Source: Candidatus Moraniibacteriota bacterium (GTDB lineage: Bacteria; Patescibacteriota; Minisyncoccia; Moranbacterales; UBA2206). From it: a DNA stretch of 64,000 nt. The notes below the pieces were generated by a model. That model saw only the letters and a list, made by a program, of their open reading frames with translations, made no database searches and had not been told where the DNA came from. Positions 1-64,000 of the stretch are shown here, in pieces. The first letter of the stretch is position 1; every line of letters starts with the position of its first letter. A program made the position numbers and the translations under genes. The stretch covers positions 10,328 through 74,327 of the forward strand of contig JAUXSK010000006.1 of assembly GCA_030679995.1 (NCBI GenBank). The letters are read 5' to 3'.

Positions 1-830
1 ATATCCTGCATGTTGCCGCCTGCCAGGTCCAGGCGAACGCCAAGATACTTTTGCCGCAAAACGACCAGGAGAAATGCGGTTTTCCGTTCACTGAAGATAA
101 TCTGGAAAAAATTACCAAGAAAGACGTGGGTCTGCTGGGATGGATCGCCTATGGCGCGGAATTACTTTTTGCCATAGCTTTTTCCGCTGTCGGCTACTAT
201 TTGATAACGCGCCGCGCTTTCCGGGAAAAAGATGGAAGAAAGCGGATTTTTTTCGCGGTCATATTCGCATATTGCGTTTCATTATTGCTCGTGTCTTTCC
301 CTTTCGGCAGGGAGATAAGCCTGCGCTACTTCATCCTGACGGCGTTCGTGCCGTATCTTTTTGTGGCATTGCTCGTGGAGTGGTCGATGGCAAAAACCAA
401 GCCTGCCGTCGTCTGGTCTTTCGTCGGAGCGGTTTTTTTCTATAACCTATATTTTTGCGCGCAGGTTTTCAGCACGTATGCCGGCAGTTCCGGGAATATG
501 ATCGACGGGAGTATGCCGCAAGCCAAGTCGATGGCGGAATATTTAATGGAAAGCTCGGCTCCGCACCGGAGTTTCCAAGTCGGCGGAAAAAACACCGACC
601 TAGGCAGGTTTGTCGACAGGGCTTCATATTTCGTCAATGGGGCAGGAATGTCGATTATCGAACTGGATGATCAAAAAAATGTGGATCCGGAGCTCCCGTT
701 TTTCGTGGCGGTCAGTGAAATGTCAAAAAAATGCCAGATAGCTTCACGTTACAAAGACTACGGGGAAATCGAGGCTTGCAAACAAATAGGGGAGGTGACC
801 ATTTTGAAAATCCGTACGGAGGAAAAATAG
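1..830 (+). CDS. GT-C fold membrane glycosyltransferase (ArnT/PMT-like), C-terminal part; 5' end lies outside the window
   Basis: Frame 3 is open from window position 3 with no stop, so the ORF continues upstream of the listed Met at 51. The sequence is multi-TM and hydrophobic with a soluble C-terminal domain. Its architecture and C-terminal region resemble the two downstream paralogs at 949 and 2820. Confidence 0.55.
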   Translation, partial: ILHVAACQVQANAKILLPQNDQEKCGFPFTEDNLEKITKKDVGLLGWIAYGAELLFAIAFSAVGYYLITRRAFREKDGRKRIFFAVIFAYCVSLLLVSFPFGREISLRYFILTAFVPYLFVALLVEWSMAKTKPAVVWSFVGAVFFYNLYFCAQVFSTYAGSSGNMIDGSMPQAKSMAEYLMESSAPHRSFQVGGKNTDLGRFVDRASYFVNGAGMSIIELDDQKNVDPELPFFVAVSEMSKKCQIASRYKDYGEIEACKQIGEVTILKIRTEEK

Positions 831-948
831 CCCCATCCTGCACGACGGAGGCGATAGCGCGGGTGTGTTTTCTAGCTTGTGCACTCTGCTTGTTTTGTGA
901 TATTGTCGGGTAGAAAGGGCTGTAAGCGGTTAATTAATTTATTTTTTT

Positions 949-2796
949 ATGGACAATCTTAAGGAAATCATCCGGAAACATCGGACCCTGATCGTACTAT
1001 CGGCCATCCTAGCCGTAGCGGTATTTCTTAGACTGTATAATTTAGGTGAATGGCTTTTTTTCCAAGCTGATCAGGCGCGTGACCTGAATCTGGTCGCCCG
1101 GGCGATCGATAGGGGGCCGGAATATTTGCCACTTCTCGGGCCGAAAGCGGGTGGAACGTTCTTGCGCCTGGGTCCGGTTTTCTATTATTTCGAATATCTG
1201 GCCGCTTTGATTTTCGGCTTGGGCAGTCCGGCCGTCACGGCATATCCTGACTTGTTTTTTTCGATATTATCCGTTCCGCTGTTATTTTTATTTTTGAAGG
1301 AATTTTTTTCAAAAAAATATTCCTTGCTTTTGACGGCCGGATATGCCGTGTGCTTTTTTGAGATCCAATACGCCCGCTTCGCCTGGAATCCTAATTCATT
1401 GCCGTTTTTCAATCTGCTCTTTTTCTATGCCGCATTTAAGATTTTTCAGACGGATGATCAAAAAGCTAAAACTTGGTGGGCGGTCCTGATCGGCGTCGCA
1501 TATGCGATAGTCAGCCAATTGCATTTTGTAAGCCTATTGAGTTTGCCGATCGCGTTAGTCGTTATTTTCTTGATCCGCAAGATTTTTTTCAAAAACAAAC
1601 GCGAAAAATGGTGGAAATATGCGGGCATAATAGTCCTGATTTGCATCGTGCTGTATATCCCGGCCATCTTGAGCGATATCCAGACTGATGGGAATAATGC
1701 GCTTAATTTCCTGAAGTCGCTCGCAGAGAAAGGTGATGGATCTTCCAATCTGGTTTCATTACTATCGAAGGACATATTCGTATTTTCAAAATACCTATTG
1801 GTCATACTTTCCGGCATCGTGGACGCTTCAAAATCGACGATAAACATTTTCAGCGGAACGCTTGTCCTATTTGCGATAGCCGGAATCGTCGCGTTTAAAA
1901 AAGAAACTGACAAGGAGCGCAGATTCTTCATCTCATTGGTGTTCATATGGTTCGTAGCCTATTTCATAACTTATGTTCCGCTTGGATCAAAGTTGCAGCC
2001 GAGGCATTTTTTGGTCATCCTTCCGTTAGCTTTTGTTTTTGTCGGCGCTTTGGCATATGCTTTGGAAAAAATAGCCAAATCCAGATATATGGCGCATATG
2101 GCGCTGGCCATATTACTTATGCCTATCATTGCTAATGCCTATAGCATGCAGGTTTGGTTCGCTGAAATTGCCGATTCCCAGAAGAAAATATCGACCTACC
2201 GGAAGTCGTCTTTATTGAAATCGGTCGGCGGCGAATCTTGGTGGCATCTGGAAAGAACCGCGGAATTTATGCGCGATGATTGTGATAAAAACAAAATGGT
2301 TATTATACTGCCCAAAGAAAGCTACCGGAGCTTGTATGATTACGCGATGGAATATGTGGGGGAAAAAAGGCCCTATAGCATACAATGGGGATCATTTGAC
2401 AGGAAAAATGACGCCTGTTTCTATGTGATCGGGTTTGCGAAAAACGATATATCCGACAGATTCGGAGGCGTGCTTCAAAAAATAAGATATGTCCATTTCG
2501 GGGATGTGGCGGTGACGCGTTTCGATATCGCCAATGATCCGGATATTAAAAATATCAAGAATCCGTTTAAAAAAAGCGGCGGCAAAGAAATCGAAGTCGG
2601 ATATTATAGCGATATGGCTGCGGCTGATCCCGGCTACATTTCTGAGGATGAAAGCAGCAGCAACGATAGCGCGGAGGATGTCGCCGGCACGGATGGCGAT
2701 GTTGATTCATCCGGAGATGCAAATTCATTCCTGGATAGTGTCGGACGGGAGGAGCGTCTTTTTTGGAAAGATCTGTTTGACGGCAAGACCGAATAA
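949..2796 (+). CDS. GT-C fold membrane glycosyltransferase (ArnT / protein-O-mannosyltransferase-like, GT39/GT83-like)
   Basis: 615 aa polytopic membrane protein. The N-terminal segment is 'LRLYNLGEWLFFQADQARD...LGPKAGGTFLRLGPVFYYF', i.e. an acidic first-loop motif after TM1 typical of GT-C enzymes, with 'WNPNSLPFF' also present. The soluble C-terminal domain ends in an acidic Ser/Asp-rich tail. It is clearly paralogous to the 2820 ORF ('LGPKAGGT', 'FAWNPNS', 'AYPDLFFS'). Confidence 0.65.
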   Translation: MDNLKEIIRKHRTLIVLSAILAVAVFLRLYNLGEWLFFQADQARDLNLVARAIDRGPEYLPLLGPKAGGTFLRLGPVFYYFEYLAALIFGLGSPAVTAYPDLFFSILSVPLLFLFLKEFFSKKYSLLLTAGYAVCFFEIQYARFAWNPNSLPFFNLLFFYAAFKIFQTDDQKAKTWWAVLIGVAYAIVSQLHFVSLLSLPIALVVIFLIRKIFFKNKREKWWKYAGIIVLICIVLYIPAILSDIQTDGNNALNFLKSLAEKGDGSSNLVSLLSKDIFVFSKYLLVILSGIVDASKSTINIFSGTLVLFAIAGIVAFKKETDKERRFFISLVFIWFVAYFITYVPLGSKLQPRHFLVILPLAFVFVGALAYALEKIAKSRYMAHMALAILLMPIIANAYSMQVWFAEIADSQKKISTYRKSSLLKSVGGESWWHLERTAEFMRDDCDKNKMVIILPKESYRSLYDYAMEYVGEKRPYSIQWGSFDRKNDACFYVIGFAKNDISDRFGGVLQKIRYVHFGDVAVTRFDIANDPDIKNIKNPFKKSGGKEIEVGYYSDMAAADPGYISEDESSSNDSAEDVAGTDGDVDSSGDANSFLDSVGREERLFWKDLFDGKTE

Positions 2797-2819
2797 TTTT
2801 TTTAAAAATAATCCTGCGT

Positions 2820-4445
2820 ATGTATAAATTTTGGCAAAATCTGACCCTAGGAAAAAAAACGATCCTAATTTTGGCCGTTATCATACTGGCCGGTTTTATT
2901 TTCCGCACGTATAATTTTTCCGAATGGCTGCGGTTCAATATGGACCAATCGCGCGATATCAGCGTGGTTGAAGATTCAATCATGGAAAATTCCTGGCCTT
3001 CCCTCGGACCGAAAGCGGGTGGCACCGATTTCAAGCTCGGGCCGGCTTTCTACTATTTCCAAATCATCTCGGCTAAGATATTCGGCGCCACTCCCGAAGC
3101 GGCCGCGTACCCGGACCTGTTTTTCTCCTTGCTTTCGATCCCGCTATTTTTCCTATTAGCCAGGATTTATTTCAACCGGCCTATCTCATTGTCGCTGGCT
3201 TGGCTGTTTTCAATCTCATATTTCGTCATAAAATATTCCCGCTTCGCTTGGAATCCGAATTCAACCCCGTTTTTTACGATGCTTTTCCTCTATGCCGTCT
3301 ATCGCATCGGCGACTCGCAAGGAAGTAGGAAGATCTGGTGGGCGGTTATAGCGGGTGTCGCGATGGGAATCGGCATCCAGCTCCACACCACGCTATTGAT
3401 AATTATGCCGATCGGCGCGCTGTTTTTCGCATATTACCTTTTCAAGGACGGATCACTTACGAAAGGTTGTGTTATCGCGGTTGTGGCCGGAGCATTGTTA
3501 GTCAACGCTCCCCAAATCGCCAGCGAGCTTCAAACGGGCGGAATGAATACGCGCATTTTCATCCTGAGCGTTACTGAGAAAAATGAGCGCAATACCAGTA
3601 TGTTGGATAATTTAGCTTTGGATGTGTCTTGTCATATCCGGGCCAATTATGGCATCCTAGCTGCCTATGGCAATGAAGAAGAATGCGGATATGGCGACCT
3701 TGTGAATCGGATGGAGAAGTTGGATAGTAAAAGGGTTCCGTTGGCTGACAAGGCCATCTTCGTAGTATACGTATTTGCAGCGGCAGTCTTTTCCATCGGA
3801 GGGTATTATCTCGCGTTCCGTGAGTTAAAAAAACAAGAAGACAAGGCGAAAAAACTTTTTGCCAAATTGGCGGCGACTTATACGATCCTGACTTTCCTAT
3901 TTTTCATAGTCTGGGCGACCGAATTGTCGATGCGTTTTTTCTTGATTTTGGAATTCGTCCCGTTCCTTCTTCTGGGATTCTGGCTGAAATTCTTGTGGGG
4001 AAAAGCGGATAGGCGCTGGTTAGCGATCGCGCTGGTCATCGTGGCTTCATTTTTCAATTTGCAAAAAAACTTTGCGGTTTTCCGCGATTTGCAGTTCGGC
4101 GGGCGCGAAATCAACGGTGATTTCGAATATATCACCTTGGGCGAGGTGGATTTCATAGTGGGATATATGCGGGACAATGTCGCCGGGGGTAAAACTGCGT
4201 ATGTTGACGCGCAGGCTGGGTATCTTTTTAAATCATTGAAATCTTTGCGTTTCGTCGCGAAAAAATCGGATTTGGAAGTGGTCGAATTGAGCGAGGACGT
4301 GAAATTGGCGGGCGGATCGCAATTGTTCTATTTGAGGAATGCCGAGGAGAAATGCGAATTGCCGTCCAAGGTTTCGAAAAAATATGAAATTAAAAACTGC
4401 TCAGTTTATCGGCAGTTTTCAGTCTTTGATTTGAGGGTGAAGTAG
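2820..4445 (+). CDS. GT-C fold membrane glycosyltransferase paralog (ArnT/PMT-like)
   Basis: 541 aa with 'FNMDQSRD', 'LGPKAGGTDFKLGPAFYYF', 'AAYPDLFFSLLSIPLFF' and 'RFAWNPNSTPFF' shared with the 949 ORF. This is a tandem paralog. Confidence 0.65.
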   Translation: MYKFWQNLTLGKKTILILAVIILAGFIFRTYNFSEWLRFNMDQSRDISVVEDSIMENSWPSLGPKAGGTDFKLGPAFYYFQIISAKIFGATPEAAAYPDLFFSLLSIPLFFLLARIYFNRPISLSLAWLFSISYFVIKYSRFAWNPNSTPFFTMLFLYAVYRIGDSQGSRKIWWAVIAGVAMGIGIQLHTTLLIIMPIGALFFAYYLFKDGSLTKGCVIAVVAGALLVNAPQIASELQTGGMNTRIFILSVTEKNERNTSMLDNLALDVSCHIRANYGILAAYGNEEECGYGDLVNRMEKLDSKRVPLADKAIFVVYVFAAAVFSIGGYYLAFRELKKQEDKAKKLFAKLAATYTILTFLFFIVWATELSMRFFLILEFVPFLLLGFWLKFLWGKADRRWLAIALVIVASFFNLQKNFAVFRDLQFGGREINGDFEYITLGEVDFIVGYMRDNVAGGKTAYVDAQAGYLFKSLKSLRFVAKKSDLEVVELSEDVKLAGGSQLFYLRNAEEKCELPSKVSKKYEIKNCSVYRQFSVFDLRVK

Positions 4446-4452
4446 GGAAGTA

Positions 4453-5973
4453 TCAAGCTCCGGGTTCGTTGCCGGAAAGTTCCTGTTCGATATCTTCTTT
4501 TTTGCGCTTCTTCACCAAAGACATAAAGTGGTTTATGTCTTTTTCGGTCAAGCCCTTCATCAGATAGAGAGTGAAGAGATAGACGGCGAAAATTATGGCC
4601 GCGGTCGCGATGAAAAAATACCGGCCGGATGGTAAAATAATGGTAAGTAGATAAGCGAACGCGCCGGTGAGCGCGACTTTGGAGGTTTCGCCGAGGCCGA
4701 GGCCGGCATCAAAATATTTTTTAGTCCAATAAAGCATCAGAAGCATAATAGCGAAAGAGGTGGCGGTCGTGGCGTAGGCGGAACCAAGGATGCCTAATTT
4801 ACGGATAAGCCAATAATTAGTCGCGATGTTCAGGGCCAGGCCGGCGAAGGAAATCCACATAGCCGTCTTGGTTTTTCCGGCGCCGTTCATTGCGAAACTG
4901 AGCACATAAAAAATCGTCAGGCAACCGACGCCGTAGACCAGGATCGCCATCGGCTCCGCACCAGCCAGATATTTCCGGCCATAGAGCAGTTGGAGGATTT
5001 CCTGGGAATAGGCGGACATCAGGACGATCATCGGCACCAGTAAAATCAGCATAATGCGCAAAGCGTTGTCGATGATGTTTTTGGCATTTTTGAAATTGCC
5101 ATTGACGCTAGCCTTGGAAACCATCGGCAACAAGAAAACAGTCATCGCGTAAAAAATATAATAGGGGATGCGTCCGACGGTAAGAGAGGCATTATATATG
5201 CCGGTCAGGGCGTCATCGCGCAAGATCGCTTGGACCATATATAAATCGATGCTGATCAACAGTTCGTAGGCCAGGAAAAAAACCACCACTTGCCAGCCGT
5301 AGTTGACCAGCTTGCGCCAATTGAAGTCGGTTTTGCCGGCCGTGGAAATCTGTTTCTGTTTTTCCAGTGCCGGGGAAACTTTGAATTTATCGATCAAGTA
5401 GGCGATCGCGAAAACTGAAAAAGGCGCGATGACATAGCCGGAAATCGAACCCTTGAGACCGAAAATGAAAGCCAATCCGACGACGAAGGCGATGCGGAAA
5501 ACGGACCGGATGGTTTTGAGGGTGGCCTGGGTATTGAACCGGTGCAGGCCGGTGTAGTAGGAAAAATAGAAAGAAGCGGCGGCGAAAGCTGGGATAATCA
5601 GGGTTGAGAAACGGAAGAGGGGAGCTAGAGTCGGATCGCCGAGTGCGGCGGCAATTAGGCCGGCGCTGGCATAGAAAACGACCGTGATGGTGCCGACGAT
5701 CAGGGTTTGCAGGATGATGGCCTGTTTTTTGATCCGCAAAACCAGGCGCGGGTCGGTTTCGAAAATTTCACTGATATATTTGGCCATAGCGGTCGGGATG
5801 CCGTTGCCGATAAGGACGATCACCATCGTAGTGAGGGTGATGACGAGGCCGTAGCGTCCGTAGTCTGCCGGGCCCAAAACGCGCCCCAGGATACTATGGA
5901 TGATGAAACCGGACAGATTGAAGATGATTTCGGAAAACGTGACCCAGAGAGCGGATTTTGCGATGCTTGACAT
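4453..5973 (-). CDS. MOP-superfamily oligosaccharide/polysaccharide flippase (Wzx/MurJ-like, 'polysaccharide biosynthesis protein')
   Basis: 506 aa with about 12-14 TM helices and a Gly/Ala-rich hydrophobic profile typical of Wzx-type flippases. It is embedded among glycosyltransferases. Confidence 0.65.
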   Translation of the reverse strand: MSSIAKSALWVTFSEIIFNLSGFIIHSILGRVLGPADYGRYGLVITLTTMVIVLIGNGIPTAMAKYISEIFETDPRLVLRIKKQAIILQTLIVGTITVVFYASAGLIAAALGDPTLAPLFRFSTLIIPAFAAASFYFSYYTGLHRFNTQATLKTIRSVFRIAFVVGLAFIFGLKGSISGYVIAPFSVFAIAYLIDKFKVSPALEKQKQISTAGKTDFNWRKLVNYGWQVVVFFLAYELLISIDLYMVQAILRDDALTGIYNASLTVGRIPYYIFYAMTVFLLPMVSKASVNGNFKNAKNIIDNALRIMLILLVPMIVLMSAYSQEILQLLYGRKYLAGAEPMAILVYGVGCLTIFYVLSFAMNGAGKTKTAMWISFAGLALNIATNYWLIRKLGILGSAYATTATSFAIMLLMLYWTKKYFDAGLGLGETSKVALTGAFAYLLTIILPSGRYFFIATAAIIFAVYLFTLYLMKGLTEKDINHFMSLVKKRKKEDIEQELSGNEPGA

Positions 5974-6007
5974 AATGTTGATTTAGGTGTATAATACAAT
6001 ATCGTGC

Positions 6008-6640
6008 CTAACTTTGAGCCTGTGCTATTTTTTCCTTTATTTCGGCAAAGACGGTTTCTGGGTAGCGGTTGCCATCGATTATCTCGGCACCGGTGAAATT
6101 TTGGAAATATTGATCATATAATCTTTTTTTATCAATGAGGTATTGCAGTCCTTGGTCCGGCTGGCGCCGGCGTCGCATTATCGCTTCCGGGTCAGTGTCG
6201 AGATAGAACGAAGTCGGATTCCCAATTTCCAATTTTGAAATTTTAAGAAATTCGCTTTTTTCCAGATAGCGGATATTGACGATATTGTCCCAAAAAAACC
6301 GGTCACTGAGGATATAGTCGTAATTTTCTTTGCGCAACCTGTCGCTTAACGAGCTGAATCGCCGCAGGTCGATCAGGAGCGCCAGTTTCCGGAGCTGGAT
6401 TCGGATCCAATCGGCTTTCGTGACACTTTTTTTGATATGTGGCTGAGCCTGGCATAATCCTTTTATTTTACAAATCAAGCAATATTTTTTCTTTAATTCC
6501 GCCAATTTGGTGGCGATGCCGAATTCGATGGCATGGAAATAAAAAACCCGCTTACCTTGCGATTCAAGATAAGTTTTGAGCATTTGGATTTGGGTGGATT
6601 TGCCCGATCCGTCCAATCCGGAGATAGTGATTATGTTCAT
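6008..6640 (-). CDS. tmk: thymidylate kinase-like P-loop kinase (dTMP kinase family)
   Basis: N-terminal 'IITISGLDGSGKSTQ' matches the GxDGxGKST Tmk P-loop. 'SDRFFWD' is a DRY-like motif and 'FYLDTDPEAIMRRRR' is Tmk LID-like. There is an unusual CxxC-containing insert ('YCLICKIKGLC'). Confidence 0.5.
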   Translation of the reverse strand: MNIITISGLDGSGKSTQIQMLKTYLESQGKRVFYFHAIEFGIATKLAELKKKYCLICKIKGLCQAQPHIKKSVTKADWIRIQLRKLALLIDLRRFSSLSDRLRKENYDYILSDRFFWDNIVNIRYLEKSEFLKISKLEIGNPTSFYLDTDPEAIMRRRRQPDQGLQYLIDKKRLYDQYFQNFTGAEIIDGNRYPETVFAEIKEKIAQAQS

Positions 6641-6865
6641 ATTTCGGTGGAATTATAGTAATATACGCGTGTGAGCCGGGTGTTTGCGATCGCATCAAAA
6701 TCATAACACAAATGGGCAACTAAGCCAATAAATTGGTGGGTGTGGATAGTGTTAAATGGGATAAATATGATTGCTTTATCCTCCGTATGATTTTTGTGGA
6801 ATAAAAAACGCCTCAACCTTGCGGTAATATTGGCGAAAATTGATGGTTTATCCATCCTTGTTTTA

Positions 6866-7066
6866 CTAATCTGGCATTGTTTCCCAGACCGATATGTCGT
6901 TCTTGAAACCGGCATCGGCATACATCTGATTCGCGAGTTTTTCAGACATCTTCGCAATTATGATCATTCCTTCCTTATCGCTATGCGTAATCGGCGCATC
7001 GTGTTTCAGTAAAAATACAAGGACTTTGTCATAGTCCTCAAAAGAACATACGGAAATATGCATCAT
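6866..7066 (-). CDS. hypothetical small protein (66 aa)
   Basis: The ORF is preceded on the - strand by a canonical Shine-Dalgarno AGGAGG 9 nt upstream of ATG (revcomp of 7067-7085 'gttcatatcctcctggc'). The protein has mixed hydrophilic composition. No recognisable family. Confidence 0.35.
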   Translation of the reverse strand: MMHISVCSFEDYDKVLVFLLKHDAPITHSDKEGMIIIAKMSEKLANQMYADAGFKNDISVWETMPD

Positions 7067-7118
7067 TGTTCATATCCTCCTGGCTTGGATTTTGTTTTAT
7101 GTCAGTGTCGTTTAATTT

Positions 7119-8612
7119 TCAATACATCAGCACCGCTACCGGTTCCATTTTGGCTACGGCTTTCACGATTTGGTTATCTTCCATCCCGGCGATGACTTCC
7201 TCCACGTCTTTATAATAGGAGCTGTCTTGCATTATGACGCCTGAAGATTTGGCGTTGAAAAGTTTGACATGGCTCTTCTTCATTTTTTTGAAAAGCGTTT
7301 CCTTATCGAGTGACGCATCGGCCAAGGGATTTTTCCGGCGACCGGTCCCATGGCTGGCTGAAAAGAAGCTGGATTGATTGGCATCGGTACCGGCGCAGAT
7401 ATAGGCCGGGGTGCTCATCGAAGATGGGATGAAAACCGGTTCCCCAGTCTGGGAGAAGAGCGGATGGTTCATCCGGGCCGGGCCGTTGGCGCGCACGGTG
7501 CCATTGCGATGCACCCAGACGTCCTTGCCGAAATGGTTTTTTTCACGATGGACGAAAACGTGGGGCATATCATAGAGCATATCAAGCTCAGGATTTTTGT
7601 CCAGAACCTTTTCAATCGCCATATCCAGCTGATGGGTAAGGATGGAGCGGTTGGCGTAGCCTTGGTTGGCGGCGGCGTTGTGGGAGGTTATGAATAGTTT
7701 GCCTTCCAGGCTTTGGTCGTCGTAGGAAAAATATTCTTTGGCATCCTTGAAAGATTCAATTTTTTTCCACAAGGCTTTGAATTCTTTCTTGTAGTCGGTT
7801 TGGAAAAGAAATTTGCCGATTTCCAAAATTATTTTCTGGCTCAGGTGTTCCTTTCGCTTGGGGGTGTAGAGGTAGGAAGCGTATTGTCCCAACAGTCCGG
7901 AACCGGTATGCAAGAGGAAGATGTATTGTCCTTCTTTCAAACCGAATTTTTCGGCGATTTCCGGATCGCGGATTTCGGTGACTTTCATCAGGTCCAGGAA
8001 ATGGTTGCCGGCGGCGCCCAAGATGCCCAATCGGTATTGGCCGATATGCAAGAATAATTTGGGAATCGCGTTGAGGATCTCTTTTTCGGTCGGAATTTCT
8101 GAGAAAAAATTGCCGCCGGCAAAAGTATTTTCAATTTCATTTTTGGTGCGCATTTTGAAAAAATCGCGGACCGGCTCCACGCCTTTGCGGCAGATATCCA
8201 TTATCAAAGAATAGGGGACCTTGGTGCCGACATAGGCTTTGGTGGGGATGACACGCACCAATTCCTGGAAAATCCGGTCGATATTCCCGGAAGTCAGATC
8301 GGCATCGGTAAGATTGGTTTTCAAAAAACGCATCCCGCAATTGGGCGCAGTGTCGTTGATTTGCGGCAAAAGATGGTGCTCGGAGGCGATGACGGTGCCG
8401 GTGGGATTTTTGCGTCCCTTCTTGCTGTGCACGTCGCTCATCGCGGCTACGTGATGGAAAATATGCGGATCGGAGGCGACGCCTTCAATTTCAGCCAGCG
8501 TAGCGTCGCTGGGCATCAGGTCGTCGGAAACATGCAGGATGGCCGGTATTTCCATCGCGTCGGTTTTAAATTCCTTTTTATGGGCGGAGAGGTTTTTGAT
8601 TTGATAAGACAT
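7119..8612 (-). CDS. rtcB: RtcB-family RNA-splicing ligase (3'-phosphate/5'-OH RNA ligase)
   Basis: 'AAMSDVHSKKGRKNPTGTV' matches the RtcB metal-binding 'AMPDVHxGyG' motif. 'NDTAPNCGMRF' matches 'NDI.CGxR', and 'SASHGTGRRK' matches the RtcB 'HGAGR' motif. Start set at the internal ATG (8612..8610, 'MSYQIKNL') because the longer ORF-track start (8774) overlaps the upstream GT4 gene and adds a Lys-rich low-complexity N-terminus. Confidence 0.8.
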   Translation of the reverse strand: MSYQIKNLSAHKKEFKTDAMEIPAILHVSDDLMPSDATLAEIEGVASDPHIFHHVAAMSDVHSKKGRKNPTGTVIASEHHLLPQINDTAPNCGMRFLKTNLTDADLTSGNIDRIFQELVRVIPTKAYVGTKVPYSLIMDICRKGVEPVRDFFKMRTKNEIENTFAGGNFFSEIPTEKEILNAIPKLFLHIGQYRLGILGAAGNHFLDLMKVTEIRDPEIAEKFGLKEGQYIFLLHTGSGLLGQYASYLYTPKRKEHLSQKIILEIGKFLFQTDYKKEFKALWKKIESFKDAKEYFSYDDQSLEGKLFITSHNAAANQGYANRSILTHQLDMAIEKVLDKNPELDMLYDMPHVFVHREKNHFGKDVWVHRNGTVRANGPARMNHPLFSQTGEPVFIPSSMSTPAYICAGTDANQSSFFSASHGTGRRKNPLADASLDKETLFKKMKKSHVKLFNAKSSGVIMQDSSYYKDVEEVIAGMEDNQIVKAVAKMEPVAVLMY

Positions 8613-8640
8613 AAATGGACCGTTAAGACGGATTAAATAC

Positions 8641-9762
8641 TTATAATTTTTCGTAAATTTTTTCGTAGACGGCGGCGACTTTCTTGATATCGAAATTTTC
8701 TTCGCAGAATTTCCGCCCTTCTTCACCGAGGATTTTTCTTTTTTCCGGGTGGTCTTGCAGGTTGAAAATTTCATCGGCTAATTCCCGGATATTTCCGGCA
8801 TGGACGGTGATGGAGTTTTTTTCATTAGCGAATTCTTTGAGGATCGGCAAATCGGAAACGATCACTGGTTTTTTGCAGGCCATCGGTTCTACGGCGGCCA
8901 GCGGGATGTCGAATTTTCCGTGCATATTCCGAACGGGGAAAATGACGATGTCGGAGAGGTTGTAGAGCTTGGCCATATCGGAGAAGATGTCAATAAAAAC
9001 CACGCGGTCCAATACCTTGTTTTCAGTGAATTTTTTGACCACCCATTCCTTTTTAGCTATCGCTGCGGGATCATTTTTCAGGCGGAAAGCTAAAATTATC
9101 TTTATATTCCTTTCCCTGAATTTTTCGGCTTGTCCGATCACCATTTCCACCATATCATCCGTAGCTCCCAGTCTGACATATTCACCCGCGAAGGTTACGA
9201 TAAAGTCTTCCTTGGTCAGTCCTAAATCATCCAAAATCCCGAGATCTTTCTCTTGGGGAGAATAATATTCCAGGTCGATTCCGGGATAGACCCGCTTGAC
9301 ATTTTTGAATCCCAGGCTGTTAAGTTTGTTTTTAGCATAGTCCGAATAAGTTATGATGAGATCGGCAAAAAGCATTTCTGCGTAATCCTTGTCTTGGAAC
9401 AAATCTTCGCGCAAAGTGGCGATGGTCTGGATGGTGCGGGCTTTTTTGTCCTTCACGAAAGTTTTGAAACCGAAAGCATTGAGTTTGTTGGGGGTGAGCA
9501 TAAAATGCATAATATCGAAATCTTTTCTGATGCGCATCAGCTTCAATAGACGGGCGCGTTGCAGCCAAGAAAGGTGGTTGGAGGTGTAAATCGGCCTTTG
9601 GCGCACGCTGGATGGCAGATCAGGCACGAGACCATTGGTTAAAAGATTAATTTCCACGCCGGAAATATTACGCGCCAGATAGTAAGCGAAATTTTTGGAA
9701 GCTTCGTCCCAAGGCGGGGCGATGGGCCGCGTGACCAGTAATATTTTTTTACGGATAGTCAT
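8641..9762 (-). CDS. GT4-family (GT-B fold) glycosyltransferase
   Basis: 373 aa with GT-B two-Rossmann-like organisation and a C-terminal EX7E-like region ('EPMACKKPVIVSDLPILKEF'). Lies in a glycosyltransferase context. Confidence 0.7.
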   Translation of the reverse strand: MTIRKKILLVTRPIAPPWDEASKNFAYYLARNISGVEINLLTNGLVPDLPSSVRQRPIYTSNHLSWLQRARLLKLMRIRKDFDIMHFMLTPNKLNAFGFKTFVKDKKARTIQTIATLREDLFQDKDYAEMLFADLIITYSDYAKNKLNSLGFKNVKRVYPGIDLEYYSPQEKDLGILDDLGLTKEDFIVTFAGEYVRLGATDDMVEMVIGQAEKFRERNIKIILAFRLKNDPAAIAKKEWVVKKFTENKVLDRVVFIDIFSDMAKLYNLSDIVIFPVRNMHGKFDIPLAAVEPMACKKPVIVSDLPILKEFANEKNSITVHAGNIRELADEIFNLQDHPEKRKILGEEGRKFCEENFDIKKVAAVYEKIYEKL

Positions 9763-9763
9763 A

Positions 9764-10138
9764 TTATTCTTGCATATTTTTATAAATTTCCTGCGTGTCC
9801 GTGCCGGTGGAAACCCGGATGGTCATTTTTTTATCGGATACGGTTACTAGGGGGCTCAATTCTTTTTTTTCTCCGGTTTGTATCCCGACATCGCCTTGGG
9901 AAATTTTTTCCGTATTGTCGGCCAGGATCTCCCAATGGAAATCTGTCTGGGAACTGAAATTTTCAATGACGAAATCCAACCGGTCAGATTTAGGATCGGC
10001 GAAAGATACGGCATACCAATCGGTGTTGTAGTCCGGGCTGTTATAGCGCGAATCGATGGCAAATAAATAGACGGAACTCGCCAGGAACAGCGCCAGGAAG
10101 AAATAAATAAAATTGTTATTTGGGTTCATTTTCAACAT
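9764..10138 (-). CDS. hypothetical signal-anchored/secreted small protein
   Basis: N-terminal hydrophobic segment 'FIYFFLALFLASSVYLFAI' followed by a hydrophilic domain. Translationally packed against the neighbouring membrane protein gene. Confidence 0.4.
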   Translation of the reverse strand: MLKMNPNNNFIYFFLALFLASSVYLFAIDSRYNSPDYNTDWYAVSFADPKSDRLDFVIENFSSQTDFHWEILADNTEKISQGDVGIQTGEKKELSPLVTVSDKKMTIRVSTGTDTQEIYKNMQE

Positions 10139-10139
10139 A

Positions 10140-12050
10140 TTAGTTGTTGCGATAATAAATATTGATACCGGGACTGGAATAGGTCTGGTCGAAATTTTTC
10201 AGTTTTCTGAATTGGGCGCTGTCGTAGCGCGGATTGACCATGATGAAATCGGTGCCGGTTTCAGCAAAGCAAGCCCGGGCTTCCGCGTTGTCTGGGCTGG
10301 CGATCATCTGCAGGGTGCACATTTCCCGCGGTTTGGTTTCATCTTCATAGCGTTTGAAATATCCGCGTGAAAGCGGGTACTTGTAGCCGCGCATCAGGAA
10401 GATCTTCATCCAGGAATCGGCGGTGATGTAGTTGTGGTCTTTCAGGATCATATCGTTTGATGAAGTTTTTTGGGCGAGGTAGCTTGAAGCGTCGAAGGTC
10501 TGTGCGACCGGAGCGAGATCGGTTTTGTCTTTGAAAGCCGAAGCTGAATCGGAAATCCCATCTACCAGGACGAAAGTCAAAACCACGATAAATCCGGCGC
10601 GGATAAGATTGCCGGACGATGCGAGTCGTTCGCTTGTCTTGGATCTTTTATCCGTTCCGAAGAGGGCATAGAGCGAATAGGCGCTGAGAATGGCGATGGG
10701 ATAGGATAGGTAATTACCGATGCGATTGCTAGGGAGATTGATAAATAGCAGATGGGGCTGGGTCGACATCAGAAAAATCATCACCGCCCAGGCGAGGATG
10801 ATAGAGTGGCCGAAATTCCTTTTCTTGAATCCGGCAATAAGGATTATGATGCCTAGAAGGCCCAAAGCGATCCGGGCTTCGCCGATGGAAGAGCGCAGAT
10901 TTTCCATCGTCAGTCCGACGCGCGTTTCTTTGCTAGGCGCTCCGACGGCGGTGTTGACGGCGCTATTTTTGACATAGTTCGGGGTGAAAATTAAAAAGAA
11001 AAAAACAAGTCCGGCAAAAAAGGTCGCCAGGACCTGAGGGGAAATGACCAGGCGTGACAAGGCCGGAAGAAGCTTTTTCCAATCCTTGAAATTGGCAGTA
11101 AAAAATACGGCGGCAATCATAGCAAAAATAAAGAGGAGGATAAAAGCGGTGAGATGATGGGTATAGAACAGTCCGAAAGTCGTGAAAATCGCGAGTGCGA
11201 GAAAAGCGCGAGAGCTTTTCTCTGCCGCAAAACCGGTTTCAAAAAATTCCATCGAACGGTAATAAAAATAAAAAGCAAGCGGCATCAGCAAATTTCCCAT
11301 GATATTGCCGACGACTCCGCCGCTGACAAACTTGGCTTGGGGTGAGGCTACGGCATAGAGGACGCCCAAAAAAAGCAAGACTAGGATTGCGATATTTTTC
11401 CGTTTAAAGATGCGCAGGGCCAAGATGAAAACCGTCAGTATGCCCAAAAGGTTCACAAGCAGAAGTGTTATGACGGGAAAGGCGGAAAAAACGCTGGCGC
11501 CGCTCAAAAGGCCGATTGTGCCGAACGGGATTTGCTCGCCAATGATAAAATCCGGCATCTGATCATAGTCCGGCAAACGATGGTTGTCGATCATCCATTG
11601 CGTCCAATACATATGGTGGCCCATATCGGTGGCAGTCGGGAAGACCGTGTCAGAAAGATAGGCTGTCTTAATGAAAATGGTCAGGAAAACCAGGAGGAAA
11701 ATCAGGACCGTTTGATGTCGGGAAAAATCGAACAATTTTTCTTCCGCCATTCCTGATTCCAGGCCGGCTTTTTTGGATCTGATTTTGTGGATGATCAGGC
11801 AGGCTGAAACAAGAAGCGCGATGCTGGCGGAAAGCGACAATCGGGTGATCGGCAAACCCAGTCCGGCCAGGGAAAAATTCAAAAAATCAACGCTGACAAT
11901 GCCAAGGCCGAATGACAAGATAAACCGTTCAAGCGCATTAAGCGCTTTGCTTTTTCCGAATATCGCCAATAGCAAAGCATAGCCCGGCAAAAAAAACGCG
12001 AAGGCCAGCGCGGCATAGAATAAAATTTGACTGGTTATGGCTTCAAGCAT
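10140..12050 (-). CDS. large polytopic membrane protein, putative GT-C-type glycosyltransferase (YfhO/PMT-like) with C-terminal extracytoplasmic domain
   Basis: 636 aa with more than 12 TM helices, a conserved acidic/His loop 'TDMGHHMYWTQWMIDNHRLPDYD', and a ~170-aa soluble C-terminal domain. Lies in the glycan locus. Confidence 0.4.
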   Translation of the reverse strand: MLEAITSQILFYAALAFAFFLPGYALLLAIFGKSKALNALERFILSFGLGIVSVDFLNFSLAGLGLPITRLSLSASIALLVSACLIIHKIRSKKAGLESGMAEEKLFDFSRHQTVLIFLLVFLTIFIKTAYLSDTVFPTATDMGHHMYWTQWMIDNHRLPDYDQMPDFIIGEQIPFGTIGLLSGASVFSAFPVITLLLVNLLGILTVFILALRIFKRKNIAILVLLFLGVLYAVASPQAKFVSGGVVGNIMGNLLMPLAFYFYYRSMEFFETGFAAEKSSRAFLALAIFTTFGLFYTHHLTAFILLFIFAMIAAVFFTANFKDWKKLLPALSRLVISPQVLATFFAGLVFFFLIFTPNYVKNSAVNTAVGAPSKETRVGLTMENLRSSIGEARIALGLLGIIILIAGFKKRNFGHSIILAWAVMIFLMSTQPHLLFINLPSNRIGNYLSYPIAILSAYSLYALFGTDKRSKTSERLASSGNLIRAGFIVVLTFVLVDGISDSASAFKDKTDLAPVAQTFDASSYLAQKTSSNDMILKDHNYITADSWMKIFLMRGYKYPLSRGYFKRYEDETKPREMCTLQMIASPDNAEARACFAETGTDFIMVNPRYDSAQFRKLKNFDQTYSSPGINIYYRNN

Positions 12051-12055
12051 AAGAT

Positions 12056-13177
12056 TTATTTTTTAGCGGTAACCTTTTCGATTTCTTCCAGGTATTTTTT
12101 GGAAATATTGTCCCAACTGAAATTATCAATGACATATTGCTTGGCTTTGGCGCCGAATCTTTCCCGGAAACCGTCATCAGACAGGAGTTCGTTGATTTTT
12201 TTGACATATGTGTCGGCATCGCCCGGTTCGACCAAGAATCCGTTTTCACCGTCCTTGATCGCGTCCTTGAGGCCTTCCAAGTTCGAGGTTAGGATGACTT
12301 TTCCGCAAGCTCCGCCCTCGATGGCGGTAATACCAAAGCCTTCCATCGATCCCGGCACTTTGATATTCGGGCCGACATGCATATCGGCGCAATTCATCAA
12401 TATCAATTTATCAGGTCTTTCGGGTATGTCGCCGATAAGTTTGGCTCGTTGTTGGAGGCCGAGTTCCCGAATGGCTTTTTCACAGACAGGGAAGTCGTTT
12501 TTATTCCCAGCCGAGTTATCGGAAACGACTCCGCCGACCGCGACGAAAAAATAATTATCCGGCAGTTTCGGCAGGACGTTGCGGATGAACCATTCGACGC
12601 CTTTGTGTGGGACGAATCTTCCGACTCTTAAAATGATTTTTTTGCCGGTGATGTCAATTCCTAAAACCTTTTCCATATCCTTCCGGGAACAAGGGATAGT
12701 CAATTCGTCCAGGAGAATGCCATTAGGTATGAAAACGCAATGTTCGCGTGAGATTCCGACTTTGACCGCTTCGTCGATAGTCTGGTTGCCGACCATGAAC
12801 AATTTATCCAATTTTTTCAAGGAAGGGATATTCACGGCCTTGTATATCCGGGAGAGCAGGCCTTTTTTATGGGCGAAAGTGATGTCCAGGCCGTGGACGA
12901 CGGAAAAGAATTTTTTCCCGGGATGGAAAAATTTCAGGGCGGCGCCGATCGGCGCCAGGACGCCGTTGCCGACCAAGCAGACATCGTAGTCGGACATCAA
13001 GAAAAGGGACCGCAAAAAGGTTACCGGCAAGAAAACAGGCAGCCACAGTTTGCCCTTGGTATTGGCGATCACTTTGACCGTAGCGTGTTTTTTCAAGCCT
13101 TCGGACAGGTAATAATTTTGCCTTTCGACTCCGCCGAAAATCGGCGGAAAAGAGTGGGAAATGAATAATATCCGCAT
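12056..13177 (-). CDS. GT4-family glycosyltransferase
   Basis: 'MRILFISHSFPPIFGGVE' is the typical GT4 N-terminus. The EX7E motif is 'EGFGITAIEGGACGKVILTSNLEGLKDAIKDGENGFL'. Confidence 0.8.
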   Translation of the reverse strand: MRILFISHSFPPIFGGVERQNYYLSEGLKKHATVKVIANTKGKLWLPVFLPVTFLRSLFLMSDYDVCLVGNGVLAPIGAALKFFHPGKKFFSVVHGLDITFAHKKGLLSRIYKAVNIPSLKKLDKLFMVGNQTIDEAVKVGISREHCVFIPNGILLDELTIPCSRKDMEKVLGIDITGKKIILRVGRFVPHKGVEWFIRNVLPKLPDNYFFVAVGGVVSDNSAGNKNDFPVCEKAIRELGLQQRAKLIGDIPERPDKLILMNCADMHVGPNIKVPGSMEGFGITAIEGGACGKVILTSNLEGLKDAIKDGENGFLVEPGDADTYVKKINELLSDDGFRERFGAKAKQYVIDNFSWDNISKKYLEEIEKVTAKK

Positions 13178-13427
13178 AATTTGCCTTAATATGTTACTTC
13201 AACATTCTACCTCAAAACAGGCCATCTTTCAAGGCCGGCAATCCCAGTGAATCAATGGTGTCGTATGGGCGGGATAATGTGTTTTTTAGCTACAATTTTC
13301 CAATCCCAGCACCTTCCATTACCACAATATTAATGTATAATGCAATTACGGCAAAAGCATGCGTAGTATTCGCAAAAACAACGATATTATTCATATTATG
13401 CGAAAATACTTCGCATAATAACCAGTT

Positions 13428-13895
13428 GTGGCGAAATCCGAATTCACTTGTCCCCTAATAAGTAAAAATATTTTTAATTCTATGATTATCACGATATGTG
13501 GAAGCTGTACCTTTGCTGAAGATATGGGCAAAGCGGCAGAACATTTGAAGAAAAAAGGCCATGAAGTTTATACGCCCGATCCATTGGTTACCGAAGAATG
13601 GTACCAAGAGAATCATGGTCGTGAGAATTTTCTTGATATGAAACCTGTCTGGACTAAAAATCACATGAAGAAAATAGAAGGTTCTGATGCCGTGCTGATT
13701 TTAAATAACGAGAAAAAAGGAATTAAAGGTTATTTTGGCTCCAACACTTTAATGGAATTGTCCGTGGCCTTTTTTCTTCAAAAGAAAATATTTTTACTAA
13801 ATCCGATAGATGAAGACCATCCGCATTACGAGGAGCTTATAGCAGTAGATTCAGTTGTTCTGCACGGAGATTTGGACAATTTTTCAAAGGAATAG
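13428..13895 (+). CDS. nucleoside 2-deoxyribosyltransferase-like (NDT/LOG-like Rossmannoid) protein
   Basis: 'MIITICGSCTF' and 'DAVLILNN...GSNTLMELSVAF' resemble the NDT family Gly-rich N-terminal strand and the 'DSGTAFEIG' catalytic-Glu motif. The true start may be the internal ATG at 13482. Located in the AT-rich islet. Confidence 0.4.
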   Translation: MAKSEFTCPLISKNIFNSMIITICGSCTFAEDMGKAAEHLKKKGHEVYTPDPLVTEEWYQENHGRENFLDMKPVWTKNHMKKIEGSDAVLILNNEKKGIKGYFGSNTLMELSVAFFLQKKIFLLNPIDEDHPHYEELIAVDSVVLHGDLDNFSKE

Positions 13896-14111
13896 AACAA
13901 GTGAATTCTGACATTGCACAACACCAAATATCTGGTTCAAAAATTTTTCACATTTATATAATCAGTAGCCAAAGCAGTATCGTTTTGTGTAAATAATTTG
14001 GGATGGAAACTGGAAGAATTAGCAACAAGTTCATCTCATCAATGGTTTGTTTTGTGAATCACAAAAGAGTTTATTAATCGGGAATATCCCCATTTTGTAG
14101 ATTTTTAAAAT

Positions 14112-15155
14112 ATGGAAAACTTTTCGAAAAAAATTAAAACACCGCAATCGCCATCGGAAATAACAACCGAATGGTTAGAGGGCATACTTAATAATACTTC
14201 AACCAACGAAATTGTCTCTATAGAATCAGATGATAGATTTAAGCCTGGCGGACACTTGGGAAAAATTGAAAAAGTTAAAATCACTTATGCTTCTCCTGAA
14301 TTTGAGCCGAAATCGGTAATTGTAAAATTTCAAAAATGTTCTGACCCAAAAAAAGAAGCGGAAATTTATCGACTCTTGGGGGAAGCGAAAATTTCATACA
14401 TCCCTCATTTATATGGGAAGTTTGGAGATGGGAACCTGGTCTTAGAAGATTTGTCCTCGACTCATTCAGTAATAAAAGATTTTGATATTAATCAAGTCCA
14501 AAAAGTAATCTCACTCCTTGCGGATGTTAATAGTAGATTCTGGGGCAATTCCGAGGTGCCGAAAGACAACCTGAGCCATTTCATTAATTCGATTAACATC
14601 AATTTTGAAAAAGGTTGGGAAAAATTTAAAAATCGATACGGAGAAAAACTCGGAAAGGAAATTGCCGATTTCGAATGGATATGGAAAAATCGTGAAATCG
14701 TTTCTGGTCATTACAATTCAAGCCCGACAACTTTATGCCATGGCGATGTAAACAGGTCTAATATTCTTTTCTCAAATGACAAAAGCAACAATCCAGTACT
14801 TATCGACTGGCAACTTTCCGGACAAAAAGTATTTCCTTTTGATATTTCTTATTTTCTGGTGAAAGCGCTAAGCGCAGAACAAAGACAAGAACATGAGAGT
14901 ACTTTGCTTAAAGAATATTATAAACTGCTGTCCGAAGAAATACGGTCAAATTATCCTTTCGATATTTTTATTTTAGATTATCGGGCATGCGCAACAAGGT
15001 CAATGCTTAGCGCAGTAACAAAATTTGGGCCGATATTCGAAAAGGATTTTAGTTATGACAAGGCCGATGAATTAGCAGAAAGAGTTATTGATGCCGTAAG
15101 AGACCTTAGACCTATAGAAGCCATTCAAGAATTACAAAATGTCAGGAGTTTTTAA
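14112..15155 (+). CDS. aminoglycoside-phosphotransferase/choline-kinase (APH/ChoK, Pkinase-like) family small-molecule kinase
   Basis: The Brenner catalytic motif is 'LCHGDVNRSNILF' (HGDxxxxN) and 'LIDWQ' matches the IDW/DFG-equivalent. Size 347 aa with a Lys-containing N-lobe. GC content is visibly lower than in flanking genes. Confidence 0.7.
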   Translation: MENFSKKIKTPQSPSEITTEWLEGILNNTSTNEIVSIESDDRFKPGGHLGKIEKVKITYASPEFEPKSVIVKFQKCSDPKKEAEIYRLLGEAKISYIPHLYGKFGDGNLVLEDLSSTHSVIKDFDINQVQKVISLLADVNSRFWGNSEVPKDNLSHFINSININFEKGWEKFKNRYGEKLGKEIADFEWIWKNREIVSGHYNSSPTTLCHGDVNRSNILFSNDKSNNPVLIDWQLSGQKVFPFDISYFLVKALSAEQRQEHESTLLKEYYKLLSEEIRSNYPFDIFILDYRACATRSMLSAVTKFGPIFEKDFSYDKADELAERVIDAVRDLRPIEAIQELQNVRSF

Positions 15156-15258
15156 TTTTGAGCATTCACCCCTGACCTCTCCCAAAATCCAAAACAAAAA
15201 AACTTTCAAACAAAAAAGACCTTCGGAAGGGGAAGGTCTTTGTAAAATAAACTTACGT

Positions 15259-15606
15259 TTAAAGATTAAGGATTTCCAGTGCCAATTCTGCGACTTTGTT
15301 TTTTTTCGCATCATGAGTTGCGCCTGCATTGAGCAACTCTTCCCTGTATTCGTACAGACCAGAACAAGCGATGATCGGTTTGGTGAAGCCGGCTTGGACA
15401 ATCTTCCTTACCAGTGACATTGAATTTGGACGGTCTCCGGGTACACACGCGTCCATAATGATCAAATCAATGTCGGTATTTCTGCGGAAAAGATCTTCCC
15501 CTTCCTCAAGAGTCGTCGCTCGCAAAACCTCAACTTTTCCATTAAGCTCCTCGTTGATTCTACGGAAATACCCATCATGATCTTCAATCACCAACACTTT
15601 TGACAT
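15259..15606 (-). CDS. single-domain response-regulator receiver (CheY-like REC) protein
   Basis: 'KVLVIEDHDGYF...DLIIMDACVPG...KPIIACSG' has acidic pocket residues, a phospho-acceptor Asp in 'IIMDA', and a conserved Lys near the C-terminus. SD 'AAGGAG' lies 8 nt upstream of ATG. Confidence 0.6.
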   Translation of the reverse strand: MSKVLVIEDHDGYFRRINEELNGKVEVLRATTLEEGEDLFRRNTDIDLIIMDACVPGDRPNSMSLVRKIVQAGFTKPIIACSGLYEYREELLNAGATHDAKKNKVAELALEILNL

Positions 15607-15803
15607 TATGCTGTCTCCTTTCTTTTTATCTAAAAGAACCCTTGAAATTCACCCAAATTCAACCCCTCAATCCAGTGAAACTTAGCAGATTTTTATTGTT
15701 TGGTCAAATATTTATGCTACGATTGAGATGTTCTACAAAAGCGGGCTTAAATTTCAGATACTCGGATATGTCAGCCGGAATATCTTAAGAAAATTTTTTT
15801 ACA

Positions 15804-16286
15804 TTGATGATGAAAAATATCAAAAATGCTTTTAAATGGATAATCGGCCTTCTGATGCAAAATAATATTCCTTTCCAAATTTCCGGAGGATTTGCTGCAA
15901 AACTATATGGCGCCAATCGTCCTCTGTTTGATATAGATATTGACATAAAAGGAAAGGATTTTGACAAGCTCTTGCCATTTGTAGAAGACTATATTTTATC
16001 TGGACCTAAGAGATACTTGGATGATTCATTTGATCTTCAACTTTTGACATTGGAATATCAAGGCCAACGCATTGACTTGAGTGTAAGTGAAAACTCTAAG
16101 ATATACAACGCCAAAACAAAGCAATGGCAAGAGTGTGAAACAAATTTTAATTCATTTAAAGAGTTTGAAGTTTATGGATTAAAAGTTCCTGTAATCACAT
16201 GGCAAGAACTTGTCGAATACAAGAAAATTATCAGAAGGCCGACTGATTTAGAAGACATTGCCGCTATAACCAAAAAATTTTCTTAA
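15804..16286 (+). CDS. ANT(2'')/AadB-like minimal nucleotidyltransferase family protein
   Basis: 'ISGGFAAKLYGANRPLFDIDIDI' is the Pol-beta-type NTase GS/GG..DxD motif. Size (160 aa) and layout resemble the aminoglycoside 2''-adenylyltransferase family ('GGWAIDARLG...DIDL'). Confidence 0.5.
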   Translation: MMMKNIKNAFKWIIGLLMQNNIPFQISGGFAAKLYGANRPLFDIDIDIKGKDFDKLLPFVEDYILSGPKRYLDDSFDLQLLTLEYQGQRIDLSVSENSKIYNAKTKQWQECETNFNSFKEFEVYGLKVPVITWQELVEYKKIIRRPTDLEDIAAITKKFS

Positions 16287-16339
16287 AATACATCCGATAA
16301 CGTGGCCTGTCCGGTTCAGGAATTTTTATAACGATTTTT

Positions 16340-17326
16340 TTATTTTCCAGTATCGTATTTGTCTTTTTTCCATTGGTACATCAGCTCTTCCGTCAGTTGC
16401 CGGGAAGATTTTATCATATCGGCGATCAAGGCGAATACGACGAATTGCAATCCGACCAGAAACAGCGCGATGCCGAAAATCAGATAGTTGCGGTATTGGG
16501 TTATCTTGAAATCAGGAAAATAATTAAAAAGGAAGGTGCCGAATGAGATGAGCGAAAGGAAAACCAGGAGTAATCCGGGTATCCCGAAGAACTTCATCGG
16601 CCGGATATCACGAATAGCCTTCAAAATGATTTTGGTGGAGTTATTGACGAATTTCCAGATGGATTTGGTAATTTTGGCTTCGCGGTTGTCGAAATAGGTG
16701 ACTTCGATCGGCACCCAGAAAAGCTTCAGGTTTTTGCCGATGGCATCGATAATCGTTTCCTGGGTATAGGTGAAATGGACATTGGTCAGGTTCAGGCGTA
16801 AAAGCGTTTCGCGGTTATGGGCGCGAAAACCGCAGGTCAGGTCGTTGGTTTTGTAATTGAGAAAAAAACCGATGACGCTGGCAGCGAACTTGTTCAAACT
16901 CTTCCTGACCCACGGAATGTTTCTAGCCTCGATTTCCCCGAACCGATTGGCGATGACCATATCGGCTTTTCCGTCCAAAATAGGCGTCAGTAACTTGGGA
17001 ATGTCATAGGGATTGAATTGGCCATCAGCATCAATATTGACCATTAGGTCCGCGTTATTCCTAAGTGAACTTTCGACCGCCTGCTTGAAGGAATAAGCCA
17101 GGCGCCGGTTGGGTTTATAGGAAATGATGATATCCGCTCCGGCCTCTTTGGCTTTGCGCGCCGTATCGTCAGTCGAACCGTCATCGATTACCTGGATGAT
17201 TTTTTCATCGATAATCGCGCCTTTCCCCATATAAAAATCAGCGGAAAAACTTTCTCTGATTTTTTTTATGGTCCCTCCGATAAGCGCTCCTTCATTATAG
17301 GCCGGTATGTTTACGATAAGCTTCAT
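16340..17326 (-). CDS. GT2-family polyprenyl-phosphate sugar transferase (DPM1/ArnC/GtrB-like)
   Basis: 'KLIVNIPAYNEGALIGGTI...VIDDGSTDDT...DADGQ' is the GT2 DXD region. Two C-terminal TM helices, typical of lipid-carrier glycosyltransferases. A logical donor-maker for the GT-C enzymes in the locus. Confidence 0.8.
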   Translation of the reverse strand: MKLIVNIPAYNEGALIGGTIKKIRESFSADFYMGKGAIIDEKIIQVIDDGSTDDTARKAKEAGADIIISYKPNRRLAYSFKQAVESSLRNNADLMVNIDADGQFNPYDIPKLLTPILDGKADMVIANRFGEIEARNIPWVRKSLNKFAASVIGFFLNYKTNDLTCGFRAHNRETLLRLNLTNVHFTYTQETIIDAIGKNLKLFWVPIEVTYFDNREAKITKSIWKFVNNSTKIILKAIRDIRPMKFFGIPGLLLVFLSLISFGTFLFNYFPDFKITQYRNYLIFGIALFLVGLQFVVFALIADMIKSSRQLTEELMYQWKKDKYDTGK

Positions 17327-17329
17327 CGT

Positions 17330-17560
17330 TTATTGCTTCTTAATGATTAATTGCGGATCAACGCAGTTGAAATCGCATTTGGCGTTTTTGGTTCCTTGCT
17401 GGATCAATTCTTTGGTACAATTACTCAGGTTTTCTTGGCATTTCGCCTTGCTTTCATTGAAATAATTCAGATTGATTTCATAGCCGAAATAGGGCAGGGC
17501 GAAGTAGGATACGACCGCCAAGCCTGCGATCCAGATGATTGTTTTTAATAGATCGAACAT
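17330..17560 (-). CDS. hypothetical small membrane protein (76 aa, Cys-containing)
   Basis: One N-terminal TM helix, then 'CQENLSNC...CDFNC' (four Cys). Four nt downstream of the GT2 gene (co-transcribed). Confidence 0.35.
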   Translation of the reverse strand: MFDLLKTIIWIAGLAVVSYFALPYFGYEINLNYFNESKAKCQENLSNCTKELIQQGTKNAKCDFNCVDPQLIIKKQ

Positions 17561-17683
17561 AGTTTATTGCTAAATTAGCACCATTATTTTTTTAGTATGG
17601 CAGAAAACGGCTCATTTAGCAAACCAAACCCCGATTTTTTTTCGGAGTTTGGCAAGAATGAATCCAACTGAAGTATGGATATT

Positions 17684-18964
17684 TCAGCGGCCAATGCCTT
17701 TATAGATGATGCCGAGTTTTTTGATCGCATCTTTGTCCAGACAGTTTTTTCCATCAATGATAACCTTAATTCCGTTCTGCTTAAATATTCTAGGGTCGAT
17801 TTCTTTGAATTCCTTATGGTCGGTAGCGATTATAAGCGCGTCGACTTTTTTAAGTAGGGCAGGGAGCGTTTTTATGGTCGATCTCTTCAAAATATGCGGA
17901 TCGTACGTATCGTATTTGACGCCGTGTTCTCCAAGTAGGGTCAGGATTTTAAAGGTCGGAGATTCCCGGGTGTCATCGACGTTGGCCTTGTAGGAAATTC
18001 CCAAAACGCCGATTTTGGTCCCTTTCATCGGCAAGCGCAGTTCATTCAAAGCGTCTTGTAGGATTTCGACGGTATATGAAGGCATCGAGTTGTTTATTTC
18101 CCGCGCGATCTTCAGGAATTTATGGTCGAAACCGGATTTTTTGGCGCGCTCGATGAGATAATAGGGATCAACCGGGATACAATGTCCGCCGACGCCGCAA
18201 GAAGGGAAATGGGGCATAAAAGCGAACGGCTTGGTCGAAGCGCCGAGGACTACGTCCTTGACGTCGATGCCGAGCTTGTCGAAAGATTTGGCGAGCTCGT
18301 TGACGAAGGCGATGTTGATGTCCCGGAAAGAATTTTCCACGATCTTCACGGCTTCGGCTTCACGGATCGATTTCATCGGGCGGATGGCTCCGTCCACGAT
18401 GCTTTCATAAAATTTTACGGCCGTTGCCAATCCTTGTTTATCGAATGAGCCGACTACCCGAGGAATGTTGGTGACGTTCCATTTCGGGTCGCCCGGATTG
18501 ATCCTTTCAGGGCAATGCGCGATGAAAACGTCCTTGCCGACCTTGAAACCGGCTTCTTCAAAAAGCGGCTTTACGATTTCCTCGCTCACTCCAGGATTGA
18601 CGGTCGATTCCAAAACGACCAGCGCGCCTTTTTTCAGGTTCCGCACGACCGCTTTCGTCGCACTGATAACCGGACTGAGATCCGGCATATACAGGTCGTC
18701 GACCGGAGTCGGCACGCAGATGAGGATAACATCGCTTTGTTCGATTATTTTTTCATCGGTGGTCGCTTTCGGCCTATGCGTAGGCAGATTATCCGCTAGG
18801 AATTTTTCTTCAATAGGGCTCTTGCCTTGATTGATAAGATCGACTTTATTTTTGTCCATATCGAGCCCGAAAGTTTCATAGCCCTTCTCGACGCAACGCA
18901 CCGCCAACGGCAAACCGACATAACCGAGACCGATTACGCAAACCTTAGCTTTTTTCTGTTCCAT
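17684..18964 (-). CDS. nucleotide-sugar dehydrogenase (UDP-glucose/GDP-mannose/UDP-ManNAc dehydrogenase family)
   Basis: 'KVCVIGLGYVGLPLAV' is the NAD-binding motif. The central catalytic region has 'GGHCIP' (catalytic Cys). Family-typical length of 426 aa. Confidence 0.85.
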   Translation of the reverse strand: MEQKKAKVCVIGLGYVGLPLAVRCVEKGYETFGLDMDKNKVDLINQGKSPIEEKFLADNLPTHRPKATTDEKIIEQSDVILICVPTPVDDLYMPDLSPVISATKAVVRNLKKGALVVLESTVNPGVSEEIVKPLFEEAGFKVGKDVFIAHCPERINPGDPKWNVTNIPRVVGSFDKQGLATAVKFYESIVDGAIRPMKSIREAEAVKIVENSFRDINIAFVNELAKSFDKLGIDVKDVVLGASTKPFAFMPHFPSCGVGGHCIPVDPYYLIERAKKSGFDHKFLKIAREINNSMPSYTVEILQDALNELRLPMKGTKIGVLGISYKANVDDTRESPTFKILTLLGEHGVKYDTYDPHILKRSTIKTLPALLKKVDALIIATDHKEFKEIDPRIFKQNGIKVIIDGKNCLDKDAIKKLGIIYKGIGR

Positions 18965-19137
18965 TTGATGTTTTTTTAGGGATTATTTCAACTTGGATTA
19001 TTATAAGTGGTTTTTAAAATAATGTAAAACCAGTTACGTGTTTTTTTATCCGGACCGAGGGCTTGCCGGCAAGGAATATCAGAAAACAAAAAAACGGCTC
19101 GTTGCCGGATTTTTATAAACATCGCTTTTTATTTTTC

Positions 19138-19389
19138 CTACGCGAATTTCTTTTCCAGTTTTTCCACGCGGTATGTCAGCGTATTGTGGTCGATTCTGTC
19201 GACCTTCTTGTGCAAATCGGCCTGGATGTTATCCACGGTCGTTTTTATCGCATCGACATCATTTTCGATTTTATGCAATCTTCCCTCCACGCTACCCAAT
19301 CTTCCTTCCACGCTCAAAAAACCGCTTTGGACGATCCTTGCCAGATCGTCGATCGTCATTCCGTTTTTTGCTGGATCATTTTTTTCCAT
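19138..19389 (-). CDS. hypothetical coiled-coil protein (84 aa) with tandem 'VEGRLGS/VEGRLHK' repeat
   Basis: Start chosen at the internal ATG (19389..19387, 'MEKNDPAKNG...') because a consensus promoter sits immediately upstream of it. Predicted alpha-helical, with no recognisable family. Confidence 0.4.
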   Translation of the reverse strand: MEKNDPAKNGMTIDDLARIVQSGFLSVEGRLGSVEGRLHKIENDVDAIKTTVDNIQADLHKKVDRIDHNTLTYRVEKLEKKFA

Positions 19390-19395
19390 AGTCTG

Positions 19396-19424
19396 ATTAT
19401 ATCGTCGGACTGTCCGGATGTCAA
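19396..19424 (-). promoter_or_regulatory. sigma70-type consensus promoter (TTGACA-17-TATAAT), leaderless transcript
   Basis: On the - strand, TTGACA (19424..19419) is followed by a 17-nt spacer, then TATAAT (19401..19396), then 6 nt, then ATG (19389). Read directly from the sequence. Confidence 0.5.
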
Positions 19425-19474
19425 TGCGGATTTTTTGTTTAAAATGGTTTTTTCGGGTATAATAATACCATGAA

Positions 19475-19595
19475 CCCCACACTAACTTTCGATGTTGAAT
19501 TTTTTAAAATAGTGTGGAGGAATTCATTAAATAATAAGCAATAAACTTCGGATATTATTAAGAATGTTTTAATAATATCAAAAGTTAGTGTGGGG
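19475..19595. repeat. perfect 15-bp inverted repeat pair (CCCCACACTAACTTT ... AAAGTTAGTGTGGGG) flanking a ~91-bp AT-rich spacer
   Basis: Arms at 19475-19489 and 19581-19595. The right arm ends at the GTG start of the GT4 gene at 19595. Lies in the divergent intergenic region. Confidence 0.6.
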
Positions 19596-20776
19596 TGAAA
19601 ATCGGAATCAACGCGTCATTCGCCAGAAAAGCTTCATCCGGCATCGGCCAGGTGACGACCAACTTTTTGAAAAAGTTGGCAGTTTCCAATTCCAAATTTC
19701 AAATTTCAAAAAATGAGAAATTGGAATTTGTTTTGTATTTGGAAGAAGATTTGCCGGAAGATATCAAATTGCCGGAAAATTTTGAGAAAAGGATTTTTTT
19801 GCCTTTCTGGAAGCGGGACGATCTGGTCCGCAAGATCTTGTGGGAAAAATATTATTTGCCGAAAAAGGCCAGGCGCGACGGTTGTGATGTTTTTTTCTCG
19901 CTTTACCAATGCCCGACTATCCTGCCGGCTGGAATCAAACACCTGATGCTGGTGCATGACATCGTGCCCAAGCTGTTTCCGGAATATTTGAACAATTCGC
20001 GCAAGAAGATTTATTGGTCTTTGACGGAAAAGGCGATCAAGCGCGCGGACAAGCTCCTGGCGGTTTCGGTCAGGACGGAAAAGGATCTGATCCGACATTT
20101 GGGAATTAAAGCTGAGGATGTCAGTGTGAATTATAATGATTGCGATAAGATATATAAATCAAAAATTTCCCAAGCCAAAAGCCGGGAAATTTTGCGGAAA
20201 TACAAATTGAAATCGGGTTATATATTGGCTGGCGGAGGTATGGAAGTCAGGAAAAACGTGGAGGGCGTCATCCGCGCGTATAAATATCTAGTGGAATTGA
20301 ATAAAAAAGCGCGCTTCATCAAGGAAATGCCCGTATTGGCGATATATGGAAAGCTGCTGCCCCAATTGGCGCCACTGGCGCTGGATGCTGAAAAATTGGT
20401 GCGCGAACTCAACTTGACCAGGCGGGTAAAATTATTAGACAGGACGCCTCAGGCGGATATGCCGGCCTTGTTCGCAAACGCGCTTTTTTTCGCATACCCG
20501 TCGCGCTATGAAGGTTTTGGCATTCCGGTTTTAGAGGCGATGAGTATCGGTATGCCGGTCGTAACTTCAAAGACGACATCTTTGCCGGAAGTCGGCCTGG
20601 ATAGTATCTTATATTGCGATCCGGACGATATCGACGATATCGCGATGGTGATGAAAAACATCCTGGTTAATCCGGAATTGCGCGCCGTGTTGGCGCGCCG
20701 CAGCAAAGAGCGTTCAGGTTATTTTTCTTGGGACAGATTTGTCGATAAGACACTTAACGTAATCAAAAATTTGTAG
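19595..20776 (+). CDS. GT4-family glycosyltransferase
   Basis: EX7E region 'EGFGIPVLEAMSIGMPVVTSKTTSLPEVGLDS'. GTG start. Contains an imperfect heptanucleotide repeat tract near the 5' end. Confidence 0.8.
   Translation: MKIGINASFARKASSGIGQVTTNFLKKLAVSNSKFQISKNEKLEFVLYLEEDLPEDIKLPENFEKRIFLPFWKRDDLVRKILWEKYYLPKKARRDGCDVFFSLYQCPTILPAGIKHLMLVHDIVPKLFPEYLNNSRKKIYWSLTEKAIKRADKLLAVSVRTEKDLIRHLGIKAEDVSVNYNDCDKIYKSKISQAKSREILRKYKLKSGYILAGGGMEVRKNVEGVIRAYKYLVELNKKARFIKEMPVLAIYGKLLPQLAPLALDAEKLVRELNLTRRVKLLDRTPQADMPALFANALFFAYPSRYEGFGIPVLEAMSIGMPVVTSKTTSLPEVGLDSILYCDPDDIDDIAMVMKNILVNPELRAVLARRSKERSGYFSWDRFVDKTLNVIKNL
19684..19711 (+). repeat. imperfect heptanucleotide tandem repeat (TTCCAAT TCCAAAT TTCAAAT TTCAAAA) inside the GT4 CDS
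   Basis: Seen in sequence. Related to the perfect (TTCAAAT)4 tract at 21518-21545. Confidence 0.5.
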
Positions 20777-20790
20777 CGGTACAGAGAAAT

Positions 20791-22386
20791 ATGTTTGGAA
20801 AGAATCAGAATAGAATATTTTTATTAGGTGCCAATGTGTCATTGGTTCTGTTTTTGATTATATTATCCAATCTGGAAATCTTGCCGATGGGGATGGGCGA
20901 TTTTGTATTTTTCGCGATTTTGACCCTAGCCCTAGCCCTGTACCGTCCTGGCTGGGTTTTCTTGTTTTTCGCAAGCACGATTATGTTGGAAAATATAAAT
21001 TTGGCGCCGATAGAACTGGGAATCGCCATCCGTCCGTATCAGTTTTTCGGGGGAATGACGATCCTGGCTATGCTCATCAGGTTATTAGCCAAGCGGCTTG
21101 ATTTCAAACTTGCAAGGTTGGTCTGGCCGGACTATCTGGTTATTGTTTTGGCGCTGGCCGGCTTTTTGAGCGCCATAGGTTCGCCAGCCAGGGGTGTCAG
21201 CCTGAAACAATCGATCGTATTAGCTTCGTTTGCGGCCTTGTATTTTTTAACGCGGAATTTTTTGCAAACAAGCGGGGATATTAAAAAAACCATTCCGTTT
21301 TTTTTAAGCTCGTCGGCAACGATGGTCGGTTACGGTATCTGGCAGAATGCGCGCTTCGCGCATAACCTGCCAAGTTTCGAAGTGATGCCGGGGCGGTCCA
21401 ACGCCACATTCGCGGAAGCGGATTGGCTAGGGATATATCTTTCATTGTTGCTGGCTGTCATTTACAGCTTGATATTTTATCTCAGCAGGAAAAAAGAGGC
21501 GAGTCTGGCCGGCGATGTTCAAATTTCAAATTTCAAATTTCAAATTTTTCAAACCACCCTATACTCGATGTTGATTGCCACATACGCATTGCTGATTTTG
21601 ACCGTTTCGCGCAGTGCGTGGCTGGGGGCGCTAGGCGTGACTTTTATTTTTTTGTTTGTGGTATTCACGCGTCTGAAATTCCGGCCGGGTGACTGGCGAT
21701 GGAAAGACGTAATCGGGTTTAAAATCAGGATTATCGGCGCCTTGGCAATCAGCGTCGCAGCAGTCTATTTTTTCAATCTGACGGATTTCCAATTAGGCAA
21801 TCGGTTGCAAAGCACCGGAACGGGATTGCAGAAAATCACTATTAGCTGTCAAAATGAGGAGCTAAGTCCCAATGAAGGCGACTTAGTCCCCGTTGAGGAA
21901 TTGGAGAATATAGGTTGTCGCCATATTGACTTGGAAGAGATCGCTAATGAAAAAGCCAGGGGCAATTTCGTAACCGAAGTGTATCGCGATGATCCGAATG
22001 TCAGCATCAGAAGCGCGATTTATGGGAAATCATGGGGATTGATCAAAGCGCATCCTTTTTGGGGAATCGGCTGGGGGAGCATCAGTGTTTATTTGGGACA
22101 GGATGAGCGCGGAGCGGGACTCAACGCGAGCAATATATTTCTAGAAGTTTGGCTGGGGTCAGGCCTCATAGGTTTGGTAGCCTTTATTTTGCTCTGGATG
22201 GTCGTCCTAGCCAGGGCTCTTGTTGATTTTTTGCAGGATGATCCAGAAATGGAAAACGTCGGGATTTTCTTGCTGCTTGGTTTTTTTGCCATTCTCATTC
22301 CGAACCTGTTCAATTCCGGAATTATGCTGGGATATCTGTGGCTGTTCCTAGGTGCGTCTTTTATCGATAATAAAGTAAAAAAATAA
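20791..22386 (+). CDS. O-antigen ligase/polymerase-like (Wzy/WaaL family) polytopic membrane protein
   Basis: 531 aa with about 10-12 TM helices and a large extracytoplasmic loop between late helices. This architecture and the glycan-locus context fit Wzy_C-type proteins. Confidence 0.5.
   Translation: MFGKNQNRIFLLGANVSLVLFLIILSNLEILPMGMGDFVFFAILTLALALYRPGWVFLFFASTIMLENINLAPIELGIAIRPYQFFGGMTILAMLIRLLAKRLDFKLARLVWPDYLVIVLALAGFLSAIGSPARGVSLKQSIVLASFAALYFLTRNFLQTSGDIKKTIPFFLSSSATMVGYGIWQNARFAHNLPSFEVMPGRSNATFAEADWLGIYLSLLLAVIYSLIFYLSRKKEASLAGDVQISNFKFQIFQTTLYSMLIATYALLILTVSRSAWLGALGVTFIFLFVVFTRLKFRPGDWRWKDVIGFKIRIIGALAISVAAVYFFNLTDFQLGNRLQSTGTGLQKITISCQNEELSPNEGDLVPVEELENIGCRHIDLEEIANEKARGNFVTEVYRDDPNVSIRSAIYGKSWGLIKAHPFWGIGWGSISVYLGQDERGAGLNASNIFLEVWLGSGLIGLVAFILLWMVVLARALVDFLQDDPEMENVGIFLLLGFFAILIPNLFNSGIMLGYLWLFLGASFIDNKVKK
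21518..21553 (+). repeat. (TTCAAAT)4 perfect heptanucleotide tandem repeat plus partial fifth unit, inside the CDS
   Basis: Units at 21518-21524, 21525-21531, 21532-21538 and 21539-21545, followed by TTTTCAAA. Encodes 'VQISNFKFQIFQ'. Confidence 0.7.
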
Positions 22387-22387
22387 T

Positions 22388-23545
22388 ATGCGAATTGCGA
22401 TCGACATCCGGAATATCGGCAAAAAAAGGACCGGTGATGAGGTCGTGTTTTTCAATTTGGTGAAAAATCTTTCCGTCATCGACAGGGAAAACGATTATTG
22501 CCTATTGACTGATCGGAATCCTTCCCAGGATTCAGATTTGCAGGCAGCCCTGGAATCTTTGCGGTTGGCGCCTAATTTCAAGGTCGTCAACTTGTGTGAA
22601 AACGGAGCTGGAAAGATTTTGTGGAACGTTTGGATTTTGCCGGAATATTTGCGCCGTAATCCGGTAGATATCCTGCAAGTGCAATATATCACACCGTTTT
22701 TCGTTTCCCACAAAATCAAAATCGTAACCATCATCCATGACGTATCTTTCAGGGTTTTCCCAAAGCTGATAAAAAAGATGGATTTGTTTTTTTTGAGCAC
22801 TCTGATTCCCTTGAGCCTGAGACGCGCCGATAAGATAATCGGGGTCTCACGGTTCACCGCCCAAGAAATCATCAAATATTATGGAGTCGCTCCGGAAAAA
22901 GTCGACTGGATCTATAACGCGGTAGCGGACAGTTTCCGGGAAAGCTATACGAAAGAGCAGGCGGAGGCGGTCAGGCGGAAATATGATCTTCCGCGGAATT
23001 TCATCCTCTATATCGGGACACTTCAACCAAGAAAGAATCTGCCGGCGCTGATTGAAGCCTATGTCAGGATTCCGACGGAAAAACGCGGCTATTGCAAATT
23101 GGTTTTGGCAGGCGGGCGTGGGCATAACTTTGATCGAATGATTGATGAGTTTATCGAGGATTATTCTTTGCAGGAATATGTGATTTTGCCGGGCTTCATC
23201 GACGAGGTCGACAAACCTCTTCTGATGGGATTGGCGCAGGTTTTTTGTTTCCCCTCCTTGTATGAGGGTTTCGGCATCCCGATTTTGGAAGCGATGACGC
23301 TTGGAGTGCCAGTGATAGCCTCAAACATCCCGCCGCATAGTGAAATAACGGAAGGCGCGGCGCTATTGTTTGATGCGGATGATGCGGATGATTTCGCTGA
23401 CAAGCTTACTCAAATCGTGATAAATGACTCATTAAGGCTTACTTTGAGCCAAAAAGGACTATCCCAAGCCGCAAAGTTCTCATGGTTGAAAACCGCGGAA
23501 AGGACGCTAGATATTTATCGAAAATTATGCAACATATCCAATTGA
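22388..23545 (+). CDS. GT4-family glycosyltransferase
   Basis: 'EGFGIPILEAMTLGVPVIASNIPPHSEITEGAALLF' is the EX7E motif. The start is 2 nt after the previous gene. Confidence 0.8.
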   Translation: MRIAIDIRNIGKKRTGDEVVFFNLVKNLSVIDRENDYCLLTDRNPSQDSDLQAALESLRLAPNFKVVNLCENGAGKILWNVWILPEYLRRNPVDILQVQYITPFFVSHKIKIVTIIHDVSFRVFPKLIKKMDLFFLSTLIPLSLRRADKIIGVSRFTAQEIIKYYGVAPEKVDWIYNAVADSFRESYTKEQAEAVRRKYDLPRNFILYIGTLQPRKNLPALIEAYVRIPTEKRGYCKLVLAGGRGHNFDRMIDEFIEDYSLQEYVILPGFIDEVDKPLLMGLAQVFCFPSLYEGFGIPILEAMTLGVPVIASNIPPHSEITEGAALLFDADDADDFADKLTQIVINDSLRLTLSQKGLSQAAKFSWLKTAERTLDIYRKLCNISN

Positions 23546-23636
23546 TTGACAATACGTGGATTCAAAGTAAAATATACATTAATGCCTGTTCCAACGGATA
23601 GGGATTGGATTTATTTATTAATTAAAGGAAAAAGTA

Positions 23637-24851
23637 ATGTCTTACATTGAAAAAAACAACCCGCAACTGAGCGCTTCACGTTTTGGGTTTATGAAAAAAA
23701 CATGGTTCAAGATCGCAGCTGCGATCGCGGTCGTTTTGATTGCCGTCGTGGGCGTATTTGCCTGGAAGACGGATAATGTCTTAAAGAAAATTTCCGATGG
23801 CGGATTATTGGAAAGCTTATCGCGTTCAATTCCCGGAGTCAATAATGACGTCAAGGGAGAATCGGAAGGCCGGATAAATATTCTGCTTTTGGGGATGCGC
23901 GGAGTTGATCTGCCGGGTGGCGGAAATCTGGCGGATACCATAATGTTGGCGAGTATCCTGCCGAAAGAGAATAAGGTGGCGATGATTTCCATCCCGCGCG
24001 ATTTGTATGTGACGGTTCCCGGAACTGGAGACAGACAGAAAATCAACGCGGTGCACGCTTACGGAGAACAAAAGGGCGAAGGACAGGGAATGGAGGATAT
24101 GAAGACAGCCGTTTCCGAAGTGACCGGTTTGCCGATCCATTATGCGGTACGCACCAATTTTGCCGGATTCAAACAATTGATTGACGCGGTCGGTGGAATC
24201 GAAGTGACCTTGAGTCAGCCATTTGATGAATCGCTGCAATTCAACCAGGAACACGTCTGCGATTCATTCTTCAATATTCCGACAGGAAATGTTGAAAATA
24301 AGACAGTGAAATATTTCAGTAAGACTTTACAGGCCTACAAGACCAGGATCGTAGCTACCTATCCGCTATGCAATGCTCCGCAAGACACCTTGGAGTGCGG
24401 CGGAAACTTCAAATTGCCAGCCGGAAAACAAACATTAAACGGAGATCAAGCGCTTTGTTTCGCTAGGTCGAGATATGCCACGAGTGATTTTGAGCGGGCC
24501 AAAAGGCAGCAGGAAATCATCCAATTGGTCAAGGATAGGTTGATGAGCGCCGGAACACTGACTGATTTCAGCAAAGTGAATGGCATTCTGGACAGCTTGG
24601 GAGATAACGTGAAGACGGATATGAAATCTTGGGAGATGAAAAAAATGTATGAGATCTATAGCGGAATGGTTAATCCGCAAATCTATCGCCGGGTATTAGA
24701 GAATTCCGAAGAGGGCTTATTGTACAATCCGCCGCAGGGTGATGCGGGATATATATTGCTTCCGATCGGGGATAATTATGACAAGATCCGCGATATGGCG
24801 AAAAACATCTTTACGATGCCGGCGCAAACCGATATCAAGCCTAAAATATAA
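23637..24851 (+). CDS. LytR-CpsA-Psr (LCP) family glycopolymer-to-peptidoglycan ligase
   Basis: N-terminal TM anchor, then 'INILLLGMRGVD...ADTIMLASI...MISIPRDLYV...NAVHAYGE', the LCP core motifs. Confidence 0.8.
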   Translation: MSYIEKNNPQLSASRFGFMKKTWFKIAAAIAVVLIAVVGVFAWKTDNVLKKISDGGLLESLSRSIPGVNNDVKGESEGRINILLLGMRGVDLPGGGNLADTIMLASILPKENKVAMISIPRDLYVTVPGTGDRQKINAVHAYGEQKGEGQGMEDMKTAVSEVTGLPIHYAVRTNFAGFKQLIDAVGGIEVTLSQPFDESLQFNQEHVCDSFFNIPTGNVENKTVKYFSKTLQAYKTRIVATYPLCNAPQDTLECGGNFKLPAGKQTLNGDQALCFARSRYATSDFERAKRQQEIIQLVKDRLMSAGTLTDFSKVNGILDSLGDNVKTDMKSWEMKKMYEIYSGMVNPQIYRRVLENSEEGLLYNPPQGDAGYILLPIGDNYDKIRDMAKNIFTMPAQTDIKPKI

Positions 24852-24958
24852 GGTGAAAAACCGCATTCCGGCTATGGGAATAGAGTCATCGAGATTATCT
24901 TAGGATTGGATTTTTCATTCCCAGTCGGCCCGATGCCGGAATATAATTAAAAATAGAT

Positions 24959-26239
24959 ATGCAAGAAGAACAATCGGTACATCCGGCAGTGTATGAAGAG
25001 GAGAAGAATCATCGGCTTTTCAAACGGTATTTCTTGTTTTTCATCGTGCTGTTCCTGGTGGTCGGAAGTTTTTGGATCGGCTATACAAATGGCCAGAAAT
25101 CGACGGAATCGGCAAATCAAAGTTATCCTATCGATTCGACCGTTGTCACGAATAAATTCCTGACAGGAGAAAGGGAAGTGGACTTTGATCTTTTTTGGAA
25201 AGTTTGGGATTTGCTCAAGGAAAAGTATGTCAATCATGATTCTCTGGACGCGCAGGAGTTGGTCTATGGCGCGATCAAAGGAATGTTGGCGGCGACGAAG
25301 GATCCCTATACGACTTTTTTCGATCCCAAGGAAACCCAGGAATTCGACCAGGATATCAGCGGGAGCTTTGAGGGAATCGGAGCGGAACTCGGAGTGAAGG
25401 ATGGGATACTGACGGTCATCGCTCCACTGGACGGTTCGCCGTCGCAAAAGGCCGGGCTTCTGGCTGGAGATAAAATTTTGCAAATCGACGGCAAATCGAC
25501 GACGGATGTGTCGATCGATCAAGCAGTCGATCTCATACGCGGCAAGAAAGGTTCGCAAGTGAAATTGGTAATTTTACATAAAGGCGATCAGGAGACTACG
25601 GAGATTTCGATAACCCGCGAAATGATCAAGGTCAAGAGTGTTAAAATCGAATTCAAGGAAAATAATATCGCATATTTGAAAATAAACCAATTTGGCGAAA
25701 AAACTTCCGATGAGTTCGATGCGGCGATGAATCAGATAATCTCCCGCGGTTCGAAAGGGGTTGTCTTAGATTTGCGCAATAATCCCGGAGGCTTTCTGAC
25801 TTCATCGGTTGAAATCGCCAGCCGCTTGATTCCTCGGGGAAAAGTGGTCGTGACCGAAGAAGATGGAGCCGGCAAGAAAGATAGTTTATATACCGGCGGC
25901 GGCGATAAACTTAGCGGAATTCCGACGGTAGTCTTGATAAATGAAGGCAGCGCCAGCGCCTCGGAGATTTTGGCGGGCGCTTTGCGGGATAATCGGAACA
26001 TCCAACTGATCGGGAAAAAATCATTCGGCAAAGGTTCGGTGCAGGAGTTGATCAGTCTGCCGAACAAATCTAGCGTCAAGATAACCGTGGCTAAATGGCT
26101 GACGCCCAACGGTGATTATATAATGGAAAAGGGCATCAGTCCGGATATCGATGTGGACTTGACCGTGGATGATTTCAAAAACGACCGGGATCCGCAACTT
26201 GACCGGGCAATGGAAAAGATCAAGGAAATAATGAAATAA
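24959..26239 (+). CDS. ctpA: C-terminal processing peptidase, S41 family (CtpA/Prc-like) with PDZ domain
   Basis: PDZ region 'GLLAGDKILQIDGKSTTDV'. Catalytic region 'VVLDLRNNPGGFL' and 'GSASASEILAGAL' (Ser/Lys dyad context). Confidence 0.85.
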   Translation: MQEEQSVHPAVYEEEKNHRLFKRYFLFFIVLFLVVGSFWIGYTNGQKSTESANQSYPIDSTVVTNKFLTGEREVDFDLFWKVWDLLKEKYVNHDSLDAQELVYGAIKGMLAATKDPYTTFFDPKETQEFDQDISGSFEGIGAELGVKDGILTVIAPLDGSPSQKAGLLAGDKILQIDGKSTTDVSIDQAVDLIRGKKGSQVKLVILHKGDQETTEISITREMIKVKSVKIEFKENNIAYLKINQFGEKTSDEFDAAMNQIISRGSKGVVLDLRNNPGGFLTSSVEIASRLIPRGKVVVTEEDGAGKKDSLYTGGGDKLSGIPTVVLINEGSASASEILAGALRDNRNIQLIGKKSFGKGSVQELISLPNKSSVKITVAKWLTPNGDYIMEKGISPDIDVDLTVDDFKNDRDPQLDRAMEKIKEIMK

Positions 26240-26291
26240 AATTTTGTTCCTAAGGCTGAATGTTAGATACACTAATAATTAAGCAAACAAA

Positions 26292-27236
26292 ATGGAATTA
26301 TTGAGGACTTTCCGGAACTTGGGTAAAGGCGATGCTGGCTTGGCAGGAGGCAAAGGCGCTTCATTGGGCGAAATGACACAATCCGGCATTCCGGTGCCAC
26401 CCGGTTTTGTGGTTTTGGCCGGGACTTTCGAGAAATTTCTGGAAGAAACTGATTTGGGCGTCGAGGTTGATGCGATTCTGCATACAGTGGATCACAATGC
26501 GATGCATACGGTCGAAGAAGCTTCGGAAAAAATCCAGACTTTGATTAAGAACGCCCAGATGCCAGGAGATATCGCCAAGGAGATAGAAAGGGAATTTAAA
26601 AAACTCGGCGCTGAATTTGTGGCAGTGCGATCGAGTGCGACAGCGGAAGACGGAGCGGAAAACGCCTGGGCAGGACAGTTGGATTCTTATCTCAATACGA
26701 CCGAGAAAGACTTACTAGAAAAAGTCCAACATTGTTGGGCTTCACTTTTTACTCCCAGAGCCATTTTTTATCGGTTTGAAAAAAATCTTCACAAGCAAAA
26801 AATTTCGGTGGCGGTGGTAGTGCAAAAAATGGTGGAGAGCGAATTTTCCGGCATCGCTTTTTCGGTGCATCCGGTGACAGAGGACTACAATCAGCTCATC
26901 ATCGAAGCCGGTTTCGGCTTGGGCGAAGCGATCGTATCCGGACAAATCACCCCAGACAGTTATGTGGTGGAAAAAAATCCGAGGAATATTTTGGATATCA
27001 ACGTTTCTACGCAGGAACGCGGAATTTATCGGGCGAAAAACGGCGGCAACGAGTGGCGGGATATTCCCGAGCCGCAAGCGTCCGCGCAAGTCCTGACGGA
27101 AAAACAAATTTTGGAATTGTCGGAAATAATCCTTGGCATCGAAAAACATTACGGTTTTCCTTGCGATATCGAATGGGCGTTCGAGGGCGGCAAATTCTAC
27201 ATCGTCCAAAGCCGGCCGATTACGACTTTAAATTAA
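26292..27236 (+). CDS. stand-alone PEP-synthase/PPDK N-terminal ATP-grasp nucleotide-binding domain protein (PPDK_N)
   Basis: 'GGKGASLGEM' and 'VAVRSSATAEDGAENAWAGQ' are signature PpsA/PPDK_N motifs. The terminal 'DIEWAFEGGKFYIVQSRPITT' is the final ATP-grasp motif. The protein stops there (314 aa) with no phosphohistidine or TIM-barrel domain. Confidence 0.8.
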   Translation: MELLRTFRNLGKGDAGLAGGKGASLGEMTQSGIPVPPGFVVLAGTFEKFLEETDLGVEVDAILHTVDHNAMHTVEEASEKIQTLIKNAQMPGDIAKEIEREFKKLGAEFVAVRSSATAEDGAENAWAGQLDSYLNTTEKDLLEKVQHCWASLFTPRAIFYRFEKNLHKQKISVAVVVQKMVESEFSGIAFSVHPVTEDYNQLIIEAGFGLGEAIVSGQITPDSYVVEKNPRNILDINVSTQERGIYRAKNGGNEWRDIPEPQASAQVLTEKQILELSEIILGIEKHYGFPCDIEWAFEGGKFYIVQSRPITTLN

Positions 27237-27345
27237 GAAGTCTTGGTGGATTATCCCAATATTGTAGCTGGCTGGATAAAGGTTATTCGATGCCGGCTGA
27301 ATTCAGCGGAGGTGGGCGCGAAGCGGGGGCTGGGATAATAATTAG

Positions 27346-28197
27346 TTGTATATGAATATGACTGGAAAAAAACTTCCCTGGAACAAGCAATTGGCAAAAG
27401 ATTGGAAAAATTATCCCGCGCCCGTCAGACCGGGACTGGAAATGGCTATATACGAAAAAATCATCAAAAGGGTTCTTGCAGGCAATAAGAATCCGAGGAT
27501 TTTAATTTTGGGGTCGACGCCGGAATTCCGCGATTTGCTTTTGAAGCATAAAATAACGCCGATTTGTTGCGATGTGAATCCGGAGGTATATAAGGCGTTG
27601 AAGATTTTAATGGAAAGGAATGGAAAAGAATTATTCGTTGAATCTGACTGGCTTGATCTGGACGATGCGCATAGATTCGACTTGATAATGGGCCATAACG
27701 TTATCAATATGATCCCGATAAATAAACAAGGCCTTTTTATAAAAAATATTGCCGACAATTTGAAGCCGGATGGGATATTCGCGACTACCGTAGTAATACG
27801 TCCGGTACGCAAAGACGTAAATCCGGCTGATGGGTTTGAAAGATACAGGAAGCTGCGAATCAAGACGGGCAAAAAAATGCTTTTTATGATATCTTACCCG
27901 GACCTGGTGTTTTCAATAGGGCAGAAAAAAGGATATTATACGCCGTCCGGAATATTATCGAAGTTGCGCGATATGCGTAGAAAACGGATTATTGATGATC
28001 CGGAATTTAAGACGATGCTTGAATTTATTAAGCCGAGCAGCCTGAAAATCAGATTGCCGCTAAGGGACAAGTTGGAAAATACTTTTAATAAATATTATCT
28101 GATTGAAGATGTCAAAAGCATAACCGATAAATATTTCGATCCCAGCTATTGGCCCATTTATATTTTAAGAAAAAATGGATATTCCCAAAAATTATAA
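27346..28197 (+). CDS. class-I SAM-dependent methyltransferase-like protein, LCM/TcmP-like (carboxyl/O-methyltransferase) family; paralog of the 50171-55509 array
   Basis: 'ILILGSTPEFRDLL' aligns with the LCM/TcmP motif I 'vvxLGAGlDTRayRL'. It is followed by 'CDVNPE' (acidic post-I), 'SDWLDL' and 'FDLIMG'. The N-terminal 'W..x..RPG' motif is shared with the six paralogs. Confidence 0.45.
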   Translation: MYMNMTGKKLPWNKQLAKDWKNYPAPVRPGLEMAIYEKIIKRVLAGNKNPRILILGSTPEFRDLLLKHKITPICCDVNPEVYKALKILMERNGKELFVESDWLDLDDAHRFDLIMGHNVINMIPINKQGLFIKNIADNLKPDGIFATTVVIRPVRKDVNPADGFERYRKLRIKTGKKMLFMISYPDLVFSIGQKKGYYTPSGILSKLRDMRRKRIIDDPEFKTMLEFIKPSSLKIRLPLRDKLENTFNKYYLIEDVKSITDKYFDPSYWPIYILRKNGYSQKL

Positions 28198-29695
28198 AGA
28201 AATAATTGAAAAATCTATCCAGGGCGAATGGCACTTGTTGGGCAATCGGAATGCCCCGCCATTTTTGCTTTGGCTTAAGATGCTAGCTTTGAATAGTGAT
28301 GAAATGAGAAGGATATATGGTACGACCGTAACGGGAGCTGTTATCTACAAGGATTCATTTATCAAATTTTATTTTTTGAGCGATACATTTAAAGAAGTTA
28401 TTAAGTCAGCCACTGAGATATTATTTTCTGAGAATAAGGCGAAAGGTCAATTGGATCAAGTATTGATTTTGCAAGATTATGCCAGAAAGAAAGCGGCTTT
28501 TTTTCTGGAGGAAGATTTAAGAAATTTGAGCGACGGGGAATTATGGAAAAAATATGAAGAAGCCGCCGCTTGCTATGTCAGGCCCCTTCTTTACGGATTT
28601 CTGACTTGGTGCGTTCCGGTTTTCACTGATTATGCCAAATCGATATTAAGGAAACACTTTGATAAGATAGTCGGATTCGATGTGGATGAAAAAACCGCTT
28701 TTGGAATATTGATCACTCCGCATGAGAGATCCCCATATTCCGAAAAAAACGAAGCTCTCGATCGATTGGCGATAAAATATAAAAAACAAATTGGAGAAAT
28801 AAATGGAGATATGGAGGATAAGATAAAGGAAGAATGTCCCGAGTTGGATGCTGATATTTTGGAGTTTTTGGCCAAGTATAAATGGATCGGGTATGATTAC
28901 AGCGGTCCAGCCATTGATTATGGCGAAGTTTTGAAAGATATCAAGGAAAGAAGCCTTGGGATAAACATTGGAAAACAACGGAAAATAAGCAGGGATGGCA
29001 TCATTGAAAAGTGCGGCTTCAGCCCTTCCGAGAAAAACGTATTCGATATTTTTTCCCAACTTACTTACGTCAAGGATGCGCGGAACAGCGGGGATGATTT
29101 CATCCATTTTTGTTTGATAGAATATTTTTTCACTGAGGTCGGCAGAAGATTCGGTTTGACCAAGGAAGCGGTTCAGTTTTTATCTCCCGGGGAATTGGAA
29201 AAAATGTTAAAAGAAAATAAAGTTTACAGCGAGGAATATATAAACGAAAAAAAGAGGTGCTATGTCGCTACCACTATCGACAAAGAAGGAATCAAGAAAT
29301 ATTACGCAGGAAATGAGGCTGAGAAATTTCTAAACAAAATAGAAAAAAAGATAGACCATAGTGAAACAAGAGAATTCAGAGGAACCGTGGCTTGTATCGG
29401 AAAAGTTACGGCAAGAGTTAAAATAGTAAATACTTTTGAAGAATTGTATAAAATAAAAGAAGGAGATGTTTTGGTAACGCATATGACAAGCCCCAGATTC
29501 ATGTCTGCGATTAAAAAGGCGGGCGCGATAATCACCAATGAGGGAGGAGTGACTTGCCACGCCGCTATCATCTCCCGCGAATTTAAAATCCCTTGCATCG
29601 TCGGCACTAAAATCGCCACGCAAGTCTTGAAAGATGGGGATTTGGTGGAGGTGGATGCGGATAAGGGGATCGTGAGAATATTGAATAAATCGTGA
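28175..29695 (+). CDS. PEP-utilizing-enzyme phosphohistidine (swivel) domain protein with divergent N-terminal putative substrate-binding domain (rifampin-phosphotransferase/PEP-synthase-like), paralog 1
   Basis: The C-terminal ~100 aa 'GTVACIGKVTARVKIV...[49 protein letters not shown]' is the PEP-utilizers mobile domain with the catalytic His. The N-terminal ~380 aa is helical and unassigned. Confidence 0.75.
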   Translation: MDIPKNYKEIIEKSIQGEWHLLGNRNAPPFLLWLKMLALNSDEMRRIYGTTVTGAVIYKDSFIKFYFLSDTFKEVIKSATEILFSENKAKGQLDQVLILQDYARKKAAFFLEEDLRNLSDGELWKKYEEAAACYVRPLLYGFLTWCVPVFTDYAKSILRKHFDKIVGFDVDEKTAFGILITPHERSPYSEKNEALDRLAIKYKKQIGEINGDMEDKIKEECPELDADILEFLAKYKWIGYDYSGPAIDYGEVLKDIKERSLGINIGKQRKISRDGIIEKCGFSPSEKNVFDIFSQLTYVKDARNSGDDFIHFCLIEYFFTEVGRRFGLTKEAVQFLSPGELEKMLKENKVYSEEYINEKKRCYVATTIDKEGIKKYYAGNEAEKFLNKIEKKIDHSETREFRGTVACIGKVTARVKIVNTFEELYKIKEGDVLVTHMTSPRFMSAIKKAGAIITNEGGVTCHAAIISREFKIPCIVGTKIATQVLKDGDLVEVDADKGIVRILNKS

Positions 29696-29729
29696 TATAA
29701 TAAAAACATAAATATTTAAGAATAAATTT

Positions 29730-30677
29730 ATGGGTTTCGAAGAAGGCGACCCTAAAGAAATAACACTTGAAAAAGAACCCAAATATGTCTTTATGATCAC
29801 AAGGCATGCGGAAAGGCTGGCCTCGGGTGAGCTTTCTCCCGAGGGCGTTGAAAACGCAAGTGGGAAAGGCGGGCAGATCGGAGAAATGGCCGAGGTACTG
29901 AAGGCCTATGCCAGTGATGAAAAAAGTGACCGGGCTTTTGTCACGGGCGATCTCATTTCTGAAAAAAGCGGAATCAAATCGGAATTAACCGGGAAACAGT
30001 ATGTTACGCGCAAAGTCGAGGATATACAATATGGGATATTAAATCCGGATTTGAAAAAACAATTAGGTAAAGCTTCTGATTTGATCAATGAAGAAACTCT
30101 GCGGGAATTAGGTGAATCAACTGAAAGAGACGAAAATGGAAAATTGAAAGTCGATCTTACGAAATTGCCTGATCAAGAAAAAATCGCACCGATCCGGGCC
30201 AAAAACCAAGTAGTCGGATTCAGATATATCCTAAGGGAAGAAAACGATGAGGCAGTAACTCGAATGGCTATGGGGCTGGCACAACAATTGAATCACGAAT
30301 TTGAAATAGCCGGAAGATATAATGATAGATATAGGAGCGGAGAGGATGCTAACTTTAAAAAAGATGCTGTCTTAAATACCGTTACCCACGGTATGTTTAT
30401 GGAATCTTTGTTGAAAAAAACTGGCATTATGATAGGAAAGGATGAGCAGGAAATGCCAATTTCCGATTTTGAAAGCGAGGGCTTCGGCGGTTTCATCGAT
30501 ACTAACGAATCGATCTATTTGGATATCAAGAATCCAAACGATCTGCCGGATAAAATACCGGTCAGGTTCGAGGGCGGCAATAGGCCGGCGGAAGGCAAGG
30601 TTTTTATCGACAAAAAGAAATTGCTGGCATTGGTGGACAAATATAAAGAATGGAAGGCGTCAAGAGAATCAGAATAA
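29730..30677 (+). CDS. histidine-phosphatase-superfamily (PGM-branch)-like protein
   Basis: 'FMITRHAERL' matches the RHG catalytic His motif and the later 'NTVTHGMFMESLL' matches the second His motif. Weak; family assignment by motif only. Confidence 0.4.
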   Translation: MGFEEGDPKEITLEKEPKYVFMITRHAERLASGELSPEGVENASGKGGQIGEMAEVLKAYASDEKSDRAFVTGDLISEKSGIKSELTGKQYVTRKVEDIQYGILNPDLKKQLGKASDLINEETLRELGESTERDENGKLKVDLTKLPDQEKIAPIRAKNQVVGFRYILREENDEAVTRMAMGLAQQLNHEFEIAGRYNDRYRSGEDANFKKDAVLNTVTHGMFMESLLKKTGIMIGKDEQEMPISDFESEGFGGFIDTNESIYLDIKNPNDLPDKIPVRFEGGNRPAEGKVFIDKKKLLALVDKYKEWKASRESE

Positions 30678-30695
30678 TCTTTTAATTACAACTAT

Positions 30696-32195
30696 ATGTC
30701 ATCAGCGGTCATGCATTCGGGGAAATGGAGAATCAAGCCTTCAGGCAAGCTTCCGATTTTCTTGCGTTTTATGATAAACTCTGCTTTTAACAAGGAGGAT
30801 ACTGGCAAAGTCGAAATTAAAACCGTGCTTTGCAACCGTACATTCTTGAACCATATGATGTATTGGGAAGCCTCGGAATATAACAGCTTCGAAAAAGAAG
30901 TGATTGACCATCTCAAGGCTAATGATGGCTGGTTTGAACGATATTGCCAGCGTGAATTGGAAGAATGCGAGAATCTGTATAAAAAAGGATTGGAACTTAA
31001 AAAAATCAATTGGAAAGAAAAAGACAATTCTGAGTTGAAGGAATCCTTGGCTGATATATTGAATAAATATAGGAGTCTGGTCGGCGCATGGTATGCGCAA
31101 TATCCGCTGGATGAATATTTTGAGAACGCGATTGAGAAAAATTTGGCGGAATATATCCCTTCTAGCGATTCTGTATTCAGGAACCTAGTGCTGACATTTA
31201 CCGATCCGGAAAAAGCGACCGAAGTGAGCCAGGAAAGGATAGCTCTATTGGAGATTGCGAAGGATTTTTTTGAAAAAATGGAGGATCTGGATGGATTATC
31301 GGCTGAGGCTAGGAATATTATTGATGATCATTTGGATAAATACGCCTATATAAACAGGGGATTGGCTACTAGCCGGCCCTATTCTTTTGAGGACATAATC
31401 AACCGTTTGAAAGAAATAAAAAAACAGGTGGATGCAGGAGAAAGGCTTGAAGATATGGCTTATAGCGCTTCCGAAGATAAAGTGGAGGCGGATTATAAAA
31501 CGGCACTGGATAAGATAAAACCTAAGCCTGACTTTCTGGAAATAATCAGAAAGGCCAAGCATCATTCATATTTGCGCAATAGGCGCGTAGAGGCCTTTTT
31601 CAACGCTGATTTCGGGGCAAGTTTCCTTTATTCCGAAATCGCTCGAAGGTCGGATTTCAACCCTGATGAAATCATGGAAATCACGGATGAAGAAATGTTC
31701 GGTGCACTGGAAGGGAAATCATTGCCTGATGCGGAAGAAATGGCTCGGAGGCATTCCAATTATGCCATGATCGTCCGTAATTCAAAGACGCAGCTTATTA
31801 CCGACCCGGAAGAAATAAAAAAAATGGAAAAAGATTATTTCGTCGATGTCGTTAAATCCGAGGAACTAAAAGGCAAAGTGGCATGTTCGGGAGGGGTCAT
31901 TCGCGGAAGGGCGAAAATTTGCCTGGATAAAAAGGATATCCCGAAAGTAAACAAAGGCGATATATTGGTCGCCCAATTCACTACCCCGGATTTCGTGGTG
32001 GCGATGGAAAAAGCGGCGGCTATTATAGCCGATCAGGGCGGATTGTCTTCGCATGCGGCGATCGTATCGAGGGAATTAGGCGTTCCTTGCGTGATGGATA
32101 CGAAAAACGGCACGAGGATAATCCATGATAATGATCTGGTGGAAGTGGATGCCAAAACCGGCGTGATAAAAATCATTGAACGGGCTACAAGTTAA
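30696..32195 (+). CDS. PEP-utilizing phosphohistidine-domain protein, paralog 2
   Basis: C-terminus 'GKVACSGGVIRGRAKIC...[49 protein letters not shown]'. N-terminal domain divergent, but shares the 'KY.(W/Y)I' motif with the paralogs. Confidence 0.75.
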   Translation: MSSAVMHSGKWRIKPSGKLPIFLRFMINSAFNKEDTGKVEIKTVLCNRTFLNHMMYWEASEYNSFEKEVIDHLKANDGWFERYCQRELEECENLYKKGLELKKINWKEKDNSELKESLADILNKYRSLVGAWYAQYPLDEYFENAIEKNLAEYIPSSDSVFRNLVLTFTDPEKATEVSQERIALLEIAKDFFEKMEDLDGLSAEARNIIDDHLDKYAYINRGLATSRPYSFEDIINRLKEIKKQVDAGERLEDMAYSASEDKVEADYKTALDKIKPKPDFLEIIRKAKHHSYLRNRRVEAFFNADFGASFLYSEIARRSDFNPDEIMEITDEEMFGALEGKSLPDAEEMARRHSNYAMIVRNSKTQLITDPEEIKKMEKDYFVDVVKSEELKGKVACSGGVIRGRAKICLDKKDIPKVNKGDILVAQFTTPDFVVAMEKAAAIIADQGGLSSHAAIVSRELGVPCVMDTKNGTRIIHDNDLVEVDAKTGVIKIIERATS

Positions 32196-32201
32196 AACCA
32201 T

Positions 32202-32792
32202 ATGATAAAAGCGATTTTTTTTGATTTGGGAAATGTCTTGGTAAAAGAGGGATTCGCCTCCGGAATCAGGGAATATGAAAAGGATAATTCCTTGGCGCCA
32301 GGCAGTCTTTACGCGGCAATGCGGGATTTTCCATACTGGAAGGATTTTACGCTGGGTAAAATTTCCGAAAAAGAATATTTCGATGAGGTGAATAGGGGTT
32401 TCAACGGCGGACTGGACGTAAATCGGTTAAGGGAGGTCGTGCTTGGGGGCTTCGTTCAAAATACCGAGCTTGTGGATCATATCAGGGCCTTGAAGAAAAA
32501 ATATAAAATCGGCGTCATTTCCAATAACCCCAAGGAGTGGTTTGGATATTTTTCCGATAACTTCGGATGGAACGGCATTTTCGATATCATCGCGGTGTCG
32601 GGTGATCTGCATATCCGCAAGCCGGCAAAAGAAATTTTTGACTATGCCCTCGCCCAAGCCGGGATATCGGGAGAGGAGGCTATCTATGTCGATGATCGTC
32701 CAGATCGAGTGGAGGGTGCCGTATTGGCGAGGATGAAAGTGGTAATTTTTAAGGATATAAAAAATTTAATTAGAGAAATAGATGAAAAATAA
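32202..32792 (+). CDS. HAD-superfamily hydrolase (subfamily IA, YihX-like sugar-phosphatase type)
   Basis: Motif I 'IFFDLGNVLV' (DxGNV variant as in YihX), motif II/III Ser/Lys, and motif IV 'IYVDDRPDRVEGA'. Confidence 0.65.
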   Translation: MIKAIFFDLGNVLVKEGFASGIREYEKDNSLAPGSLYAAMRDFPYWKDFTLGKISEKEYFDEVNRGFNGGLDVNRLREVVLGGFVQNTELVDHIRALKKKYKIGVISNNPKEWFGYFSDNFGWNGIFDIIAVSGDLHIRKPAKEIFDYALAQAGISGEEAIYVDDRPDRVEGAVLARMKVVIFKDIKNLIREIDEK

Positions 32793-33420
32793 TAAAACAT
32801 TGTATCTTTGGGATCTGGCCGGAACGATTTTCAGGGAGGAGTGGGATGCGGAGAAGACGGGATTTGCCGGATATTATGATTGGCTGGAAACCAGGCTTGG
32901 GAAAAAAATGAGCGAAATCACCCCAAGGGAGGAAGAGGAGATGTATAAGATCCCGTATGGCGAGGGGTGGTATTTCAAGTTGGATTTGATGCCGGGCGCC
33001 AAAGAATCTTTGGGATGGGCGGAGTACAGCGAAGTTTTCACCCAAGGCAATCCGGAGCAGATTGATTGGCGGGCGGAATATCTCACGCCAAGAATCGGAT
33101 TCGATGTGCGGAAATTTTTCAAGAAAATAAATTCGACTTTCGATTATGCGGAAACGAACGTGAAAACCAAAGAGATGCTTTTGGATTATTTGCGGAAAAA
33201 ATATGACGAAGGATTCAAAAGCGTAATTTATACTGATGACAAACTCAAAAATTGCGAAAATTTCGCAGAGGCTGCCAAGGAAATAAAAAAGGAATTCAGT
33301 GATTTTGACTATCGCTTGTACCACGTCTTAAATGATGGAAAGGGCCTGCGGGAAAAGGATAATTATTCAGAAATTGGAAGTTTGAATGACTTGATCGAAG
33401 CGGAGAGTAGGATCGTTTAG
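32782..33420 (+). CDS. hypothetical protein, possible divergent HAD-like hydrolase
   Basis: 'LYLWDLAGTIF' (DxxxT motif-I-like) and 'VIYTDDKL' (motif-IV-like DD). Low confidence. Confidence 0.3.
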   Translation: MKNNKTLYLWDLAGTIFREEWDAEKTGFAGYYDWLETRLGKKMSEITPREEEEMYKIPYGEGWYFKLDLMPGAKESLGWAEYSEVFTQGNPEQIDWRAEYLTPRIGFDVRKFFKKINSTFDYAETNVKTKEMLLDYLRKKYDEGFKSVIYTDDKLKNCENFAEAAKEIKKEFSDFDYRLYHVLNDGKGLREKDNYSEIGSLNDLIEAESRIV

Positions 33421-33437
33421 TTTTAACAAGAGAACAT

Positions 33438-34859
33438 ATGAACCGAACAGACTTAGAAGCAGTGTTTAAGAAGGATTGGTATATCCAAGGATTCAACGGC
33501 GTGCCGATTTTTTTGAACTCTTGCGCCGCAAGCATGGTGCCGATGAAAAAATATTTAGGATACGGGTATACCGGTTTCATCTGCATCTATCAGGATGATT
33601 ATTGCGAATATGGATATTTACACAGCGACCTGGCTGATGTTTGGAGGCAGGCAAAAAAGAAAATAGAAGAGAATAAGAATTATTTGGTAAAAATAAAAAA
33701 ACACTACGAAGAAGTTTTCAAAAAGCATCAAGCGATGTTCGATAATACGGGAATTGGTGAAATTGGCCGGATGGATGACGAGGAGCTTTTGGAATATTTC
33801 AAAAAAAGCTTGTCGGCTATGGCTGACTCCGTAGGTATCGCGCATGTCTTGGAGGGAATCGGTATGGAACTTGAAAAAGAATTGAAGGAGAAATTTTTTG
33901 AATTTTTAGAGGACAAGAAGGATTTCAACAAACATTTCGCCGTTATAACGGCTCCGACAAGGATTTCTTTTATAACCAGGGAAGAAAATGATCTTAAAAA
34001 AATCATGCGATTGGACGGAGAGGCGTTTGAAACAGCGCTTGAGATGCATTTAAAAAAATATTTTTGGATCCAAAACAGTTATGTCGGTCCGAAGAAAATC
34101 AGTGTCGAAATGCTTAAAGAAAGAATGGGAAGTATGGGTGTGGAAGCGGGAGGTGTCTCCGGACAGGAGGGTATTAAAAATATCAAATTAAGCCAGGAAT
34201 TGAAAGGGATGGTTGGAATAATCGATTTCTGCACGATTTGGCAGGATGAAAGGAAGGAAAATATATTGAGATCTATCAGTAATTTGGGTTTTGTCATAGA
34301 AGAATTGTCGTTGAGAACGGAAGTGTCCGCCCATACGCTATCATATTTGGGGGTGGATGATGTCATGGGCATGGAAACGATCGGGGAAGTGAAAGATATG
34401 GAAGGCGTATTGGCAGAAAGGATCCGAGGGGTTTTATTTTTGGTGGACGACAAGGGTGAACGCGATTTCACCGGCAATGCTTATTTGGAATATTCAAAAA
34501 AGAAGAAAGGAAGCGAAGCGGAGAAGCAAAATTTCGAAATGGATTTGCATGGCACGACAGCCAACGGCGGAACCGCTATCGGGCATGTGATCGTTTGCAA
34601 GGATATTGAAACCATAGAAAAGGTGAAAGAAGGCGATATTTTGGTCGCCTCTATGACTCGTCCCGAATTCATACCGGCCTTGAGAAAAGCGGCGGCTATC
34701 GTGACGGACGAAGGAGGCATTACTTGCCACGCGGCGATCGTGGCTCGGGAACTTGGCATCCCAGCCGTCATCGGCACGAAAATCGCGACTAAAATTTTGA
34801 AAGACGGCATGTTGGTCGAAGTCAAAGCTAATCATGGGTTGGTTAAAATAATAAAATAA
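33438..34859 (+). CDS. PEP-utilizing phosphohistidine-domain protein, paralog 3
   Basis: C-terminus 'GTTANGGTAIGHVIVC...GDILVASMTRPEFIPALRKAAAIVTDEGGITCHAAIVARELGIPAVIGT'. Confidence 0.75.
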   Translation: MNRTDLEAVFKKDWYIQGFNGVPIFLNSCAASMVPMKKYLGYGYTGFICIYQDDYCEYGYLHSDLADVWRQAKKKIEENKNYLVKIKKHYEEVFKKHQAMFDNTGIGEIGRMDDEELLEYFKKSLSAMADSVGIAHVLEGIGMELEKELKEKFFEFLEDKKDFNKHFAVITAPTRISFITREENDLKKIMRLDGEAFETALEMHLKKYFWIQNSYVGPKKISVEMLKERMGSMGVEAGGVSGQEGIKNIKLSQELKGMVGIIDFCTIWQDERKENILRSISNLGFVIEELSLRTEVSAHTLSYLGVDDVMGMETIGEVKDMEGVLAERIRGVLFLVDDKGERDFTGNAYLEYSKKKKGSEAEKQNFEMDLHGTTANGGTAIGHVIVCKDIETIEKVKEGDILVASMTRPEFIPALRKAAAIVTDEGGITCHAAIVARELGIPAVIGTKIATKILKDGMLVEVKANHGLVKIIK

Positions 34860-34860
34860 T

Positions 34861-36402
34861 ATGGACGCGCAAGAATTGAAAAAATATTTGGCGGAAAATG
34901 AAATCGACGTGCAAAGCGCCCGGGCGGCGTTCGGGGCGGCGGATTGGGTTTTCCGGGCCTATTCGGAATCGGCGCAGATTACCAGAGTCGGTCATAATCA
35001 CGTCCATTGCTATTTCGGTCCCGGAGAGGATGTCTTCTACCAATTGATTTCGCGGGATGATATCAAAAAAGTTTCCAAAAAGTTCTACGAAGATTATTTG
35101 GAAAACCCTGAGAGTATGCGAAACAAAATCCACGCCCAGCAAGAATTGGCTTTGGAAATCGATCGCTTGGGGTTGGAATATTTGGAAAAGTCAGGAAGTG
35201 GAGTTTCAGATGCGGAGTTTGCCAAATATTTTAGAAATATAATCGAGTTGGCTTATGAATGGTGGAAATATGCCGCTATCGGAGAAGACAAAGCGGAGGT
35301 GGTCAATTGGGAAGTCGTGCCTCGGTTCCAAAAACGTCATGGCATCAGTCGCGAAGAAGCGCGTGAAGCGGTGAGTGTGTTGGCGCATCCGGATGAGATG
35401 GCGGTTTTCAATCAGGAACGAAAGGATTTTTTTGAGATATGTTCGGCGGTTAACCGGCAAATCGATAGTTCTGGAAATGATGATTTCACTAAAGCATGGG
35501 AAGATAAAAATATTCAAAGCTTGGTCAACGAATATATCCGGAATTTTTTCTGGATCAAAACGAATCTTTATGAGGCGACGCGCGTAGATGGGTATTCATT
35601 GAAGGATGAAGTTAAAAATGAATTAAAAATGAAAAATGAAGCCGACCTGGAAAATGAACTGGCTAAAATAGAAGATAATTTCTCAAATATCCATGCTAGT
35701 AAAAATGAAATTAAAAAGCGCCATGCTCTAAGTGAGGCTGATTTGATGGATATTGAATTTTCCCAAAAGGCAATTTTGTGGTTTGATCAAAGGAAATCGG
35801 GAATGATGAAGCAATTCTATTACATCTATTCCATGCTGCGGGAAATCTCAGCGCGCAAACGAATGGATTACCATACCTGTACGTTATATTTTATGGAAGA
35901 GTTGTTTGATTTACTGAAAAGGAATGCGCAAGTCAATCCCACAGTTATCGCAGAAAGGGAAGGCGGGATATTCTTGGCTTTTGAACGAGGCAAGCGCAAT
36001 ATTTTTCTAGGCGATGAAGCCAAGGATTTATTCGGATTGGCCAGTAAAGTCGAACGCGCGGATGTTTTAAGGGGCGTGGTAGCTAGCCGGGGCGGCCAAG
36101 AAAAAGTCAGAGGAATCGTCAGTATCATCATCCGTCCGGATAAGAATGATTTTGAGGAAGGGAAAATTTTGGTGACCAGTATGACGCGGATCGAGTTCGT
36201 GCCGCTCATGAAAAAAGCGTTGGCGATCATCACCAATGAAGGCGGATTGGCCTGCCACGCAGCCATCGTTTCCCGGGAGCTCGGTTTGCCGGCGATTATC
36301 AGCACCAAGAATGCCACCCAAGTCTTGCAAGACGGGGATGAGATCGAGATGGATATGAAGACCGGGGAAATCAAGGTTATCGTGGCGATGTCTGCGGCCT
36401 AA
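34861..36402 (+). CDS. PEP-utilizing phosphohistidine-domain protein, paralog 4
   Basis: C-terminus '[49 protein letters not shown]'. Starts 2 nt after paralog 3. Confidence 0.75.
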
Positions 36403-36411
36403 TTATCCGGA

Positions 36412-36440
36412 TTTGCTATCCTCCCAATTTTTGCTATAAT
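36412..36440 (+). promoter_or_regulatory. putative promoter (TTGCTA-16-TATAAT) driving a leaderless rplI transcript
   Basis: TATAAT at 36435-36440 sits 6 nt before the rplI ATG (36447). The -35-like TTGCTA lies 16 nt upstream. Confidence 0.35.
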
Positions 36441-36446
36441 AGCTAT

Positions 36447-36887
36447 ATGAAAATCATCCTTCTACAAGATGTGAAAGGTCTCGGGAAAAAAGGCGCCATC
36501 AAAGAGGTAGCGGAGGGTTATGCGCGCAATTTTTTATTCGTGAAAAAATTAGCTGAAATCGCCACCGGATCAGGCTTGAAGAAGGCGGAGGCTATCCAGA
36601 AAAAGCAGGTGGAAAATGACCAGTTAGATTTGGAAAAGACACAGGAACTGGCCGACCGCTTGGAAGGCAGAGCGATCACGCTTATCGTCAAAGCCAAAGA
36701 TGGGAAGCTTTTTGGGTCGGTAGGGACCAAGGATATCGCAAAGGAATTGAAAAAGGAAAATATAATCGTGCCGGAAAAATCGATCGCACTCGAAAATCCG
36801 ATCAGGGAACTGGGAGAATATGAAGTGAAAATCGAACTGGACCACAAGATTGAAGCGATGATCATGGTGCTGGTTGAAAGCGCTTGA
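36447..36887 (+). CDS. rplI: 50S ribosomal protein L9
   Basis: '[31 protein letters not shown]' is the canonical L9 N-terminus. Confidence 0.85.
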
Positions 36888-36996
36888 TAAACACCTGTCT
36901 GCAAATGGATATACAATCATTTTTTTAAAAACCAGATATGAAGTCGCAAGGGGAGGCGGCTTTTTCGTTTGTAAAAAATAATTTTTTAATAACATT

Positions 36997-38634
36997 ATGA
37001 AAAACCGAAAATACATTTTTGTCGTCGGGGGGGTGATGAGCGGGGTGGGGAAGGGAGTTACGACTTCGGCGGTCGGAGCGATCCTCAAGGCGCGCGGGTT
37101 CCATGTGACGGCTTTGAAAATCGATCCCTATATCAATGTCGACGCCGGCACGATGAATCCGACCGAGCACGGCGAGGTTTTCGTATTGGATTCCGGATTG
37201 GAAACCGACCAGGATATGGGAAATTATGAAAGATTCCTGAATGTGACTTTGCCATCGGAAAATTATATGACGACCGGCAGCGTATATGAATCGGTCATCC
37301 ATAAAGAAAGGGATTTGAAATACAAGGGCAAATGCGTGGAAGTCGTGCCACACATCCCATTGGAAGTCATCGAGCGGATCGAAAAAGCTTCCGAAAAAGC
37401 CAAAGCGGATATCTCGATCATCGAAATCGGAGGCACGGTAGGCGAATATCAAAATATCTTGTTTTTGGAAGCAGCGCGAATGATGCGGATAAAACATCCG
37501 GATGACGTGCTGATCATTATGGTCAGTTATCTGCCGATCCCTTCCAAGATAGGCGAGATGAAAACCAAGCCAACGCAATACGCGGTGCGGACCTTGAACG
37601 GAGCCGGCATCCAGCCGGATTTCATCATCGCCCGCAGTGAAACATTCCTGGATCAAAGAAGAAAGGAGAAAATCGCGATGTTTTGCAATATTCCAGAGCG
37701 CGATGTGATTTCAGCTCCTGATATCGATAGTATCTATGAAGTACCGATTAATTTTGAACGGGATGATTTGAGTCGCTTAATATTAAAGAAGCTCGGTTTG
37801 AAATATGATAAGACCGATCTTTCAGGCTGGTATGACCTGGTGGAAAAAATCAAACATCCGAAAGGGACAGCCAGAATCGGAATCGTAGGCAAATATTTCG
37901 GCACGGGCGATTTTGTCTTGTCAGATGCCTACATCAGCGTGATCGAGGCGGTCAAACACGCGGCGTACCACAACCACGTCAAGCCGAAAATCGATTGGAT
38001 CAGCAGCGAAACCTATGAAAAGAATCCGGAAAAATTGGAAGAATTGAGGGGCTATGACGGCATCGTCATTCCGGGCGGATTCGGCTCACGTGGCATCGAA
38101 GGCAAAATACTGGCAATCGAATTTTTACGCAAAAATAAAATACCGTTTTTGGGACTTTGCTACGGGATGCAATTAGCCGTAATCGAATACGCGCGCAACG
38201 TCTTGGATCTCAAGGATGCCAATACGACCGAAGTCGACCGCAAAACGGGAAACCCGGTCATAGATATCATGCCTGAACAGAAAAAGAATTTGGAAGACGG
38301 AAATTATGGAGCTACGATGAGATTGGGAGCCTATTCAGCCGTCTTGCAAAAAGGCAGCATCGCCAACAAGGCCTATCGGGCCACTAAGATTTCCGAGCGC
38401 CATCGGCACCGTTGGGAAGTCAATCCGGAATATATCCAGCGCCTGGAAAAAGCGGGTCTTGTGTTTTCAGGAAAATCACCGGACGGCAAACTGATGGAAA
38501 TCACCGAATTGCCAACTTCGATCCATCCATTCTTCGTTTCAACCCAATTCCATCCGGAATTAAAGACCAATCCGCTCAAGGGACATCCTCTTTTCAACGA
38601 ATTTATCAAAGCCGGACAGAAATTGAAGAAATAA
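36997..38634 (+). CDS. pyrG: CTP synthase
   Basis: 'KYIFVVGGVMSGVGKGVTTSAVGAIL', 'IDPYINVDAGTMNP', and the GATase 'GLCYGMQ' with catalytic Cys. Typical length of 545 aa. Confidence 0.95.
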   Translation: MKNRKYIFVVGGVMSGVGKGVTTSAVGAILKARGFHVTALKIDPYINVDAGTMNPTEHGEVFVLDSGLETDQDMGNYERFLNVTLPSENYMTTGSVYESVIHKERDLKYKGKCVEVVPHIPLEVIERIEKASEKAKADISIIEIGGTVGEYQNILFLEAARMMRIKHPDDVLIIMVSYLPIPSKIGEMKTKPTQYAVRTLNGAGIQPDFIIARSETFLDQRRKEKIAMFCNIPERDVISAPDIDSIYEVPINFERDDLSRLILKKLGLKYDKTDLSGWYDLVEKIKHPKGTARIGIVGKYFGTGDFVLSDAYISVIEAVKHAAYHNHVKPKIDWISSETYEKNPEKLEELRGYDGIVIPGGFGSRGIEGKILAIEFLRKNKIPFLGLCYGMQLAVIEYARNVLDLKDANTTEVDRKTGNPVIDIMPEQKKNLEDGNYGATMRLGAYSAVLQKGSIANKAYRATKISERHRHRWEVNPEYIQRLEKAGLVFSGKSPDGKLMEITELPTSIHPFFVSTQFHPELKTNPLKGHPLFNEFIKAGQKLKK

Positions 38635-38663
38635 ACCGCGATAGATTAAAATGACACGCAAAT

Positions 38664-38698
38664 ATAAAAAATCCTCCTTGAACCGGAGGATTTTTTAT
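38664..38698. terminator. bidirectional rho-independent terminator (AATCCTCC-loop-GGAGGATT, A-tract upstream, T-tract downstream)
   Basis: Stem 38670-38677 / 38685-38692, flanked by AAAAAA and TTTTTT. Lies between convergent pyrG and rpmA. Confidence 0.6.
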
Positions 38699-38711
38699 AT
38701 TTGCGTAAAGA

Positions 38712-39050
38712 TTATTTTTTACTAGCAGGTTTAGCGGTTCTTTTGACAGCCTTGGCTTTCACAGCCACGACTGCTTCTGCGACGACTGAGACGAATCTTT
38801 TATTTTCCAGGTTTCCGGTGAAAGTCCGTACCTTTTTCCTGGCAAATTTTACGATGCCGTCAATCATAGAATAGAGAGTATCGTCCTCGCCTTGCTTCAC
38901 ATTGGCGCCGGGTCTCCATTTTGATCCGCGCTGCCGGATAATTATGTTTCCAGCCTGGACCTTCTGGTCCCCGAAAATTTTTACGCCGAGCCGTTTCGAT
39001 ATCGAATCACGGCCCAGCTGGGTAGATCCACCAGCTTTACGATGTGCCAT
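38712..39050 (-). CDS. rpmA: 50S ribosomal protein L27 with ~27-aa Lys/Ala-rich C-terminal extension
   Basis: '[45 protein letters not shown]' is the canonical L27. It carries an extra basic tail '[22 protein letters not shown]'. Confidence 0.85.
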
Positions 39051-39154
39051 ATTTGTCTATTTAAGTATTATATTTCCTAAAAAAGTCATTCCATCAGGGC
39101 ATTTGTCCATCACCACAATGTCCCAAGGGATAACGAGATTTATTATAGCAAAAT

Positions 39155-39625
39155 ATGCTACAATGTCAATATCGGAGCAACTCTGCTCCGCAGCTAACAG
39201 TCTGCAACCGAATGGTTATGCTAAATTTAAGCGAATTCTGGGTAAAATATGAATATAAGTTTGTTTTAGCCATAGGCTTTATATTGATTGCGGCTATTTC
39301 TTTTGAATTTGGCTATACGCAGGGGAAAAACTTGAAATCCAGCCCGATAGTTATTGAAAAGCCGGCTGTAGGCTCAGAAAATGGCCCTGGATGCCCAGTT
39401 TCCGCCAAACCGGTATCAGATACCGATATCACCAAGAAAGCGCCTGTCGAGGCTGATTTGGCGTCATTGAAAAAATGCGCTTATGTCGGCAGTAAGAATT
39501 CCGATAAATTCTATCCGCCCAGTTGCTCGTATGCCAAAAGGATCAAGCCTGAAAACCTCGTTTGTTTCACCACCGCCCAGGAAGCGCTGGCCCAAGGACG
39601 GACTGAAAGTACCGGATGTAAATAG
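39155..39625 (+). CDS. membrane-anchored protein with Ada-Zn-binding-like C-terminal domain
   Basis: TM helix 'FVLAIGFILIAAISF'. The C-terminal 'YVGSKNSDKFYPPSCSYAKRIKPENLVCFTTAQEALAQG' resembles the Ada N-terminal metal-binding domain ('...CRPSC...ENV.FF.T..EA..AGFRPC'). Start uncertain (alternative ATG at 39212). Confidence 0.4.
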   Translation: MLQCQYRSNSAPQLTVCNRMVMLNLSEFWVKYEYKFVLAIGFILIAAISFEFGYTQGKNLKSSPIVIEKPAVGSENGPGCPVSAKPVSDTDITKKAPVEADLASLKKCAYVGSKNSDKFYPPSCSYAKRIKPENLVCFTTAQEALAQGRTESTGCK

Positions 39626-39740
39626 ATTGGATTTAATATTCCCCAGTCCATGACGATATCCCTATTTGCCACAAAAAGCGATTGCGATTATCATAATATT
39701 TACGGGTGTCTATATTTAAATAACTAAATCCACAACTACT

Positions 39741-40433
39741 ATGGATAAAAAAACCATCATCATTTCGTTAGGAGGATCGCTGATCGTACCGGAAGAAATC
39801 GACTGGAAATTCGTGAAAAAATTCAAGGCGCTTATCGAAGAACAGATTGAAAACGGCTTCAAATTCATTTTGATTACCGGCGGGGGGAAAACTGCGCGCA
39901 AATATATCGATGCATCAGCTAAAATCGACGACATCAACAATGAAGACAAAGATTGGATCGGCATACACGCCACGCGGATGAACGCCCATTTCATCCGCAC
40001 GATTTTCCGCAAACATGCCCATCCGAGAATCAATAAAAATCCCCATGATTTGGAAGATTTTTATAACTTCAAGGAAAGCATCCTGGTGGCGGCCGGTTGG
40101 CGGCCAGGCTTTTCAACAGACTTCGATGCCGTGCTTCTGGCTAAATATCTGGGCATCAAAACCGTCATCAACCTTTCCAATATCGACTATGTCTGTGACA
40201 AGGATCCGCGCAAATTTCCAGATGCGAAAAAAATTGAAGAAATTTCTTGGGCGGAATTCCGCAAGATGGTGGGGGACAAATGGGATCCGGGAATGAACGC
40301 GCCATTCGATCCGATCGCTTCCAAGGAGGCGCAGGAAATCGGCTTGGAAGTCGCCATTATGAACGGCCAAAACCTAGCCAATCTTAAAAAATATTTGGAG
40401 GGTAAAAAAGCCAAGGGGACGATTATAAAATAA
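39741..40433 (+). CDS. pyrH: amino-acid-kinase-family protein, probable uridylate (UMP) kinase, archaeal/short type
   Basis: 'TIIISLGGSLI...FILITGGGKTAR' are the Gly-rich AAK motifs. 230 aa, next to the pyrG region. Confidence 0.55.
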   Translation: MDKKTIIISLGGSLIVPEEIDWKFVKKFKALIEEQIENGFKFILITGGGKTARKYIDASAKIDDINNEDKDWIGIHATRMNAHFIRTIFRKHAHPRINKNPHDLEDFYNFKESILVAAGWRPGFSTDFDAVLLAKYLGIKTVINLSNIDYVCDKDPRKFPDAKKIEEISWAEFRKMVGDKWDPGMNAPFDPIASKEAQEIGLEVAIMNGQNLANLKKYLEGKKAKGTIIK

Positions 40434-40436
40434 TTT

Positions 40437-40745
40437 ATGGGTACCAATAACCATCGCAGCGGCGGAAAAATCGGTGGCCGGCATACGACAGTGATCGACG
40501 CGGCCCGGCCGGTCGTTGATTTCCTCCTAAAAAACCCTGCTGTGGCGAGCATCGCGGTGGGACACATCAAGATGGGAATCGGAACCGGTCCGCAGAGGAT
40601 GAAAATAAAGGAGGAAACCGGCTGCCTGCTGGTTAAAATCCGTGGTAGCGCCAGCATCCAGGAAATCCGCGTTTTTGCAAAAAACTTAAAAGGGATTAAA
40701 AAAGATTTAGAGGAAAAATTCAAAAACCTAGCATTTACCCCCTAG
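40437..40745 (+). CDS. hypothetical small protein (102 aa)
   Basis: Starts 4 nt after the pyrH-like gene. Gly-rich, no recognisable motif. Confidence 0.3.
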   Translation: MGTNNHRSGGKIGGRHTTVIDAARPVVDFLLKNPAVASIAVGHIKMGIGTGPQRMKIKEETGCLLVKIRGSASIQEIRVFAKNLKGIKKDLEEKFKNLAFTP

Positions 40746-40920
40746 AAGCCCGGCAAAACGAAATTTTTTCAAACAGCCCTTGTAATATTCAGCACCCAAA
40801 GGCCGGGGGAATGCCAGATATCAAATTTTTTGGTTATGAGGGTGATATTATCGGAAAATTCGTCGTCTGCTAATCCATCCGGCCGACTAAAATCAACCTT
40901 ATTTCAATACCCAGACACTA

Positions 40921-40950
40921 AAAAAAGCCCCGTGAAAACGGGGCTTTTAT
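40921..40950. terminator. bidirectional rho-independent terminator (AGCCCCG-TGAAAA-CGGGGCT)
   Basis: Stem 40926-40932 / 40939-40945 with A7 upstream and TTTTAT downstream. Immediately 3' of the - strand nuclease gene stop (40961). Confidence 0.6.
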
Positions 40951-40960
40951 GTTTGGCAAG

Positions 40961-42085
40961 CTATTTCTTTTTTACGGCTAGGGTTTTAGTTTCCTTGTCT
41001 ACCACCTTGGCTTTTTCGATTTCCGTCTTAGCTTCAAAAGGCAGGATGCCCAGGATTTGCTTGAGGGCGATGCCATCAACTTTTAGTATCGACTCCCATT
41101 TATCGAGCGGTTCAAGGATTTCACGGATCTTTTTTTCATCGTATTTATAGGTTTTGCGCAAAGACCGGGCGATGATGCCTTGCGAGCCGAAAACCCGTTC
41201 GACGCCTTCCTGATCCATGTATTGCAGGATTTTCTCTTGGATTTCCGCCAAACGGTCTTTGGTGATGGAGATGGCTGATTTAAGTTCGACATATTCATTG
41301 ATGGCGGAATCGACTTCTTCCGTATCTATTTTCCGCAATTCCTTGAATTTATGCCGCCACATCGGACAGATATTCTGGTAGCCACACCAATCGCAAAGCG
41401 GAGTGATGTTGGGCTCGAACCTGCCTTCTTCGATCAACTTGATGACATCCAGAAAAAGCTGTTCGCTTTTTTTAAGCTGCTCCACAGTGCGGGTAGCGGA
41501 AAGTTTCACGCCATGCTTGAGATAGTAGAGGCTGACTTTCAATTTATCGATGTTTTCGATTTCCTTGGGATAGCGCGAGAGGAAAGCCTGCAGATAAACG
41601 GAAAGCTGCAAATCGTTATTGACCTTTTCTTGGGAAGGCATTTTCTTGGTGGTTTTGTAATCGATGATTTCATAGCCGTCATCGGTCTTGTCGATGCGGT
41701 CGATGATACCGGAAATTATATGTTTATTATCAGCGGTCCCGATCTCAATTTGAAAACGCGATTCCAAATCGACGATATTGAAATTGGCCGGATTATTTTT
41801 TTGATAGTAATCCTGGATGATCCGCACGCCCTGCGAGAAAGCAGCACGCTCTTCGTCCGCACTGTCAAAAACCGCCGGGTTCCAGGAATTAGAAAAATGT
41901 TCCATCGCCTGGTCAAGGGTAGGGGAGAGGATACCGGGCGTATGGATGAATTTCATCGTTTCATGGACCGTTGAACCGAAAACCGCCTCCTTGGATTTGG
42001 GAGTTTTGATGTGGTCGATGTTTTGGAATTTATATTTCAGCGAACAATTTTGGTAAGTATCGAACGCCGAGTAGGATATTCTCAT
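40961..42085 (-). CDS. PD-(D/E)xK nuclease superfamily protein (RecB/AddB/Cas4-like) with C-terminal Cys cluster
   Basis: 'IIDRIDKTDDGYEIIDYKTTKK' is a D...E.IDYK PD-(D/E)xK core. The C-terminal 'CDWCGYQNICPMW' resembles the Fe-S/Zn cluster of the Cas4/AddB nuclease domain. Confidence 0.65.
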   Translation of the reverse strand: MRISYSAFDTYQNCSLKYKFQNIDHIKTPKSKEAVFGSTVHETMKFIHTPGILSPTLDQAMEHFSNSWNPAVFDSADEERAAFSQGVRIIQDYYQKNNPANFNIVDLESRFQIEIGTADNKHIISGIIDRIDKTDDGYEIIDYKTTKKMPSQEKVNNDLQLSVYLQAFLSRYPKEIENIDKLKVSLYYLKHGVKLSATRTVEQLKKSEQLFLDVIKLIEEGRFEPNITPLCDWCGYQNICPMWRHKFKELRKIDTEEVDSAINEYVELKSAISITKDRLAEIQEKILQYMDQEGVERVFGSQGIIARSLRKTYKYDEKKIREILEPLDKWESILKVDGIALKQILGILPFEAKTEIEKAKVVDKETKTLAVKKK

Positions 42086-42142
42086 AGATTATAACTTAAT
42101 TGTAATCCAGGGCGGCGGAGCGGTCAAACCGGAAAAAACCGG

Positions 42143-42185
42143 CGCAAAAAAATAAGCGCCTGGACAACAAGTGTCCAAGGCGCTT
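42143..42185 (-). terminator. rho-independent terminator for the 69-aa membrane protein gene
   Basis: Long GC-rich hairpin AAGCGCCTGGACA / TGTCCAAGGCGCTT (one bulge). On the - strand it is followed by a T7 tract (revcomp of 42143-42150). Confidence 0.45.
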
Positions 42186-42205
42186 TCTCCGGAATGGGAA
42201 TAGCT

Positions 42206-42415
42206 TCATTCCCTATTAGGCCTCCGGAGGAAATCGTGCAGGAGCTTCAGTACTTGGCCGAGCGCCAAAGCTCCTACCGTGACCGGCAAATAGAATTTGT
42301 CGACTACGGCAATGATTGTTCCGGCGATTATAATGATAATCGCCAAAACAACTAGCCAATTTTCCCGGAGTCCCTGTAAGAACAGGGCCCCGGTCATTCT
42401 TTTCTGTTTCTTCAT
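42206..42415 (-). CDS. hypothetical small membrane protein (69 aa)
   Basis: Basic N-terminus, then two hydrophobic helices. Own terminator downstream. Confidence 0.35.
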   Translation of the reverse strand: MKKQKRMTGALFLQGLRENWLVVLAIIIIIAGTIIAVVDKFYLPVTVGALALGQVLKLLHDFLRRPNRE

Positions 42416-42752
42416 TTTTCCCCGCCTCCCCGGGTTTATTTTTTTTGAATTTTCATTTGGTGGTACGTTTTGTTATATCAGATAAATCTGGAAAAGTCAA
42501 GAAATCCCTCCCGATAAGCCCTGTTTTACGCCCAAGATGACAAAATCCTTGTTTATGGTAAAATAAAGGTATATTAAAAATAACAAAAAAAACGATGTTC
42601 AAAGACGTAAAAAATCCGAAATCCGATGAAGCGCTCAAATTCGCCTTTACGATCATCGCCTCGGTATTTTTGATAATCACTATCGCCATTTCCTACGAAA
42701 TAACGCAGTGGATATAGGAATGATCCGGAATCCGAGCAAAAAAACAAAAGAC

Positions 42753-42801
42753 TTGACGCGGTTCAAGTTTTTTTGTAATATTAAAGCATACTAAATTAGT
42801 A
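42753..42801 (+). promoter_or_regulatory. putative iscR promoter (TTGACG-17-TAATAT) with 13-bp palindrome TACTAAATTAGTA overlapping the predicted transcription start
   Basis: -35 at 42753-42758, -10 at 42776-42781, palindrome at 42789-42801, Rrf2 ATG at 42814. Confidence 0.4.
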
Positions 42802-42813
42802 GGATATCGGATT

Positions 42814-43203
42814 ATGAAATTTTCCAGCAAAGCCGAATACGGCCTCAAAGCTATGGTCAATCTGGCCAAAGATGAAACCCGGACCAAAAATATCAAACTG
42901 ATCGCCAAGGAAGAAACGATTTCCATCAAATATTTGGAACGGCTTTTGAACGATTTGCGCAAGTGCGACCTAGTTGAAAGCTTCAAGGGCGTCAATGGGG
43001 GATATGCATTGAAAAGACCCGCCAAAAAAATCAGCGTGGCCGATGTTGTCATCGCCTTGGAGGGACCGATCGCGCCGATGAAATGCGTCGGCAAAACCTG
43101 CCGGATGGAACACCAATGTTCCTCGAAAATCGTCTGGCAGATCCTCGGCACGCAGATTGAAAAAACATTGTCCCACATAAAATTAAGCGATCTAAATAAA
43201 TAA
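42814..43203 (+). CDS. iscR: Rrf2-family transcriptional regulator (IscR-like)
   Basis: 'MKFSSKAEYGLKAMVNLA...ISIKYLERLLNDLRKCDLVESFKGVNGGYAL' is the Rrf2 wHTH. Cys residues 'CVGKTC' are candidate cluster ligands. Confidence 0.85.
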   Translation: MKFSSKAEYGLKAMVNLAKDETRTKNIKLIAKEETISIKYLERLLNDLRKCDLVESFKGVNGGYALKRPAKKISVADVVIALEGPIAPMKCVGKTCRMEHQCSSKIVWQILGTQIEKTLSHIKLSDLNK

Positions 43204-43212
43204 AATAAAATT

Positions 43213-44445
43213 ATGCCGAACAAAAAAATATATCTAGACTATGCGGCTACTACGCCCGTCGATAAGGAAGTTCTAGGAGAGATGTTGCCGTATTTTTCGG
43301 AAAAATTCGGCAACGCGATGTCGATCCATTCTTTCGGGCAAGAGGCCTTGCAAGCCGTCGACTCGGCCCGCGGAAAAATCGCCGATTTCTTCGGATGCGC
43401 GCCGACTGAAATAGTCTTCACTAGTGGCGCGACCGAATCGAACAACCTGACGGTCAAGGGCGTCTTGAAATCATATTATTCCAAAGCGGAAAACCGCGGC
43501 AAGAAACCCCACATCATCACATCCGAATTTGAACATCATTGCATCCTGGATTCGTGCAAGGCGGTGGAAAAAGACGGACTGGCCGACGTGTCCTATATCA
43601 AACCCGGTAAAGACGGTGTGGTGAAGGTTTCCGAGATCGCAAAAGCTATCCGGCCGAACACGGTTTTGATTTCCATAATGTATGTCAACAACGAAATCGG
43701 CACGGTGCAACCGATCGGAAAAATCGCCAAACTAGTCAAGAAAACCAACAAAAACAAGATGGAAAATGAATTCAAAACCGTTTTCCACACCGATGCGACG
43801 CAAGCCGTCAATTATTTCGACTGCGACGTGGAAAGATTGGGCGTGGATTTGCTTTCGATGTCGGCGCATAAGGTTTACGGACCGAAAGGTATTGGGATGT
43901 TGTATGTCAGGAAGGGGACCGCGATCCGGAAGATCCAAGACGGAGGCGACCAAGAATACAAGATGCGCGCCGGCACGCATAATGTCACCGGCATCGTCGG
44001 CTTCGGAAAAGCGATCGAGATTTTGAAAAAAAATATGCCGGATAATACAAAGAAGATCCAGGACTTGCGCGATTACCTGATCGGCAAGGTCTTGGGTGAA
44101 ATCCCGAACGCCAGACTTAATGGATCAAAAATACGGCGCTCTCCCAACAATGCCAATTTTTCATTCAGAGATATCGAAGGGGAGGGATTACTGCTGTCGC
44201 TGGATATGGAAGGCATCGCTTGCTCGACCGGTTCCGCTTGTTCATCCGGCGCGCTTTCACCTTCGCACGTCCTCCTGTCGATCGGTTTGAAGGCCGAACA
44301 GGCGCACGGATCATTGCGGATGACATTGGGAAAATATACGACTAAAAATGAGATTGATCTAGCGGTAAAAAAATTGAAGATCGTCGCCGAAAGATTGCGG
44401 AAAATTTCCGGATCAGTCCTGGCGGATTACTATTCTAAAAAATAA
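43213..44445 (+). CDS. iscS: cysteine desulfurase (class V aminotransferase, NifS/IscS type)
   Basis: 'IYLDYAATTPVD', PLP-Lys in 'SAHKVYGPKGIG', active Cys in 'STGSACSSG'. Confidence 0.9.
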   Translation: MPNKKIYLDYAATTPVDKEVLGEMLPYFSEKFGNAMSIHSFGQEALQAVDSARGKIADFFGCAPTEIVFTSGATESNNLTVKGVLKSYYSKAENRGKKPHIITSEFEHHCILDSCKAVEKDGLADVSYIKPGKDGVVKVSEIAKAIRPNTVLISIMYVNNEIGTVQPIGKIAKLVKKTNKNKMENEFKTVFHTDATQAVNYFDCDVERLGVDLLSMSAHKVYGPKGIGMLYVRKGTAIRKIQDGGDQEYKMRAGTHNVTGIVGFGKAIEILKKNMPDNTKKIQDLRDYLIGKVLGEIPNARLNGSKIRRSPNNANFSFRDIEGEGLLLSLDMEGIACSTGSACSSGALSPSHVLLSIGLKAEQAHGSLRMTLGKYTTKNEIDLAVKKLKIVAERLRKISGSVLADYYSKK

Positions 44446-44529
44446 TTTAACTAAATGATATGTGTAACGCGATATCATCGGTTCGTAGATTCGAATCATA
44501 TTCGTAGTTTCGCATCGGTATAAAAAAAT

Positions 44530-44916
44530 ATGCAATATTCAAAAAAAGTTTTAGAACATTTTACGCGGCCGCACAACCAAGGCTTGATTAAGAATGCTTC
44601 TGGCGTCGGTATGGTCGGCAATCCGGTTTGCGGAGACTTGATGAAAATATATATAAAAGTCAAAAAAGATAAGCAGCGGGGAGAGGTGATCAACAAAATC
44701 AGCTTTGAAACGCTGGGTTGCGCCTCAGCTATCGCGACTTCTTCGATGATAACCGACCTAGCCAAAGACAAAACGCTTGAGGAAGCGATGAAAATAACCC
44801 GGCAAGACGTGGCTGACGCGCTGGAAGGCCTTCCGCCGATCAAAATGCATTGTTCGAATCTGGCCGATGAAGCCTTGCATGAAGCCATCAAAGATTATCA
44901 AAATAAGCGTAAATAA
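44530..44916 (+). CDS. iscU: Fe-S cluster assembly scaffold protein IscU/NifU-like
   Basis: 'VLEHFTRPHNQG...GNPVCGDLMKIY...LGCASAIATSS...MHCSNLA' carries the three conserved Cys of IscU. Confidence 0.9.
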   Translation: MQYSKKVLEHFTRPHNQGLIKNASGVGMVGNPVCGDLMKIYIKVKKDKQRGEVINKISFETLGCASAIATSSMITDLAKDKTLEEAMKITRQDVADALEGLPPIKMHCSNLADEALHEAIKDYQNKRK

Positions 44917-44974
44917 CAATCCGGCTCGGGGATTTGGCGGAAGTCAAAACCCAGCGCCGAAAAAAACTACGACT

Positions 44975-45532
44975 ATGGCGTATCGGATCACACCTAATTT
45001 GATTTTCCCAATCGGAAATTTCAAAAACATCTCTTCGGGATTCGGAGAGATGAATGTGTATGATAAGACATTATGGGGCAAGCATCTAGGTATCGACATA
45101 TCCGCTCCGCATGATACTAGGGTTTTTTCGGCTGGACGAGGCGTAGTCGTATATTCAAGGCTGCATCCAGGAGAATTCTCCGAAGATGGCCGGGTTGAAA
45201 AAAGGAATTGGGGCGGAATCGTGATTATCGCCCATAAAAAACCGGCATCTAAAGCAATTTTCTACTCATTGTATGGCCATCTGGGCAAACGCTACGTCAA
45301 AAGAGGCGATACGATCGAGATGGGTGGAATAATCGGTACGATCGGAAAGGCTATGAGTGAGTCAAATGGAGCCTGGGAGGAAGAACATTTGCATTTTGGA
45401 ATATATACCGGGCCATACTATGGGAAGGTATTGCCAGGTTATTATAAGGAGAATGGCTTGACGGAGGCGGAGTATTGGAAAGAGCCGGTCAGTTTTATTA
45501 AAAATTATAATGCCAAAAATGCCCTTATTTAA
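44975..45532 (+). CDS. M23-family metallopeptidase (LytM-like)
   Basis: 'HLGIDISAPHDTRVFSAGRGVV...LYGHL...GDTIEMGGIIGTIGK...EEHLHFGIY' are the HxxxD and HxH motifs. Start moved to the internal ATG at 44975 to avoid overlap with iscU. Confidence 0.65.
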   Translation: MAYRITPNLIFPIGNFKNISSGFGEMNVYDKTLWGKHLGIDISAPHDTRVFSAGRGVVVYSRLHPGEFSEDGRVEKRNWGGIVIIAHKKPASKAIFYSLYGHLGKRYVKRGDTIEMGGIIGTIGKAMSESNGAWEEEHLHFGIYTGPYYGKVLPGYYKENGLTEAEYWKEPVSFIKNYNAKNALI

Positions 45533-45875
45533 AGAGGAAAGAGCGCTATTTTGGAATATGGACAGTGTCGCACATCATTTCTTTTGCGACATTGCATTGA
45601 TTTTAAAACATCTTTAATCTATCCGCATAGTATCATCAGATACAAATAAACAATCTCTATACCTCCTCTTAGCTGACAGTATTGCTGATTGATAAATCGA
45701 TATTTTTAAAAATAAATTTTTCACATAAATCATTTCACCTCAATCAATCAATCACTTGTTTGTAATAGATCCTTGACCGTGGCCTGATTAACTGGCTATG
45801 CATGGATACATCTATGTATGCCGGATCGCCCAAAAACCGTTTCAATTCGCACCTTCTGGACCTCTCCCCTTGCGA

Positions 45876-45912
45876 ATCAAAAAAAACGACCTATTGATGG
45901 TCGTTTTTATAT
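45876..45912. terminator. bidirectional rho-independent terminator (AAAACGACC-TATTGAT-GGTCGTTTT)
   Basis: Stem 45883-45891 / 45899-45907, flanked by A-tract and T-tract. Directly 3' of the - strand M23 gene stop (45930). Confidence 0.55.
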
Positions 45913-45929
45913 TTATACGCAAAAAAATA

Positions 45930-47159
45930 TTATAAATATTTTTTTGGATTAACCGGAGCACCGGTCGGAATCATCAACCCATTAACATAGGAAGACTCGA
46001 CGGTCTTAAAAGTTTCCGACGCGAAAACTGAAAAATGTAGATGCGGACCGGTTGAATTTCCGGTATTTCCGCTTACACCAATTTCTTCTCCTTCTTTGAC
46101 CTTCTCACCCCTGGAAACATTTTTTTTACTCAAATGTCCATATAAAGTCACTAGGCCATCCCCATGATCAATCGCAAGCCATCTGCCATACGCATATTTG
46201 CCATTATCACCAGAACCGACTACCCTGCCGCTTCTAGCAGCAAAAACATTACTATATTTGATTCCGAAATCTACGCCGTTGTGGAAATTATTCTTGTATA
46301 TTCCGGATGTCTTAGCGAAGCTTGTCTTGCCATAGCCTTGGGTGAATATATGCGGATTGACCGGCCAAGTGAAATAGCCGTCTTTGTCGGGTGGCAGATT
46401 GGCCATATTTACCGAGCTTGAAAGCCCCTCCTCCAAGTCATTGATTTCATCTTCGATATTCGCCAGGAGCTCTTTATACTTGGATATTTCGGCCTGTGTC
46501 TGCCCAAGTAAATTTTGCTTTTGGTTTTCGCTGTATTGTAAATTTAAATTTTTATCCTCCAATTCGCTTTTCAAATCTTCGCTTTCCCGCTTCTTAATAT
46601 TCAGGTCGTCATATTCGCCCTGCAGGGAATCTTTCGTTTCACGGATAGTTTTCAGAACCTCACTTACGCGGCTACTGGATTGCTCAATGTGGTCTGATTG
46701 GCTGAAAATATCAGAAAAATCCTGATTGATCAGGACGATATTCAAAAGCCCGCCTTGATTGTATTCATAATATGATTGGATCAGCTTGCTCAAAACCACT
46801 TGTTGATATTTCAATAAGTCTTCCTTGTCCTTGATTTCCCGTTCCAAATCAGCCACTTGTTGCGCAAGACTCTGCGCCTTTTCCTTGGTTTTTAGCAATT
46901 CGGCTTGATTTTTTTGTTGCTGTGCATCGATAAATGACAGTTGACTTTGAATCGTCAACTGGGTCTTATTCTTAATATCGATTAATTTTTGAGTATCCTT
47001 GCGCTCCTTTTCTAAACATTCGACCCTATCATTCGCCGAGTCACAACTAGTGGCGCCATAAATTTTATCAATGGACAAAAAAAGCGATGCGCTGAAGATT
47101 GCTATCAACGCAGTGATCTTTTTGGATATATTTTTTTTTACATTCTGTTTTTTTAGCAT
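45930..47159 (-). CDS. M23-family metallopeptidase with N-terminal signal anchor and long coiled-coil (EnvC-like)
   Basis: N-terminal TM, ~230 aa of heptad-rich Q/E/K/L sequence, then 'HNGVDFGIKYSNVFAARSGRVV...LYGHL...GEEIGVSGNTGNSTGPHLHFSVF'. Confidence 0.8.
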   Translation of the reverse strand: MLKKQNVKKNISKKITALIAIFSASLFLSIDKIYGATSCDSANDRVECLEKERKDTQKLIDIKNKTQLTIQSQLSFIDAQQQKNQAELLKTKEKAQSLAQQVADLEREIKDKEDLLKYQQVVLSKLIQSYYEYNQGGLLNIVLINQDFSDIFSQSDHIEQSSSRVSEVLKTIRETKDSLQGEYDDLNIKKRESEDLKSELEDKNLNLQYSENQKQNLLGQTQAEISKYKELLANIEDEINDLEEGLSSSVNMANLPPDKDGYFTWPVNPHIFTQGYGKTSFAKTSGIYKNNFHNGVDFGIKYSNVFAARSGRVVGSGDNGKYAYGRWLAIDHGDGLVTLYGHLSKKNVSRGEKVKEGEEIGVSGNTGNSTGPHLHFSVFASETFKTVESSYVNGLMIPTGAPVNPKKYL

Positions 47160-47233
47160 GGAACACGCATTATTCTAATATTTCCAACCTGATAAGCATA
47201 CCGCATTATAACATAAAAACGCTTATATTTGAA

Positions 47234-48727
47234 TCAAATCCTATCTATGGCGCCTCTTAGCCTATTCAGGCTTTCTTGCTTGCCCAAAACCCAAGCTAGC
47301 TCCATCGGCGAAGGGGATTTCTGCGCGCCGGAAAGCGCTACGCGAAGCGGCCAAAGCAAATCGCCTTTTTTATCTCCCGCCGCCGCGAAAAGTTTTTCTT
47401 CGATATTCTTCGTTTCCCAACCGTCTGCGCCTATTCCGGACAACACTGCTATCGATTTTTCCAAAGATTCCTTCAAAGCTTCGTCGGACATATCCTTCCA
47501 GCGCAACATATCCTTTCCGTATTCGATATCAGTGAAAAAGAATTTGTTATTCTCCCCCACTTCGGACAATTTCACCAGCCGTTCCTGTTCCACGGTCAAA
47601 ACTTTTTTTAAGTATTCTTCAGTTTTCATATTTTCCGGCGCGTTCAAATAAAAATCCTTCTGCGCTAAAAATTCCAGGGATTTTCCATATAACTCATCTG
47701 CGGATAATTTCTTGATGTATTGCGCATTGATCCAATCCAGCCTTTTCAGATCGAACACGGCTCCGGCCTTGTGCACGCGCTTCAGATCGAAAACCTGTTC
47801 CAATTCCCGCAAAGAGAAAATCTCCTGCGTACTGCCCTCCCCCATATTCCAGCCCAAAAGCACGACGAAATTGATGATCGCCTCCTTGAGATAACCGTTT
47901 TTGATATAATCTTCCACGGCCACGTCACCCTGCCGCTTAGAAAGTTTGGTTTTGTCCGGATTGAGCAGGAGCGGCAAATGCGCGAATTCCGGCGCGTTCC
48001 AACCGAAATTTTGATATAGCTGGATATACTTGGGCGTGCTGGAAATGAATTCCTCCCCGCGAAGGATATGTGATATTCCCATCAGATGGTCGTCGACCAC
48101 GTTGGCGAAATTATACGTCGGATAGCCGTCCGACTTCATCAGGATCTGGTCATCCAAGAGTTCGTTTTTGAATTCGATTTCCCCGCGGATCAAATCTTTG
48201 TATTTCGTGATTCCTGCAGTGTTTATTTTCTGACGGATAACATATTTTTCACCCTTGGCGATTTTTTCCTGGATTTCTTCCGGAGCCAATTTCAAGCAGG
48301 TCCGATCATACATCGGAGCCTGTTTGTTCGCGGTTTGTTCTTGCCGCTTTTTCTCCAATGTCTCTTCATCGCAAAAACAATAGTAAGCCGTCCCGCTTTC
48401 AACCAATTGCTGGGCGCATTTCCCGTATATTTCCAACCTTTCCGATTGGATATATGGTCCGTAATCCCCTTTCTGGAAAAACTTCCCGTCACCATCCATA
48501 TAAACCCCTTCGACATAATCGAGCCCGGCCCAATTGATAATTTTGATGAGTTTCTCCAAGGCATCCGGAACATAACGTTTCTTGTCCGTGTCTTCGATGC
48601 GCAACAGAAAATCCCCGCCATTTCTCTTAGCGAAAAGATAGGCGTACAGGGCGGTCCGGAAATTTCCCACATGCATATATCCGGTCGGCGACGGTGCGAA
48701 TCTGGTTCTGATCTTATTTTCTAGCAT
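47234..48727 (-). CDS. gltX: glutamyl-tRNA synthetase
   Basis: 'RFAPSPTGYMHVGNFRTALYAYL' (HIGH class I motif) and 'KLSKRQGD' (KMSKS). Confidence 0.9.
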   Translation of the reverse strand: MLENKIRTRFAPSPTGYMHVGNFRTALYAYLFAKRNGGDFLLRIEDTDKKRYVPDALEKLIKIINWAGLDYVEGVYMDGDGKFFQKGDYGPYIQSERLEIYGKCAQQLVESGTAYYCFCDEETLEKKRQEQTANKQAPMYDRTCLKLAPEEIQEKIAKGEKYVIRQKINTAGITKYKDLIRGEIEFKNELLDDQILMKSDGYPTYNFANVVDDHLMGISHILRGEEFISSTPKYIQLYQNFGWNAPEFAHLPLLLNPDKTKLSKRQGDVAVEDYIKNGYLKEAIINFVVLLGWNMGEGSTQEIFSLRELEQVFDLKRVHKAGAVFDLKRLDWINAQYIKKLSADELYGKSLEFLAQKDFYLNAPENMKTEEYLKKVLTVEQERLVKLSEVGENNKFFFTDIEYGKDMLRWKDMSDEALKESLEKSIAVLSGIGADGWETKNIEEKLFAAAGDKKGDLLWPLRVALSGAQKSPSPMELAWVLGKQESLNRLRGAIDRI

Positions 48728-48733
48728 AATATT

Positions 48734-49201
48734 TTATTTCACTTGATTATTTATCATCTCCAAAACGGCTTGGGCCGCTTCGGCGCCTTTATTGTGCCGG
48801 CCGCTGGAACGTTCCTGGGCTTGTTTCAAATTGACGGTCGTGATTATGCCTAATCCGATCGGCAAATCGGTTTTAAGCATCACGTCCATCACCCCATGGA
48901 TCGATCCATCGGATACGTAATGATAATGATCCGTGTCGCCCTTGATAACACAACCAAGCGCGACCAGGCCGTCATATTTTTTCGTCTGGGCCAGCCTCTG
49001 ACAAGCCAATGGGATTTCAAACGCTCCCGGAACCCAAACGGTCTGGATGTTTTTTTCCAGAACGCCGTTTTTTCGCAAAGTCTCAACCGCGCCCACAAAC
49101 ATTTTTCCGGTAATATCCGGATTGAATTTTGAAACTACGATCGCGATTTTTAATTTTTTACCATCGATTATACCCGCTATCGCGTTTTGTTTCCTGTCCA
49201 T
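48734..49201 (-). CDS. ribH: 6,7-dimethyl-8-ribityllumazine synthase
   Basis: 'KIAIVVSKFNPDITGKMFVGAVETL...GAFEIP...ALGCVIKGDTDHY' is the lumazine synthase signature. Confidence 0.9.
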   Translation of the reverse strand: MDRKQNAIAGIIDGKKLKIAIVVSKFNPDITGKMFVGAVETLRKNGVLEKNIQTVWVPGAFEIPLACQRLAQTKKYDGLVALGCVIKGDTDHYHYVSDGSIHGVMDVMLKTDLPIGLGIITTVNLKQAQERSSGRHNKGAEAAQAVLEMINNQVK

Positions 49202-49202
49202 A

Positions 49203-49787
49203 TTATTTTCTTAACAATTTATCGATATATTTCGCTAAAACATCCGTTTCGACGTTAGTCCTATCCCCCACCTTGAGCATCCCGAGATTGGTATTGTCCA
49301 AAGTATAACCGACCAATGACACGCTGAACCAATCTTTGCCGGTAGACACGACCGTAAGACTCGTGCCATTTACCGTCACCGATCCCTTGTCCGCGACCAA
49401 GCGCATAAATTTGGCTGGGATTTTTATTTTTATAACTTTTGATTCTTGAACTTTTTTGATTTCCATGATTTTTCCGGTCGTGTCCACGTGGCCTTGGACC
49501 AGATGCCCGTCCAGCATATCATTGAGCTTTAAGCTTTTTTCCAAATTCACCGGGACCTCTTCGGTGAAATTTCCGACAGTGGTCTTTTTGATCGTTTCGG
49601 GCATATATTCCACCACGAAATTATTTTTAAAAATATCCTTGACCGTAGAGCAGATGCCATCGATCGCGATACTCTCCCCTTTCTGAATTTTCCAGCCAGC
49701 CGGGATTTTTACGGATACGAAAAGACTGCCATTTTTTTGAGAGACCTTTTCGATAACGGATAATTTTTTTATGATGCCAGTGAACAT
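49203..49787 (-). CDS. ribE: riboflavin synthase alpha subunit
   Basis: 'MFTGIIKKLSVI...GESIAIDGICSTV' repeated in two homologous half-domains ('GSVTVNGTSLTV'). Confidence 0.9.
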   Translation of the reverse strand: MFTGIIKKLSVIEKVSQKNGSLFVSVKIPAGWKIQKGESIAIDGICSTVKDIFKNNFVVEYMPETIKKTTVGNFTEEVPVNLEKSLKLNDMLDGHLVQGHVDTTGKIMEIKKVQESKVIKIKIPAKFMRLVADKGSVTVNGTSLTVVSTGKDWFSVSLVGYTLDNTNLGMLKVGDRTNVETDVLAKYIDKLLRK

Positions 49788-49798
49788 ATCTTTTGAAA

Positions 49799-50140
49799 TT
49801 AAGGTTTAGCTTTTCTGATTAGGAACAGGTCCTTCAGGACTTGATCAATGAGTTGTTTTTCGCTTTCGAAACGGACCACCTCGCGGATTTTTTGGCCGAC
49901 TTCGACGCCGATTTCTTTCCCGTACAAATCGCCGTCAAAATCCAACAGGTGCGCCTCCAGAACGTCGCGTTTTTCCGGCACGAAAATGGCGGCGACATAT
50001 TCTCCGCCGTCAAAACGGGCTTTGCCGACATAAACGCCGCTTCCGATCGCCGGGTCATCCAAAACAAGATTAGCGGTCGGAAATCCCAATGTCCGCCCTT
50101 TTTGTTTGCCCTTGATAATGACGCCTGAAATTTTACACAT
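49799..50140 (-). CDS. stand-alone riboflavin kinase domain protein (RibF C-terminal-domain type)
   Basis: 'KQKGRTLGFPTANL' is the flavokinase 'GRxLGFPTAN' motif. 113 aa, no FAD-synthetase domain. Confidence 0.7.
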   Translation of the reverse strand: MCKISGVIIKGKQKGRTLGFPTANLVLDDPAIGSGVYVGKARFDGGEYVAAIFVPEKRDVLEAHLLDFDGDLYGKEIGVEVGQKIREVVRFESEKQLIDQVLKDLFLIRKAKP

Positions 50141-50170
50141 AGCGCCGGTCTTTTTAAAAAAATTAATACC

Positions 50171-51028
50171 TTATGCTTTTTTCAATATCGCGGTCCATTT
50201 CAATCTCATTGCGGGATGGGTCTTGTCGCGAAATTCAGAAATCAATGTGAATTTTTTGCTTAGCATATTCTTAAATTCTTCCTCGCTTAACATAGGTTGC
50301 TGATAATCAACGCCGATGGTTAATTTCCCAACAGCTTCCGCGGGAAGCAATCCTTTATCGGCCAGCTCCTTGATTTTCAGTTCTATTTTGTGAAAATCAA
50401 AAAGCCTGTTTTCTTCGTTATAAAATTCTTCGTTATATGCTAACCGGATAATCTGCAATAAAAAATATCTGAAGTCATTGAATTTTCCAGGATTGTTTTT
50501 GTATGAATCCACATATTCCTTGAAGCTTATCACATCATCCCGGTGGACATTTATCGCTCCGAAAAACCACTCTCCTCCCGGTTTCAAAACCCGTGCTATT
50601 TTTTCAAAAAAAGCTTCAAATTCTGAAAATTTAATATTGTCCTGCGCCGAATCACTCATGACAAAGTCAAAAGTACCGTCTTTGATGGGCATATTCAGCC
50701 AGTCTGAAATTACGACCTTTTCCTTTTCATTTTTTAGTGCCATAAGGGACGTCATAGCCCGCACTGAATCAGGATTGATGTCCACAATAGTCGTATTTAT
50801 GCCGTATTTAGCCAATAAATCCCTAAATTCAGGGGTTGATCCTAATATAAGGGCACAAGGCGTCTTATTGTTTTCCAGCTTATTTTTTATTTCTTGCTCA
50901 AAAAAAGCGATTTCACCGACTGATGGCTTTCCGGGCGGCATGAACTTCGCCCAAGCTTTTGCTAACTCTTTCCAATTTTCCCGCATCCTAGTCCTCTGAA
51001 TACTGGCCATAGTGTGACAAATTAACAT
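50171..51028 (-). CDS. LCM/TcmP-like SAM-methyltransferase-like protein, tandem paralog 1 of 6
   Basis: 'ALILGSTPEFRDLLAKYGINTTIVDINPD...SDWLNM...FDFVMSD', and N-terminal 'W..F.PPGKPS'. Confidence 0.45.
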   Translation of the reverse strand: MLICHTMASIQRTRMRENWKELAKAWAKFMPPGKPSVGEIAFFEQEIKNKLENNKTPCALILGSTPEFRDLLAKYGINTTIVDINPDSVRAMTSLMALKNEKEKVVISDWLNMPIKDGTFDFVMSDSAQDNIKFSEFEAFFEKIARVLKPGGEWFFGAINVHRDDVISFKEYVDSYKNNPGKFNDFRYFLLQIIRLAYNEEFYNEENRLFDFHKIELKIKELADKGLLPAEAVGKLTIGVDYQQPMLSEEEFKNMLSKKFTLISEFRDKTHPAMRLKWTAILKKA

Positions 51029-51109
51029 TTATATTTCTGGTTATCTTTATCGGCATCGCTGTCAATCATATGCCATATTTACATTTTTTCATATTATACA
51101 ATATGGGCA

Positions 51110-51982
51110 TTACTTTTTTACCTGACCGAAATAAATTTTATAACATGTCAAGGCCCTATTTGCCGCGCTGTTTCTGATTGATTTGATAATAAAACTTCTG
51201 CTGATGATATCATCAACGACTTCCTTCGGTGGAAATGTAGCCCTGAATCCATGCCAAAAAGTCTTTAGAAAATCAAATTGTTTTTTTGTGATAATTCCAC
51301 CTTTTATGAACTTCTCCAGTTGATCATCGAAGTCTTGAAAATTTTTAAGGTGTTGTTTGCCTTCAAAATCCTTCATCCCGATAATGCATGACCAGTAATA
51401 ATAATTTTTGTCATCCCGGGTGAAAATATTATTTTTGAAAGCGGCTATCATATCATCCACGTCAAGAGTCTCGTTTTTTTCAACCGTAACGACGTTCTTT
51501 ATCAAGTGGCCGTCTTTTTTCAAAAGCCTTGCCTGCTCAGCGAAAAACGCTCCCCACTTTTCAAATGGGATATGGCACACCCCGTGGTCGCAAAGAATGA
51601 CATCGAATGAGTCCGATCTCAGTGGAATTTCAAGCCAATTTGAAACCACTACCTTTTCCTTCCCGTCCGAATATTCCAAGAGCTGATCCATGGCATTAAT
51701 CATGTCTGAGTTTATATCGACGATGGTGACATCAACATCATATTTAGCCAATAAATCCCTAAGCTCCGGTGTCGCACCTAAAATCAACGCCTGGATCTTC
51801 TTCTTGGATTTATTGACTATCTTTTGGATATAATCCTCATATATCTCAATTTCATATCGGGAGGGACGATCAGGTGACATAACCCTGCCCCATTCTTCTG
51901 AAATGCTGGTCCATCCTTTCTTGTTTAATACTGGTTTTTTTGACATATTTTTAACTTTTAGTGATTTCGCTTTTTCCATCAA
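51110..51982 (-). CDS. LCM/TcmP-like SAM-methyltransferase-like protein, tandem paralog 2
   Basis: 'ALILGATPELRDLLAKYDVDVTIVDINSD...SNWLEI...FDVILCD'. Confidence 0.45.
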   Translation of the reverse strand: MMEKAKSLKVKNMSKKPVLNKKGWTSISEEWGRVMSPDRPSRYEIEIYEDYIQKIVNKSKKKIQALILGATPELRDLLAKYDVDVTIVDINSDMINAMDQLLEYSDGKEKVVVSNWLEIPLRSDSFDVILCDHGVCHIPFEKWGAFFAEQARLLKKDGHLIKNVVTVEKNETLDVDDMIAAFKNNIFTRDDKNYYYWSCIIGMKDFEGKQHLKNFQDFDDQLEKFIKGGIITKKQFDFLKTFWHGFRATFPPKEVVDDIISRSFIIKSIRNSAANRALTCYKIYFGQVKK

Positions 51983-51997
51983 TCCCCTTATTATATA

Positions 51998-52855
51998 CTA
52001 TTTTTTGGCTTTACAAAACCAAAAGGGTGAAGTTTCCGGATATAGATAATCATGCGAAATGCTTTCTTCAATAACTTCAAAAAATGGCGCGATAAGCTTC
52101 CTCAATTCCTTTGGGTATGCGGTTTGCCATGTCTTAGACGATGTATCACCCCAAAATGAGAACAGATTATGGATTAATCTTGTTGTTTTAGGCATAATTT
52201 TTCCCGCAACGATAATTTTATTATTTTTCCAAAAAGGCGCGATATTTCTCTTAACTTCATCCAGGGAAATAGTATGATTTTTTGAATCATATGTGTCAGT
52301 CAAAAGATGGAAAAACAACTCCATATGACGCTGTTTGGTATAAGATAATTTCTCATATTGCTCCAATGTTTTTTCAATCGGTTGAATTTTCCAATTCTCA
52401 GGCATGGTCGTGACCCGATGGATATAATAGCCACCCGGTTTCAGGATCCGCTTGATATTCCTGTGGAATTTAACCCATTGATCGCGCGGTACATTTCCCC
52501 AGGTCAGATCGCCCAGGACGATGTCAAAAAAATTGTCTGCCAATGGGTTTTCCGCCCAATCGCCCTTCACCAGGATATCTCTATCGCTTTCCGGAACGAA
52601 TTTATTCATCGTCAAAATCATTTCCAGATTCACATCTATGCAAGTCACTTCCAGCGGAAATTTATGTAGGACGTTCCTGACTTCCGGGGTAGCGCCCAAA
52701 ACCAATGCCCGACCGGACTTCTTTCCCGAAGCCTTTTTTACATACATAGCATATTTTGTACAATCCTCCTCGGATGGCCTTCCGGGTGGAGTATAATACT
52801 TCTCCCAATTCTCAGCTACTTTTTTCCACGGTGCGGCGAATGAATCTTTTTTCAT
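51998..52855 (-). CDS. LCM/TcmP-like SAM-methyltransferase-like protein, tandem paralog 3
   Basis: 'ALVLGATPEVRNVLHKFPLEVTCIDVN...GDWAEN...FDIVLGD'. Confidence 0.45.
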   Translation of the reverse strand: MKKDSFAAPWKKVAENWEKYYTPPGRPSEEDCTKYAMYVKKASGKKSGRALVLGATPEVRNVLHKFPLEVTCIDVNLEMILTMNKFVPESDRDILVKGDWAENPLADNFFDIVLGDLTWGNVPRDQWVKFHRNIKRILKPGGYYIHRVTTMPENWKIQPIEKTLEQYEKLSYTKQRHMELFFHLLTDTYDSKNHTISLDEVKRNIAPFWKNNKIIVAGKIMPKTTRLIHNLFSFWGDTSSKTWQTAYPKELRKLIAPFFEVIEESISHDYLYPETSPFWFCKAKK

Positions 52856-52887
52856 ATTTTATTTCGGTAAATTTACCCGTTAAAAAT

Positions 52888-53745
52888 TTATTTCTTTTTT
52901 AGGACATAATCCCTTCTGAAAGCCATAATCGGATGGGATCTATCGGTGTATATTTCCTTGATTGTATAAAACTGCCTCAGAAAATTATCATTCTCCCTAA
53001 TGTTATCAAAGGCAATTTCAACGTAAGAGCTCATGTCCTCATCTTTCATCCATTGAAGTTTTCCAAAATCTATCTTGTTAATAACACCCTTCCTTATAAG
53101 TTCTTCCAACCCCTTGGTGATTCCTTTGAAATAAAACTCTTTCTTTTTTCGATTATACAGGCCTGGCTCTTGATAGAGGCGATGTAACGACCAAATCCTA
53201 TTCTTAAAATCCTTGAAATAGGCCGGGTCTTTCTTATATTTAGCTATCAAGTCCCCGAATCTCCAAGGATTTCTAATTTGATACACCCAGGCCGCTAAAT
53301 AAAACAACCCTTCTTTTTTAAGCGATCCGTTTATGTTATTGATAAATTTCACCCATGTATTAAGGGCTATGTTGCATAATGGTCCGTCAGAGAAAACCAA
53401 ATCAAAATATTCTTCTGGCAACTTCACGCTCAACCAGTTATCAATTGTTAATTTTTCCTTAGGATTTTTACGCTTCATTAACTTATCCATCGCTTTTTTC
53501 ATCGTAGGATTGACATCAACCACCGTGGTCTCTATTTCATATTTCGCCAGCAGATCCCGTATTTCCGGAGTCGAACCGAATATCAAAGCTTTCGGGCTCT
53601 TTTCTTTTTTGAGAATATCCTTGATCATTTTCTCACAAAAAGCGATATCATTCTTATTTGGCCGCCACGGCGACTCCGTCTTGCCCCACATATCGTAATA
53701 GCCGGCCCAGGCTTGGTTATAAACTTTTGGTTTTTTTGGCGTCAT
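52888..53745 (-). CDS. LCM/TcmP-like SAM-methyltransferase-like protein, tandem paralog 4
   Basis: 'ALIFGSTPEIRDLLAKYEIETTVVDVNP...DNWLSV...FDLVFSD'. Confidence 0.45.
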   Translation of the reverse strand: MTPKKPKVYNQAWAGYYDMWGKTESPWRPNKNDIAFCEKMIKDILKKEKSPKALIFGSTPEIRDLLAKYEIETTVVDVNPTMKKAMDKLMKRKNPKEKLTIDNWLSVKLPEEYFDLVFSDGPLCNIALNTWVKFINNINGSLKKEGLFYLAAWVYQIRNPWRFGDLIAKYKKDPAYFKDFKNRIWSLHRLYQEPGLYNRKKKEFYFKGITKGLEELIRKGVINKIDFGKLQWMKDEDMSSYVEIAFDNIRENDNFLRQFYTIKEIYTDRSHPIMAFRRDYVLKKK

Positions 53746-53750
53746 AAGGG

Positions 53751-54650
53751 TTATTTTTTGCCTAACAAATACATCGGTGACGCTTTCGTGATGATTTTTC
53801 CGTAGTCGTCGGCAAAAAGCGTTTTTTTGATTATGAAATACTCTTCCAGCATCCGTTTATTTTCTTCGAAGGTGTTGAATGTCCAATATTTCGATTTGTA
53901 CGGTGCCCAAGCCTTCATCATCCGTTGGCACATCATCTTGAGCAGGATATCGTCCTCGCTCCGGGCCGGATCCAATTTCTTTCCGAATTTTTCGAGTTCC
54001 GGCCAAAAATACGAAAGCGACGCTTTCTTCTCGTCATTCAATGACCGGCTTGCCCAGATAAGCGTGTTTGCCGCCATATTGGCCGCTTTTTTCATCGAGT
54101 ATTCCTCATCGCGCGCCTGATCCAAGAAAGACTTGAACGCTTGTTTGACACTTCCTATCTTGCATTCGTCGATAAATACGCAATCGCGGGTGATGAATGA
54201 GCCGTCCTCTTTCAAGAGCGATTCCAAATTGGAAAAATAAGCGTGTTTATGCCTGTCCCCGATATTGCCGTTTACGAAATCCCCGATTATGACATCGAAT
54301 TTTTTATCAAACCGCATATCGACCCAGTTCGCGGATACGAATTTTTCCTGGGCGTTTTTAAAGTCGGTAAGCGCCGACATAGCGTCGAACATTTCACGCG
54401 TCATATCTGCGCAGATCACTTTCGCGCCGTGGGTCATGGAAAATCTAAAAAGCACGTCGCGGATTTCCGGCGTGGATCCGAGCAATAGGATATCGGGGTT
54501 TTTCCGGTTTTTCAGGGCCGCCCTAAGCAAAAAATTGTAATTGGCGATATCCCCTCTGCTTGGCCGGCTTGGCTCGGTAAAATTCTCCCAATGCTTGGAA
54601 ATCCTGGCCCATTTTTTCTGATGATTTTTAAATTTTTCCGTGATTTTCAT
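53751..54650 (-). CDS. LCM/TcmP-like SAM-methyltransferase-like protein, tandem paralog 5
   Basis: 'ILLLGSTPEIRDVLFRF...VICADMT...ANWVDM...FDVIIGD'. Start trimmed to the internal ATG at 54650 ('MKITEKFKNHQKKW...'), since the ORF-track start overlaps paralog 6 by 200 nt. Confidence 0.45.
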   Translation of the reverse strand: MKITEKFKNHQKKWARISKHWENFTEPSRPSRGDIANYNFLLRAALKNRKNPDILLLGSTPEIRDVLFRFSMTHGAKVICADMTREMFDAMSALTDFKNAQEKFVSANWVDMRFDKKFDVIIGDFVNGNIGDRHKHAYFSNLESLLKEDGSFITRDCVFIDECKIGSVKQAFKSFLDQARDEEYSMKKAANMAANTLIWASRSLNDEKKASLSYFWPELEKFGKKLDPARSEDDILLKMMCQRMMKAWAPYKSKYWTFNTFEENKRMLEEYFIIKKTLFADDYGKIITKASPMYLLGKK

Positions 54651-54651
54651 C

Positions 54652-55509
54652 CTATTTTTTGATTGATTTGTAAAAAATAAAATTTTTAACAAATGATCCG
54701 GAAGGCATTTTATCGATAATTTTAAAATCTTTGCTGAATATGATGTCCTGTTCATTTTCCGTAACCGCGCGCCACATCTTAGGCGGATTATCCGGAAAGA
54801 GTTTGTTGAATTTCTGATATAGCGCATCGATGAACTTATCCCCGTAAACACCTTTGAATCTCGAGATGTTTATTTTATTGTTGATATTTATTACGATTTT
54901 TGTTTCATCATCATAACTTAGATCCAGCAATAATATTTGAAGTATGGATAAATCTCGTTTGTTGATCGTTCCCTTGGCAGATATCCGTTTAAAAAGCTTA
55001 TCGATCAGAACCTCGACATTTTTATTATCAATATGGACGTACGCTCTTTCGATGAAAACCCCGCTTTTTTTTAGCAATGTAGCCATATGCGCCATCCATA
55101 ATTTCGACTTTTCCCAGGGCATATTGCTGCTGACCGCATCACCCAATATCGCATCGAAATAATTTCCAGCCAACGGGACGGCGTCCCACCCGCTTTTTAT
55201 CCAAATTTCTTTTTCGATATTGCTTTTATGCTCCATCAATTCCGACATCGCTATCATCATTTCAATGTTAATATCGACGATGGTAACTTCAGCATCATAT
55301 TTGTGGGCCAAGTCGCGCATTTCAGGGGTTGATCCCAATACTAAAATTTTTGGCTTTTTTATACCCCCTAGGGAAGTTCTGAGGAGTTTATCATAAATTT
55401 CCAAATCATCCCTTGACGGCCTCACTGGATCGGTTATCCCTTTCCATTTTATCGCTAATTTAGGCCACCAATCCGTATCATTCTTGATGGGATAGTTTTT
55501 GACAGGCAT
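54652..55509 (-). CDS. LCM/TcmP-like SAM-methyltransferase-like protein, tandem paralog 6
   Basis: 'ILVLGSTPEMRDLAHKYDAEVTIVDINIE...SGWDAV...FDAILGD'. Confidence 0.45.
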   Translation of the reverse strand: MPVKNYPIKNDTDWWPKLAIKWKGITDPVRPSRDDLEIYDKLLRTSLGGIKKPKILVLGSTPEMRDLAHKYDAEVTIVDINIEMMIAMSELMEHKSNIEKEIWIKSGWDAVPLAGNYFDAILGDAVSSNMPWEKSKLWMAHMATLLKKSGVFIERAYVHIDNKNVEVLIDKLFKRISAKGTINKRDLSILQILLLDLSYDDETKIVININNKINISRFKGVYGDKFIDALYQKFNKLFPDNPPKMWRAVTENEQDIIFSKDFKIIDKMPSGSFVKNFIFYKSIKK

Positions 55510-55530
55510 ATTTTTTTATTACGGATCAAT

Positions 55531-56979
55531 TTATGTTTCGTATGTTTCCAGGGCTTTTTTGAAAATATCCAAAATTTCCTTGAACTCTTCTTCCGTTTCG
55601 CTGCCGGCGGCTATCCGGATCCTTTCCGGCCAATATTCCCCCAGGCTCAAAACCCAAGTCTTCGGATGTCCGAAACTTCCTCCCAGACCTATCTTGTCAC
55701 CAGCGATCTCTTTCAATGTTTTTACGAATTGGGGGGCATCGGCTATCTTGATATTGAAGAGCGTGACAAGGCCTTCCGGCGCGATTTCTTTGGCTAATTC
55801 GCTCTGGGCATGCTCAGGCAGGTTTGGATGTTCGACCTCGCCCACTTTCCCGCTTCCGCTCAGCATTTTCGCCAACTCAAGGGCGTTTTCAGCATGGCGT
55901 TTCATAATTTCCGGCATAATTCCCATCAAGTCCTTGGGTATCTCTTTTTCCGCGATCGGCTGCAAATAGCTTCCGATCATAGCCCGGAATTTTTTTATTT
56001 CCTTTATTTTCTCCGCGTTATCGGAGTACGCGACGCCCATAGTGATTTTGTCTCGGCCTGCCTGATAGTGCTTTGTCGCGCTTTCCACGACGACCAATTC
56101 GACAGGGCTGCCTTTTACATCTTCCAATGGATTGTACAGGACCGGCGACGGCAAAGTATTGTCGATAATAACGGATAATTTTTCCCTGCTATTTTTTCGG
56201 ACGTATCGCACCGCCTTGGAAATTTCCCTGATCGATTCTTCCCTACCACAACCTGTTTGCCGTTCAAATTCCCGCAAAGCCTTGCGGAAAACGAACGGGT
56301 TTTTGCCCTCTTCGAATTCACTGATTTCTTCGGACAACATTTTCTTTAAATTTCCTAGTTCGGATCCTGCCTTGGAATTAGGGACTTTTTCAGCCGAAGG
56401 GTCTTGCGGACCGCTTGCAGGCGTCACAAGCGGATAATTCTTGATTGAAAAATATTTTTCAATCAATTTTTCCGAAGTGAGATTTTCCCGGTAATCCCGG
56501 TTGGCGCTCTCGGCGATAGACATTAACCGCTTTATGTCGCAAACCTGCATATCCTGGGAATTCGCGACGCTTTCAAGGAAAATCAACCTGGGTTTTTTCG
56601 TTTCTATGACTTCCGCGATTTCCTCCATATTTCCCGGATCCACGGCAATCACCTCGACCCCTCTGTTTTTCATCGTATCCACTATCGCGTTGGATTGTTC
56701 ATACATCTCTTTGGCGCATATGACCACGTCTCCGATTTTCAATCCCTCGGCTTCGATCGCGGTATCGATCGCGGCCATACCGTCATTAAACAAGGCGCAG
56801 TCCGCCGATCCCATCATCTCGGAAAATTCCTTCTCGCGCTCCGCCAGTTTCGAATAGCCATAACGGGCGTAAAAATCGAATTCCTCGCCCTTCGCATACT
56901 TTTCCACTTCGACAGCCTGCTTGTCGAGCGATTTGAAGTCCCTGCTGATAGTCCCCTCGAACACATTTTTTTCCGGCAT
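55531..56979 (-). CDS. Cys/Met-metabolism PLP-dependent enzyme family protein (cystathionine gamma-synthase/beta-lyase/methionine gamma-lyase-like), with insertions
   Basis: 'ALFNDGMAAIDTAI' matches 'aFsSGMAAI'. 'VESATKHYQAG' matches the 'SxTKYlxGH' PLP-Lys motif. 482 aa (about 90 aa longer than typical). Confidence 0.6.
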   Translation of the reverse strand: MPEKNVFEGTISRDFKSLDKQAVEVEKYAKGEEFDFYARYGYSKLAEREKEFSEMMGSADCALFNDGMAAIDTAIEAEGLKIGDVVICAKEMYEQSNAIVDTMKNRGVEVIAVDPGNMEEIAEVIETKKPRLIFLESVANSQDMQVCDIKRLMSIAESANRDYRENLTSEKLIEKYFSIKNYPLVTPASGPQDPSAEKVPNSKAGSELGNLKKMLSEEISEFEEGKNPFVFRKALREFERQTGCGREESIREISKAVRYVRKNSREKLSVIIDNTLPSPVLYNPLEDVKGSPVELVVVESATKHYQAGRDKITMGVAYSDNAEKIKEIKKFRAMIGSYLQPIAEKEIPKDLMGIMPEIMKRHAENALELAKMLSGSGKVGEVEHPNLPEHAQSELAKEIAPEGLVTLFNIKIADAPQFVKTLKEIAGDKIGLGGSFGHPKTWVLSLGEYWPERIRIAAGSETEEEFKEILDIFKKALETYET

Positions 56980-57088
56980 AGTTTTTATTTATTCCCCATT
57001 ATTACTAAAAATTATCCAAGCGCTGACGATGATAAAAACAAATATCGCGGCAATGATCAATATCATATTCATATTTATATTTCCAATT

Positions 57089-57493
57089 TTATTTCTCGGA
57101 CTTTTCCTTTTTGATTATCCTCCAATGCACCAGCAAAATCGGCAAGGCTATGACGATCATAGTCAAGGCATCCACCACGTTCGATTGGCGTTGCGCGCTA
57201 TAACATTCTTCGCCGGTATTGGCGGCTTTCCATTGGTCGTAGTCGCGTAGGAGATTTTCCAGTTGGATTTTTTGATCCGCCGTAGCTACTCCGGCAAAGC
57301 TGTTTTTGTCCAAGGCATAAACCGGCGGCTGTTGGTTGCATTGGTTATATCCGCCTTTCTCCGCTTTCGGGAAAAGATAATATTTCAACCCGGTATTCAA
57401 CAGCGTCCCGGTGCCGATGCCGGTGAAAATCAGGCTCACCGCCACGGCCAGATACAAATAAATGGTGCGGATCAACTTCACTTTGTCGGTCAT
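57089..57493 (-). CDS. hypothetical membrane protein (134 aa, two TM)
   Basis: N- and C-terminal hydrophobic helices flank a periplasmic-type hydrophilic segment. No motif. Confidence 0.35.
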   Translation of the reverse strand: MTDKVKLIRTIYLYLAVAVSLIFTGIGTGTLLNTGLKYYLFPKAEKGGYNQCNQQPPVYALDKNSFAGVATADQKIQLENLLRDYDQWKAANTGEECYSAQRQSNVVDALTMIVIALPILLVHWRIIKKEKSEK

Positions 57494-57511
57494 ATTTTTG
57501 TTATTAAAAAA

Positions 57512-58222
57512 TTATTTATTGAACAAAACTTTGACTGGAAAGATTATGACCGCCCGGAAAATCCTTTTCGCCCGATATTTCGGCTCCTGCAAAAAACGCC
57601 ATAGCCACTCGAAACCCGCTTTTCTAATACACTCCGGCGCCCTTTTTATTTTACCGGTCAAGAAATCAAAGCTTCCGCCCACGCCCATCGCTAACCGTAT
57701 TTTACTATTTTCTTGGTTTTTTAGCGAGTGGATGAATTTTTCCTGGTAGGGCGCGCCGAAGTTGCAGAAAACTATCTCGTAACCCGTAATCCGTGATCCG
57801 TGATCCGGATCATTGATGTCTGCTACCGCCCCGTCAACCTGTAAGCTTGGATGTTTTTTTAAAATCGCGCTTTTCATTTCTTCCCAGCTGCTTAGGGCGC
57901 CCCCGTAACTCGCCAAAAATACCGATAACTTTTCCCTATCAGCAAGTCCCAGGATTTCCGACATCAAATCGATCCCCGTCATCCGGCTTTTCAAATATTT
58001 GTCGAAACGCAAGAATGCGAACCGGATGCCGACACCGTCAGCGACATTTAAATCGCACCCGTTCAAAATATTTTTAAACTCCCTGTCTTCCTGCGCCTGC
58101 AGGATGAACTCCGGATTGACGGTGGCCACTTGGTGGAATTTTTCTTCTTGTAAAAAAAATTTTATTTTATCCGAAATTTCCCTCCGGTCGAGATTGTCGA
58201 TTTTAATTCCTAATATATCCAT
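57512..58222 (-). CDS. WecB/TagA/CpsF-family glycosyltransferase (GT26; N-acetylmannosaminyl/glucosyltransferase type)
   Basis: 'VATVNPEF', 'GVGIRF', 'FCNFGAPYQEKF' and 'LAMGVGGSFDFLTGKIKRAPECIRKAGFEWLWRFLQEPKYRAKR' are the classic GT26 signature motifs. Confidence 0.85.
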   Translation of the reverse strand: MDILGIKIDNLDRREISDKIKFFLQEEKFHQVATVNPEFILQAQEDREFKNILNGCDLNVADGVGIRFAFLRFDKYLKSRMTGIDLMSEILGLADREKLSVFLASYGGALSSWEEMKSAILKKHPSLQVDGAVADINDPDHGSRITGYEIVFCNFGAPYQEKFIHSLKNQENSKIRLAMGVGGSFDFLTGKIKRAPECIRKAGFEWLWRFLQEPKYRAKRIFRAVIIFPVKVLFNK

Positions 58223-58232
58223 GGCACGGATA

Positions 58233-58775
58233 TTAATTTAATTCGCAACTCTCAATGATCGCATATTCCATCCCATCCCCTTCGAAATTGCTCGCCATCA
58301 CGTCCACGCTTTCCGCCGTGACCAGTAATGGGAATTCTTTCCTGATAGACGGCCTTTCCGGTAATTCATCCCATTTGTTTTTGCGAATTTTCCCCAAAGT
58401 GATGTGTGGACGGAATTCTTTTTTGGAACTGGTGAAAATGCCCAGCTCCTTTTCGATTTTTTCAACCAGGTTCTTGAGCGCTTCGCTGGCCTGGCCCGCG
58501 ACCCAAACCATCCGCGGATCTTCCGCTGTCGGTCCCAATCCGATCGAGTCGAATTCGATATCGAAAATCTCGCTATTTTCGGTTACCCTGGCGACTTTCT
58601 CGCACACCGCATAGGTCGAATCATCGTCCACAAAACCCAAAAAAAGCAAGGTTATGTGCAGATTCTCCTCTTTGCTCCACTTCACCGGCAACTCCTGCCA
58701 GCTTTCCGTGGCTTTGACAAGGCGTTTTTTCGTCCGGCTGGGCAGGTTTATGCTGATGAAAATTTTTCTCTTCAT
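58233..58775 (-). CDS. thpR: RNA 2',3'-cyclic phosphodiesterase (2H phosphoesterase, LigT/ThpR)
   Basis: Two H-x-T-x motifs: 'LHITLLFLG' and 'PHITLGK'. 180 aa. Confidence 0.8.
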   Translation of the reverse strand: MKRKIFISINLPSRTKKRLVKATESWQELPVKWSKEENLHITLLFLGFVDDDSTYAVCEKVARVTENSEIFDIEFDSIGLGPTAEDPRMVWVAGQASEALKNLVEKIEKELGIFTSSKKEFRPHITLGKIRKNKWDELPERPSIRKEFPLLVTAESVDVMASNFEGDGMEYAIIESCELN

Positions 58776-58910
58776 TCTTGGATTCTAGCCTATTTGAAGC
58801 CTAGAAGCAAGTTCAGTCTGGAGATTTCTATCTGAAAAGGTTAATAAGAGCTATTCTCGTATATAAAATACTCCGTACTACCATCTCAGTTAAATTTTTA
58901 AAAATATCGC

Positions 58911-59369
58911 TTAATGTTTGTCAGGATTGTATATCTTTACAAACTCCGCGACATTCGGAAAAAGTTTTTCTTGCAAGGCTTCTTCTTTAGTAAAAAATCT
59001 CAGCTCCACACATTCGTCAGATGGTTTGAAATCCAAATTTTTTACTTTAGCTTCGTAAATAACATTAGCAGTCCACCACTGGCCGCTTCTGACCGGAGCC
59101 GTCAAAAAATATGCCGGCTGTTCTTTGACAGAAACCACCTCAAGCCCCATTTCCTCTCTTATTTCCCGCGCCAGGCATTCCAACGGCTTTTCACCGAAAT
59201 CCAATCCCCCGCCGGGAAGTTCCCACAATCCCTTGTCTTCAAGCACGAGCAAAAATCTCTTTTCATCATCAAGAATCAAAGCCTTGGCGCTTATCCGATA
59301 AAAGCAATCCGGAATTTTTGTAATTTCATTTTGCATAACATTATTGTTTATTTTTCTTACACCAACCAA
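58911..59369 (-). CDS. NUDIX hydrolase
   Basis: Nudix box 'GGGLDFGEKPLECLAREIREEMGLEV'. Confidence 0.85.
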   Translation of the reverse strand: MVGVRKINNNVMQNEITKIPDCFYRISAKALILDDEKRFLLVLEDKGLWELPGGGLDFGEKPLECLAREIREEMGLEVVSVKEQPAYFLTAPVRSGQWWTANVIYEAKVKNLDFKPSDECVELRFFTKEEALQEKLFPNVAEFVKIYNPDKH

Positions 59370-59706
59370 TTATAAACAGAATGCCTATCAAAAAAGCTAT
59401 TCCCGAAATTTGCATGGCCCAAACTACCAAATACCACTCGAACGGATTTCCCATCAACAACGCGATGTAGAGCAATCCAGCCAGAATAAACGCCACGCCT
59501 CCGACAATTTCATATTTCCAGGAAATTATGAGCACGCCCAGCAAAACAAGCATCGGGATATTATGCATGAAAAACGCCAAGACGGTTTGCCAAAAACTAA
59601 GCCCGTTGCCAAAAACATCCAAAGACATCAATGCCAAGAAGCAAATAAATATGATTGATAGGATTCTGGGTGTCCAATACAAGCCCTTGCTGAGGGTACT
59701 TTTCAT
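59341..59706 (-). CDS. hypothetical integral membrane protein (121 aa, four TM)
   Basis: Four hydrophobic helices. Overlaps the Nudix gene start by ~29 nt. Confidence 0.35.
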   Translation of the reverse strand: MKSTLSKGLYWTPRILSIIFICFLALMSLDVFGNGLSFWQTVLAFFMHNIPMLVLLGVLIISWKYEIVGGVAFILAGLLYIALLMGNPFEWYLVVWAMQISGIAFLIGILFIIGWCKKNKQ

Positions 59707-59707
59707 A

Positions 59708-60937
59708 TTATAAAATTTTAATTATTCCATTATCCGCGTCTACTTCAACATATTCACCCGTCTTTAATATTTTCGTAGCATCTTTGACTCCAATAATACA
59801 AGGTATTTTAAATTCTCTGGAAACAATAGCGGCATGAGAGGTGATACCACCTGTTTCGGTTATGATTGCACTGGCCTTCCGCATAGCAGGTAAATATTCT
59901 ACTCCCGTATAAGGAACGATCAATATATCTCCACTTGCTATCATTTCTATGGCGCCAGCACTGTCTTGTGCAACTATTGCTCGTCCACTTGCCTTGCCTA
60001 ATGATGCGGTTTGTCCTCTTAATTCTTTAGTTTTTATTGCTGTTCCAATTTCTTTAAAATTACCTTTTTCTAAAAAATGTTTTGCTTCCGAACCTGAAAA
60101 AATATTTAATTTGTTATCTGGATAAAATAGTACTGTTAGAACATGCCTCTCGTCGATGATTTTTTTAATTTCTATTTTTTTATTAAGAGCTTCTTTGATT
60201 TCATTGATTTGCAAATATTCAATATCGTCAACTTCGCACCGCAGTCGATTTGCCAGTGACGCAAATAGATTTAGCAATTTTCGTTTTCGAGAGTCTAGCA
60301 GTTCCGAAACATCATCTTTTATGAAAGTTCCAACGCGCAGGATAGTGCTGAAATTTTTGTCCCGATCTGATAATTTTATTTTATCCTGCAAATCTGGCGA
60401 AGATATTTTTGCAAAACGACTTTCATGGATTGGCTGGGTGTAAAAAATAAAATTAGCGTTTATCTCACCAATATCATTGGAATACTTATGCAAATTAGTC
60501 AGAAAATCAGATCCTATTAAAGAACTAAATAGGTGCAGCAAGTTGCTCATAGCATCTAAAGTTGCTGCTTGTTTACGAACTACTTCCAAATCATCTATTA
60601 TCTCGGCATCGCTTATTTTTTTATATTCCTTCCGTTCCAGCGCAGATAGAGTGTCTCTTAGCTTAATTGAAGAACTTTCATATTGGGCCAGAATTTGATT
60701 TATCCATTTATCATTAGCAATCTTTTTTAATAAATTTTGCTTGAGTATTTCTAAATCATCTATTTTGCCGAATTTTTGTTGCCAGCCATTTTTTATGATG
60801 GACAAAATCCTATATCTGGAACCGCAAAGCTCTTCAAAATTTTGAAAAAACAACTCGTCAGCATAATTAAGCGCCGTCAGCGGCGGAAGCTGGTTGCTAA
60901 AAAGTAATTCGTATTTGCTATTTTGAAATGAAATCAT
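59708..60937 (-). CDS. PEP-utilizing phosphohistidine-domain protein, paralog 5 (unlinked copy)
   Basis: C-terminus 'GQTASLGKASGRAIVAQ...[49 protein letters not shown]'. Divergent N-terminal ~300 aa. Confidence 0.7.
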   Translation of the reverse strand: MISFQNSKYELLFSNQLPPLTALNYADELFFQNFEELCGSRYRILSIIKNGWQQKFGKIDDLEILKQNLLKKIANDKWINQILAQYESSSIKLRDTLSALERKEYKKISDAEIIDDLEVVRKQAATLDAMSNLLHLFSSLIGSDFLTNLHKYSNDIGEINANFIFYTQPIHESRFAKISSPDLQDKIKLSDRDKNFSTILRVGTFIKDDVSELLDSRKRKLLNLFASLANRLRCEVDDIEYLQINEIKEALNKKIEIKKIIDERHVLTVLFYPDNKLNIFSGSEAKHFLEKGNFKEIGTAIKTKELRGQTASLGKASGRAIVAQDSAGAIEMIASGDILIVPYTGVEYLPAMRKASAIITETGGITSHAAIVSREFKIPCIIGVKDATKILKTGEYVEVDADNGIIKIL

Positions 60938-60957
60938 AGCTTTTTTAATTCCAATCT

Positions 60958-61224
60958 TTATCTATGATATTTTTCCACCCACCACTTTTTCACCACCGGC
61001 AACGACAGTGTTGAAAGGATATAGCCGGCCACTGGCACGACGGCCTTGAGGTATGGGATGGTTTCATGGATGAGCATCATCCAAGAAAGCGCGACCACAT
61101 AGGTCACCGCCACGATAAAAATCCGGCGCGTCCAGCTGGTTTCCCAGGCTTTGTCCGACTCGACGCGTTCGTTTCTTTCTTTGATTATTTCGATTTCTTT
61201 TTCGATGTCCATACTATGGTTCAA
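60958..61224 (-). CDS. hypothetical small membrane protein (88 aa)
   Basis: Charged N-terminal helix followed by two TM segments. Confidence 0.35.
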   Translation of the reverse strand: MNHSMDIEKEIEIIKERNERVESDKAWETSWTRRIFIVAVTYVVALSWMMLIHETIPYLKAVVPVAGYILSTLSLPVVKKWWVEKYHR

Positions 61225-61344
61225 AAATACTTATTTATATCCCTATTCTATCCCATTCCCACCCAAAATTCAACGGTCAAATCACCGATTTAGCCGTTGA
61301 AGCGGCGATTGGCGGACAGTTCGCAAACTTGATAGAATAAGACT

Positions 61345-63360
61345 ATGGAAAAGCCTGTCAAAATCATCATTGATATCGTGCCGATCGCCCGGATTCCGCT
61401 GTCGCGGAACCAGTCTTTTTCGTATTTGTCGGACGCTGAAATCCCGACCGGTTCCTTGGTTTCCGTGCCGCTTTTCCGCCGGGTGACGGAAGGTATCGTG
61501 ACCGGCTATCGTCCGGATTTTGAACGGTTAGGCAACATTGAATTGAAAAAAGTCTCCGAAATCTTGGAAGAAAATTTCTTGGATGGAAAACAGATCGAGC
61601 TAGCGCAATTTATAAGCGACTATTACTTCTCTCCTCTAGGCATAGTCCTTAAATCTTTCATTCCGAAAAGAGTCAAGGCGCGGATCAAAAGGTCCGGCCT
61701 TAAAACCATTATGGCAATCTCCAAGGCCGGATCTTTGAGCGGTGCTCAGAAAATCATCCTTACTCCGGAACAAAAAAACGCTATCAAAAAAATAACTTCC
61801 GCTAATTTAAAATTCTTACTATATGGTCCGGCCGGCTCCGGAAAAACCGAAGTCTATATCGAATCGATCAAAAAACTTCCTAAAAACGGACAGGCCTTGA
61901 TCCTGTTACCGGAGCTCACGCTCACGCCGCAAGCTATCGAAAGATATGGCGAGCATTTCGGGGCTGACAACATCGCCGTGTTGACCAGTAAGATTTCCAA
62001 AGGCGAATATTATCGCCAATGGCAAAAAATCAAATCCGGCGAAACCAAGATAATCATCGGCACGCGTATGGCCGTTTTCGCGCCTTTCAAAAAACTCGGC
62101 TTGATCGTGGTCGATGAAGAACAAGATATGTCATACAAACAATGGGATATGAATCCGCGTTATGATGCGCGTACGGTAGCGGGAAAACTGGCAGAACTAC
62201 ACAAGAGTAAAATAATTTTCGGTTCCGCCACGCCCAGCGTCGAAACCTACCAGCAAACTCTCGGGCAAGAATTTGCGCTGGTCGAAATCCCCCACCTGAA
62301 AATTCCCGGCGCGCCGGAAAAGGATTATGACGGACCAGAGATCCTGATCGTGGATTTGAAAAAAGAGAAATGGGAAAAGAACCATTCCCCTATTTCGCGG
62401 AAACTACGCTCCGAAATCGCCTATGCTTTAAAAAATAAATTGCAGGTCATTTTATTCATCAACCGCCAAGGTATGAGCAGTTTTTCCATTTGCGCCGGTT
62501 GTAAGACGGTTTTGAAATGCCCTAGATGCGAAAAAGCCTTGATCTATGACAACAGCGGCGCCTACAAATGCACCAGTTGCACATACCGGACATCCATCAC
62601 CCCGGAATGCTCCAAATGCCGCGGCATCGCCTTCCAAAACATCGGTTTGGGTACGCAAAAAATCGAACGAGAAATTTCTGGGATGTTCGCCAGCGCACGA
62701 ATAGCCCGTATGGATAACCAAACGATGAAGGTTCCCAGCGCCCAAGAAAAAATTTACTACGATTTCGCGGAAGGCAAGATCGACATCCTAATCGGCACCC
62801 AGATGCTGACCAAAGGCTGGGACTTGCCGAATGTGGCTTTGATTGGTATAATTGACGCGGATAATATGTTGGCAATTCCCGATTTTTCCGTGAATTCCCG
62901 GGCTTTCCAGAACATCGTCCAGGTGGCCGGACGATCCAATCGGCCGCATGCCAGATTCCGCGGAATGGTCATCATCCAAACATTCAATCCCCTCCAGGAA
63001 CTTTTCCGTTTCGCGGCTGAGCGCGATTTCAAGCGATTTTTTGAAAAGGAAATCAAAGAAAGGGGTGATTTATCTCTGCCGCCGTTCGGCAAACTGATCA
63101 AATTGGTTTTCCAAGATTACGACAAAAAGAAGGTTTTCCGAGAGGCTGATCGGGTATACGGAATCTTAGCGGAAATCGATGACATGGCCGTTTCCATTTC
63201 CGAACCGCAAGATTCTTTCGTTGCCAATGTGCGCGGCCGCTACAGAAAACAGATTATCATCAAATTAAAAAATAAGACCGTCACCGAAAGAATCAGAGCT
63301 ATATTATCAAATTTACCTGCTGGCTGGATCATTGATGTCGATCCGATCAGCATAATATAA
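61345..63360 (+). CDS. priA: primosomal protein N' (replication restart helicase PriA)
   Basis: Walker A 'LLYGPAGSGKTEVY', 'VVDEEQD' DEAH-type box, and Cys-rich zinc-binding insert 'CAGCKTVLKCPRCEKAL...CTSCTY...CSKCRG'. Confidence 0.9.
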   Translation: MEKPVKIIIDIVPIARIPLSRNQSFSYLSDAEIPTGSLVSVPLFRRVTEGIVTGYRPDFERLGNIELKKVSEILEENFLDGKQIELAQFISDYYFSPLGIVLKSFIPKRVKARIKRSGLKTIMAISKAGSLSGAQKIILTPEQKNAIKKITSANLKFLLYGPAGSGKTEVYIESIKKLPKNGQALILLPELTLTPQAIERYGEHFGADNIAVLTSKISKGEYYRQWQKIKSGETKIIIGTRMAVFAPFKKLGLIVVDEEQDMSYKQWDMNPRYDARTVAGKLAELHKSKIIFGSATPSVETYQQTLGQEFALVEIPHLKIPGAPEKDYDGPEILIVDLKKEKWEKNHSPISRKLRSEIAYALKNKLQVILFINRQGMSSFSICAGCKTVLKCPRCEKALIYDNSGAYKCTSCTYRTSITPECSKCRGIAFQNIGLGTQKIEREISGMFASARIARMDNQTMKVPSAQEKIYYDFAEGKIDILIGTQMLTKGWDLPNVALIGIIDADNMLAIPDFSVNSRAFQNIVQVAGRSNRPHARFRGMVIIQTFNPLQELFRFAAERDFKRFFEKEIKERGDLSLPPFGKLIKLVFQDYDKKKVFREADRVYGILAEIDDMAVSISEPQDSFVANVRGRYRKQIIIKLKNKTVTERIRAILSNLPAGWIIDVDPISII

Positions 63361-63364
63361 AACT

Positions 63365-63841
63365 ATGCCTGAATTGAAAATAGTCAAATATCCGGACCCC
63401 ATCCTCTTAAAAAAAACCGAGCCAGTTAAAGATGCGAAAAAAACCTCCATCCAGAAACTCCTCGCCGATATGCTGGAAACTATGGAAAAAAACAACGGTG
63501 TCGGACTGGCCGCTCCGCAAGTCGGAAAATCCATACGCTTGTGCGTCATCCGCATCGATGATAAAATCTACAACCTGATAAATCCGCGCATCACCTTCAA
63601 ATCATATTTGAAAGAAGTTTGCGAAGAAGGCTGTCTTTCCTTCCCTGGCAAATTCATTCCAGTCAAACGGCACAAGAAAGTCCGCGTCAAAGCGCTCGAT
63701 GAAAACGGCGAAGAAGTGGCTATCAAAGCCGATGGTCTTCTATCACGCGCATTACAACATGAAATCGACCATTTGGACGGGAAATTATATATCGAGAAGG
63801 AAGTCAAGCTTCGAAAAAAATCCAAGCCGGTTAAAAAATAA
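63365..63841 (+). CDS. def: peptide deformylase
   Basis: '[10 protein letters not shown]', 'EGCLSFPG' and 'HEIDHLDG' are the three Def motifs. Confidence 0.9.
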
Positions 63842-63848
63842 TCCTTTT

Positions 63849-64000
63849 ATGTCAGAAAACAAAAAAAATCTACGCGTGGTTTTTATGGGCACTCCGGAAT
63901 TTTCCGCGACTATCCTGGCTTCCATCCGCGCTAACGGTTACAATGTCATCGGAGTTTTCACTCAACCGGACAAAAAAGTCGGCCGCAAACAAATTTTGGA
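63849..64000 (+). CDS. fmt: methionyl-tRNA formyltransferase, N-terminal fragment (3' end beyond window)
   Basis: '[16 protein letters not shown]' is the canonical Fmt N-terminus, in the conserved def-fmt arrangement. ATG at 63849. Confidence 0.8.

Follow-up and report, generated by a model that had tools for sequence, protein, structure and literature searches.

An AT-rich block of about 3 kb interrupts a cell-surface sugar (envelope-glycan) locus in an uncultured member of the Moranbacteria (CPR), and is likely to be a lineage-specific mosaic of single-gene passengers, acquired independently of one another at the GT2|GT4 junction of a locus conserved among Moranbacteria. The block, or islet, was analysed within a 64-kb stretch of DNA, referred to here as the window. 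Its four genes encode a DNPH1/NDT-fold protein ("NDT-like"), a small-molecule kinase, a receiver (REC) and a minimal nucleotidyltransferase (NTase), which would provide separate accessory functions without demonstrable coupling. An initial annotation of this DNA had placed the block inside a glycan locus, a context borne out by Pfam domain searches of the surrounding genes.

Features of the islet and its flanks, with positions in the window
Feature	Position	Strand	Basis or remark
Flanking GT4 glycosyltransferase (backbone)	12056..13177	-	Pfam; conserved promoter TTGAAA-17-TAGAAT, 13204-13232
Inserted AT-rich block (islet)	13241..16310	.	Between conserved GT2 and GT4 genes; DNA homology, composition, absence in relatives
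Non-coding leader	13295..13437	+	Common only to closest relative (L023), there upstream of different cargo
NDT-like bracket, left arm	13425..13451	.	Core TCCGAATTCACTTGT at 13437-13451
DNPH1/NDT-fold protein (NDT-like), 137 aa	13482..13895	+	AF2 model and Foldseek
NDT-like bracket, right arm	13897..13922	.	Begins 2 nt past stop codon
EcKL/DUF1679-type small-molecule kinase, 347 aa (APH/choline-kinase/MtnK clan)	14112..15155	+	Pfam
Intrinsic-terminator-like hairpin	15215..15241	-	Between convergent kinase and REC genes; 10-bp stem (4 G-C pairs), then T-run on - strand
Divergent single-domain receiver (REC-like), 115 aa	15259..15606	-	PF00072, 30.7 bits vs cut-off 30.2
Shine-Dalgarno AAGGAG of REC gene	15615..15620	-	Spacing 8; best SD-like match among 57 called genes
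NTase bracket, left arm	15749..15799	.	Core TATCTTAAGAAAATTTTTT at 15781-15799
TM1012-like minimal nucleotidyltransferase (NTase), 159 aa	15807..16286	+	Edge of Pfam PF10706; start ATG 15807
NTase bracket, right arm	16272..16325	.	Overlaps last four codons and stop of NTase gene
Flanking GT2 glycosyltransferase (backbone)	16340..17326	-	Pfam; 60-93% identical in 19 related loci

A compositional outlier at a variable junction

The GC content of the block is 0.362, compared with 0.442 elsewhere in the window, in agreement with the initial description of a segment AT-richer than the flanking GT4 and GT2 genes; values of 0.35-0.39 extend over positions 13000-16500, and those of the flanks are 0.44-0.49. 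The GC and tetranucleotide profile that had been suggested as a check is not uniform and has the block as its most deviant part, with the highest tetranucleotide deviation of the 64 kb in the 3-kb intervals starting at 13001 and 13501 (L1 0.31-0.32; median 0.18). The AT-rich non-coding spacers noted earlier are likewise real: five occur in the 3162-bp GT4-to-GT2 interval, have a GC of 0.31-0.38 and make up 28% of its length. The islet genes lie on both strands, with spacers of 103-304 bp and one terminator. A Logan contig (L001, from SRR13727519) spans both junctions at 100% identity over 3763 nt, and may share reads with the assembly of the window itself.

Third-position GC is 0.36 for the NDT-like gene and 0.31 for both the kinase and NTase genes, against a mean of 0.51 (sd 0.077) among 61 ORFs, of which these are three of the four lowest. 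The REC gene, at 0.46, does not deviate and is native in GC. Shine-Dalgarno usage singles out the opposite gene: an SD-like motif is missing in 52 of the 57 called genes, as the initial annotation had said of most genes in the window, and within the islet only REC has one, there being none for the NDT-like, kinase and NTase genes. Two of the four had been credited with such sites, the second being a 66-aa ORF at 6866 that does have AGGAGG upstream but lies 6.2 kb outside the block. The acquisition deduced from composition and SD usage together thus stands, but the two signals mark different genes, and since the SD oddity is confined to REC and the GC3 oddity to the other three, at least two acquisitions are implied rather than one. 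The NDT-like, kinase and NTase genes would have come from donors of about 33-37% GC, and the receiver would have been acquired separately, together with its Shine-Dalgarno site, a signal not employed by genes native to the host.

Comparison with related genomes locates the insertion. The UGDH-GT2-GT4-membrane protein backbone is collinear in 17 of them, with GT2-GT4 gaps of 7-1043 bp, and in none of the 17, including those with flanking proteins 87-98% identical, is any of the four islet genes present at the junction. Backbone DNA homology to L023 and L040 ends at about 16310/16350 and restarts at about 13240. At the same junction L023 carries genes for a Nudix-box protein and a 95-aa membrane protein, and L024, L037 and L038 carry other ORFs. 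The GT2|GT4 junction would thus appear to be a recurrent variable spot, empty in most relatives and filled with different small cargo in others. Identity of the GT4 protein is 94% with L023, 89% with L040 and only 44-60% with other relatives; for L024, L025 and L041 it is only 47-48%, against 85-87% for GT2 and UGDH, which marks the junction as a module boundary. Horizontal acquisition of the block, as the initial annotation had proposed, is strongly supported by sequence comparison, given the uneven composition and the absence of the genes from the collinear relatives. Since no integrase, transposase, tRNA or flanking direct repeat was found at the block, the route of entry can only be deduced, and insertion or replacement most likely proceeded via recombination in the conserved flanks.

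A fixed site between conserved genes, with different small cargo in close relatives, is a feature that the islet has in common with variable-cargo junctions in polysaccharide loci, genomic islets and integron cassette arrays. As in cassette-type systems, a promoter-bearing leader is conserved with L023 (78% identity to L023 3088-3228) while the cargo downstream differs; the islet departs from all of these in having no integrase, shared attC-like sites, tRNA or direct repeats. The leader is missing in L040 and matches no Rfam family. It contains a promoter-like site in a promoter scan (TTCATA-18-CATAAT, 13390-13419) and a perfect 10-bp palindrome, ATTATGCGAA-N5-TTCGCATAAT.

The four genes and their bracket repeats

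Searches with the Pfam models named in the initial annotation gave a divided result, the APH (PF01636-type) and PF00072 models passing and PF05014 and PF10706 remaining below threshold. The NDT-like gene, which begins at ATG 13482 rather than GTG 13428, scores 15.1 bits against PF05014 (cut-off 28.8), so its earlier identification as a deoxyribosyltransferase-like protein fails at the level of the Pfam family but holds at that of the fold. An AF2 model (pLDDT 95.5) matches DNPH1, NDT and BcmB in Foldseek with E 1e-4 to 6e-4 and TM 0.55-0.63, and the Rossmann-like fold is common to the DNPH1/Rcl 2'-deoxynucleoside 5'-phosphate N-hydrolase, nucleoside 2-deoxyribosyltransferases and BcmB/MilB CMP N-glycosidases. 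In common with these enzymes the protein has the N-terminal beta1 "ICGS" loop, an Asp present in at least 90% of its family, and an invariant Glu in the motif G-x-x-T-x-x-E-x-x-x-A, the site of the catalytic Glu in those enzymes; family invariants include S8 and E92, and D69 is kept in at least 90%. Identity to those enzymes is only 11-18%, and a sequence search with the family profile retrieved no significant relative from the PDB. The protein instead belongs to a tight, distinct family with a length of about 135 aa, whose members from CPR bacteria and at least one archaeal contig have 60-86% identity. It is 80% identical to a protein on an archaeal contig, and a homologue is compositionally native in an archaeal contig of 33.6% GC; a copy with 99% amino-acid identity stands alone beside a Vut_1 transporter in another context. 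It is probably a nucleoside or nucleotide N-glycosidase, whose substrate would be scavenged and cleaved at its N-glycosidic bond.

The kinase passes the cut-offs of four Pfam families (DUF1679 63.6, EcKL 57.6, Choline_kinase 38 and APH 35.5 bits), and the APH/choline-kinase Brenner motif recognized in the initial annotation is read in the translation as LCHGDVNRSNILF...IDWQ. Residues K72, E82, H210, D212, N217 and D232 are invariant in the family, so that the catalytic set known from EcKL/DUF1679 (CHK-like) kinases, MtnK, choline kinases and APH (K72, E82, H210-x-D212-x4-N217, D232) is complete. By profile search the nearest solved relative is methylthioribose kinase MtnK (2olc, E 1.3e-5), and a 100% match is titled [quoted passage not shown]. 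No match was obtained to NCBIfam equivalogs for aminoglycoside, homoserine or thiamine kinases. The enzyme is predicted to be active and would phosphorylate a hydroxyl of a small molecule, the nearest solved relative acting on a ribose derivative. Its homologues match the composition of the genomes that carry them, which have 35-36% GC; their usual neighbours are NUDIX, methyltransferase and cupin genes.

The single-domain, CheY-like receiver of the initial annotation is confirmed, if barely, by Pfam, and most of its relatives fall below the cut-off. It keeps the fold signature of CheY-like regulators with an acidic pocket (E8-D9), phospho-acceptor D52, S82 and K102, and D9, D52, S82 and K102 are conserved in its family; it differs from them in a shortened beta5 region, with a 6-residue deletion relative to CheY and Spo0F. 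The family forms a small separate clade, in which 217 cluster representatives, most of them 113-121 aa long, are recovered at E<=1e-10; matches at E<=0.001 number 768 in a set of 1.8 billion proteins. No histidine kinase was found near REC among the genes scanned from position 51 to 30677. The protein would be a stand-alone, divergent receiver that is probably phosphorylatable.

The NTase had been called AadB-like, and the motif (ISGGFAAKLYGANRPLFDIDIDI) and a fold at the edge of PF10706 (AF2 model, pLDDT 96.6) are indeed present, but the score of 19 bits is below the cut-off of 21 (23 of 47 family members do match) and TM1012 is a nearer relative than ANT(2'')-Ia. In Foldseek, TM1012 is matched with E 5e-10, TM 0.79-0.81 and rmsd 2.7 A; lesser matches are LnuA (TM 0.60), MenT1 (0.58-0.71) and ANT(2'')-Ia (0.61-0.63). 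With TM1012, a putative NTase of Thermotoga that is itself uncharacterised, and with these other proteins, it shares a minimal Pol-beta-type fold with G-G, D-x-D and a third Asp. G28, D42 and D44 are invariant and G27 and D90 are kept in at least 90%, consistent with an NTase that is catalytically intact as far as sequence can tell. In every genome where they were seen, L002 and L005 included, NTase homologues stand out as AT-rich. This AT-richness could reflect a bias specific to the family rather than recent transfer.

The NDT-like and NTase genes are each enclosed by a bracket repeat that is private to its own gene, is placed at start and stop, and travels with the gene. The NDT-like core pairs with 13897-13911 at 14 of 15 positions and the NTase core with 16272-16290 at 18 of 19, neither being reached by any of 100 shuffles. 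Arms extended to 27 nt in the NDT-like repeat give a predicted duplex of -25.3 kcal/mol (z -6.2 vs shuffles); the NTase repeat, with a gapped extension of about 50 nt, gives -18.3 kcal/mol (z -4.1). DNA homology to L141 begins at 13425, where the left arm of the NDT-like repeat has its outer edge, and the NTase repeat is kept in all four NTase lineages.

Linkage of the genes and rival readings

Homologues were examined in 10 independent contexts (NTase 3 other, NDT-like 4, kinase 3, REC 1), a number at which weak association could be missed. Two islet genes were adjacent in none of the 10, and the sole pairing within the fetched flanks was in L015, whose kinase homologue has an NDT-like paralogue of 30% identity at a distance of 9 kb. 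The "modification quartet" of the initial annotation is not sustained, in view of the use of both strands, the terminator between kinase and REC, and this lack of adjacency; the same block was sought in other genomes, and its genes were found only separately. As unrelated passengers that occur apart elsewhere, they do not make up a unit for resistance or defence. The earlier pairing of APH-type kinase with ANT(2'')/Lnu-type nucleotidyltransferase for antibiotic inactivation is very unlikely: the kinase does exceed the Pfam APH cut-off, and the NTase family's PF10706 matches and fold similarity to LnuA and ANT(2'')-Ia point the same way, but the NCBIfam APH(3') model gives 12.6 bits against a cut-off of 205, no ANT or Lnu resistance model matches the NTase, EcKL/DUF1679, MtnK and TM1012 are better matches, and the two genes are unlinked in other contexts. 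A signalling, defence or toxin module, in which the NTase would be a sensor or MenT-like toxin, paired with an NDT-like effector or with REC serving as regulator or antitoxin, is similarly improbable. The MenT1-like fold, the relation of the NDT-like fold to TIR and DNPH1-type N-glycosidases and the divergent arrangement of REC and NTase would suit it, but a PADLOC defence search matched none of the four genes, these are not one transcription unit, no REC homologue lies beside NTase or kinase homologues, and the NTase, in distinction from MenT1-type systems, has no conserved (antitoxin-like) neighbour in four contexts.

The NDT-like and kinase genes are co-directional and share the block's single terminator, so local co-transcription is possible. 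They might form a two-step salvage unit running from the leader promoter to the 15215-15241 hairpin, in which the N-glycosidase frees a sugar or sugar phosphate and the ribose-type kinase phosphorylates it. The promoter-like site, the single terminator past the kinase, the MtnK and DNPH1/NDT matches, the NUDIX hydrolases that often adjoin kinase homologues and the fusion of one such homologue to a PRA-PH (PF01503) domain all favour this reading, which we nevertheless hold to be unlikely: the genes are adjacent in 0 of 7 other contexts, have between them here 216 bp of spacer that contains a separate TATAAT-like box, and the near-identical NDT-like copy stands without a kinase beside Vut_1. It is rather more doubtful that the cargo serves the glycan locus, with a choline-kinase-like kinase and a LicD/fukutin-like NTase-fold transferase placing a phospho-alcohol on the envelope glycan. 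The location of the block, the Choline_kinase score, weak matches of viral LicD-family models and the NTase homologues beside an NAGPA phosphodiester glycosidase (L005) and near a GT4 (L002) speak for it, as does the use of TM1012, the best structural match, as closest template for the NTase domains of fukutin and FKRP (PMC2794190). Against this, LicD Pfam models match 0 of 47 NTase family members, TM to LicD-like folds is only 0.45-0.50, the block has no cytidylyltransferase, kinase and NTase never occur together in other contexts, and relatives with the same backbone lack both. Hardly credible at all is an ancestral block made AT-rich merely by relaxed selection on weakly expressed genes; AT-rich NTase homologues elsewhere and the lack of mobility genes would accord with it, but it is contradicted by the empty or differently filled junctions of the collinear relatives, the closest (L023) included, and by the 99%-identical NDT-like copy in a different context.

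A variable junction in the envelope-glycan locus

At a recombination-prone junction in a CPR glycan locus, the GT4 and GT2 genes are separated by a block of four genes, an ordinary mosaic of accessory genes. Its genes are members of known superfamilies, and no evidence for a new resistance, defence or signalling system was found. By a Pfam scan of the genes, the envelope-glycan locus occupies window 51-24851 and encodes a PMT_2-type transferase, a Wzx-like flippase, several GT4s, a DUF6541 membrane protein, a GT2, UDP-glucose dehydrogenase (UGDH), a Wzy_C ligase and LytR-CpsA-Psr. A thymidylate-kinase-like protein, for which the match covers the P-loop region only, and an RtcB RNA ligase are also embedded in the locus (6008-6640 and 7119-8774, minus strand), and non-glycan genes are therefore found elsewhere in it too. 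The window contains no tRNA genes, and no Rfam families were found in it at gathering thresholds; E-value thresholds applied to 13150-16400 gave chance-level matches only.

The AT-richness of the block, noted from the sequence in the initial annotation, is borne out by calculation. GC of 13241-16310 is 0.362 versus 0.442 for the remaining window, and the profile is not uniform, with 3-kb windows over the block being the most tetranucleotide-deviant stretch (L1 0.31-0.32, median 0.18). The AT-rich non-coding spacers are likewise real, with GC of 0.31-0.38, and account for 28% of the interval between GT4 and GT2. Among 61 ORFs, the NDT-like gene (GC3 0.36), the kinase (0.31) and the NTase (0.31) have three of the four lowest GC3 values, against a mean of 0.51 (sd 0.077); REC, at 0.46, is compositionally native. 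A Shine-Dalgarno (SD)-like motif is absent in 52 of the 57 called genes, and that of REC is the best of the 57. Strong SD sites had been attributed to two of the four block genes, and this is correct for REC, but the second, a 66-aa ORF (window 6866-7066, minus strand; outside the set of 57 SD-scored genes) that does have a strong AGGAGG upstream, lies about 6 kb outside the block, so that only one of the four islet genes has an SD. These two are the only strong SD sites seen. Split by composition and SD usage, the block has at least two origins: three low-GC3, SD-less genes versus the native-GC, SD-bearing REC. Kinase homologues are compositionally native in genomes of 35-36% GC and an NDT-like homologue is so in a contig of 33.6% GC, and homologue composition suggests donors of about 33-37% GC; NTase homologues are compositional outliers wherever seen.

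The gene with the lowest GC3 in the window (0.28) lies elsewhere (59708-60937, minus strand); its 409-aa product has a PEP-utilizers mobile domain at the C-terminus. Split PPDK-like genes related to it are present at 26292-27236 (PPDK_N) and 28175-29695 (PEP-utilizers), and in L007, a locus with an NDT-like homologue, a PEP-utilizers gene adjoins that homologue. A second AT-rich stretch (50171-53745, minus strand, GC 0.37-0.40) comprises four consecutive ORFs of 285, 290, 285 and 285 aa.

Relatives of the junction were collected by scanning the flanking GT2 against one genome per species, which returned 19 Moranbacteria/Parcubacteria loci with GT2 identities of 60-93%. The UGDH-GT2-GT4-membrane protein backbone is collinear in 17 of these, and none of the four genes is encoded in any of the 17 loci. 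The GT2-GT4 gap, 3162 bp in the window, is 7-133 bp in most collinear relatives (7 bp in L031, 10 bp in L028, and 121 bp in L040, whose flanking proteins are 87-94% identical to those of the window) and 658-1043 bp in four, L023, L024, L037 and L038. These four hold other cargo at the junction (2299-3100, 10988-11867, 10952-11600 and 2370-3058, respectively): L023, the closest relative (93-98% flanking identity), has a perfect Nudix-box protein and a membrane protein of 95 aa, and the other three have unrelated ORFs. DNA homology to L023 and L040 stops at about 16310/16350 and restarts at about 13240, the latter edge sitting just upstream of the conserved GT4 promoter TTGAAA-17-TAGAAT. A Logan contig (L001) is identical to the window over both junctions and may share reads with the window's assembly. 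GT4 is a divergent allele in L024, L025 and L041 (47-48% identity versus 85-87% for GT2 and UGDH), which marks the junction as a boundary between modules of a mosaic locus. It is a cleanly documented insertion hot spot at such a boundary in a conserved CPR envelope-glycan locus, for which both empty and differently filled states are seen in relatives.

Atypical composition is thus combined with absence from the orthologous site, across defined junctions, in 17 collinear relatives, and the horizontal acquisition that had been proposed is strongly supported. That the block is instead ancestral and under relaxed selection is contradicted by its absence in relatives, by the different cargo in L023, and by the 99%-identical NDT-like copy that is found elsewhere, in locus L141. 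Neither an integrase or transposase among the four genes nor a tRNA or direct repeats at the borders was found; entry through recombination in the conserved flanks would be the most economical route. Phage carriage of the NDT-like and NTase genes was also considered and is unsupported by a search of viral contigs, in which the NDT-like alignment found two distant (36%) relatives only and the NTase alignment none. PHROGs gave nothing meaningful, only generic receiver PHROGs for REC.

A 140-bp non-coding leader (window 13295-13437) matches L023 3088-3228 at 78%, and the cargo downstream of it differs in each genome. It includes a perfect palindrome, ATTATGCGAA-N5-TTCGCATAAT, as well as a promoter-like site, and matches no Rfam family. 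Its interpretation as a repeated element or riboswitch was rejected; it occurs only in the window, L001 and L023.

Family assignments of the four proteins

The motifs quoted in the initial annotation are present in the translations, and an HMM check upheld its family calls for the kinase and, marginally, for REC. The NDT-like and ANT(2'') calls fell below Pfam cut-offs and were recovered at the level of the fold, from AF2 models and Foldseek.

By Pfam gathering cut-off the kinase is a member of EcKL/DUF1679, scoring 63.6 bits with DUF1679 (cut-off 24), 57.6 with EcKL (22), 38 with Choline_kinase and 35.5 with APH (23.2); a 100% identical NCBI protein is named 'DUF1679 domain-containing protein [Candidatus Moranbacteria bacterium]'. 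Its catalytic set is complete and invariant (K72, E82, H210, D212, N217, D232), and it has the protein-kinase-like APH signature of a Brenner motif (HxDxxxxN) and a metal-binding Asp. The best solved relative in a PDB profile search is MtnK, a methylthioribose kinase (E 1.3e-5). Neighbours of the kinase homologues elsewhere are often NUDIX, methyltransferase and cupin genes. Two homologues are fusions, P0179 with PF01503 (PRA-PH) and P0231 with PF07931 (a chloramphenicol-phosphotransferase-like P-loop kinase), a hint that the kinase substrate may be nucleotide-related.

The NDT-like protein scores 15.1 bits with PF05014, below the gathering cut-off of 28.8; a few distant homologues (P0160, P0162, P0166) do carry this family. 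For its AF2 model (pLDDT 95.5), DNPH1, NDT and BcmB account for every one of the top 25 Foldseek matches in the PDB (E from 1e-4, TM 0.55-0.63), and a Rossmann-like fold of the NDT/DNPH1/BcmB (CMP N-glycosidase) type is confirmed for the predicted structure. The family is tight, with proteins of about 135 aa that are 60-86% identical. Its alignment shows S8, N75, Y84, G86, E92 (within the motif GSNTLMELSVA) and A96 to be invariant and D69 to be at least 90% conserved; E92 is a candidate for the position of the catalytic Glu nucleophile. The most likely function is that of an N-glycosidase or transferase with a nucleoside or nucleotide as substrate. It is 80% identical to a protein on L010 (10001-10408), and also on L011 and L012; the three loci are clearly archaeal, with genes for L44e, L15e, TFIIE-alpha, Hjc, exosome, proteasome and Rpb6. 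The L010 gene matches the GC of the sequence around it. For the small NDT-like family, these observations imply that genes have recently flowed between CPR bacteria and archaea.

The NTase falls just below the cut-off for PF10706 (19 bits versus 21), which is matched at E<=0.01 by 23 of 47 family members (best 7e-8). Within its signature (G-G/S, D-x-D and a third Asp), G28, D42 and D44 are invariant, and G27 and D90 are at least 90% conserved. Foldseek comparison of the AF2 model (pLDDT 96.6) placed TM1012 first (TM 0.79-0.81), followed by MenT1 (0.58-0.71), ANT(2'')-Ia (0.61-0.63) and LnuA (0.60), and the minimal NTase fold is confirmed on the modelled structure. TM1012, the top match, is itself uncharacterised. 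It was the closest template for the NTase domains of fukutin and FKRP (PMC2794190), and in locus L005 the gene directly upstream of the NTase homologue (L005 9128-9958) encodes a NAGPA-domain protein, a phosphodiester glycosidase; the two together are a weak hint of glycan phosphodiester chemistry.

REC passes PF00072 by a narrow margin (30.7 bits, cut-off 30.2). The receiver residues, D9 of the acidic pocket, the phospho-acceptor D52, S82 and K102, are at least 90% conserved across 50 family members, and the beta5 region is atypically short. The clade is small and its proteins, about 115 aa long, stand alone; it has 217 cluster representatives at E<=1e-10; the nearest relative with a fetched context, L104, is 50% identical. 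The extra regions of fused REC relatives match no Pfam family, and no HisKA/HATPase protein that could be its histidine kinase is encoded among the genes scanned (window 51-30677).

Independent circulation of the genes

The arrangement of the block is not that of a single four-gene modification quartet, as had been proposed; its genes lie on both strands with their own spacers. The NDT-like and kinase genes are both on the plus strand, 216 bp apart, REC converges with the kinase on a hairpin terminator (15215-15241), and 200 bp separate the divergent REC and NTase genes. Contexts on both sides were fetched for homologues of the NTase (L002, L005 and L139; 82, 64 and 60% identity), of the NDT-like protein (L141, L007, L010 and L013; 99, 86, 80 and 72%) and of the kinase (L015, L021 and L018; 72, 61 and 58%). 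Co-occurrence was checked by tblastn of the four proteins against loci through L101, and from ORF or gene tables for L104 and L139-L141, and in neither set was a second quartet gene found beside any homologue. The one partial exception is in L015, where an NDT-like paralogue (30% identical) lies at a distance of 9 kb from the kinase homologue. The four genes are not one unit.

The readings that link these genes by function can be weighed against the same contexts. An antibiotic-inactivation pair of APH and ANT type fails the tests that could be run: the kinase scores 12.6 bits with the NCBIfam model APH_3p (cut-off 205) and matches no other APH, resistance or metabolic equivalog, no NCBIfam resistance model matches the NTase, and the genes are not linked across contexts. 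An APH/ANT resistance annotation should be avoided for the block genes. A signalling, defence or toxin module fares no better, since PADLOC gave no match on the four genes except a chance-level one of 12 bits for the kinase, and no gene pair is conserved across contexts. For the NTase, despite its MenT1-like fold, a conserved adjacent antitoxin of a MenT-type toxin-antitoxin system is absent across the four contexts, and the neighbours differ in all four. A local salvage pair of the NDT-like and kinase genes is conceivable, given their common direction, their common terminator and the likeness of the kinase to a ribose kinase, but it is not supported by co-occurrence. LicA/LicD-like decoration of glycans by the block genes, and with it a LicD/fukutin-like role for the NTase, has only weak structural hints in its favour, and a LicD signal was not found. 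The value of the block is partly that it shows three small enzymes, a DNPH1/NDT-fold protein, an EcKL-type kinase and a TM1012-like NTase, to circulate singly in CPR genomes; this circulation and the 80% archaeal match are relevant to nucleotide scavenging by ultra-small symbionts and to their gene flow.

A second accessory-type slot was seen in L013 and L015 (about 5000-14000 in each), from two other Patescibacteria genomes. Their common backbone consists of WecG-NUDIX, GluRS, NUDIX, a variable stretch, M23 peptidase, integrase and SerRS, and the variable slot holds an NDT-like homologue in one and a kinase homologue in the other. It looks like a second accessory-gene hot spot that draws on the same gene pool.

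Inverted repeats around single genes

Genes of the block and inverted repeats (brackets) that surround single genes in the window and in loci with homologues
Feature	Locus	Strand	Gene or left arm	Right arm	Core pairing
NDT-like gene	window	+	13482-13895		
Kinase gene	window	+	14112-15155		
REC gene	window	-	15259-15606		
NTase gene	window	+	15807-16286		
NTase bracket	window		15749-15799	16272-16325	15781-15799 with 16272-16290, 18/19 paired
NTase bracket	L005		9965-9995	10465-10495	
NTase bracket	L139		~2970-2983	~3465-3478	
NTase bracket	L002		2824-2846	3314-3339	
NDT-like bracket	window		13425-13451	13897-13922	
NDT-like bracket	L141		967-1009	1441-1485	

Among 56 window genes, the longest brackets are those of the NTase (19 nt) and the NDT-like gene (15 nt); in the remainder they do not exceed 12 nt. 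The NTase bracket pairs positions 8-27 nt ahead of the ATG with the final four codons and the stop, and is present in four of four independent lineages (window, L002, L005 and L139). In L005 it reaches 31 nt; in the window it is about 50 nt long with gaps included. The outer parts vary by lineage (CGGA versus GTTAGGTG) yet stay complementary, and the core has a compensatory A/T change between lineages; predicted duplex energies are -14 to -33 kcal/mol (z -2.7 to -10).

A search for the arms elsewhere as attC-like sites or solo arms found none; each gene has private arms of its own, which rules out shared attC-like sites. The block differs from integron gene cassettes in lacking both shared attC sites and an integrase. 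Brackets are absent from the other junction cargo (L023, L024, L037 and L038). Inversion of the NTase segment between L139 and L140 was rejected, the two being identical, as was an inversion scenario built on likeness of the L023 junction to the NTase left arm, which is too weak (11/15 in low-complexity DNA).

The gene-bracketing repeats are a concrete, testable oddity and, together with the cross-domain NDT-like family, worth pursuing. It appears rather unlikely, on present evidence, that the NTase gene and the window-lineage NDT-like gene are self-contained, repeat-bracketed single-gene units, of either a DNA-cassette or an mRNA-pairing type. In such units a private repeat links a site 8-57 nt upstream of the start to the stop-codon region, accompanies the gene into unrelated contexts and co-varies from lineage to lineage. 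At the DNA level this could be an undescribed minimal mobile or invertible gene cassette among CPR bacteria, with circulation that, for the NDT-like family, could extend to DPANN-type archaea. At the RNA level it could be a conserved pairing of mRNA 5' and 3' ends through which host genomes without Shine-Dalgarno sites control the translation of a MenT-like NTase that is potentially toxic.

The NDT-like bracket is absent in the homologues of L007, L010 and L013. L141, where the NDT-like copy adjoins a Vut_1/YhhQ-type transporter, has it, and the point from which the DNA of the window and L141 is homologous, 13425, coincides exactly with the outer limit of the left arm.

Follow-up and report, generated by a model that had tools for sequence, protein, structure and literature searches.

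The nearest described counterparts of the genes reported here are the two-component dikinases HpeHI of Rhodococcus, CreHI of Corynebacterium, the phenylphosphate synthase PpsAB of Thauera, and AcvAB. In each of them a separate ATP-grasp protein is paired with a second protein, which consists of a substrate-binding domain like that of rifampin phosphotransferase (RPH) followed by a C-terminal swivel domain with the catalytic His. These systems are 1:1 pairs from Actinobacteria and Proteobacteria, and they start phenolic catabolism. It has been reported that HpeHI, CreHI and PpsAB work in trans via a transient complex, that the HpeH-H581Q variant is inactive, and that RPH is the sole solved structure covering the large subunit of two-component dikinases (PMC12167813). 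The known large subunits of the PpsA/HpeH group are about 45% identical to one another.

Here we describe a gene cluster from a Candidatus Moranbacteria genome, analysed as a window of 64 kb (64,000 nt). It shares with the above pairs the separate ATP-grasp protein and the acceptor with an RPH-like domain and a C-terminal His swivel, and it differs from them in having five divergent acceptors for one ATP-grasp protein, in its additional methyltransferase and phosphatases, and in belonging to a CPR genome. We estimate at roughly 70% the probability that this system is a multi-component, RPH-type, ATP-dependent dikinase with one ATP-grasp protein and several acceptor proteins. A split dikinase of this kind had been proposed in a first-pass annotation of the DNA, and the predicted fold, the recurrence in other genomes and the gene fusions described below all support it. 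The features, with their coordinates in the window, are as follows.

G1, 26292..27236, + strand: 314 aa, stand-alone PPDK_N/PpsA-type ATP-grasp protein
G2, 27346..28197, + strand: 283 aa, class I SAM-methyltransferase-like protein
sw1, 28175..29695, + strand: RPH-like substrate-binding domain (about aa 1-395) and C-terminal phosphohistidine swivel domain
G4, 29730..30677, + strand: 315 aa, divergent histidine-phosphatase-superfamily protein
sw2, 30696..32195, + strand: 499 aa, substrate-domain and swivel paralog
G6, 32202..32792, + strand: 196 aa, HAD-IA phosphatase, YihX-like DLGNV motif I
G7, 32782..33420, + strand: 212 aa, conserved, possibly HAD-like
sw3, 33438..34859, + strand: 473 aa, substrate-domain and swivel paralog
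sw4, 34861..36402, + strand: 513 aa, substrate-domain and swivel paralog
sw5, 59708..60937, - strand: 409 aa, unlinked fifth substrate-domain and swivel paralog

All nine same-strand genes announced at first pass were found between 26292 and 36402, with intergenic gaps that range from -23 to +109 nt and not, as had been claimed, from small overlaps to 50 nt. The fifth paralog, sw5, lies 23 kb from the cluster on the opposite strand. By using custom HMMs, only a single gene for an ATP-grasp and five for swivel proteins were counted in the 64-kb window. The cluster and sw5 had been called AT-rich; this holds for G2 to sw4 (41.9% GC) and for sw5 (34.6%), whereas G1 (47.8%) resembles the flanks (46-47%). 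Comparison with an orthologous cluster at 92% identity and with identical gene order gave dN/dS values of 0.05-0.19 for all genes, revealing purifying selection throughout. No hydrophobic segment of the cluster proteins reached the membrane-helix score, thus all of them look soluble. The sole match to the PADLOC models was a weak one, between G2 and the mad2 methyltransferase region, and gave no defence-system membership.

The profile searches suggested at first pass found PPDK_N alone in G1 and the PEP-utilizers domain alone in each of the swivel proteins. In G1, PF01326 (PPDK_N) is the sole Pfam match (E 1.4e-98, profile positions 3-312 of 328) and the stop codon follows directly after the domain. 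Two independent assemblies, L001 and L005, have this stop as well, so that the description of G1 as an ATP-grasp-only gene stands in three assemblies. Invariant residues of G1 are Lys21 (nt 26352-26354) and, further on, Arg113 (nt 26628-26630). The best 120 homolog clusters are 72-93% identical to G1, mostly about 313-350 aa long with a few up to 447 aa, and carry PF01326 only. The NCBIfam models for PEP synthase and RPH match G1 over their first ~315-340 positions only, all below cut-off, and the dN/dS of G1 is 0.049. G1 is thus a stand-alone ATP-grasp polypeptide, as in the two-component RPH-like dikinases, and we infer that it is a shared ATP-binding 'charger'.

The only Pfam domain in sw1 to sw5 is a C-terminal PF00391 (PEP-utilizers), with E values of 1e-23 to 1e-26 (1.8e-24 for sw2, 7.4e-26 for sw3, 2.4e-23 for sw4 and 1.8e-25 for sw5). 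This agrees with the first-pass reading of four such genes in the cluster and of an unlinked one at 59708. Each protein contains the motif GG..[CS]HAA, in which the catalytic residue is His462 in sw1 (nt 29558-29560), His453 in sw2 (nt 32052-32054), His431 in sw3 (nt 34728-34730), His466 in sw4 (nt 36256-36258) and His368 in sw5 (nt 59834-59836, in the - strand gene). This His, the absence of which had been named as an argument against the proposal, is invariant in a 36-sequence family alignment and present in 171/171 swivel modules examined. Position -2 relative to the His is occupied by Thr, Ser or Ala.

The window paralogs are 13-19% identical pairwise in their N-terminal regions (15% for the N-domain) and 41-51% in the swivel domain (46%), as expected if all of these proteins must dock on one partner. 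The N-terminal regions are therefore divergent, as had been noted, but the statement that they share only short motifs does not hold: the alignment of sw1 with sw3 extends through about 500 aa (27% identity, E 7e-37), and that of sw1 with sw5 through 306 aa (32% identity, E 1e-35). Judged from these alignments, the N-terminal regions are homologous over their whole length. The dN/dS values are 0.07, 0.19 and 0.16 for sw2, sw3 and sw4, respectively. The AF2 model of sw1 is confident, and its sole full-length structural match is to the RIF-binding and swivel domains of RPH; the N-terminal 390 residues aligned structurally to the RIF-binding domain and to nothing else. RPH residues Arg666, Glu667 and Lys670 are required for its second phosphotransfer (PMC4844700). 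The profile of the swivel family aligns to RPH residues 650-866 and places K304-D305-x-R307-N308 of sw1 opposite R666-E667-x-x-K670. Conservation of the basic/acidic pair facing Arg666/Glu667 is no more than partial: R-N takes its place in sw2, and in sw5 the downstream Arg of the stretch is missing.

The recurrence of a layout with one ATP-grasp and several swivel genes, a check proposed at first pass, was found in distant genomes. [quoted passage not shown] The ATP-grasp stands alone in 22 of the 79 loci, accompanied by as many as 5 swivel-only genes, is fused to one module in 45, and in the other 12 is fused in one ORF of up to 2358 aa to 2-5 modules; there is one ATP-grasp per polypeptide in all 79 loci. 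The multi-module fusions are gene-fusion evidence for one ATP-grasp serving many modules. One relative, at 35% identity, combines a single stand-alone PPDK_N gene with seven PEP-utilizers genes, among which genes for LMW-PTP and His_Phos_1 proteins are interspersed; the ratio of ATP-grasp to swivel genes in the relatives thus runs from 1:1 up to 1:7.

Phosphatase-like genes accompany these systems. A grasp or swivel gene is the immediate neighbour of 34 of the 40 histidine-phosphatase-like genes and of all 7 that are LMW-PTP-like, and the association is real at the gene-neighbourhood level. G4 had been read as histidine-phosphatase-like, and this was borne out by motif and predicted fold, although Pfam and NCBIfam gave no match. 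It carries the RHGxRxP-like motif R25-H26-A-E-R29-x-P (His26, nt 29805-29807), R25, H26, R29, R68 and H220 are conserved in a 46-sequence alignment, and an HMM made from His_Phos_1 neighbours matched at E 5e-14. In a Foldseek search of the PDB with the AF2 model (pLDDT 92), the matches listed were histidine phosphatases in 50/50 cases (phytase, MINPP, PAP, BPGM, TIGAR), the best being phytase, MINPP and acid-phosphatase-type enzymes. We concluded that G4 is a divergent member of the histidine phosphatase superfamily. Its orthologs always adjoin swivel-only genes.

G6, reported at first pass as a YihX-like HAD phosphatase, is a HAD-IA protein well above the Pfam cut-off (PF00702, 58.2 bits vs 26.4) with motif I FFDLGNV at residues 6-12; the YihX-type likeness is weak, the NCBIfam matches to TIGR02253, YjjG and glucose-1-phosphatase (YihX-type) all being below cut-offs. 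In sequence G6 resembles sugar-phosphate and nucleotide phosphatases. For G7, a HAD assignment is not established: Pfam matches are faint (DUF2608, E 0.012; HAD_SAK_1, E 0.029), a motif D11-x-x-G-T15 is present, a sequence search of the PDB found nothing, and the dN/dS is 0.16. G2 is methyltransferase-like, as had been stated, with nothing specific to the LCM family then suggested. Its matches to Methyltransf_12/25/11 are below the Pfam cut-offs (e.g. 22.7 vs 30, 18.9 vs 21.2), but six paralogs in tandem at 50171-55509 share 30-42% identity with it (E 1e-20 to 1e-26), and four of the six score above the Methyltransf_11 cut-off. Orthologs of G2 were found in L001 and L005 only (dN/dS 0.14).

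Orthologs of sw2 with 56-60% identity occur in loci L085 and L087, beside orthologs of G4, G6 and G7: in L085 the sw2 ortholog directly follows that of G7 (43%), and in L087 the G6 ortholog (44%) is flanked by those of sw2 and G4. The genes sw2, G4, G6 and G7 form a conserved sub-module. L087 also has a full-length ortholog of sw4 (37.5%).

On these grounds we propose the following mechanism. ATP would be bound in the ATP-grasp cleft of G1, on which the swivel domain of each of the five swivel proteins would dock in turn. The invariant swivel His would then attack the ATP beta-phosphate, with loss of the gamma-phosphate as Pi and release of AMP, and the phospho-His domain would swing back to the RPH-like helical domain of the same protein, where a hydroxyl-bearing small molecule would be phosphorylated. 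One conserved ATP-binding hub could in this way feed several fast-evolving, substrate-specific acceptor modules. G4, G6, perhaps G7, and G2 may act on the phosphorylated products or on later intermediates. The 'combinatorial' action and the 'reset phosphatases' of the first-pass annotation are functional conjectures. A kinase beside up to three phosphatase-like genes would create a futile cycle unless they work at different steps or in different compartments.

Other readings of the cluster were weighed against this one. It is unlikely that the swivel-only proteins work without G1, shuttling phosphate between metabolites or drawing on another donor, be it a PEP-dependent enzyme or an ATP-grasp protein from some other part of the genome. 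HpeH alone does transfer phosphate from 4-phosphoacetophenone to acetovanillone (PMC12167813). Loci L086 and L087 have swivel genes and no PPDK_N within 8 kb, which, together with the distant sw5, indicates that linkage is not obligatory, and the genome beyond the 64-kb window may hold another ATP-grasp. Against this, the twelve independent genomes with 2-5 modules fused to one ATP-grasp in one ORF and the recurrent adjacency of ATP-grasp and swivel genes tie the two parts together, and in the window neither a second ATP-grasp nor, in any protein scanned, a match to the PEP/pyruvate-binding TIM-barrel was found. Slightly less probable again is a regulatory phosphohistidine system on proteins, like VadK of M. 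tuberculosis, which would be reset by the histidine phosphatase and LMW-PTP neighbours as phosphatases of phosphoproteins or phospho-His, of the SixA kind. VadK, a PPDK-derived autophosphorylating kinase that binds metabolic enzymes, is a precedent for an ATP-grasp and swivel turned regulatory (PMC13400623). The phosphatases are tightly linked here, and the LMW-PTP neighbours belong to a protein-phosphatase family; but the N-domain fold in the sw1 model is that of the small-molecule-binding domain of RPH, characterised relatives with an RPH-type domain all phosphorylate small molecules, G4, with its RHGxRxP-like motif, is structurally nearest to phytase, MINPP and acid-phosphatase-type enzymes, and G6 is most like phosphatases of sugar phosphates and nucleotides.

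We regard it as very improbable that the system runs in reverse and serves an energy-poor symbiont as a source of ATP, made from AMP, Pi and high-energy phosphometabolites that it scavenges. The grounds for it are general ones: CPR and DPANN organisms are energy-limited fermenters, and some members of the dikinase family are reversible. PPDK runs in reverse, as does PEP synthase in Thermococcus, and Imanaka reportedly dealt with such dikinase reversibility in 2006. The products of all known RPH-like enzymes, however, are ordinary phosphomonoesters, whose group-transfer potential is too low, and the linked phosphatases would waste the donors. That the swivel genes are remnants of PEP synthase or RPH genes in decay, pseudogenes or annotation artefacts is scarcely credible; the partial, below-cut-off NCBIfam PEP-synthase matches give it a superficial appeal only. 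The ORFs are intact in three assemblies, orthologs extend down to 37-60% identity, the profile alignment reaches the catalytic Arg666/Glu667/Lys670 stretch of RPH, the sw1 model is of high confidence and the catalytic His never varies. The possibility that the N-terminal regions are degraded ATP-grasp domains is excluded by the RPH-like fold of sw1 and by dN/dS values of 0.07-0.19.

If the split-dikinase reading is extended to the relatives, CPR and DPANN organisms might have in common a hub-and-spoke platform for ATP-driven phosphorylation, repeatedly transferred between the domains, with a single conserved ATP-grasp and changing plug-in modules; we put this forward tentatively, as a proposal with a little less than an even chance. 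Modules would then be freely gained, lost, fused and split, often with their own phosphatase. With such a compact platform, symbionts of minimal genome would be able to phosphorylate many different small molecules, scavenged or derived from the host; alternatively it might inactivate host antibiotics, as RPH does.

Among known systems, PEP synthase is nearest in sequence for the ATP-grasp and swivel domains, including the GGxT[CS]H motif. In PEP synthase and pyruvate phosphate dikinase the swivel domain is central, whereas it is C-terminal here, and the PEP synthase models TIGR01418 and NF005057 gave 100-326 bits vs cut-offs of 598-740. RPH (PDB 5FBS, 5FBT and 5HV1) shares all three domain types and their order, ATP-grasp first, then the helical substrate-binding domain and the His swivel, but is one polypeptide with one module, and its identity to the present proteins is 14-18%. 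The rifamycin phosphotransferase models NF041857 and NF000283 (cut-off 999) matched partial regions only, with 289.7 bits for G1 and at most 74 for the swivel proteins, and nothing at the locus indicates a rifamycin substrate.

In the PTS, EI is the upstream charging enzyme and has a swivel His domain, the homology of which to the present swivel domains was detected. The chain from EI through HPr to many EII offers an analogy, one charging enzyme feeding many substrate-specific acceptors; the donor there is PEP and not ATP, HPr and EII have no counterpart here, and the swivel domain sits on the hub side in the PTS and on the acceptor side here. Plant glucan and phosphoglucan water dikinases use the same ATP-grasp and His-domain mechanism and cycle with the phosphatases SEX4 and LSF2 on a common substrate. 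They differ in being eukaryotic, in their CBM45 substrate-binding domains, polymer substrate and domain order, and homology of the N-domain is not expected.

The HpeHI-type systems remain the closest. The swivel proteins have their RPH-type substrate domain and C-terminal swivel with the His in T/SxxGGxxxH, and the one-to-one pair of subunit genes is absent. Charging in trans and an essential catalytic His are established for the HpeHI type, while here genes and predicted folds suggest them. The Moranbacteria acceptors are smaller (409-513 aa vs ~71 kDa for HpeH), the residue at -2 from the His is as in PEP synthase and not Met, unlike in the HpeHI type, and the locus has no aromatic-catabolism context. 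The NCBIfam models of the PRK08296 group, which we take to represent PpsA/HpeH-like proteins, match only the swivel part, below cut-off. Since a split 1:1 architecture was already known from PpsAB, CreHI and HpeHI (PMC12167813), the novelty is narrower than the first-pass annotation implied. Relatives of the Moranbacteria system fuse up to five modules per ATP-grasp whereas the HpeHI type keeps to 1:1, and this one-to-many, multi-module layout in CPR and DPANN genomes looks undescribed.

The cluster comprises nine ORFs on the + strand (window 26292-36402), as the first-pass annotation had described, although the intergenic gaps, put there at 2-50 nt or small overlaps, were measured at -23 to +109 nt. 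The first gene, G1, encodes an ATP-grasp domain and nothing more, in keeping with that annotation; the NCBIfam models for PEP synthase, rifampin phosphotransferase (RPH) and PigC/RedH aligned with it through no more than their initial ~315-340 positions, and every score was far under the cut-off. The products of the cluster genes sw1 to sw4 and of the unlinked paralog sw5 all end, as previously proposed, in a phosphohistidine swivel domain (PEP-utilizers, E 1e-23 to 1e-26), which is the sole significant Pfam match of each. Across the 64 kb of the window, custom HMMs built for ATP-grasp, swivel and the substrate domain preceding the swivel (N-domain) picked out exactly one gene with an ATP-grasp and five with a swivel. 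The two genes lying at either end of this set are as follows.

26292-27236, + strand: G1, stand-alone ATP-grasp protein of 314 aa; Pfam PPDK_N, E 1.4e-98, about the whole profile, sole match
59708-60937, - strand: sw5, fifth swivel protein, with C-terminal PEP-utilizers domain

Weak, below-cut-off matches of the swivel proteins to Epimerase_2, XRN_M, Rotamase and GGDEF were rejected as chance; the Epimerase_2 match falls within the swivel domain. The cluster is flanked by ordinary core genes (LCP, S41 peptidase, rplI, pyrG and rpmA). No protein of the cluster has a hydrophobic segment strong enough for a membrane helix, and all look soluble. Scans of the window for tRNAs and Rfam families found nothing, a scan for promoters and terminators (25800-37200) did no better in its counts than shuffled sequence and yielded no trustworthy operon boundaries, and PADLOC assigned the cluster to no defence system.

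The split reading depends on the swivel proteins being intact and on their N-terminal regions being something other than decayed ATP-grasp domains. Comparison with L001, a contig from an unrelated sequencing run, showed that all nine genes recur there in unchanged order between the same flanks, at 81-98% protein identity, and dN/dS was 0.05-0.19 for every cluster gene. Loss of the catalytic His, which had been named as a possible objection, was not observed: the residue is invariant in the 36-sequence family alignment and present in 171 of 171 swivel modules collected from 80 other genomes. By these sequence criteria the swivel proteins are real genes, not debris. Their N-terminal regions had been called highly divergent with only short motifs in common. 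The divergence is confirmed, since the N-domains of the window paralogs are 13-19% identical in pairs, against 41-51% for the swivel domains; however, homology extends past the swivel domain, with sw1 and sw3 aligning over ~500 residues (27% identity, E 7e-37) and sw5 and sw1 over 306 residues. With the family alignment as input, AF2 modelled sw1 at a mean pLDDT of 90.6. The top six matches of this model in a Foldseek search of the PDB were all Listeria rifampin phosphotransferase (470-589 columns, E ~1e-12, TM up to 0.60), while all later significant matches (E up to 0.001) were dominated by the swivel-type domain. HpeH, which is the large subunit in one of the characterised two-component dikinases, has been reported to give the same structural outcome (PMC12167813). 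The family sequence profile aligned with RPH residues 650-866 (E 1.7e-27), placing sw1 K304-D305-A-R307-N308 opposite RPH R666-E667-Y-P-K670, residues that Stogios et al. found to be required for the second phosphotransfer (PMC4844700). The basic/acidic pair of RPH type is only partly conserved among the paralogs, being R-N in sw2 and lacking Arg in sw5. The fold match and the profile alignment exclude degraded ATP-grasp domains, the other objection raised beforehand, and the split reading, with an RPH-like N-terminal region of ~350-400 residues, survives.

A search with the single sequence of the sw1 N-domain against 1.84 billion representatives returned only 151 proteins; a single-sequence search is therefore a poor way of sizing so fast-diverging a family. 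The modules fall into two size classes, a short class of ~360 aa and the long class of the window. In the short modules, as in the mid-section of the ~680-aa fused proteins that are common, the N-domain is the same except for a missing insert of ~110 residues (hhalign probability 97.9%), within which the long class has its KYxWxGYDYxGP motif. Short swivel-only genes, which correspond to the middle plus swivel of the fused proteins, occur in L012, L034, L078, L082, L084 and other related loci.

The relatives of G1 were collected by scanning one genome per species, and at least 559 were confirmed among 600 matched stretches. The best 120 clusters found with G1 are 72-93% identical to it, mostly ~313-350 aa long (a few up to 447 aa), carry PF01326 only and belong to Patescibacteria. 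From the at least 559 relatives the best 80 loci were kept, from 80 different genome records and 66-89% identical in the ATP-grasp; they include DPANN archaea by the labels of the records, some of which are plainly unreliable for MAGs. Genes in these loci were called by our own greedy ORF procedure, and 79 loci with a callable ATP-grasp gene showed three architectures.

ATP-grasp fused to one swivel module (~670-860 aa): 45 loci, 15 of them with further swivel-only genes adjacent
Stand-alone ATP-grasp: 22 loci with 0-5 swivel-only genes adjacent, several of the loci cut by contig ends
ATP-grasp fused in one ORF to 2-5 modules: 12 loci

The one-to-many arrangement thus recurs in related genomes, which the first-pass annotation had suggested checking: besides the stand-alone loci, there is a relative, with swivel proteins of just 35% identity, in which a single stand-alone PPDK_N gene precedes seven PEP-utilizers genes, an LMW-PTP gene and a His_Phos_1 gene being interleaved. 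In six ORFs from DPANN archaea and CPR bacteria, 1543-2396 aa in length, one ATP-grasp is followed by three to five tandem modules of substrate domain plus swivel.

L045:9977-17050: multi-module ORF of 2358 aa, five swivels
L033:9977-17164: multi-module ORF of 2396 aa, four swivels
L037:5535-11621: multi-module ORF
L083:241-6228: multi-module ORF
L024:9959-14587: multi-module ORF
L064:9950-15202: multi-module ORF

Every multi-module polypeptide contains exactly one ATP-grasp, and these fusions are the strongest evidence in this analysis that one ATP-grasp works with several modules. The ATP-grasp domains were also placed in a neighbour-joining tree; on this quick distance tree, which has no support values, archaeal sequences and all three architectures are intermingled, and the closest relative outside the clade of the window (L006, 84% identical) is fused and occupies the equivalent place behind the S41 peptidase gene. 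Fission and fusion thus look like recurrent events. Many CPR lineages and DPANN archaea (L005-L084) have ATP-grasp domains that are 66-89% identical, and two archaeal contigs carry archaeal markers beside the locus, namely a NOG1 GTPase on one and GatD with an ATP-dependent DNA ligase on the other (L084 and L033). Taken with the scattered archaeal sequences in the tree, this points to repeated inter-domain transfer.

Base composition and synonymous divergence from L001 were compared along the region (26292-38634 for divergence).

G1: GC 47.8%, dS 0.94
Flanking core genes: GC 46-47%, dS 0.65-1.35
G2 through G7: GC 38.7-43.5%, dS 0.12-0.39
sw3 and sw4: GC 42.3% and 44.7%, dS 0.48 and 0.69
sw5: GC 34.6%

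The AT-richness ascribed earlier to the whole cluster and sw5 holds for sw5 and for G2 to sw4 (41.9% GC when pooled), but not for G1. On GC and dS in these two genomes only, G1 would behave as a core gene, and the modules and accessory genes as more mobile or recently exchanged content. The mosaic of dS, lower in the interior than in the flanks and G1, suggests a more recent exchange between the two lineages for the interior of the cluster than for the genome around it.

Among the accessory genes, G2, G4 and G7 gave nothing above curated cut-offs, and PDB sequence searches with the three gave chance-level matches only. The histidine phosphatase assignment of G4, made earlier from motifs, is now backed by several lines of evidence. 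G4 matched an HMM built from histidine-phosphatase neighbours of related loci (E 5e-14), and its family of 56 proteins, all "hypothetical" and without a Pfam match, conserves R25, H26 and R29 (RHAERxP motif), R68 and H220. RHAERxP resembles RHGxRxP, the signature of branch-2 histidine acid phosphatases. An AF2 model of G4 (pLDDT 92) had 93 PDB matches at E up to 0.001, and the 50 listed all belong to the histidine-phosphatase superfamily (phytase, MINPP, prostatic acid phosphatase, BPGM, TIGAR). A protein 100% identical to G4 (P0379) is named as a hypothetical protein of a Candidatus Moranbacteria MAG; a look-up of this protein gave no contig on record. The HAD phosphatase reported previously is G6, a HAD-IA hydrolase by Pfam. 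Histidine-phosphatase-like genes make up 40 of the 1089 genes in the related loci, and 34 of the 40 immediately adjoin a grasp or swivel gene, as do all seven LMW-PTP-like genes. Orthologs of G4 (~50% identity) are always beside swivel-only genes, and those of sw2, G4, G6 and G7 occur together in L085 and L087. In L085 (1566-2175) the swivel genes are interrupted by the gene for a PhdYeFM-type antitoxin and its small partner ORF.

The methyltransferase-like G2 is 30-42% identical to six tandem class I SAM-methyltransferase paralogs on the - strand at 50171-55509 (285-366 aa, four of 285 aa; 39.7% GC), four of which pass Methyltransf_11. Their N-terminal halves are conserved and their C-terminal halves divergent. 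This array is a second paralog expansion with the same pattern of a conserved catalytic part plus a variable part. A 121-aa DUF7670 protein (59341-59706, - strand, E 2e-28) is encoded by a gene abutting sw5 downstream, and because the two genes abut they are probably co-transcribed. A LigT-type 2H phosphoesterase gene lies two to three genes downstream of sw5 (58233-58775, - strand), and another just upstream of the PPDK_N gene in L002 (820-1464). We rejected LigT as a general partner; it is absent from the other 79 loci, and its two occurrences are probably coincidence. An RtcB RNA ligase gene is found at 7119-8774 (- strand). A 36.6% GC island at 13-16 kb contains an APH / choline-kinase / ecdysteroid-kinase-like small-molecule kinase (14112-15155, + strand). 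Window 1-25000 and 57512-58222 are rich in envelope-glycopolymer genes (five GT4/GT1-type glycosyltransferases, a Wzx/MurJ-like flippase, Wzy_C, PMT_2, LCP and WecG/TagA); this synteny was set aside as a clue to function because only close relatives of the cluster share it.

A mechanism may be proposed from homology with RPH and the two-component enzymes HpeHI, CreHI and PpsAB. G1 would bind ATP, the swivel His of a swivel protein would take the beta-phosphate, the gamma-phosphate would leave as Pi and AMP would be released; the phospho-His domain would then return to its own helical domain and phosphorylate the bound substrate. Five acceptors with conserved swivels and very different substrate domains would thereby use one ATP site in common. 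Trans charging, the reaction's direction and what the phosphatases do are inferred. The nearest kin of G4 are phytase, MINPP and acid phosphatases, and those of G6 are sugar-phosphate and nucleotide phosphatases; such neighbours favour small molecules, perhaps sugars or polyols, as substrates.

Conserved genes of unknown function in CPR and DPANN lineages are a main obstacle to understanding their life on hosts, and this system, with at least 559 relatives, is widespread in these lineages. Metabolic reconstructions at present give the genes of this system the labels "PEP synthase", "pyruvate, water dikinase" or "phenylphosphate synthase"; phenol degradation was deduced in one DPANN paper from "phenylphosphate synthase" matches of this kind, and in a CPR survey PEP-synthase HMM matches needed manual domain checks. 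The cluster proteins fall below the curated cut-offs for PEP synthase and RPH. The labels are unsupported by the present results, so that it is unsafe to deduce gluconeogenesis or phenol degradation from them.

The known dikinases of the PEP-synthase/RPH class are either single enzymes or 1:1 pairs. A literature search, thin in its coverage of subscription journals, found the 1:1 systems, RPH and VadK but no 1:N or multi-module form from CPR or DPANN, which is weak negative evidence that the one-to-many form there is without published description. A one-to-many dikinase would be new, as would megaproteins in which up to five phosphohistidine modules follow a single ATP site. That the ATP-grasp can be one protein and the RPH-like substrate domain plus swivel another is itself established for PpsAB, CreHI, HpeHI and AcvAB. 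The present system differs from these in the 1:5 ratio in the window, in the multi-module fusions of its relatives and in how tightly it is linked to phosphatases of the histidine, HAD and LMW-PTP kinds. The known two-component systems come from aromatic-degrading Actinobacteria and Proteobacteria, whereas the hosts here are CPR and DPANN, and where RPH and HpeH have a Met near the catalytic His, the window family has the PEP-synthase-like GGxT[CS]H instead.

Follow-up and report, generated by a model that had tools for sequence, protein, structure and literature searches.

The window analysed here (64,000 nucleotides of a Candidatus Moraniibacteriota contig) contains a minus-strand operon whose first gene encodes a Cys/Met-metabolism-family PLP enzyme (55531..56979, 482 aa; PF01053). 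Behind it, on the same strand, lie six paralogs: W6 (54652..55509, 285 aa), W5 (53751..54650, 299 aa counted from an internal ATG at 54650), W4 (52888..53745, 285 aa), W3 (51998..52855, 285 aa), W2 (51110..51982, 290 aa, with a TTG start) and W1 (50171..51028, 285 aa; the public annotation, P0001, begins six codons downstream and gives 279 aa). The mechanical ORF of W5 reaches a GTG at 54851, a longer form that would overlap the neighbouring gene by 200 nt. A seventh copy, W7 (27346..28197, plus strand, 283 aa), sits between a PPDK_N ATP-grasp gene and the first of several swivel-domain genes. The six tandem genes and the seventh copy reported in an earlier, sequence-only reading of this DNA are thus all present as intact ORFs (50171-55509 and 27346-28197). 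The PLP gene is separated from the first copy by 21 nt, and the following spacers measure 1, 5, 32, 15 and 81 nt. Scanning positions 49700-57600 for promoter-like and terminator-like sites gave no excess over shuffled sequence, which is compatible with a single transcript for the PLP gene and the array without proving one.

Motifs and fold of the paralog family

In pairwise comparison the paralogs share 21-34% identity with the first copy, and a 7-way alignment leaves W19, W26, P32, P35, G63, T65, P66, E67, R69, D83, W110, F120, D121, L148, K149 and G152 invariant. Both W..W..PxRPS and L-x-L-G-[SA]-T-P-E-x-R are present in W1-W7; of the N-terminal W/RPS motif previously claimed to be common to all, both tryptophans are indeed invariant, but the "RPS" element itself varies between KPS, RPS, RPN (the variant in W4) and RPG. 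Six of the seven copies were hit by a degenerate DNA pattern encoding L-[IV]-[LF]-G-[AS]-T-P-E-x-R-[DN], against an expectation of 0.00 from 100 shuffles. Among 70 diverse sequences the pocket residues are close to fixed (G57, T59 and W104 100%, R63 99%, P60 96%, E61 94%, D77 93%), with entropy near its maximum over residues 150-279, and the G-x-T-P-E motif was found in 180 of 231 family copies from 91 assemblies. In this family a near-invariant G-[SA]-T-P-E-x-R stands in place of motif I. The adenosine-binding half-site is retained: beta2 still ends in Asp, an aromatic residue follows beta3, and beta4 keeps its F-D. Conservation extends to the N-terminal lid (W..W..PxRPS), whereas the roughly 100 aa of the cap between beta5 and beta6 are hypervariable.

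The class I methyltransferase-like nature suggested from the letters alone is upheld at the level of fold by Pfam, PDB profile and structure searches, with G-S/A-T-P-E in place of GxGxG. Matches to Pfam Methyltransf_11/25 are above threshold for W1-W4 (W2, Methyltransf_11 45.2 bits and CMAS 30.6 bits; W4, Methyltransf_11 29.4 bits against a cut-off of 21.2). W5, W6 and W7 fall under the gathering thresholds, the sole match of W6 being a sub-threshold 22.7 bits to Methyltransf_25, and this weighs against a methyltransferase reading. The PDB profile search retrieved MM_2633 (E=1e-8) and PfPMT (about 1e-6), in alignments that place G-s-T-P-E over G-A-G-T-G and D83 over the Asp of the PfPMT "GIDIC". 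Together with an AlphaFold model of a family member (pLDDT 94.5, pTM 0.90), these comparisons assign a class I (Rossmann-fold) methyltransferase fold to the family. We found no published description of the G-x-T-P-E family in the literature.

The best comparators are enzymes of the Methyltransf_11/25 type, namely PH0226 (1ve3), MM_2633 (3dtn) and the Plasmodium phosphoethanolamine N-methyltransferase (3uj7/4r6w), with which the family has in common a seven-stranded Rossmann fold, the beta2-end Asp, the beta3 and beta4 motifs, and an N-terminal lid combined with a beta5-beta6 cap. Unlike them, it carries G-[SA]-T-P-E-x-R rather than GxGxG as motif I, a Leu rather than an acidic residue two positions ahead of the first Gly, the family-specific W..W..PxRPS signature, and an arrayed gene order in which as many as about 19 members follow a PLP gene; superposition on these structures covers only 175-207 of 279 residues. 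Phosphoethanolamine methyltransferases rank among the closest PDB relatives, and those of plants and nematodes have tandem methyltransferase domains per chain, a parallel to the fusions described below. The methionine S-methyltransferases of MmtN group II, from CPR bacteria and Woesearchaeota, are likewise class I enzymes of similar host organisms, but they retain GxGxG (PMC9135737). MmtN is tied to methionine/sulfonium metabolism, and in plant MMT a domain of this kind is linked to a PLP-fold one; however, MmtN is single-copy where the G-x-T-P-E family is arrayed, and neither the PDB profile search nor the fold searches with the family retrieved an MmtN chain.

The PLP enzyme and the genomic neighbourhood

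The PLP enzyme matches PF01053 (Cys_Met_Meta_PP) in two stretches at E=1.5e-39 (136 bits, cut-off 27), and every NCBIfam equivalog scored far under its cut-off. Its sequence includes GMAAI and SATKHYQAG, the Schiff-base Lys of SATK aligning with that of methionine gamma-lyase (MGL), and K303, D273, N274, Y93 and R455 do not vary among 38 orthologs. PF01053 also holds MGL, cystathionine gamma-lyase/synthase, gamma-synthases of fungi and bacteria (Fub7, CndF-like) and Thermotoga TM1270, and the S-x-T-K lysine, D-N-T and a carboxylate-binding Arg are common to these known enzymes and ours. Methionine gamma-lyases are the closest structures to the AlphaFold model (pLDDT 87.8), with a target-normalised TM-score of about 0.8; across the known gamma-lyases and synthases the score is 0.7-0.8, at just 15-24% identity. 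A family-specific insert, some 100 aa long (residues ~149-263), predicted helical and conserved in orthologs including its "GNNPFVFR", is missing in the solved enzymes. With Lys, Asp, Tyr and Arg all kept, the protein is predicted to be a catalytically intact gamma-lyase/gamma-synthase-like enzyme.

The family is a large one: it comprises 796 clusters (50% identity, E<=1e-30), mostly from Patescibacteria and DPANN archaea. In a recurrent operon, one gamma-lyase/gamma-synthase-like PLP gene heads a tandem series of 1 to about 19 copies; the family stands in conserved position behind a PLP enzyme of predicted intact activity. The association inferred earlier from this single locus is borne out, with a Cys/Met-family PLP gene in 24 of 117 family loci, as a same-strand direct neighbour in 19; orthologous PLP genes elsewhere head one array with 12 copies and another with at least 17, and two of three sampled orthologs adjoin a family member. 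The PLP link is frequent, not obligatory: for some of the PLP orthologs no family member lies inside 10 kb, and many single-copy family members have a hydrolase as their only partner. Besides the PLP enzyme, the recurrent neighbours are split rifampin-phosphotransferase-like dikinase modules and alpha/beta hydrolases, the latter of three subfamilies and directly adjacent in all 22 of the 117 loci that have them. The SAM-cycle genes metK, sahH, mtnN and luxS were not found among the recurrent neighbours, which weighs against methyl transfer as the function. Fusions also occur, with two and six family domains in single polypeptides (P0082, P0083 and P0084 are tandem-domain chains), a W4-like copy joined to a flavokinase-like domain (P0091) and a fusion to MR_MLE.

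The tie that the seventh copy seemed to make with a phosphotransferase cluster recurs elsewhere: swivel-domain genes are found in 22 of 117 family loci and are adjacent in 18, and in L047, L074, L077 and L084 the PLP/array and dikinase clusters are contiguous. In the window, a stand-alone, nucleotide-binding PPDK_N ATP-grasp gene (26292..27236, plus strand; PF01326, 330.6 bits) is accompanied by five swivel-domain paralogs, four on the plus strand (28175..29695, PF00391 89.9 bits at residues 427-498; 30696..32195, 85.5 bits; 33438..34859, 90 bits; 34861..36402, 81.9 bits) and one on the minus strand (59708..60937, 409 aa, 88.8 bits). The first of these has an unknown N-terminal domain followed by a C-terminal PEP-utilizers His domain (RPH-type); no relative was detectable for the N-terminal ~250 residues of the swivel-domain proteins, and the match of the family profile to Listeria rifampin phosphotransferase spans RPH residues 622-878, past the His domain. 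The pairing of a PPDK_N ATP-grasp with a protein bearing a terminal swivel His domain resembles rifampin phosphotransferase, with split phenylphosphate synthase as a second comparator. Here, however, the ATP-grasp is a gene of its own, and five or more swivel-domain paralogs would depend on it.

Age of the paralogs and competing explanations

The array had been taken for a six-fold expansion under diversifying selection; a recent expansion of this kind is not supported by the relationships of its members, which are old orthogroups. Every window paralog has nearer relatives in other genomes, the first own-genome paralog ranking 15th to 73rd, and each corresponds to a distinct slot of a 17-19-copy array elsewhere. 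W2 has an ortholog of 92% identity in L056 (slot 16), W3 has orthologs of 88% to 48% in other metagenomes (P0002, P0011 and others; slot 15), W4 corresponds to slot 10, W5 shares 58% identity with the third copy after the PLP gene in L077 (slot 1 of large arrays), the nearest relatives of W6 in other genomes reach 39-40% (slot 14 of a 17-copy array), and W7 has an ortholog of 87% in L053 with matching gene context. The window array therefore has the look of a remnant of a larger ancestral set, not of a recent burst, and its members probably carry distinct, retained functions.

An affiliation with LCM/TcmP-type carboxyl/O-methyltransferases, amplified six-fold and under diversifying selection on substrate range, was the original proposal. 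By eye, G-S-T-P-E-F-R aligns without gaps to the LCM pattern quoted at that time, G-A-G-l-D-T-R, so that the Gly, the acid at +4 and the Arg at +6 of the post-beta1 loop coincide. Weak NCBIfam matches to the fatty-acid O-methyltransferase Mtf2 and to BioC (E 1e-5 to 6e-4) point the same way, and the adjacent hydrolases, as possible methylesterases, would be in keeping with a reversible carboxyl methylation like that of the pairs BioC/BioH and LCMT/PME-1. However, none of the seven copies matched the PF04072 profile at E<=1, and LCMT is absent from 57 PDB profile hits and from the fold neighbours. Membership is not supported, leaving only a local G-x-x-x-acid-x-R resemblance, and a recent amplification is contradicted by the old orthogroups; on these two points the proposal is largely refuted, and we regard it as very improbable.

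Of the three glycines of motif I two are lost, which weighs against a SAM-methyltransferase. In one of two further explanations, SAM might be used without methyl transfer, by 3-amino-3-carboxypropyl transfer or by cleavage or cyclisation with release of MTA, the rebuilt G-x-T-P-E-x-R loop re-orienting the methionine moiety. The change is limited to the part of motif I that touches the methionine end of SAM, adenosine contacts being retained, and the MT1-fold SAM cyclase AzeJ has GxxxG where GxGxG is usual (PMC11794875). The gamma-substituted 2-aminobutyrate products would be the natural substrate class of the neighbouring PLP enzyme, which structurally resembles MGL, Fub7 and "promiscuous gamma-synthase" enzymes acting at the amino-acid C-gamma. 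Yet many family members have no nearby PLP gene, the closest relatives at the sequence level are ordinary methyltransferases, and no specific sequence relationship was found to AzeJ/VioH (SAM cyclase), MccD (aminocarboxypropyl transferase) or CmoA (carboxy-SAM synthase); we consider this explanation unlikely, if with some real chance. It is quite unlikely, in our judgement, that the proteins are non-catalytic, MetW-like adaptors or sensors, which would form hetero-oligomers among themselves and with the PLP enzyme, the dikinase modules and the hydrolases, and would tune these enzymes in response to SAM or another adenosyl ligand. The missing canonical motif I, the very different enzymes that adjoin or are fused to the family, the two- and six-domain chains and the 1-32 nt gaps, suggestive of coupled, equimolar synthesis, would suit such a role; but MetW (PF07021) was unmatched at E<=1, and a most conserved pocket with a most variable cap is the pattern of enzymes with a common cofactor and differing substrates.

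That pattern also suggests a ligand pocket under selection, not decay, and we think there is about an even chance that the seven genes represent an intact, anciently diverged, uncharacterised clade of predicted class I SAM-dependent small-molecule methyltransferases. The most likely explanation of the array is a predicted battery of such methyltransferases, substrate-specialised and working with the PLP enzyme. Each paralog would bind SAM, the loop Glu and Arg gripping the amino-acid end of the cofactor, and would methylate a different small acceptor chosen through its own cap, probably an amino-acid- or thiol/carboxyl-type metabolite made or consumed by the PLP enzyme. The latter could provide the common step, either generating the acceptor (for example a thiol via C-S/gamma cleavage, or a gamma-substituted amino acid) or removing homocysteine, and the methyltransferase-fold genes, dikinases and hydrolases together may form an island for metabolite tailoring, salvage or detoxification. 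The operon of PLP and methyltransferase-fold genes recurs across ultra-small bacteria and archaea, and so marks a widespread, unstudied pathway in these organisms.

The tandem array and its methyltransferase fold with an altered loop

Six intact open reading frames are borne out on the minus strand at 50171-51028 (W1), 51110-51982 (W2), 51998-52855 (W3), 52888-53745 (W4), 53751-54650 (W5) and 54652-55509 (W6), as is a seventh copy on the plus strand at 27346-28197 (W7), and the gene heading the array (55531-56979, minus strand) is, as the sequence-only reading had proposed, a Cys/Met-metabolism PLP gene matching PF01053. The spacers, from the PLP gene on, measure 21 nt and then 1, 5, 32, 15 and 81 nt. 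A mechanical call would give W5 366 aa from a GTG at 54851 and a 200-nt overlap with its neighbour; the start favoured by the family alignment is the internal ATG at 54650 (299 aa). The GC content of the array (41-42%) lies inside the range of the window (40-47%) and thus gives no island signature, and a scan of the array region counted no more promoter- or terminator-like sites than were present in shuffled sequence. The closest public protein, P0001, is the W1 entry itself (100% identity, with a start six codons later and 279 aa), whose annotation gives a Candidatus Moranbacteria MAG as its source, and public annotation of the family says nothing beyond "class I SAM-dependent methyltransferase" or "hypothetical". 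The array is followed at once, 30 nt past W1, by genes for flavokinase (49799-50140), riboflavin synthase (49203-49787) and lumazine synthase (48734-49201), and a W4-like copy from a different metagenome is joined in frame to a flavokinase-like C-terminus (P0091, 394 aa).

The seven proteins show 21-34% identity to the first copy, with W19, W26, P32, P35, G63, T65, P66, E67, R69, D83, W110, F120, D121, L148, K149 and G152 invariant in the seven-way alignment. When the loop motif was written as a degenerate DNA pattern, six of the seven copies were matched, against 0.00 matches expected by chance. The predicted structure (AlphaFold from a 70-sequence alignment, pLDDT 94.5, pTM 0.90) has the seven-stranded alpha/beta fold and characteristic strand order of class I (Rossmann-fold, MT1) methyltransferases, and its secondary-structure elements follow the usual core, with some 100 residues inserted between beta5 and beta6, the position where small-molecule methyltransferases build their substrate cap. 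After beta1 the GxGxG of motif I is absent and G-[SA]-T-P-E stands in its place, in each of the seven copies of the window as in 180 of the 231 family genes. In the PDB, a profile built from these seven matched MM_2633 (3dtn, E=1e-8) as well as phosphoethanolamine N-methyltransferases, with G-s-T-P-E falling on the G-A-G-T-G of 3dtn, D83 on the "GIDIC" Asp of PfPMT and W110 on its D-I. In this fold the acid at the end of beta2 serves the ribose hydroxyls and a hydrophobic or aromatic residue after beta3 the adenine; both are present here, as D83 (D77 in P0001, 93% conserved) and W110 (W104 in P0001, 100% conserved). Among 70 diverse members conservation is highest at the N-terminal W13, W20, P26, P29 and S30, in the loop (L54-L56-G57-T59-P60-E61-R63-D64) and at D77, W104, D115, D120 and L142-K143-G146, and residues 150-279 are almost unconstrained. 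As read from the alignment, this pattern is that of proteins which would share a ligand pocket and differ in what they act on, and not that of a decaying pseudo-enzyme.

Pfam places the proteins in generic class I methyltransferase families only (Methyltransf_11/25/31 and CMAS), and every match begins at profile position 10-22, i.e., past motif I. W1-W4 score 29-46 bits for Methyltransf_11 (PF08241; threshold 21.2) and 27.9-44 bits for Methyltransf_25 (PF13649; threshold 27), while W5, W6 and W7 stay below the gathering threshold at 21.7, 22.7 and 18.9-20.7 bits. The LCM/TcmP affiliation suggested earlier fails, as an HMM check gave no PF04072 match at E<=1 in any of the seven proteins, and the 57 PDB profile matches at E<=1 include no LCMT-like chain. 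MetW-like proteins (PF07021/TIGR02081) are likewise ruled out by the lack of a match at E<=1. Identity with the methionine S-methyltransferase MmtN was also rejected, since the family is devoid of the GxGxG that MmtN keeps and the PDB searches returned no MmtN chain; the MmtN signature comprises GxGxG and conserved SAM/Met-binding residues, and group II MmtN retain GxGxG (PMC9135737). The family is thus a class I methyltransferase fold without its motif I signature, and is not LCM/TcmP, MetW or MmtN. A role in anti-phage defence was considered and ruled out: PADLOC matched nothing beyond the generic methyltransferase domain of mad2 and left the PLP and dikinase genes without a match.

Spread and age of the family

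An HMM scan of 1.84 billion cluster representatives recovered 796 clusters at E<=1e-30 and 1901 at E<=1e-10, and a DNA pattern scan over one genome per species found at least 119 stretches, of which 117 among those listed hold a true member. By record title, the matches listed come mostly from Patescibacteria of many classes and from DPANN archaea, so that the search for the family beyond the window, called for by the sequence-only reading, found it across Patescibacteria and further afield; the few other holders among these matches are singletons from Clostridia, Christensenellaceae, Desulfosporosinus, Terriglobia, Anaerolineae and Acidimicrobiales. Many MAG records with large arrays bear the title "uncultured Gammaproteobacteria" or "Methanosarcinales" (L006, L033, L057, L062, L073, L074, L089, L114 and others). 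Their gene order (S41 peptidase, family gene, swivel gene, PLP gene, family genes) agrees with that of Patescibacteria or DPANN loci, and these taxon labels are therefore probably wrong.

Copy number ranges from one (57 assemblies) to at least 19 per assembly. The sequence-only reading had taken the six-fold array as a sign of diversifying selection on substrate range. A recent expansion of this kind is contradicted by the relationships of the copies: every window paralog is nearer to relatives in other genomes than to its own siblings, the first sibling ranking 15th-73rd, and in a 17-19-copy array elsewhere, with a median internal identity of 32%, the window copies correspond to distinct slots (W5 to 1, W1 to 6, W4 to 10, W6 to 14, W3 to 15 and W2 to 16). 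Closer relatives elsewhere and distinct array slots together indicate that the duplications are ancient, and by these sequence comparisons the six-gene array of the window is best described as a retained subset of an old repertoire. Single-linkage orthogroups at 38% identity gave no useful split, most copies being chained into one another. One copy of a 12-gene array (L001, 15110-15956) is broken into ORFs of 170 and 109 aa; it is likely decaying, which suggests that arrays lose members.

Fusions add to the variety of architectures. A single ORF of 1704 aa (P0082, L122 1125-6239) consists of six family domains with the loop variants GLAPE, GFNSE, GVDPV, GVTPE, GSTPN and GATPE, and two-domain versions of 574 and 540 aa exist (P0083, P0084); the contig with the six-domain protein also holds RuBisCO, AMP phosphorylase and an IF-2B-like gene. 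Outside CPR and DPANN, P0163 (L123 4172-6511) joins a family domain to an MR_MLE domain of the enolase superfamily. Its gene is adjoined by two pairs of aconitase large and small subunits, and two aconitase-type pairs are found again in an unrelated Desulfosporosinus contig (L027 637-8000), where a family gene lies beside an alpha/beta hydrolase and a radical-SAM gene. The MR_MLE fusion and the aconitase pairs are hints of carboxylic-acid substrates.

A conserved neighbourhood of PLP enzyme, swivel protein and hydrolase

Clustering of ORFs over the loci revealed three recurrent partner classes: the PLP enzyme, proteins of about 480-500 aa with a C-terminal PEP-utilizers swivel His domain, and alpha/beta hydrolases of three subfamilies. 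Among the 117 loci listed, the PLP enzyme occurs in 24 (adjacent in 19, all on the same strand), the swivel-domain protein in 22 (adjacent in 18, all on the same strand) and the hydrolase in 22 (adjacent in all, on the same strand in 15); at least one partner is present in 58 of them, though the 8-kb blocks are arbitrarily cut. The arrangement of the window recurs in GCA_028715115.1, where 12 family genes come after a Cys/Met PLP gene of 478 aa, and in another metagenome, where at least 17 stand behind a 482-aa ortholog. The PLP subfamily comprises 48 word-index matches of 271-482 aa, mostly 440-482 aa. Of three orthologs sampled, two have a family member as their direct neighbour, and around the third there is none inside 10 kb, so the link is frequent and not obligatory. 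Swivel genes are contiguous with the PLP-plus-array unit in L047, L074, L077 and L084, and about 20 kb apart from it in the window.

A MetX/BioH identity of the neighbouring hydrolases was rejected, as NCBIfam gave no match for three CPR, DPANN and Clostridia types; the Desulfosporosinus hydrolase has weak generic NCBIfam matches only. Small recurrent neighbour ORFs (c10, c39, c47, c51) were uninformative, one being DUF5674. On a Staskawiczbacteria contig (L126 7116-8240) a membrane dipeptidase (Peptidase_M19) lies immediately upstream of two family genes and a PLP gene, which may point to amino acids or dipeptides as substrates. In a Buchananbacteria-type contig, a bAvd gene and, after it, a reverse transcriptase gene (RVT_1; L127 19976-21340) form the typical signature of a diversity-generating retroelement, some 9 kb away from the PLP gene with its neighbouring family gene.

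The PLP enzyme itself (55531-56979) scores 136 bits for PF01053 against a cut-off of 27, and its Schiff-base lysine motif S-A-T-K aligns with the SATK of methionine gamma-lyase (MGL). K303, D273 (D-N-T), N274, the ring-stacking Y93 and the carboxylate-binding R455 are invariant in 38 orthologs. None of the NCBIfam equivalogs (MGL, CGS, CGL, CBL, OAH/OSH sulfhydrylase) claims the protein, the best being NF006347 at 120.9 bits against 477 and the remainder reaching 66-96 bits where 366-675 are required. An insert of about 100 aa (residues ~149-263, including "GNNPFVFR") is kept in 38 of 38 aligned orthologs and has no counterpart in solved gamma-lyases; in the AlphaFold model (pLDDT 87.8) it is predicted to be a sub-domain of helices, disordered in one loop. 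Methionine gamma-lyases give the best superposition with the model (target-normalised TM-score ~0.8), and a promiscuous gamma-synthase, TM1270, cystathionine gamma-lyase/synthase and Fub7 match it too (0.7-0.8, target-normalised). From the modelled fold and the catalytic apparatus we would call it a gamma-family amino-acid enzyme and assign no particular reaction.

In the window the second partner class is linked to W7, which is flanked by a PPDK_N ATP-grasp gene standing alone (26292-27236) and by the first of five paralogs with a C-terminal PEP-utilizers swivel His domain (28175-29695, 30696-32195, 33438-34859, 34861-36402 and 59708-60937). Between swivel paralogs there are a HAD hydrolase (32202-32792) and two ORFs (29730-30677 and 32782-33420) that have no family match. 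A rifampin phosphotransferase (RPH) would join PPDK_N, substrate-binding and swivel domains in one polypeptide; here the domains are there but split. The swivel-protein profile aligns only with residues 622-878 of Listeria RPH, a span that reaches past the His domain, and this match argues for modules of RPH type with the ATP-grasp domain encoded separately. Phenylphosphate synthase has a likewise split arrangement.

A predicted small-molecule pathway

The facts observed seem to us to fit best, with roughly even chances of being right, a battery of substrate-specialised SAM-dependent methyltransferases for small molecules, which would combine a common cofactor pocket bearing the family-specific loop with differing caps, and which would act in one pathway with the gamma-type PLP enzyme and often with RPH-like phosphotransferases and esterase-type hydrolases. 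The PLP enzyme may provide the acceptor, for example a thiol or an amino acid substituted at the gamma position; alternatively it may use up the products or remove homocysteine. Adjacent hydrolases would fit reversible carboxyl methylation, and RPH-like modules would fit the modification of small hydroxylated compounds. A non-methyl SAM chemistry feeding the PLP enzyme, to which the position of the loop change, the precedents of CmoA, MccD and AzeJ and the gamma-type partner all lend weight, is unlikely. The fusions and the diversity of partners could also speak for non-catalytic adaptors or subunits of hetero-oligomers; the conservation pattern opposes this explanation, and we consider it quite improbable. 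LCM-type enzymes, as first proposed, amplified in a recent expansion are opposed by the missing PF04072 match and by the age of the duplications, and we give that version hardly any credence.

There is a small chance that the G-x-T-P-E-x-R family represents a new functional class of the MT1 fold, whether by SAM/adenosyl-sulfonium non-methyl transfer that feeds the PLP enzyme or as hetero-oligomeric multi-paralog machines. What stands out is the loop, the copy number in very small genomes and a neighbourhood conserved across domains; a search of the published literature found no description of the family, of its arrays or of the association with PLP, dikinase and hydrolase genes. For enzymology, the question is whether the invariant G-x-T-P-E-x-R in place of GxGxG means another mode of SAM binding, a changed chemistry or another ligand, and as all parts are small soluble proteins it is directly addressable in vitro.

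Among the stripped-down genomes of Patescibacteria and DPANN archaea, some carry from 12 to at least 17 genes of this single family in tandem, and the two domains share the partnership of a gamma-type PLP enzyme, family proteins, RPH-like dikinase modules and hydrolases. This shared partnership points to a selectively important small-molecule pathway, by which metabolites derived from a host would be salvaged, detoxified or tailored. If the family were indeed a new functional class, it would reveal an undescribed pathway common to Patescibacteria and DPANN archaea, one that in certain genomes would fill about 15 kb (17 or more genes of ~0.85 kb each).
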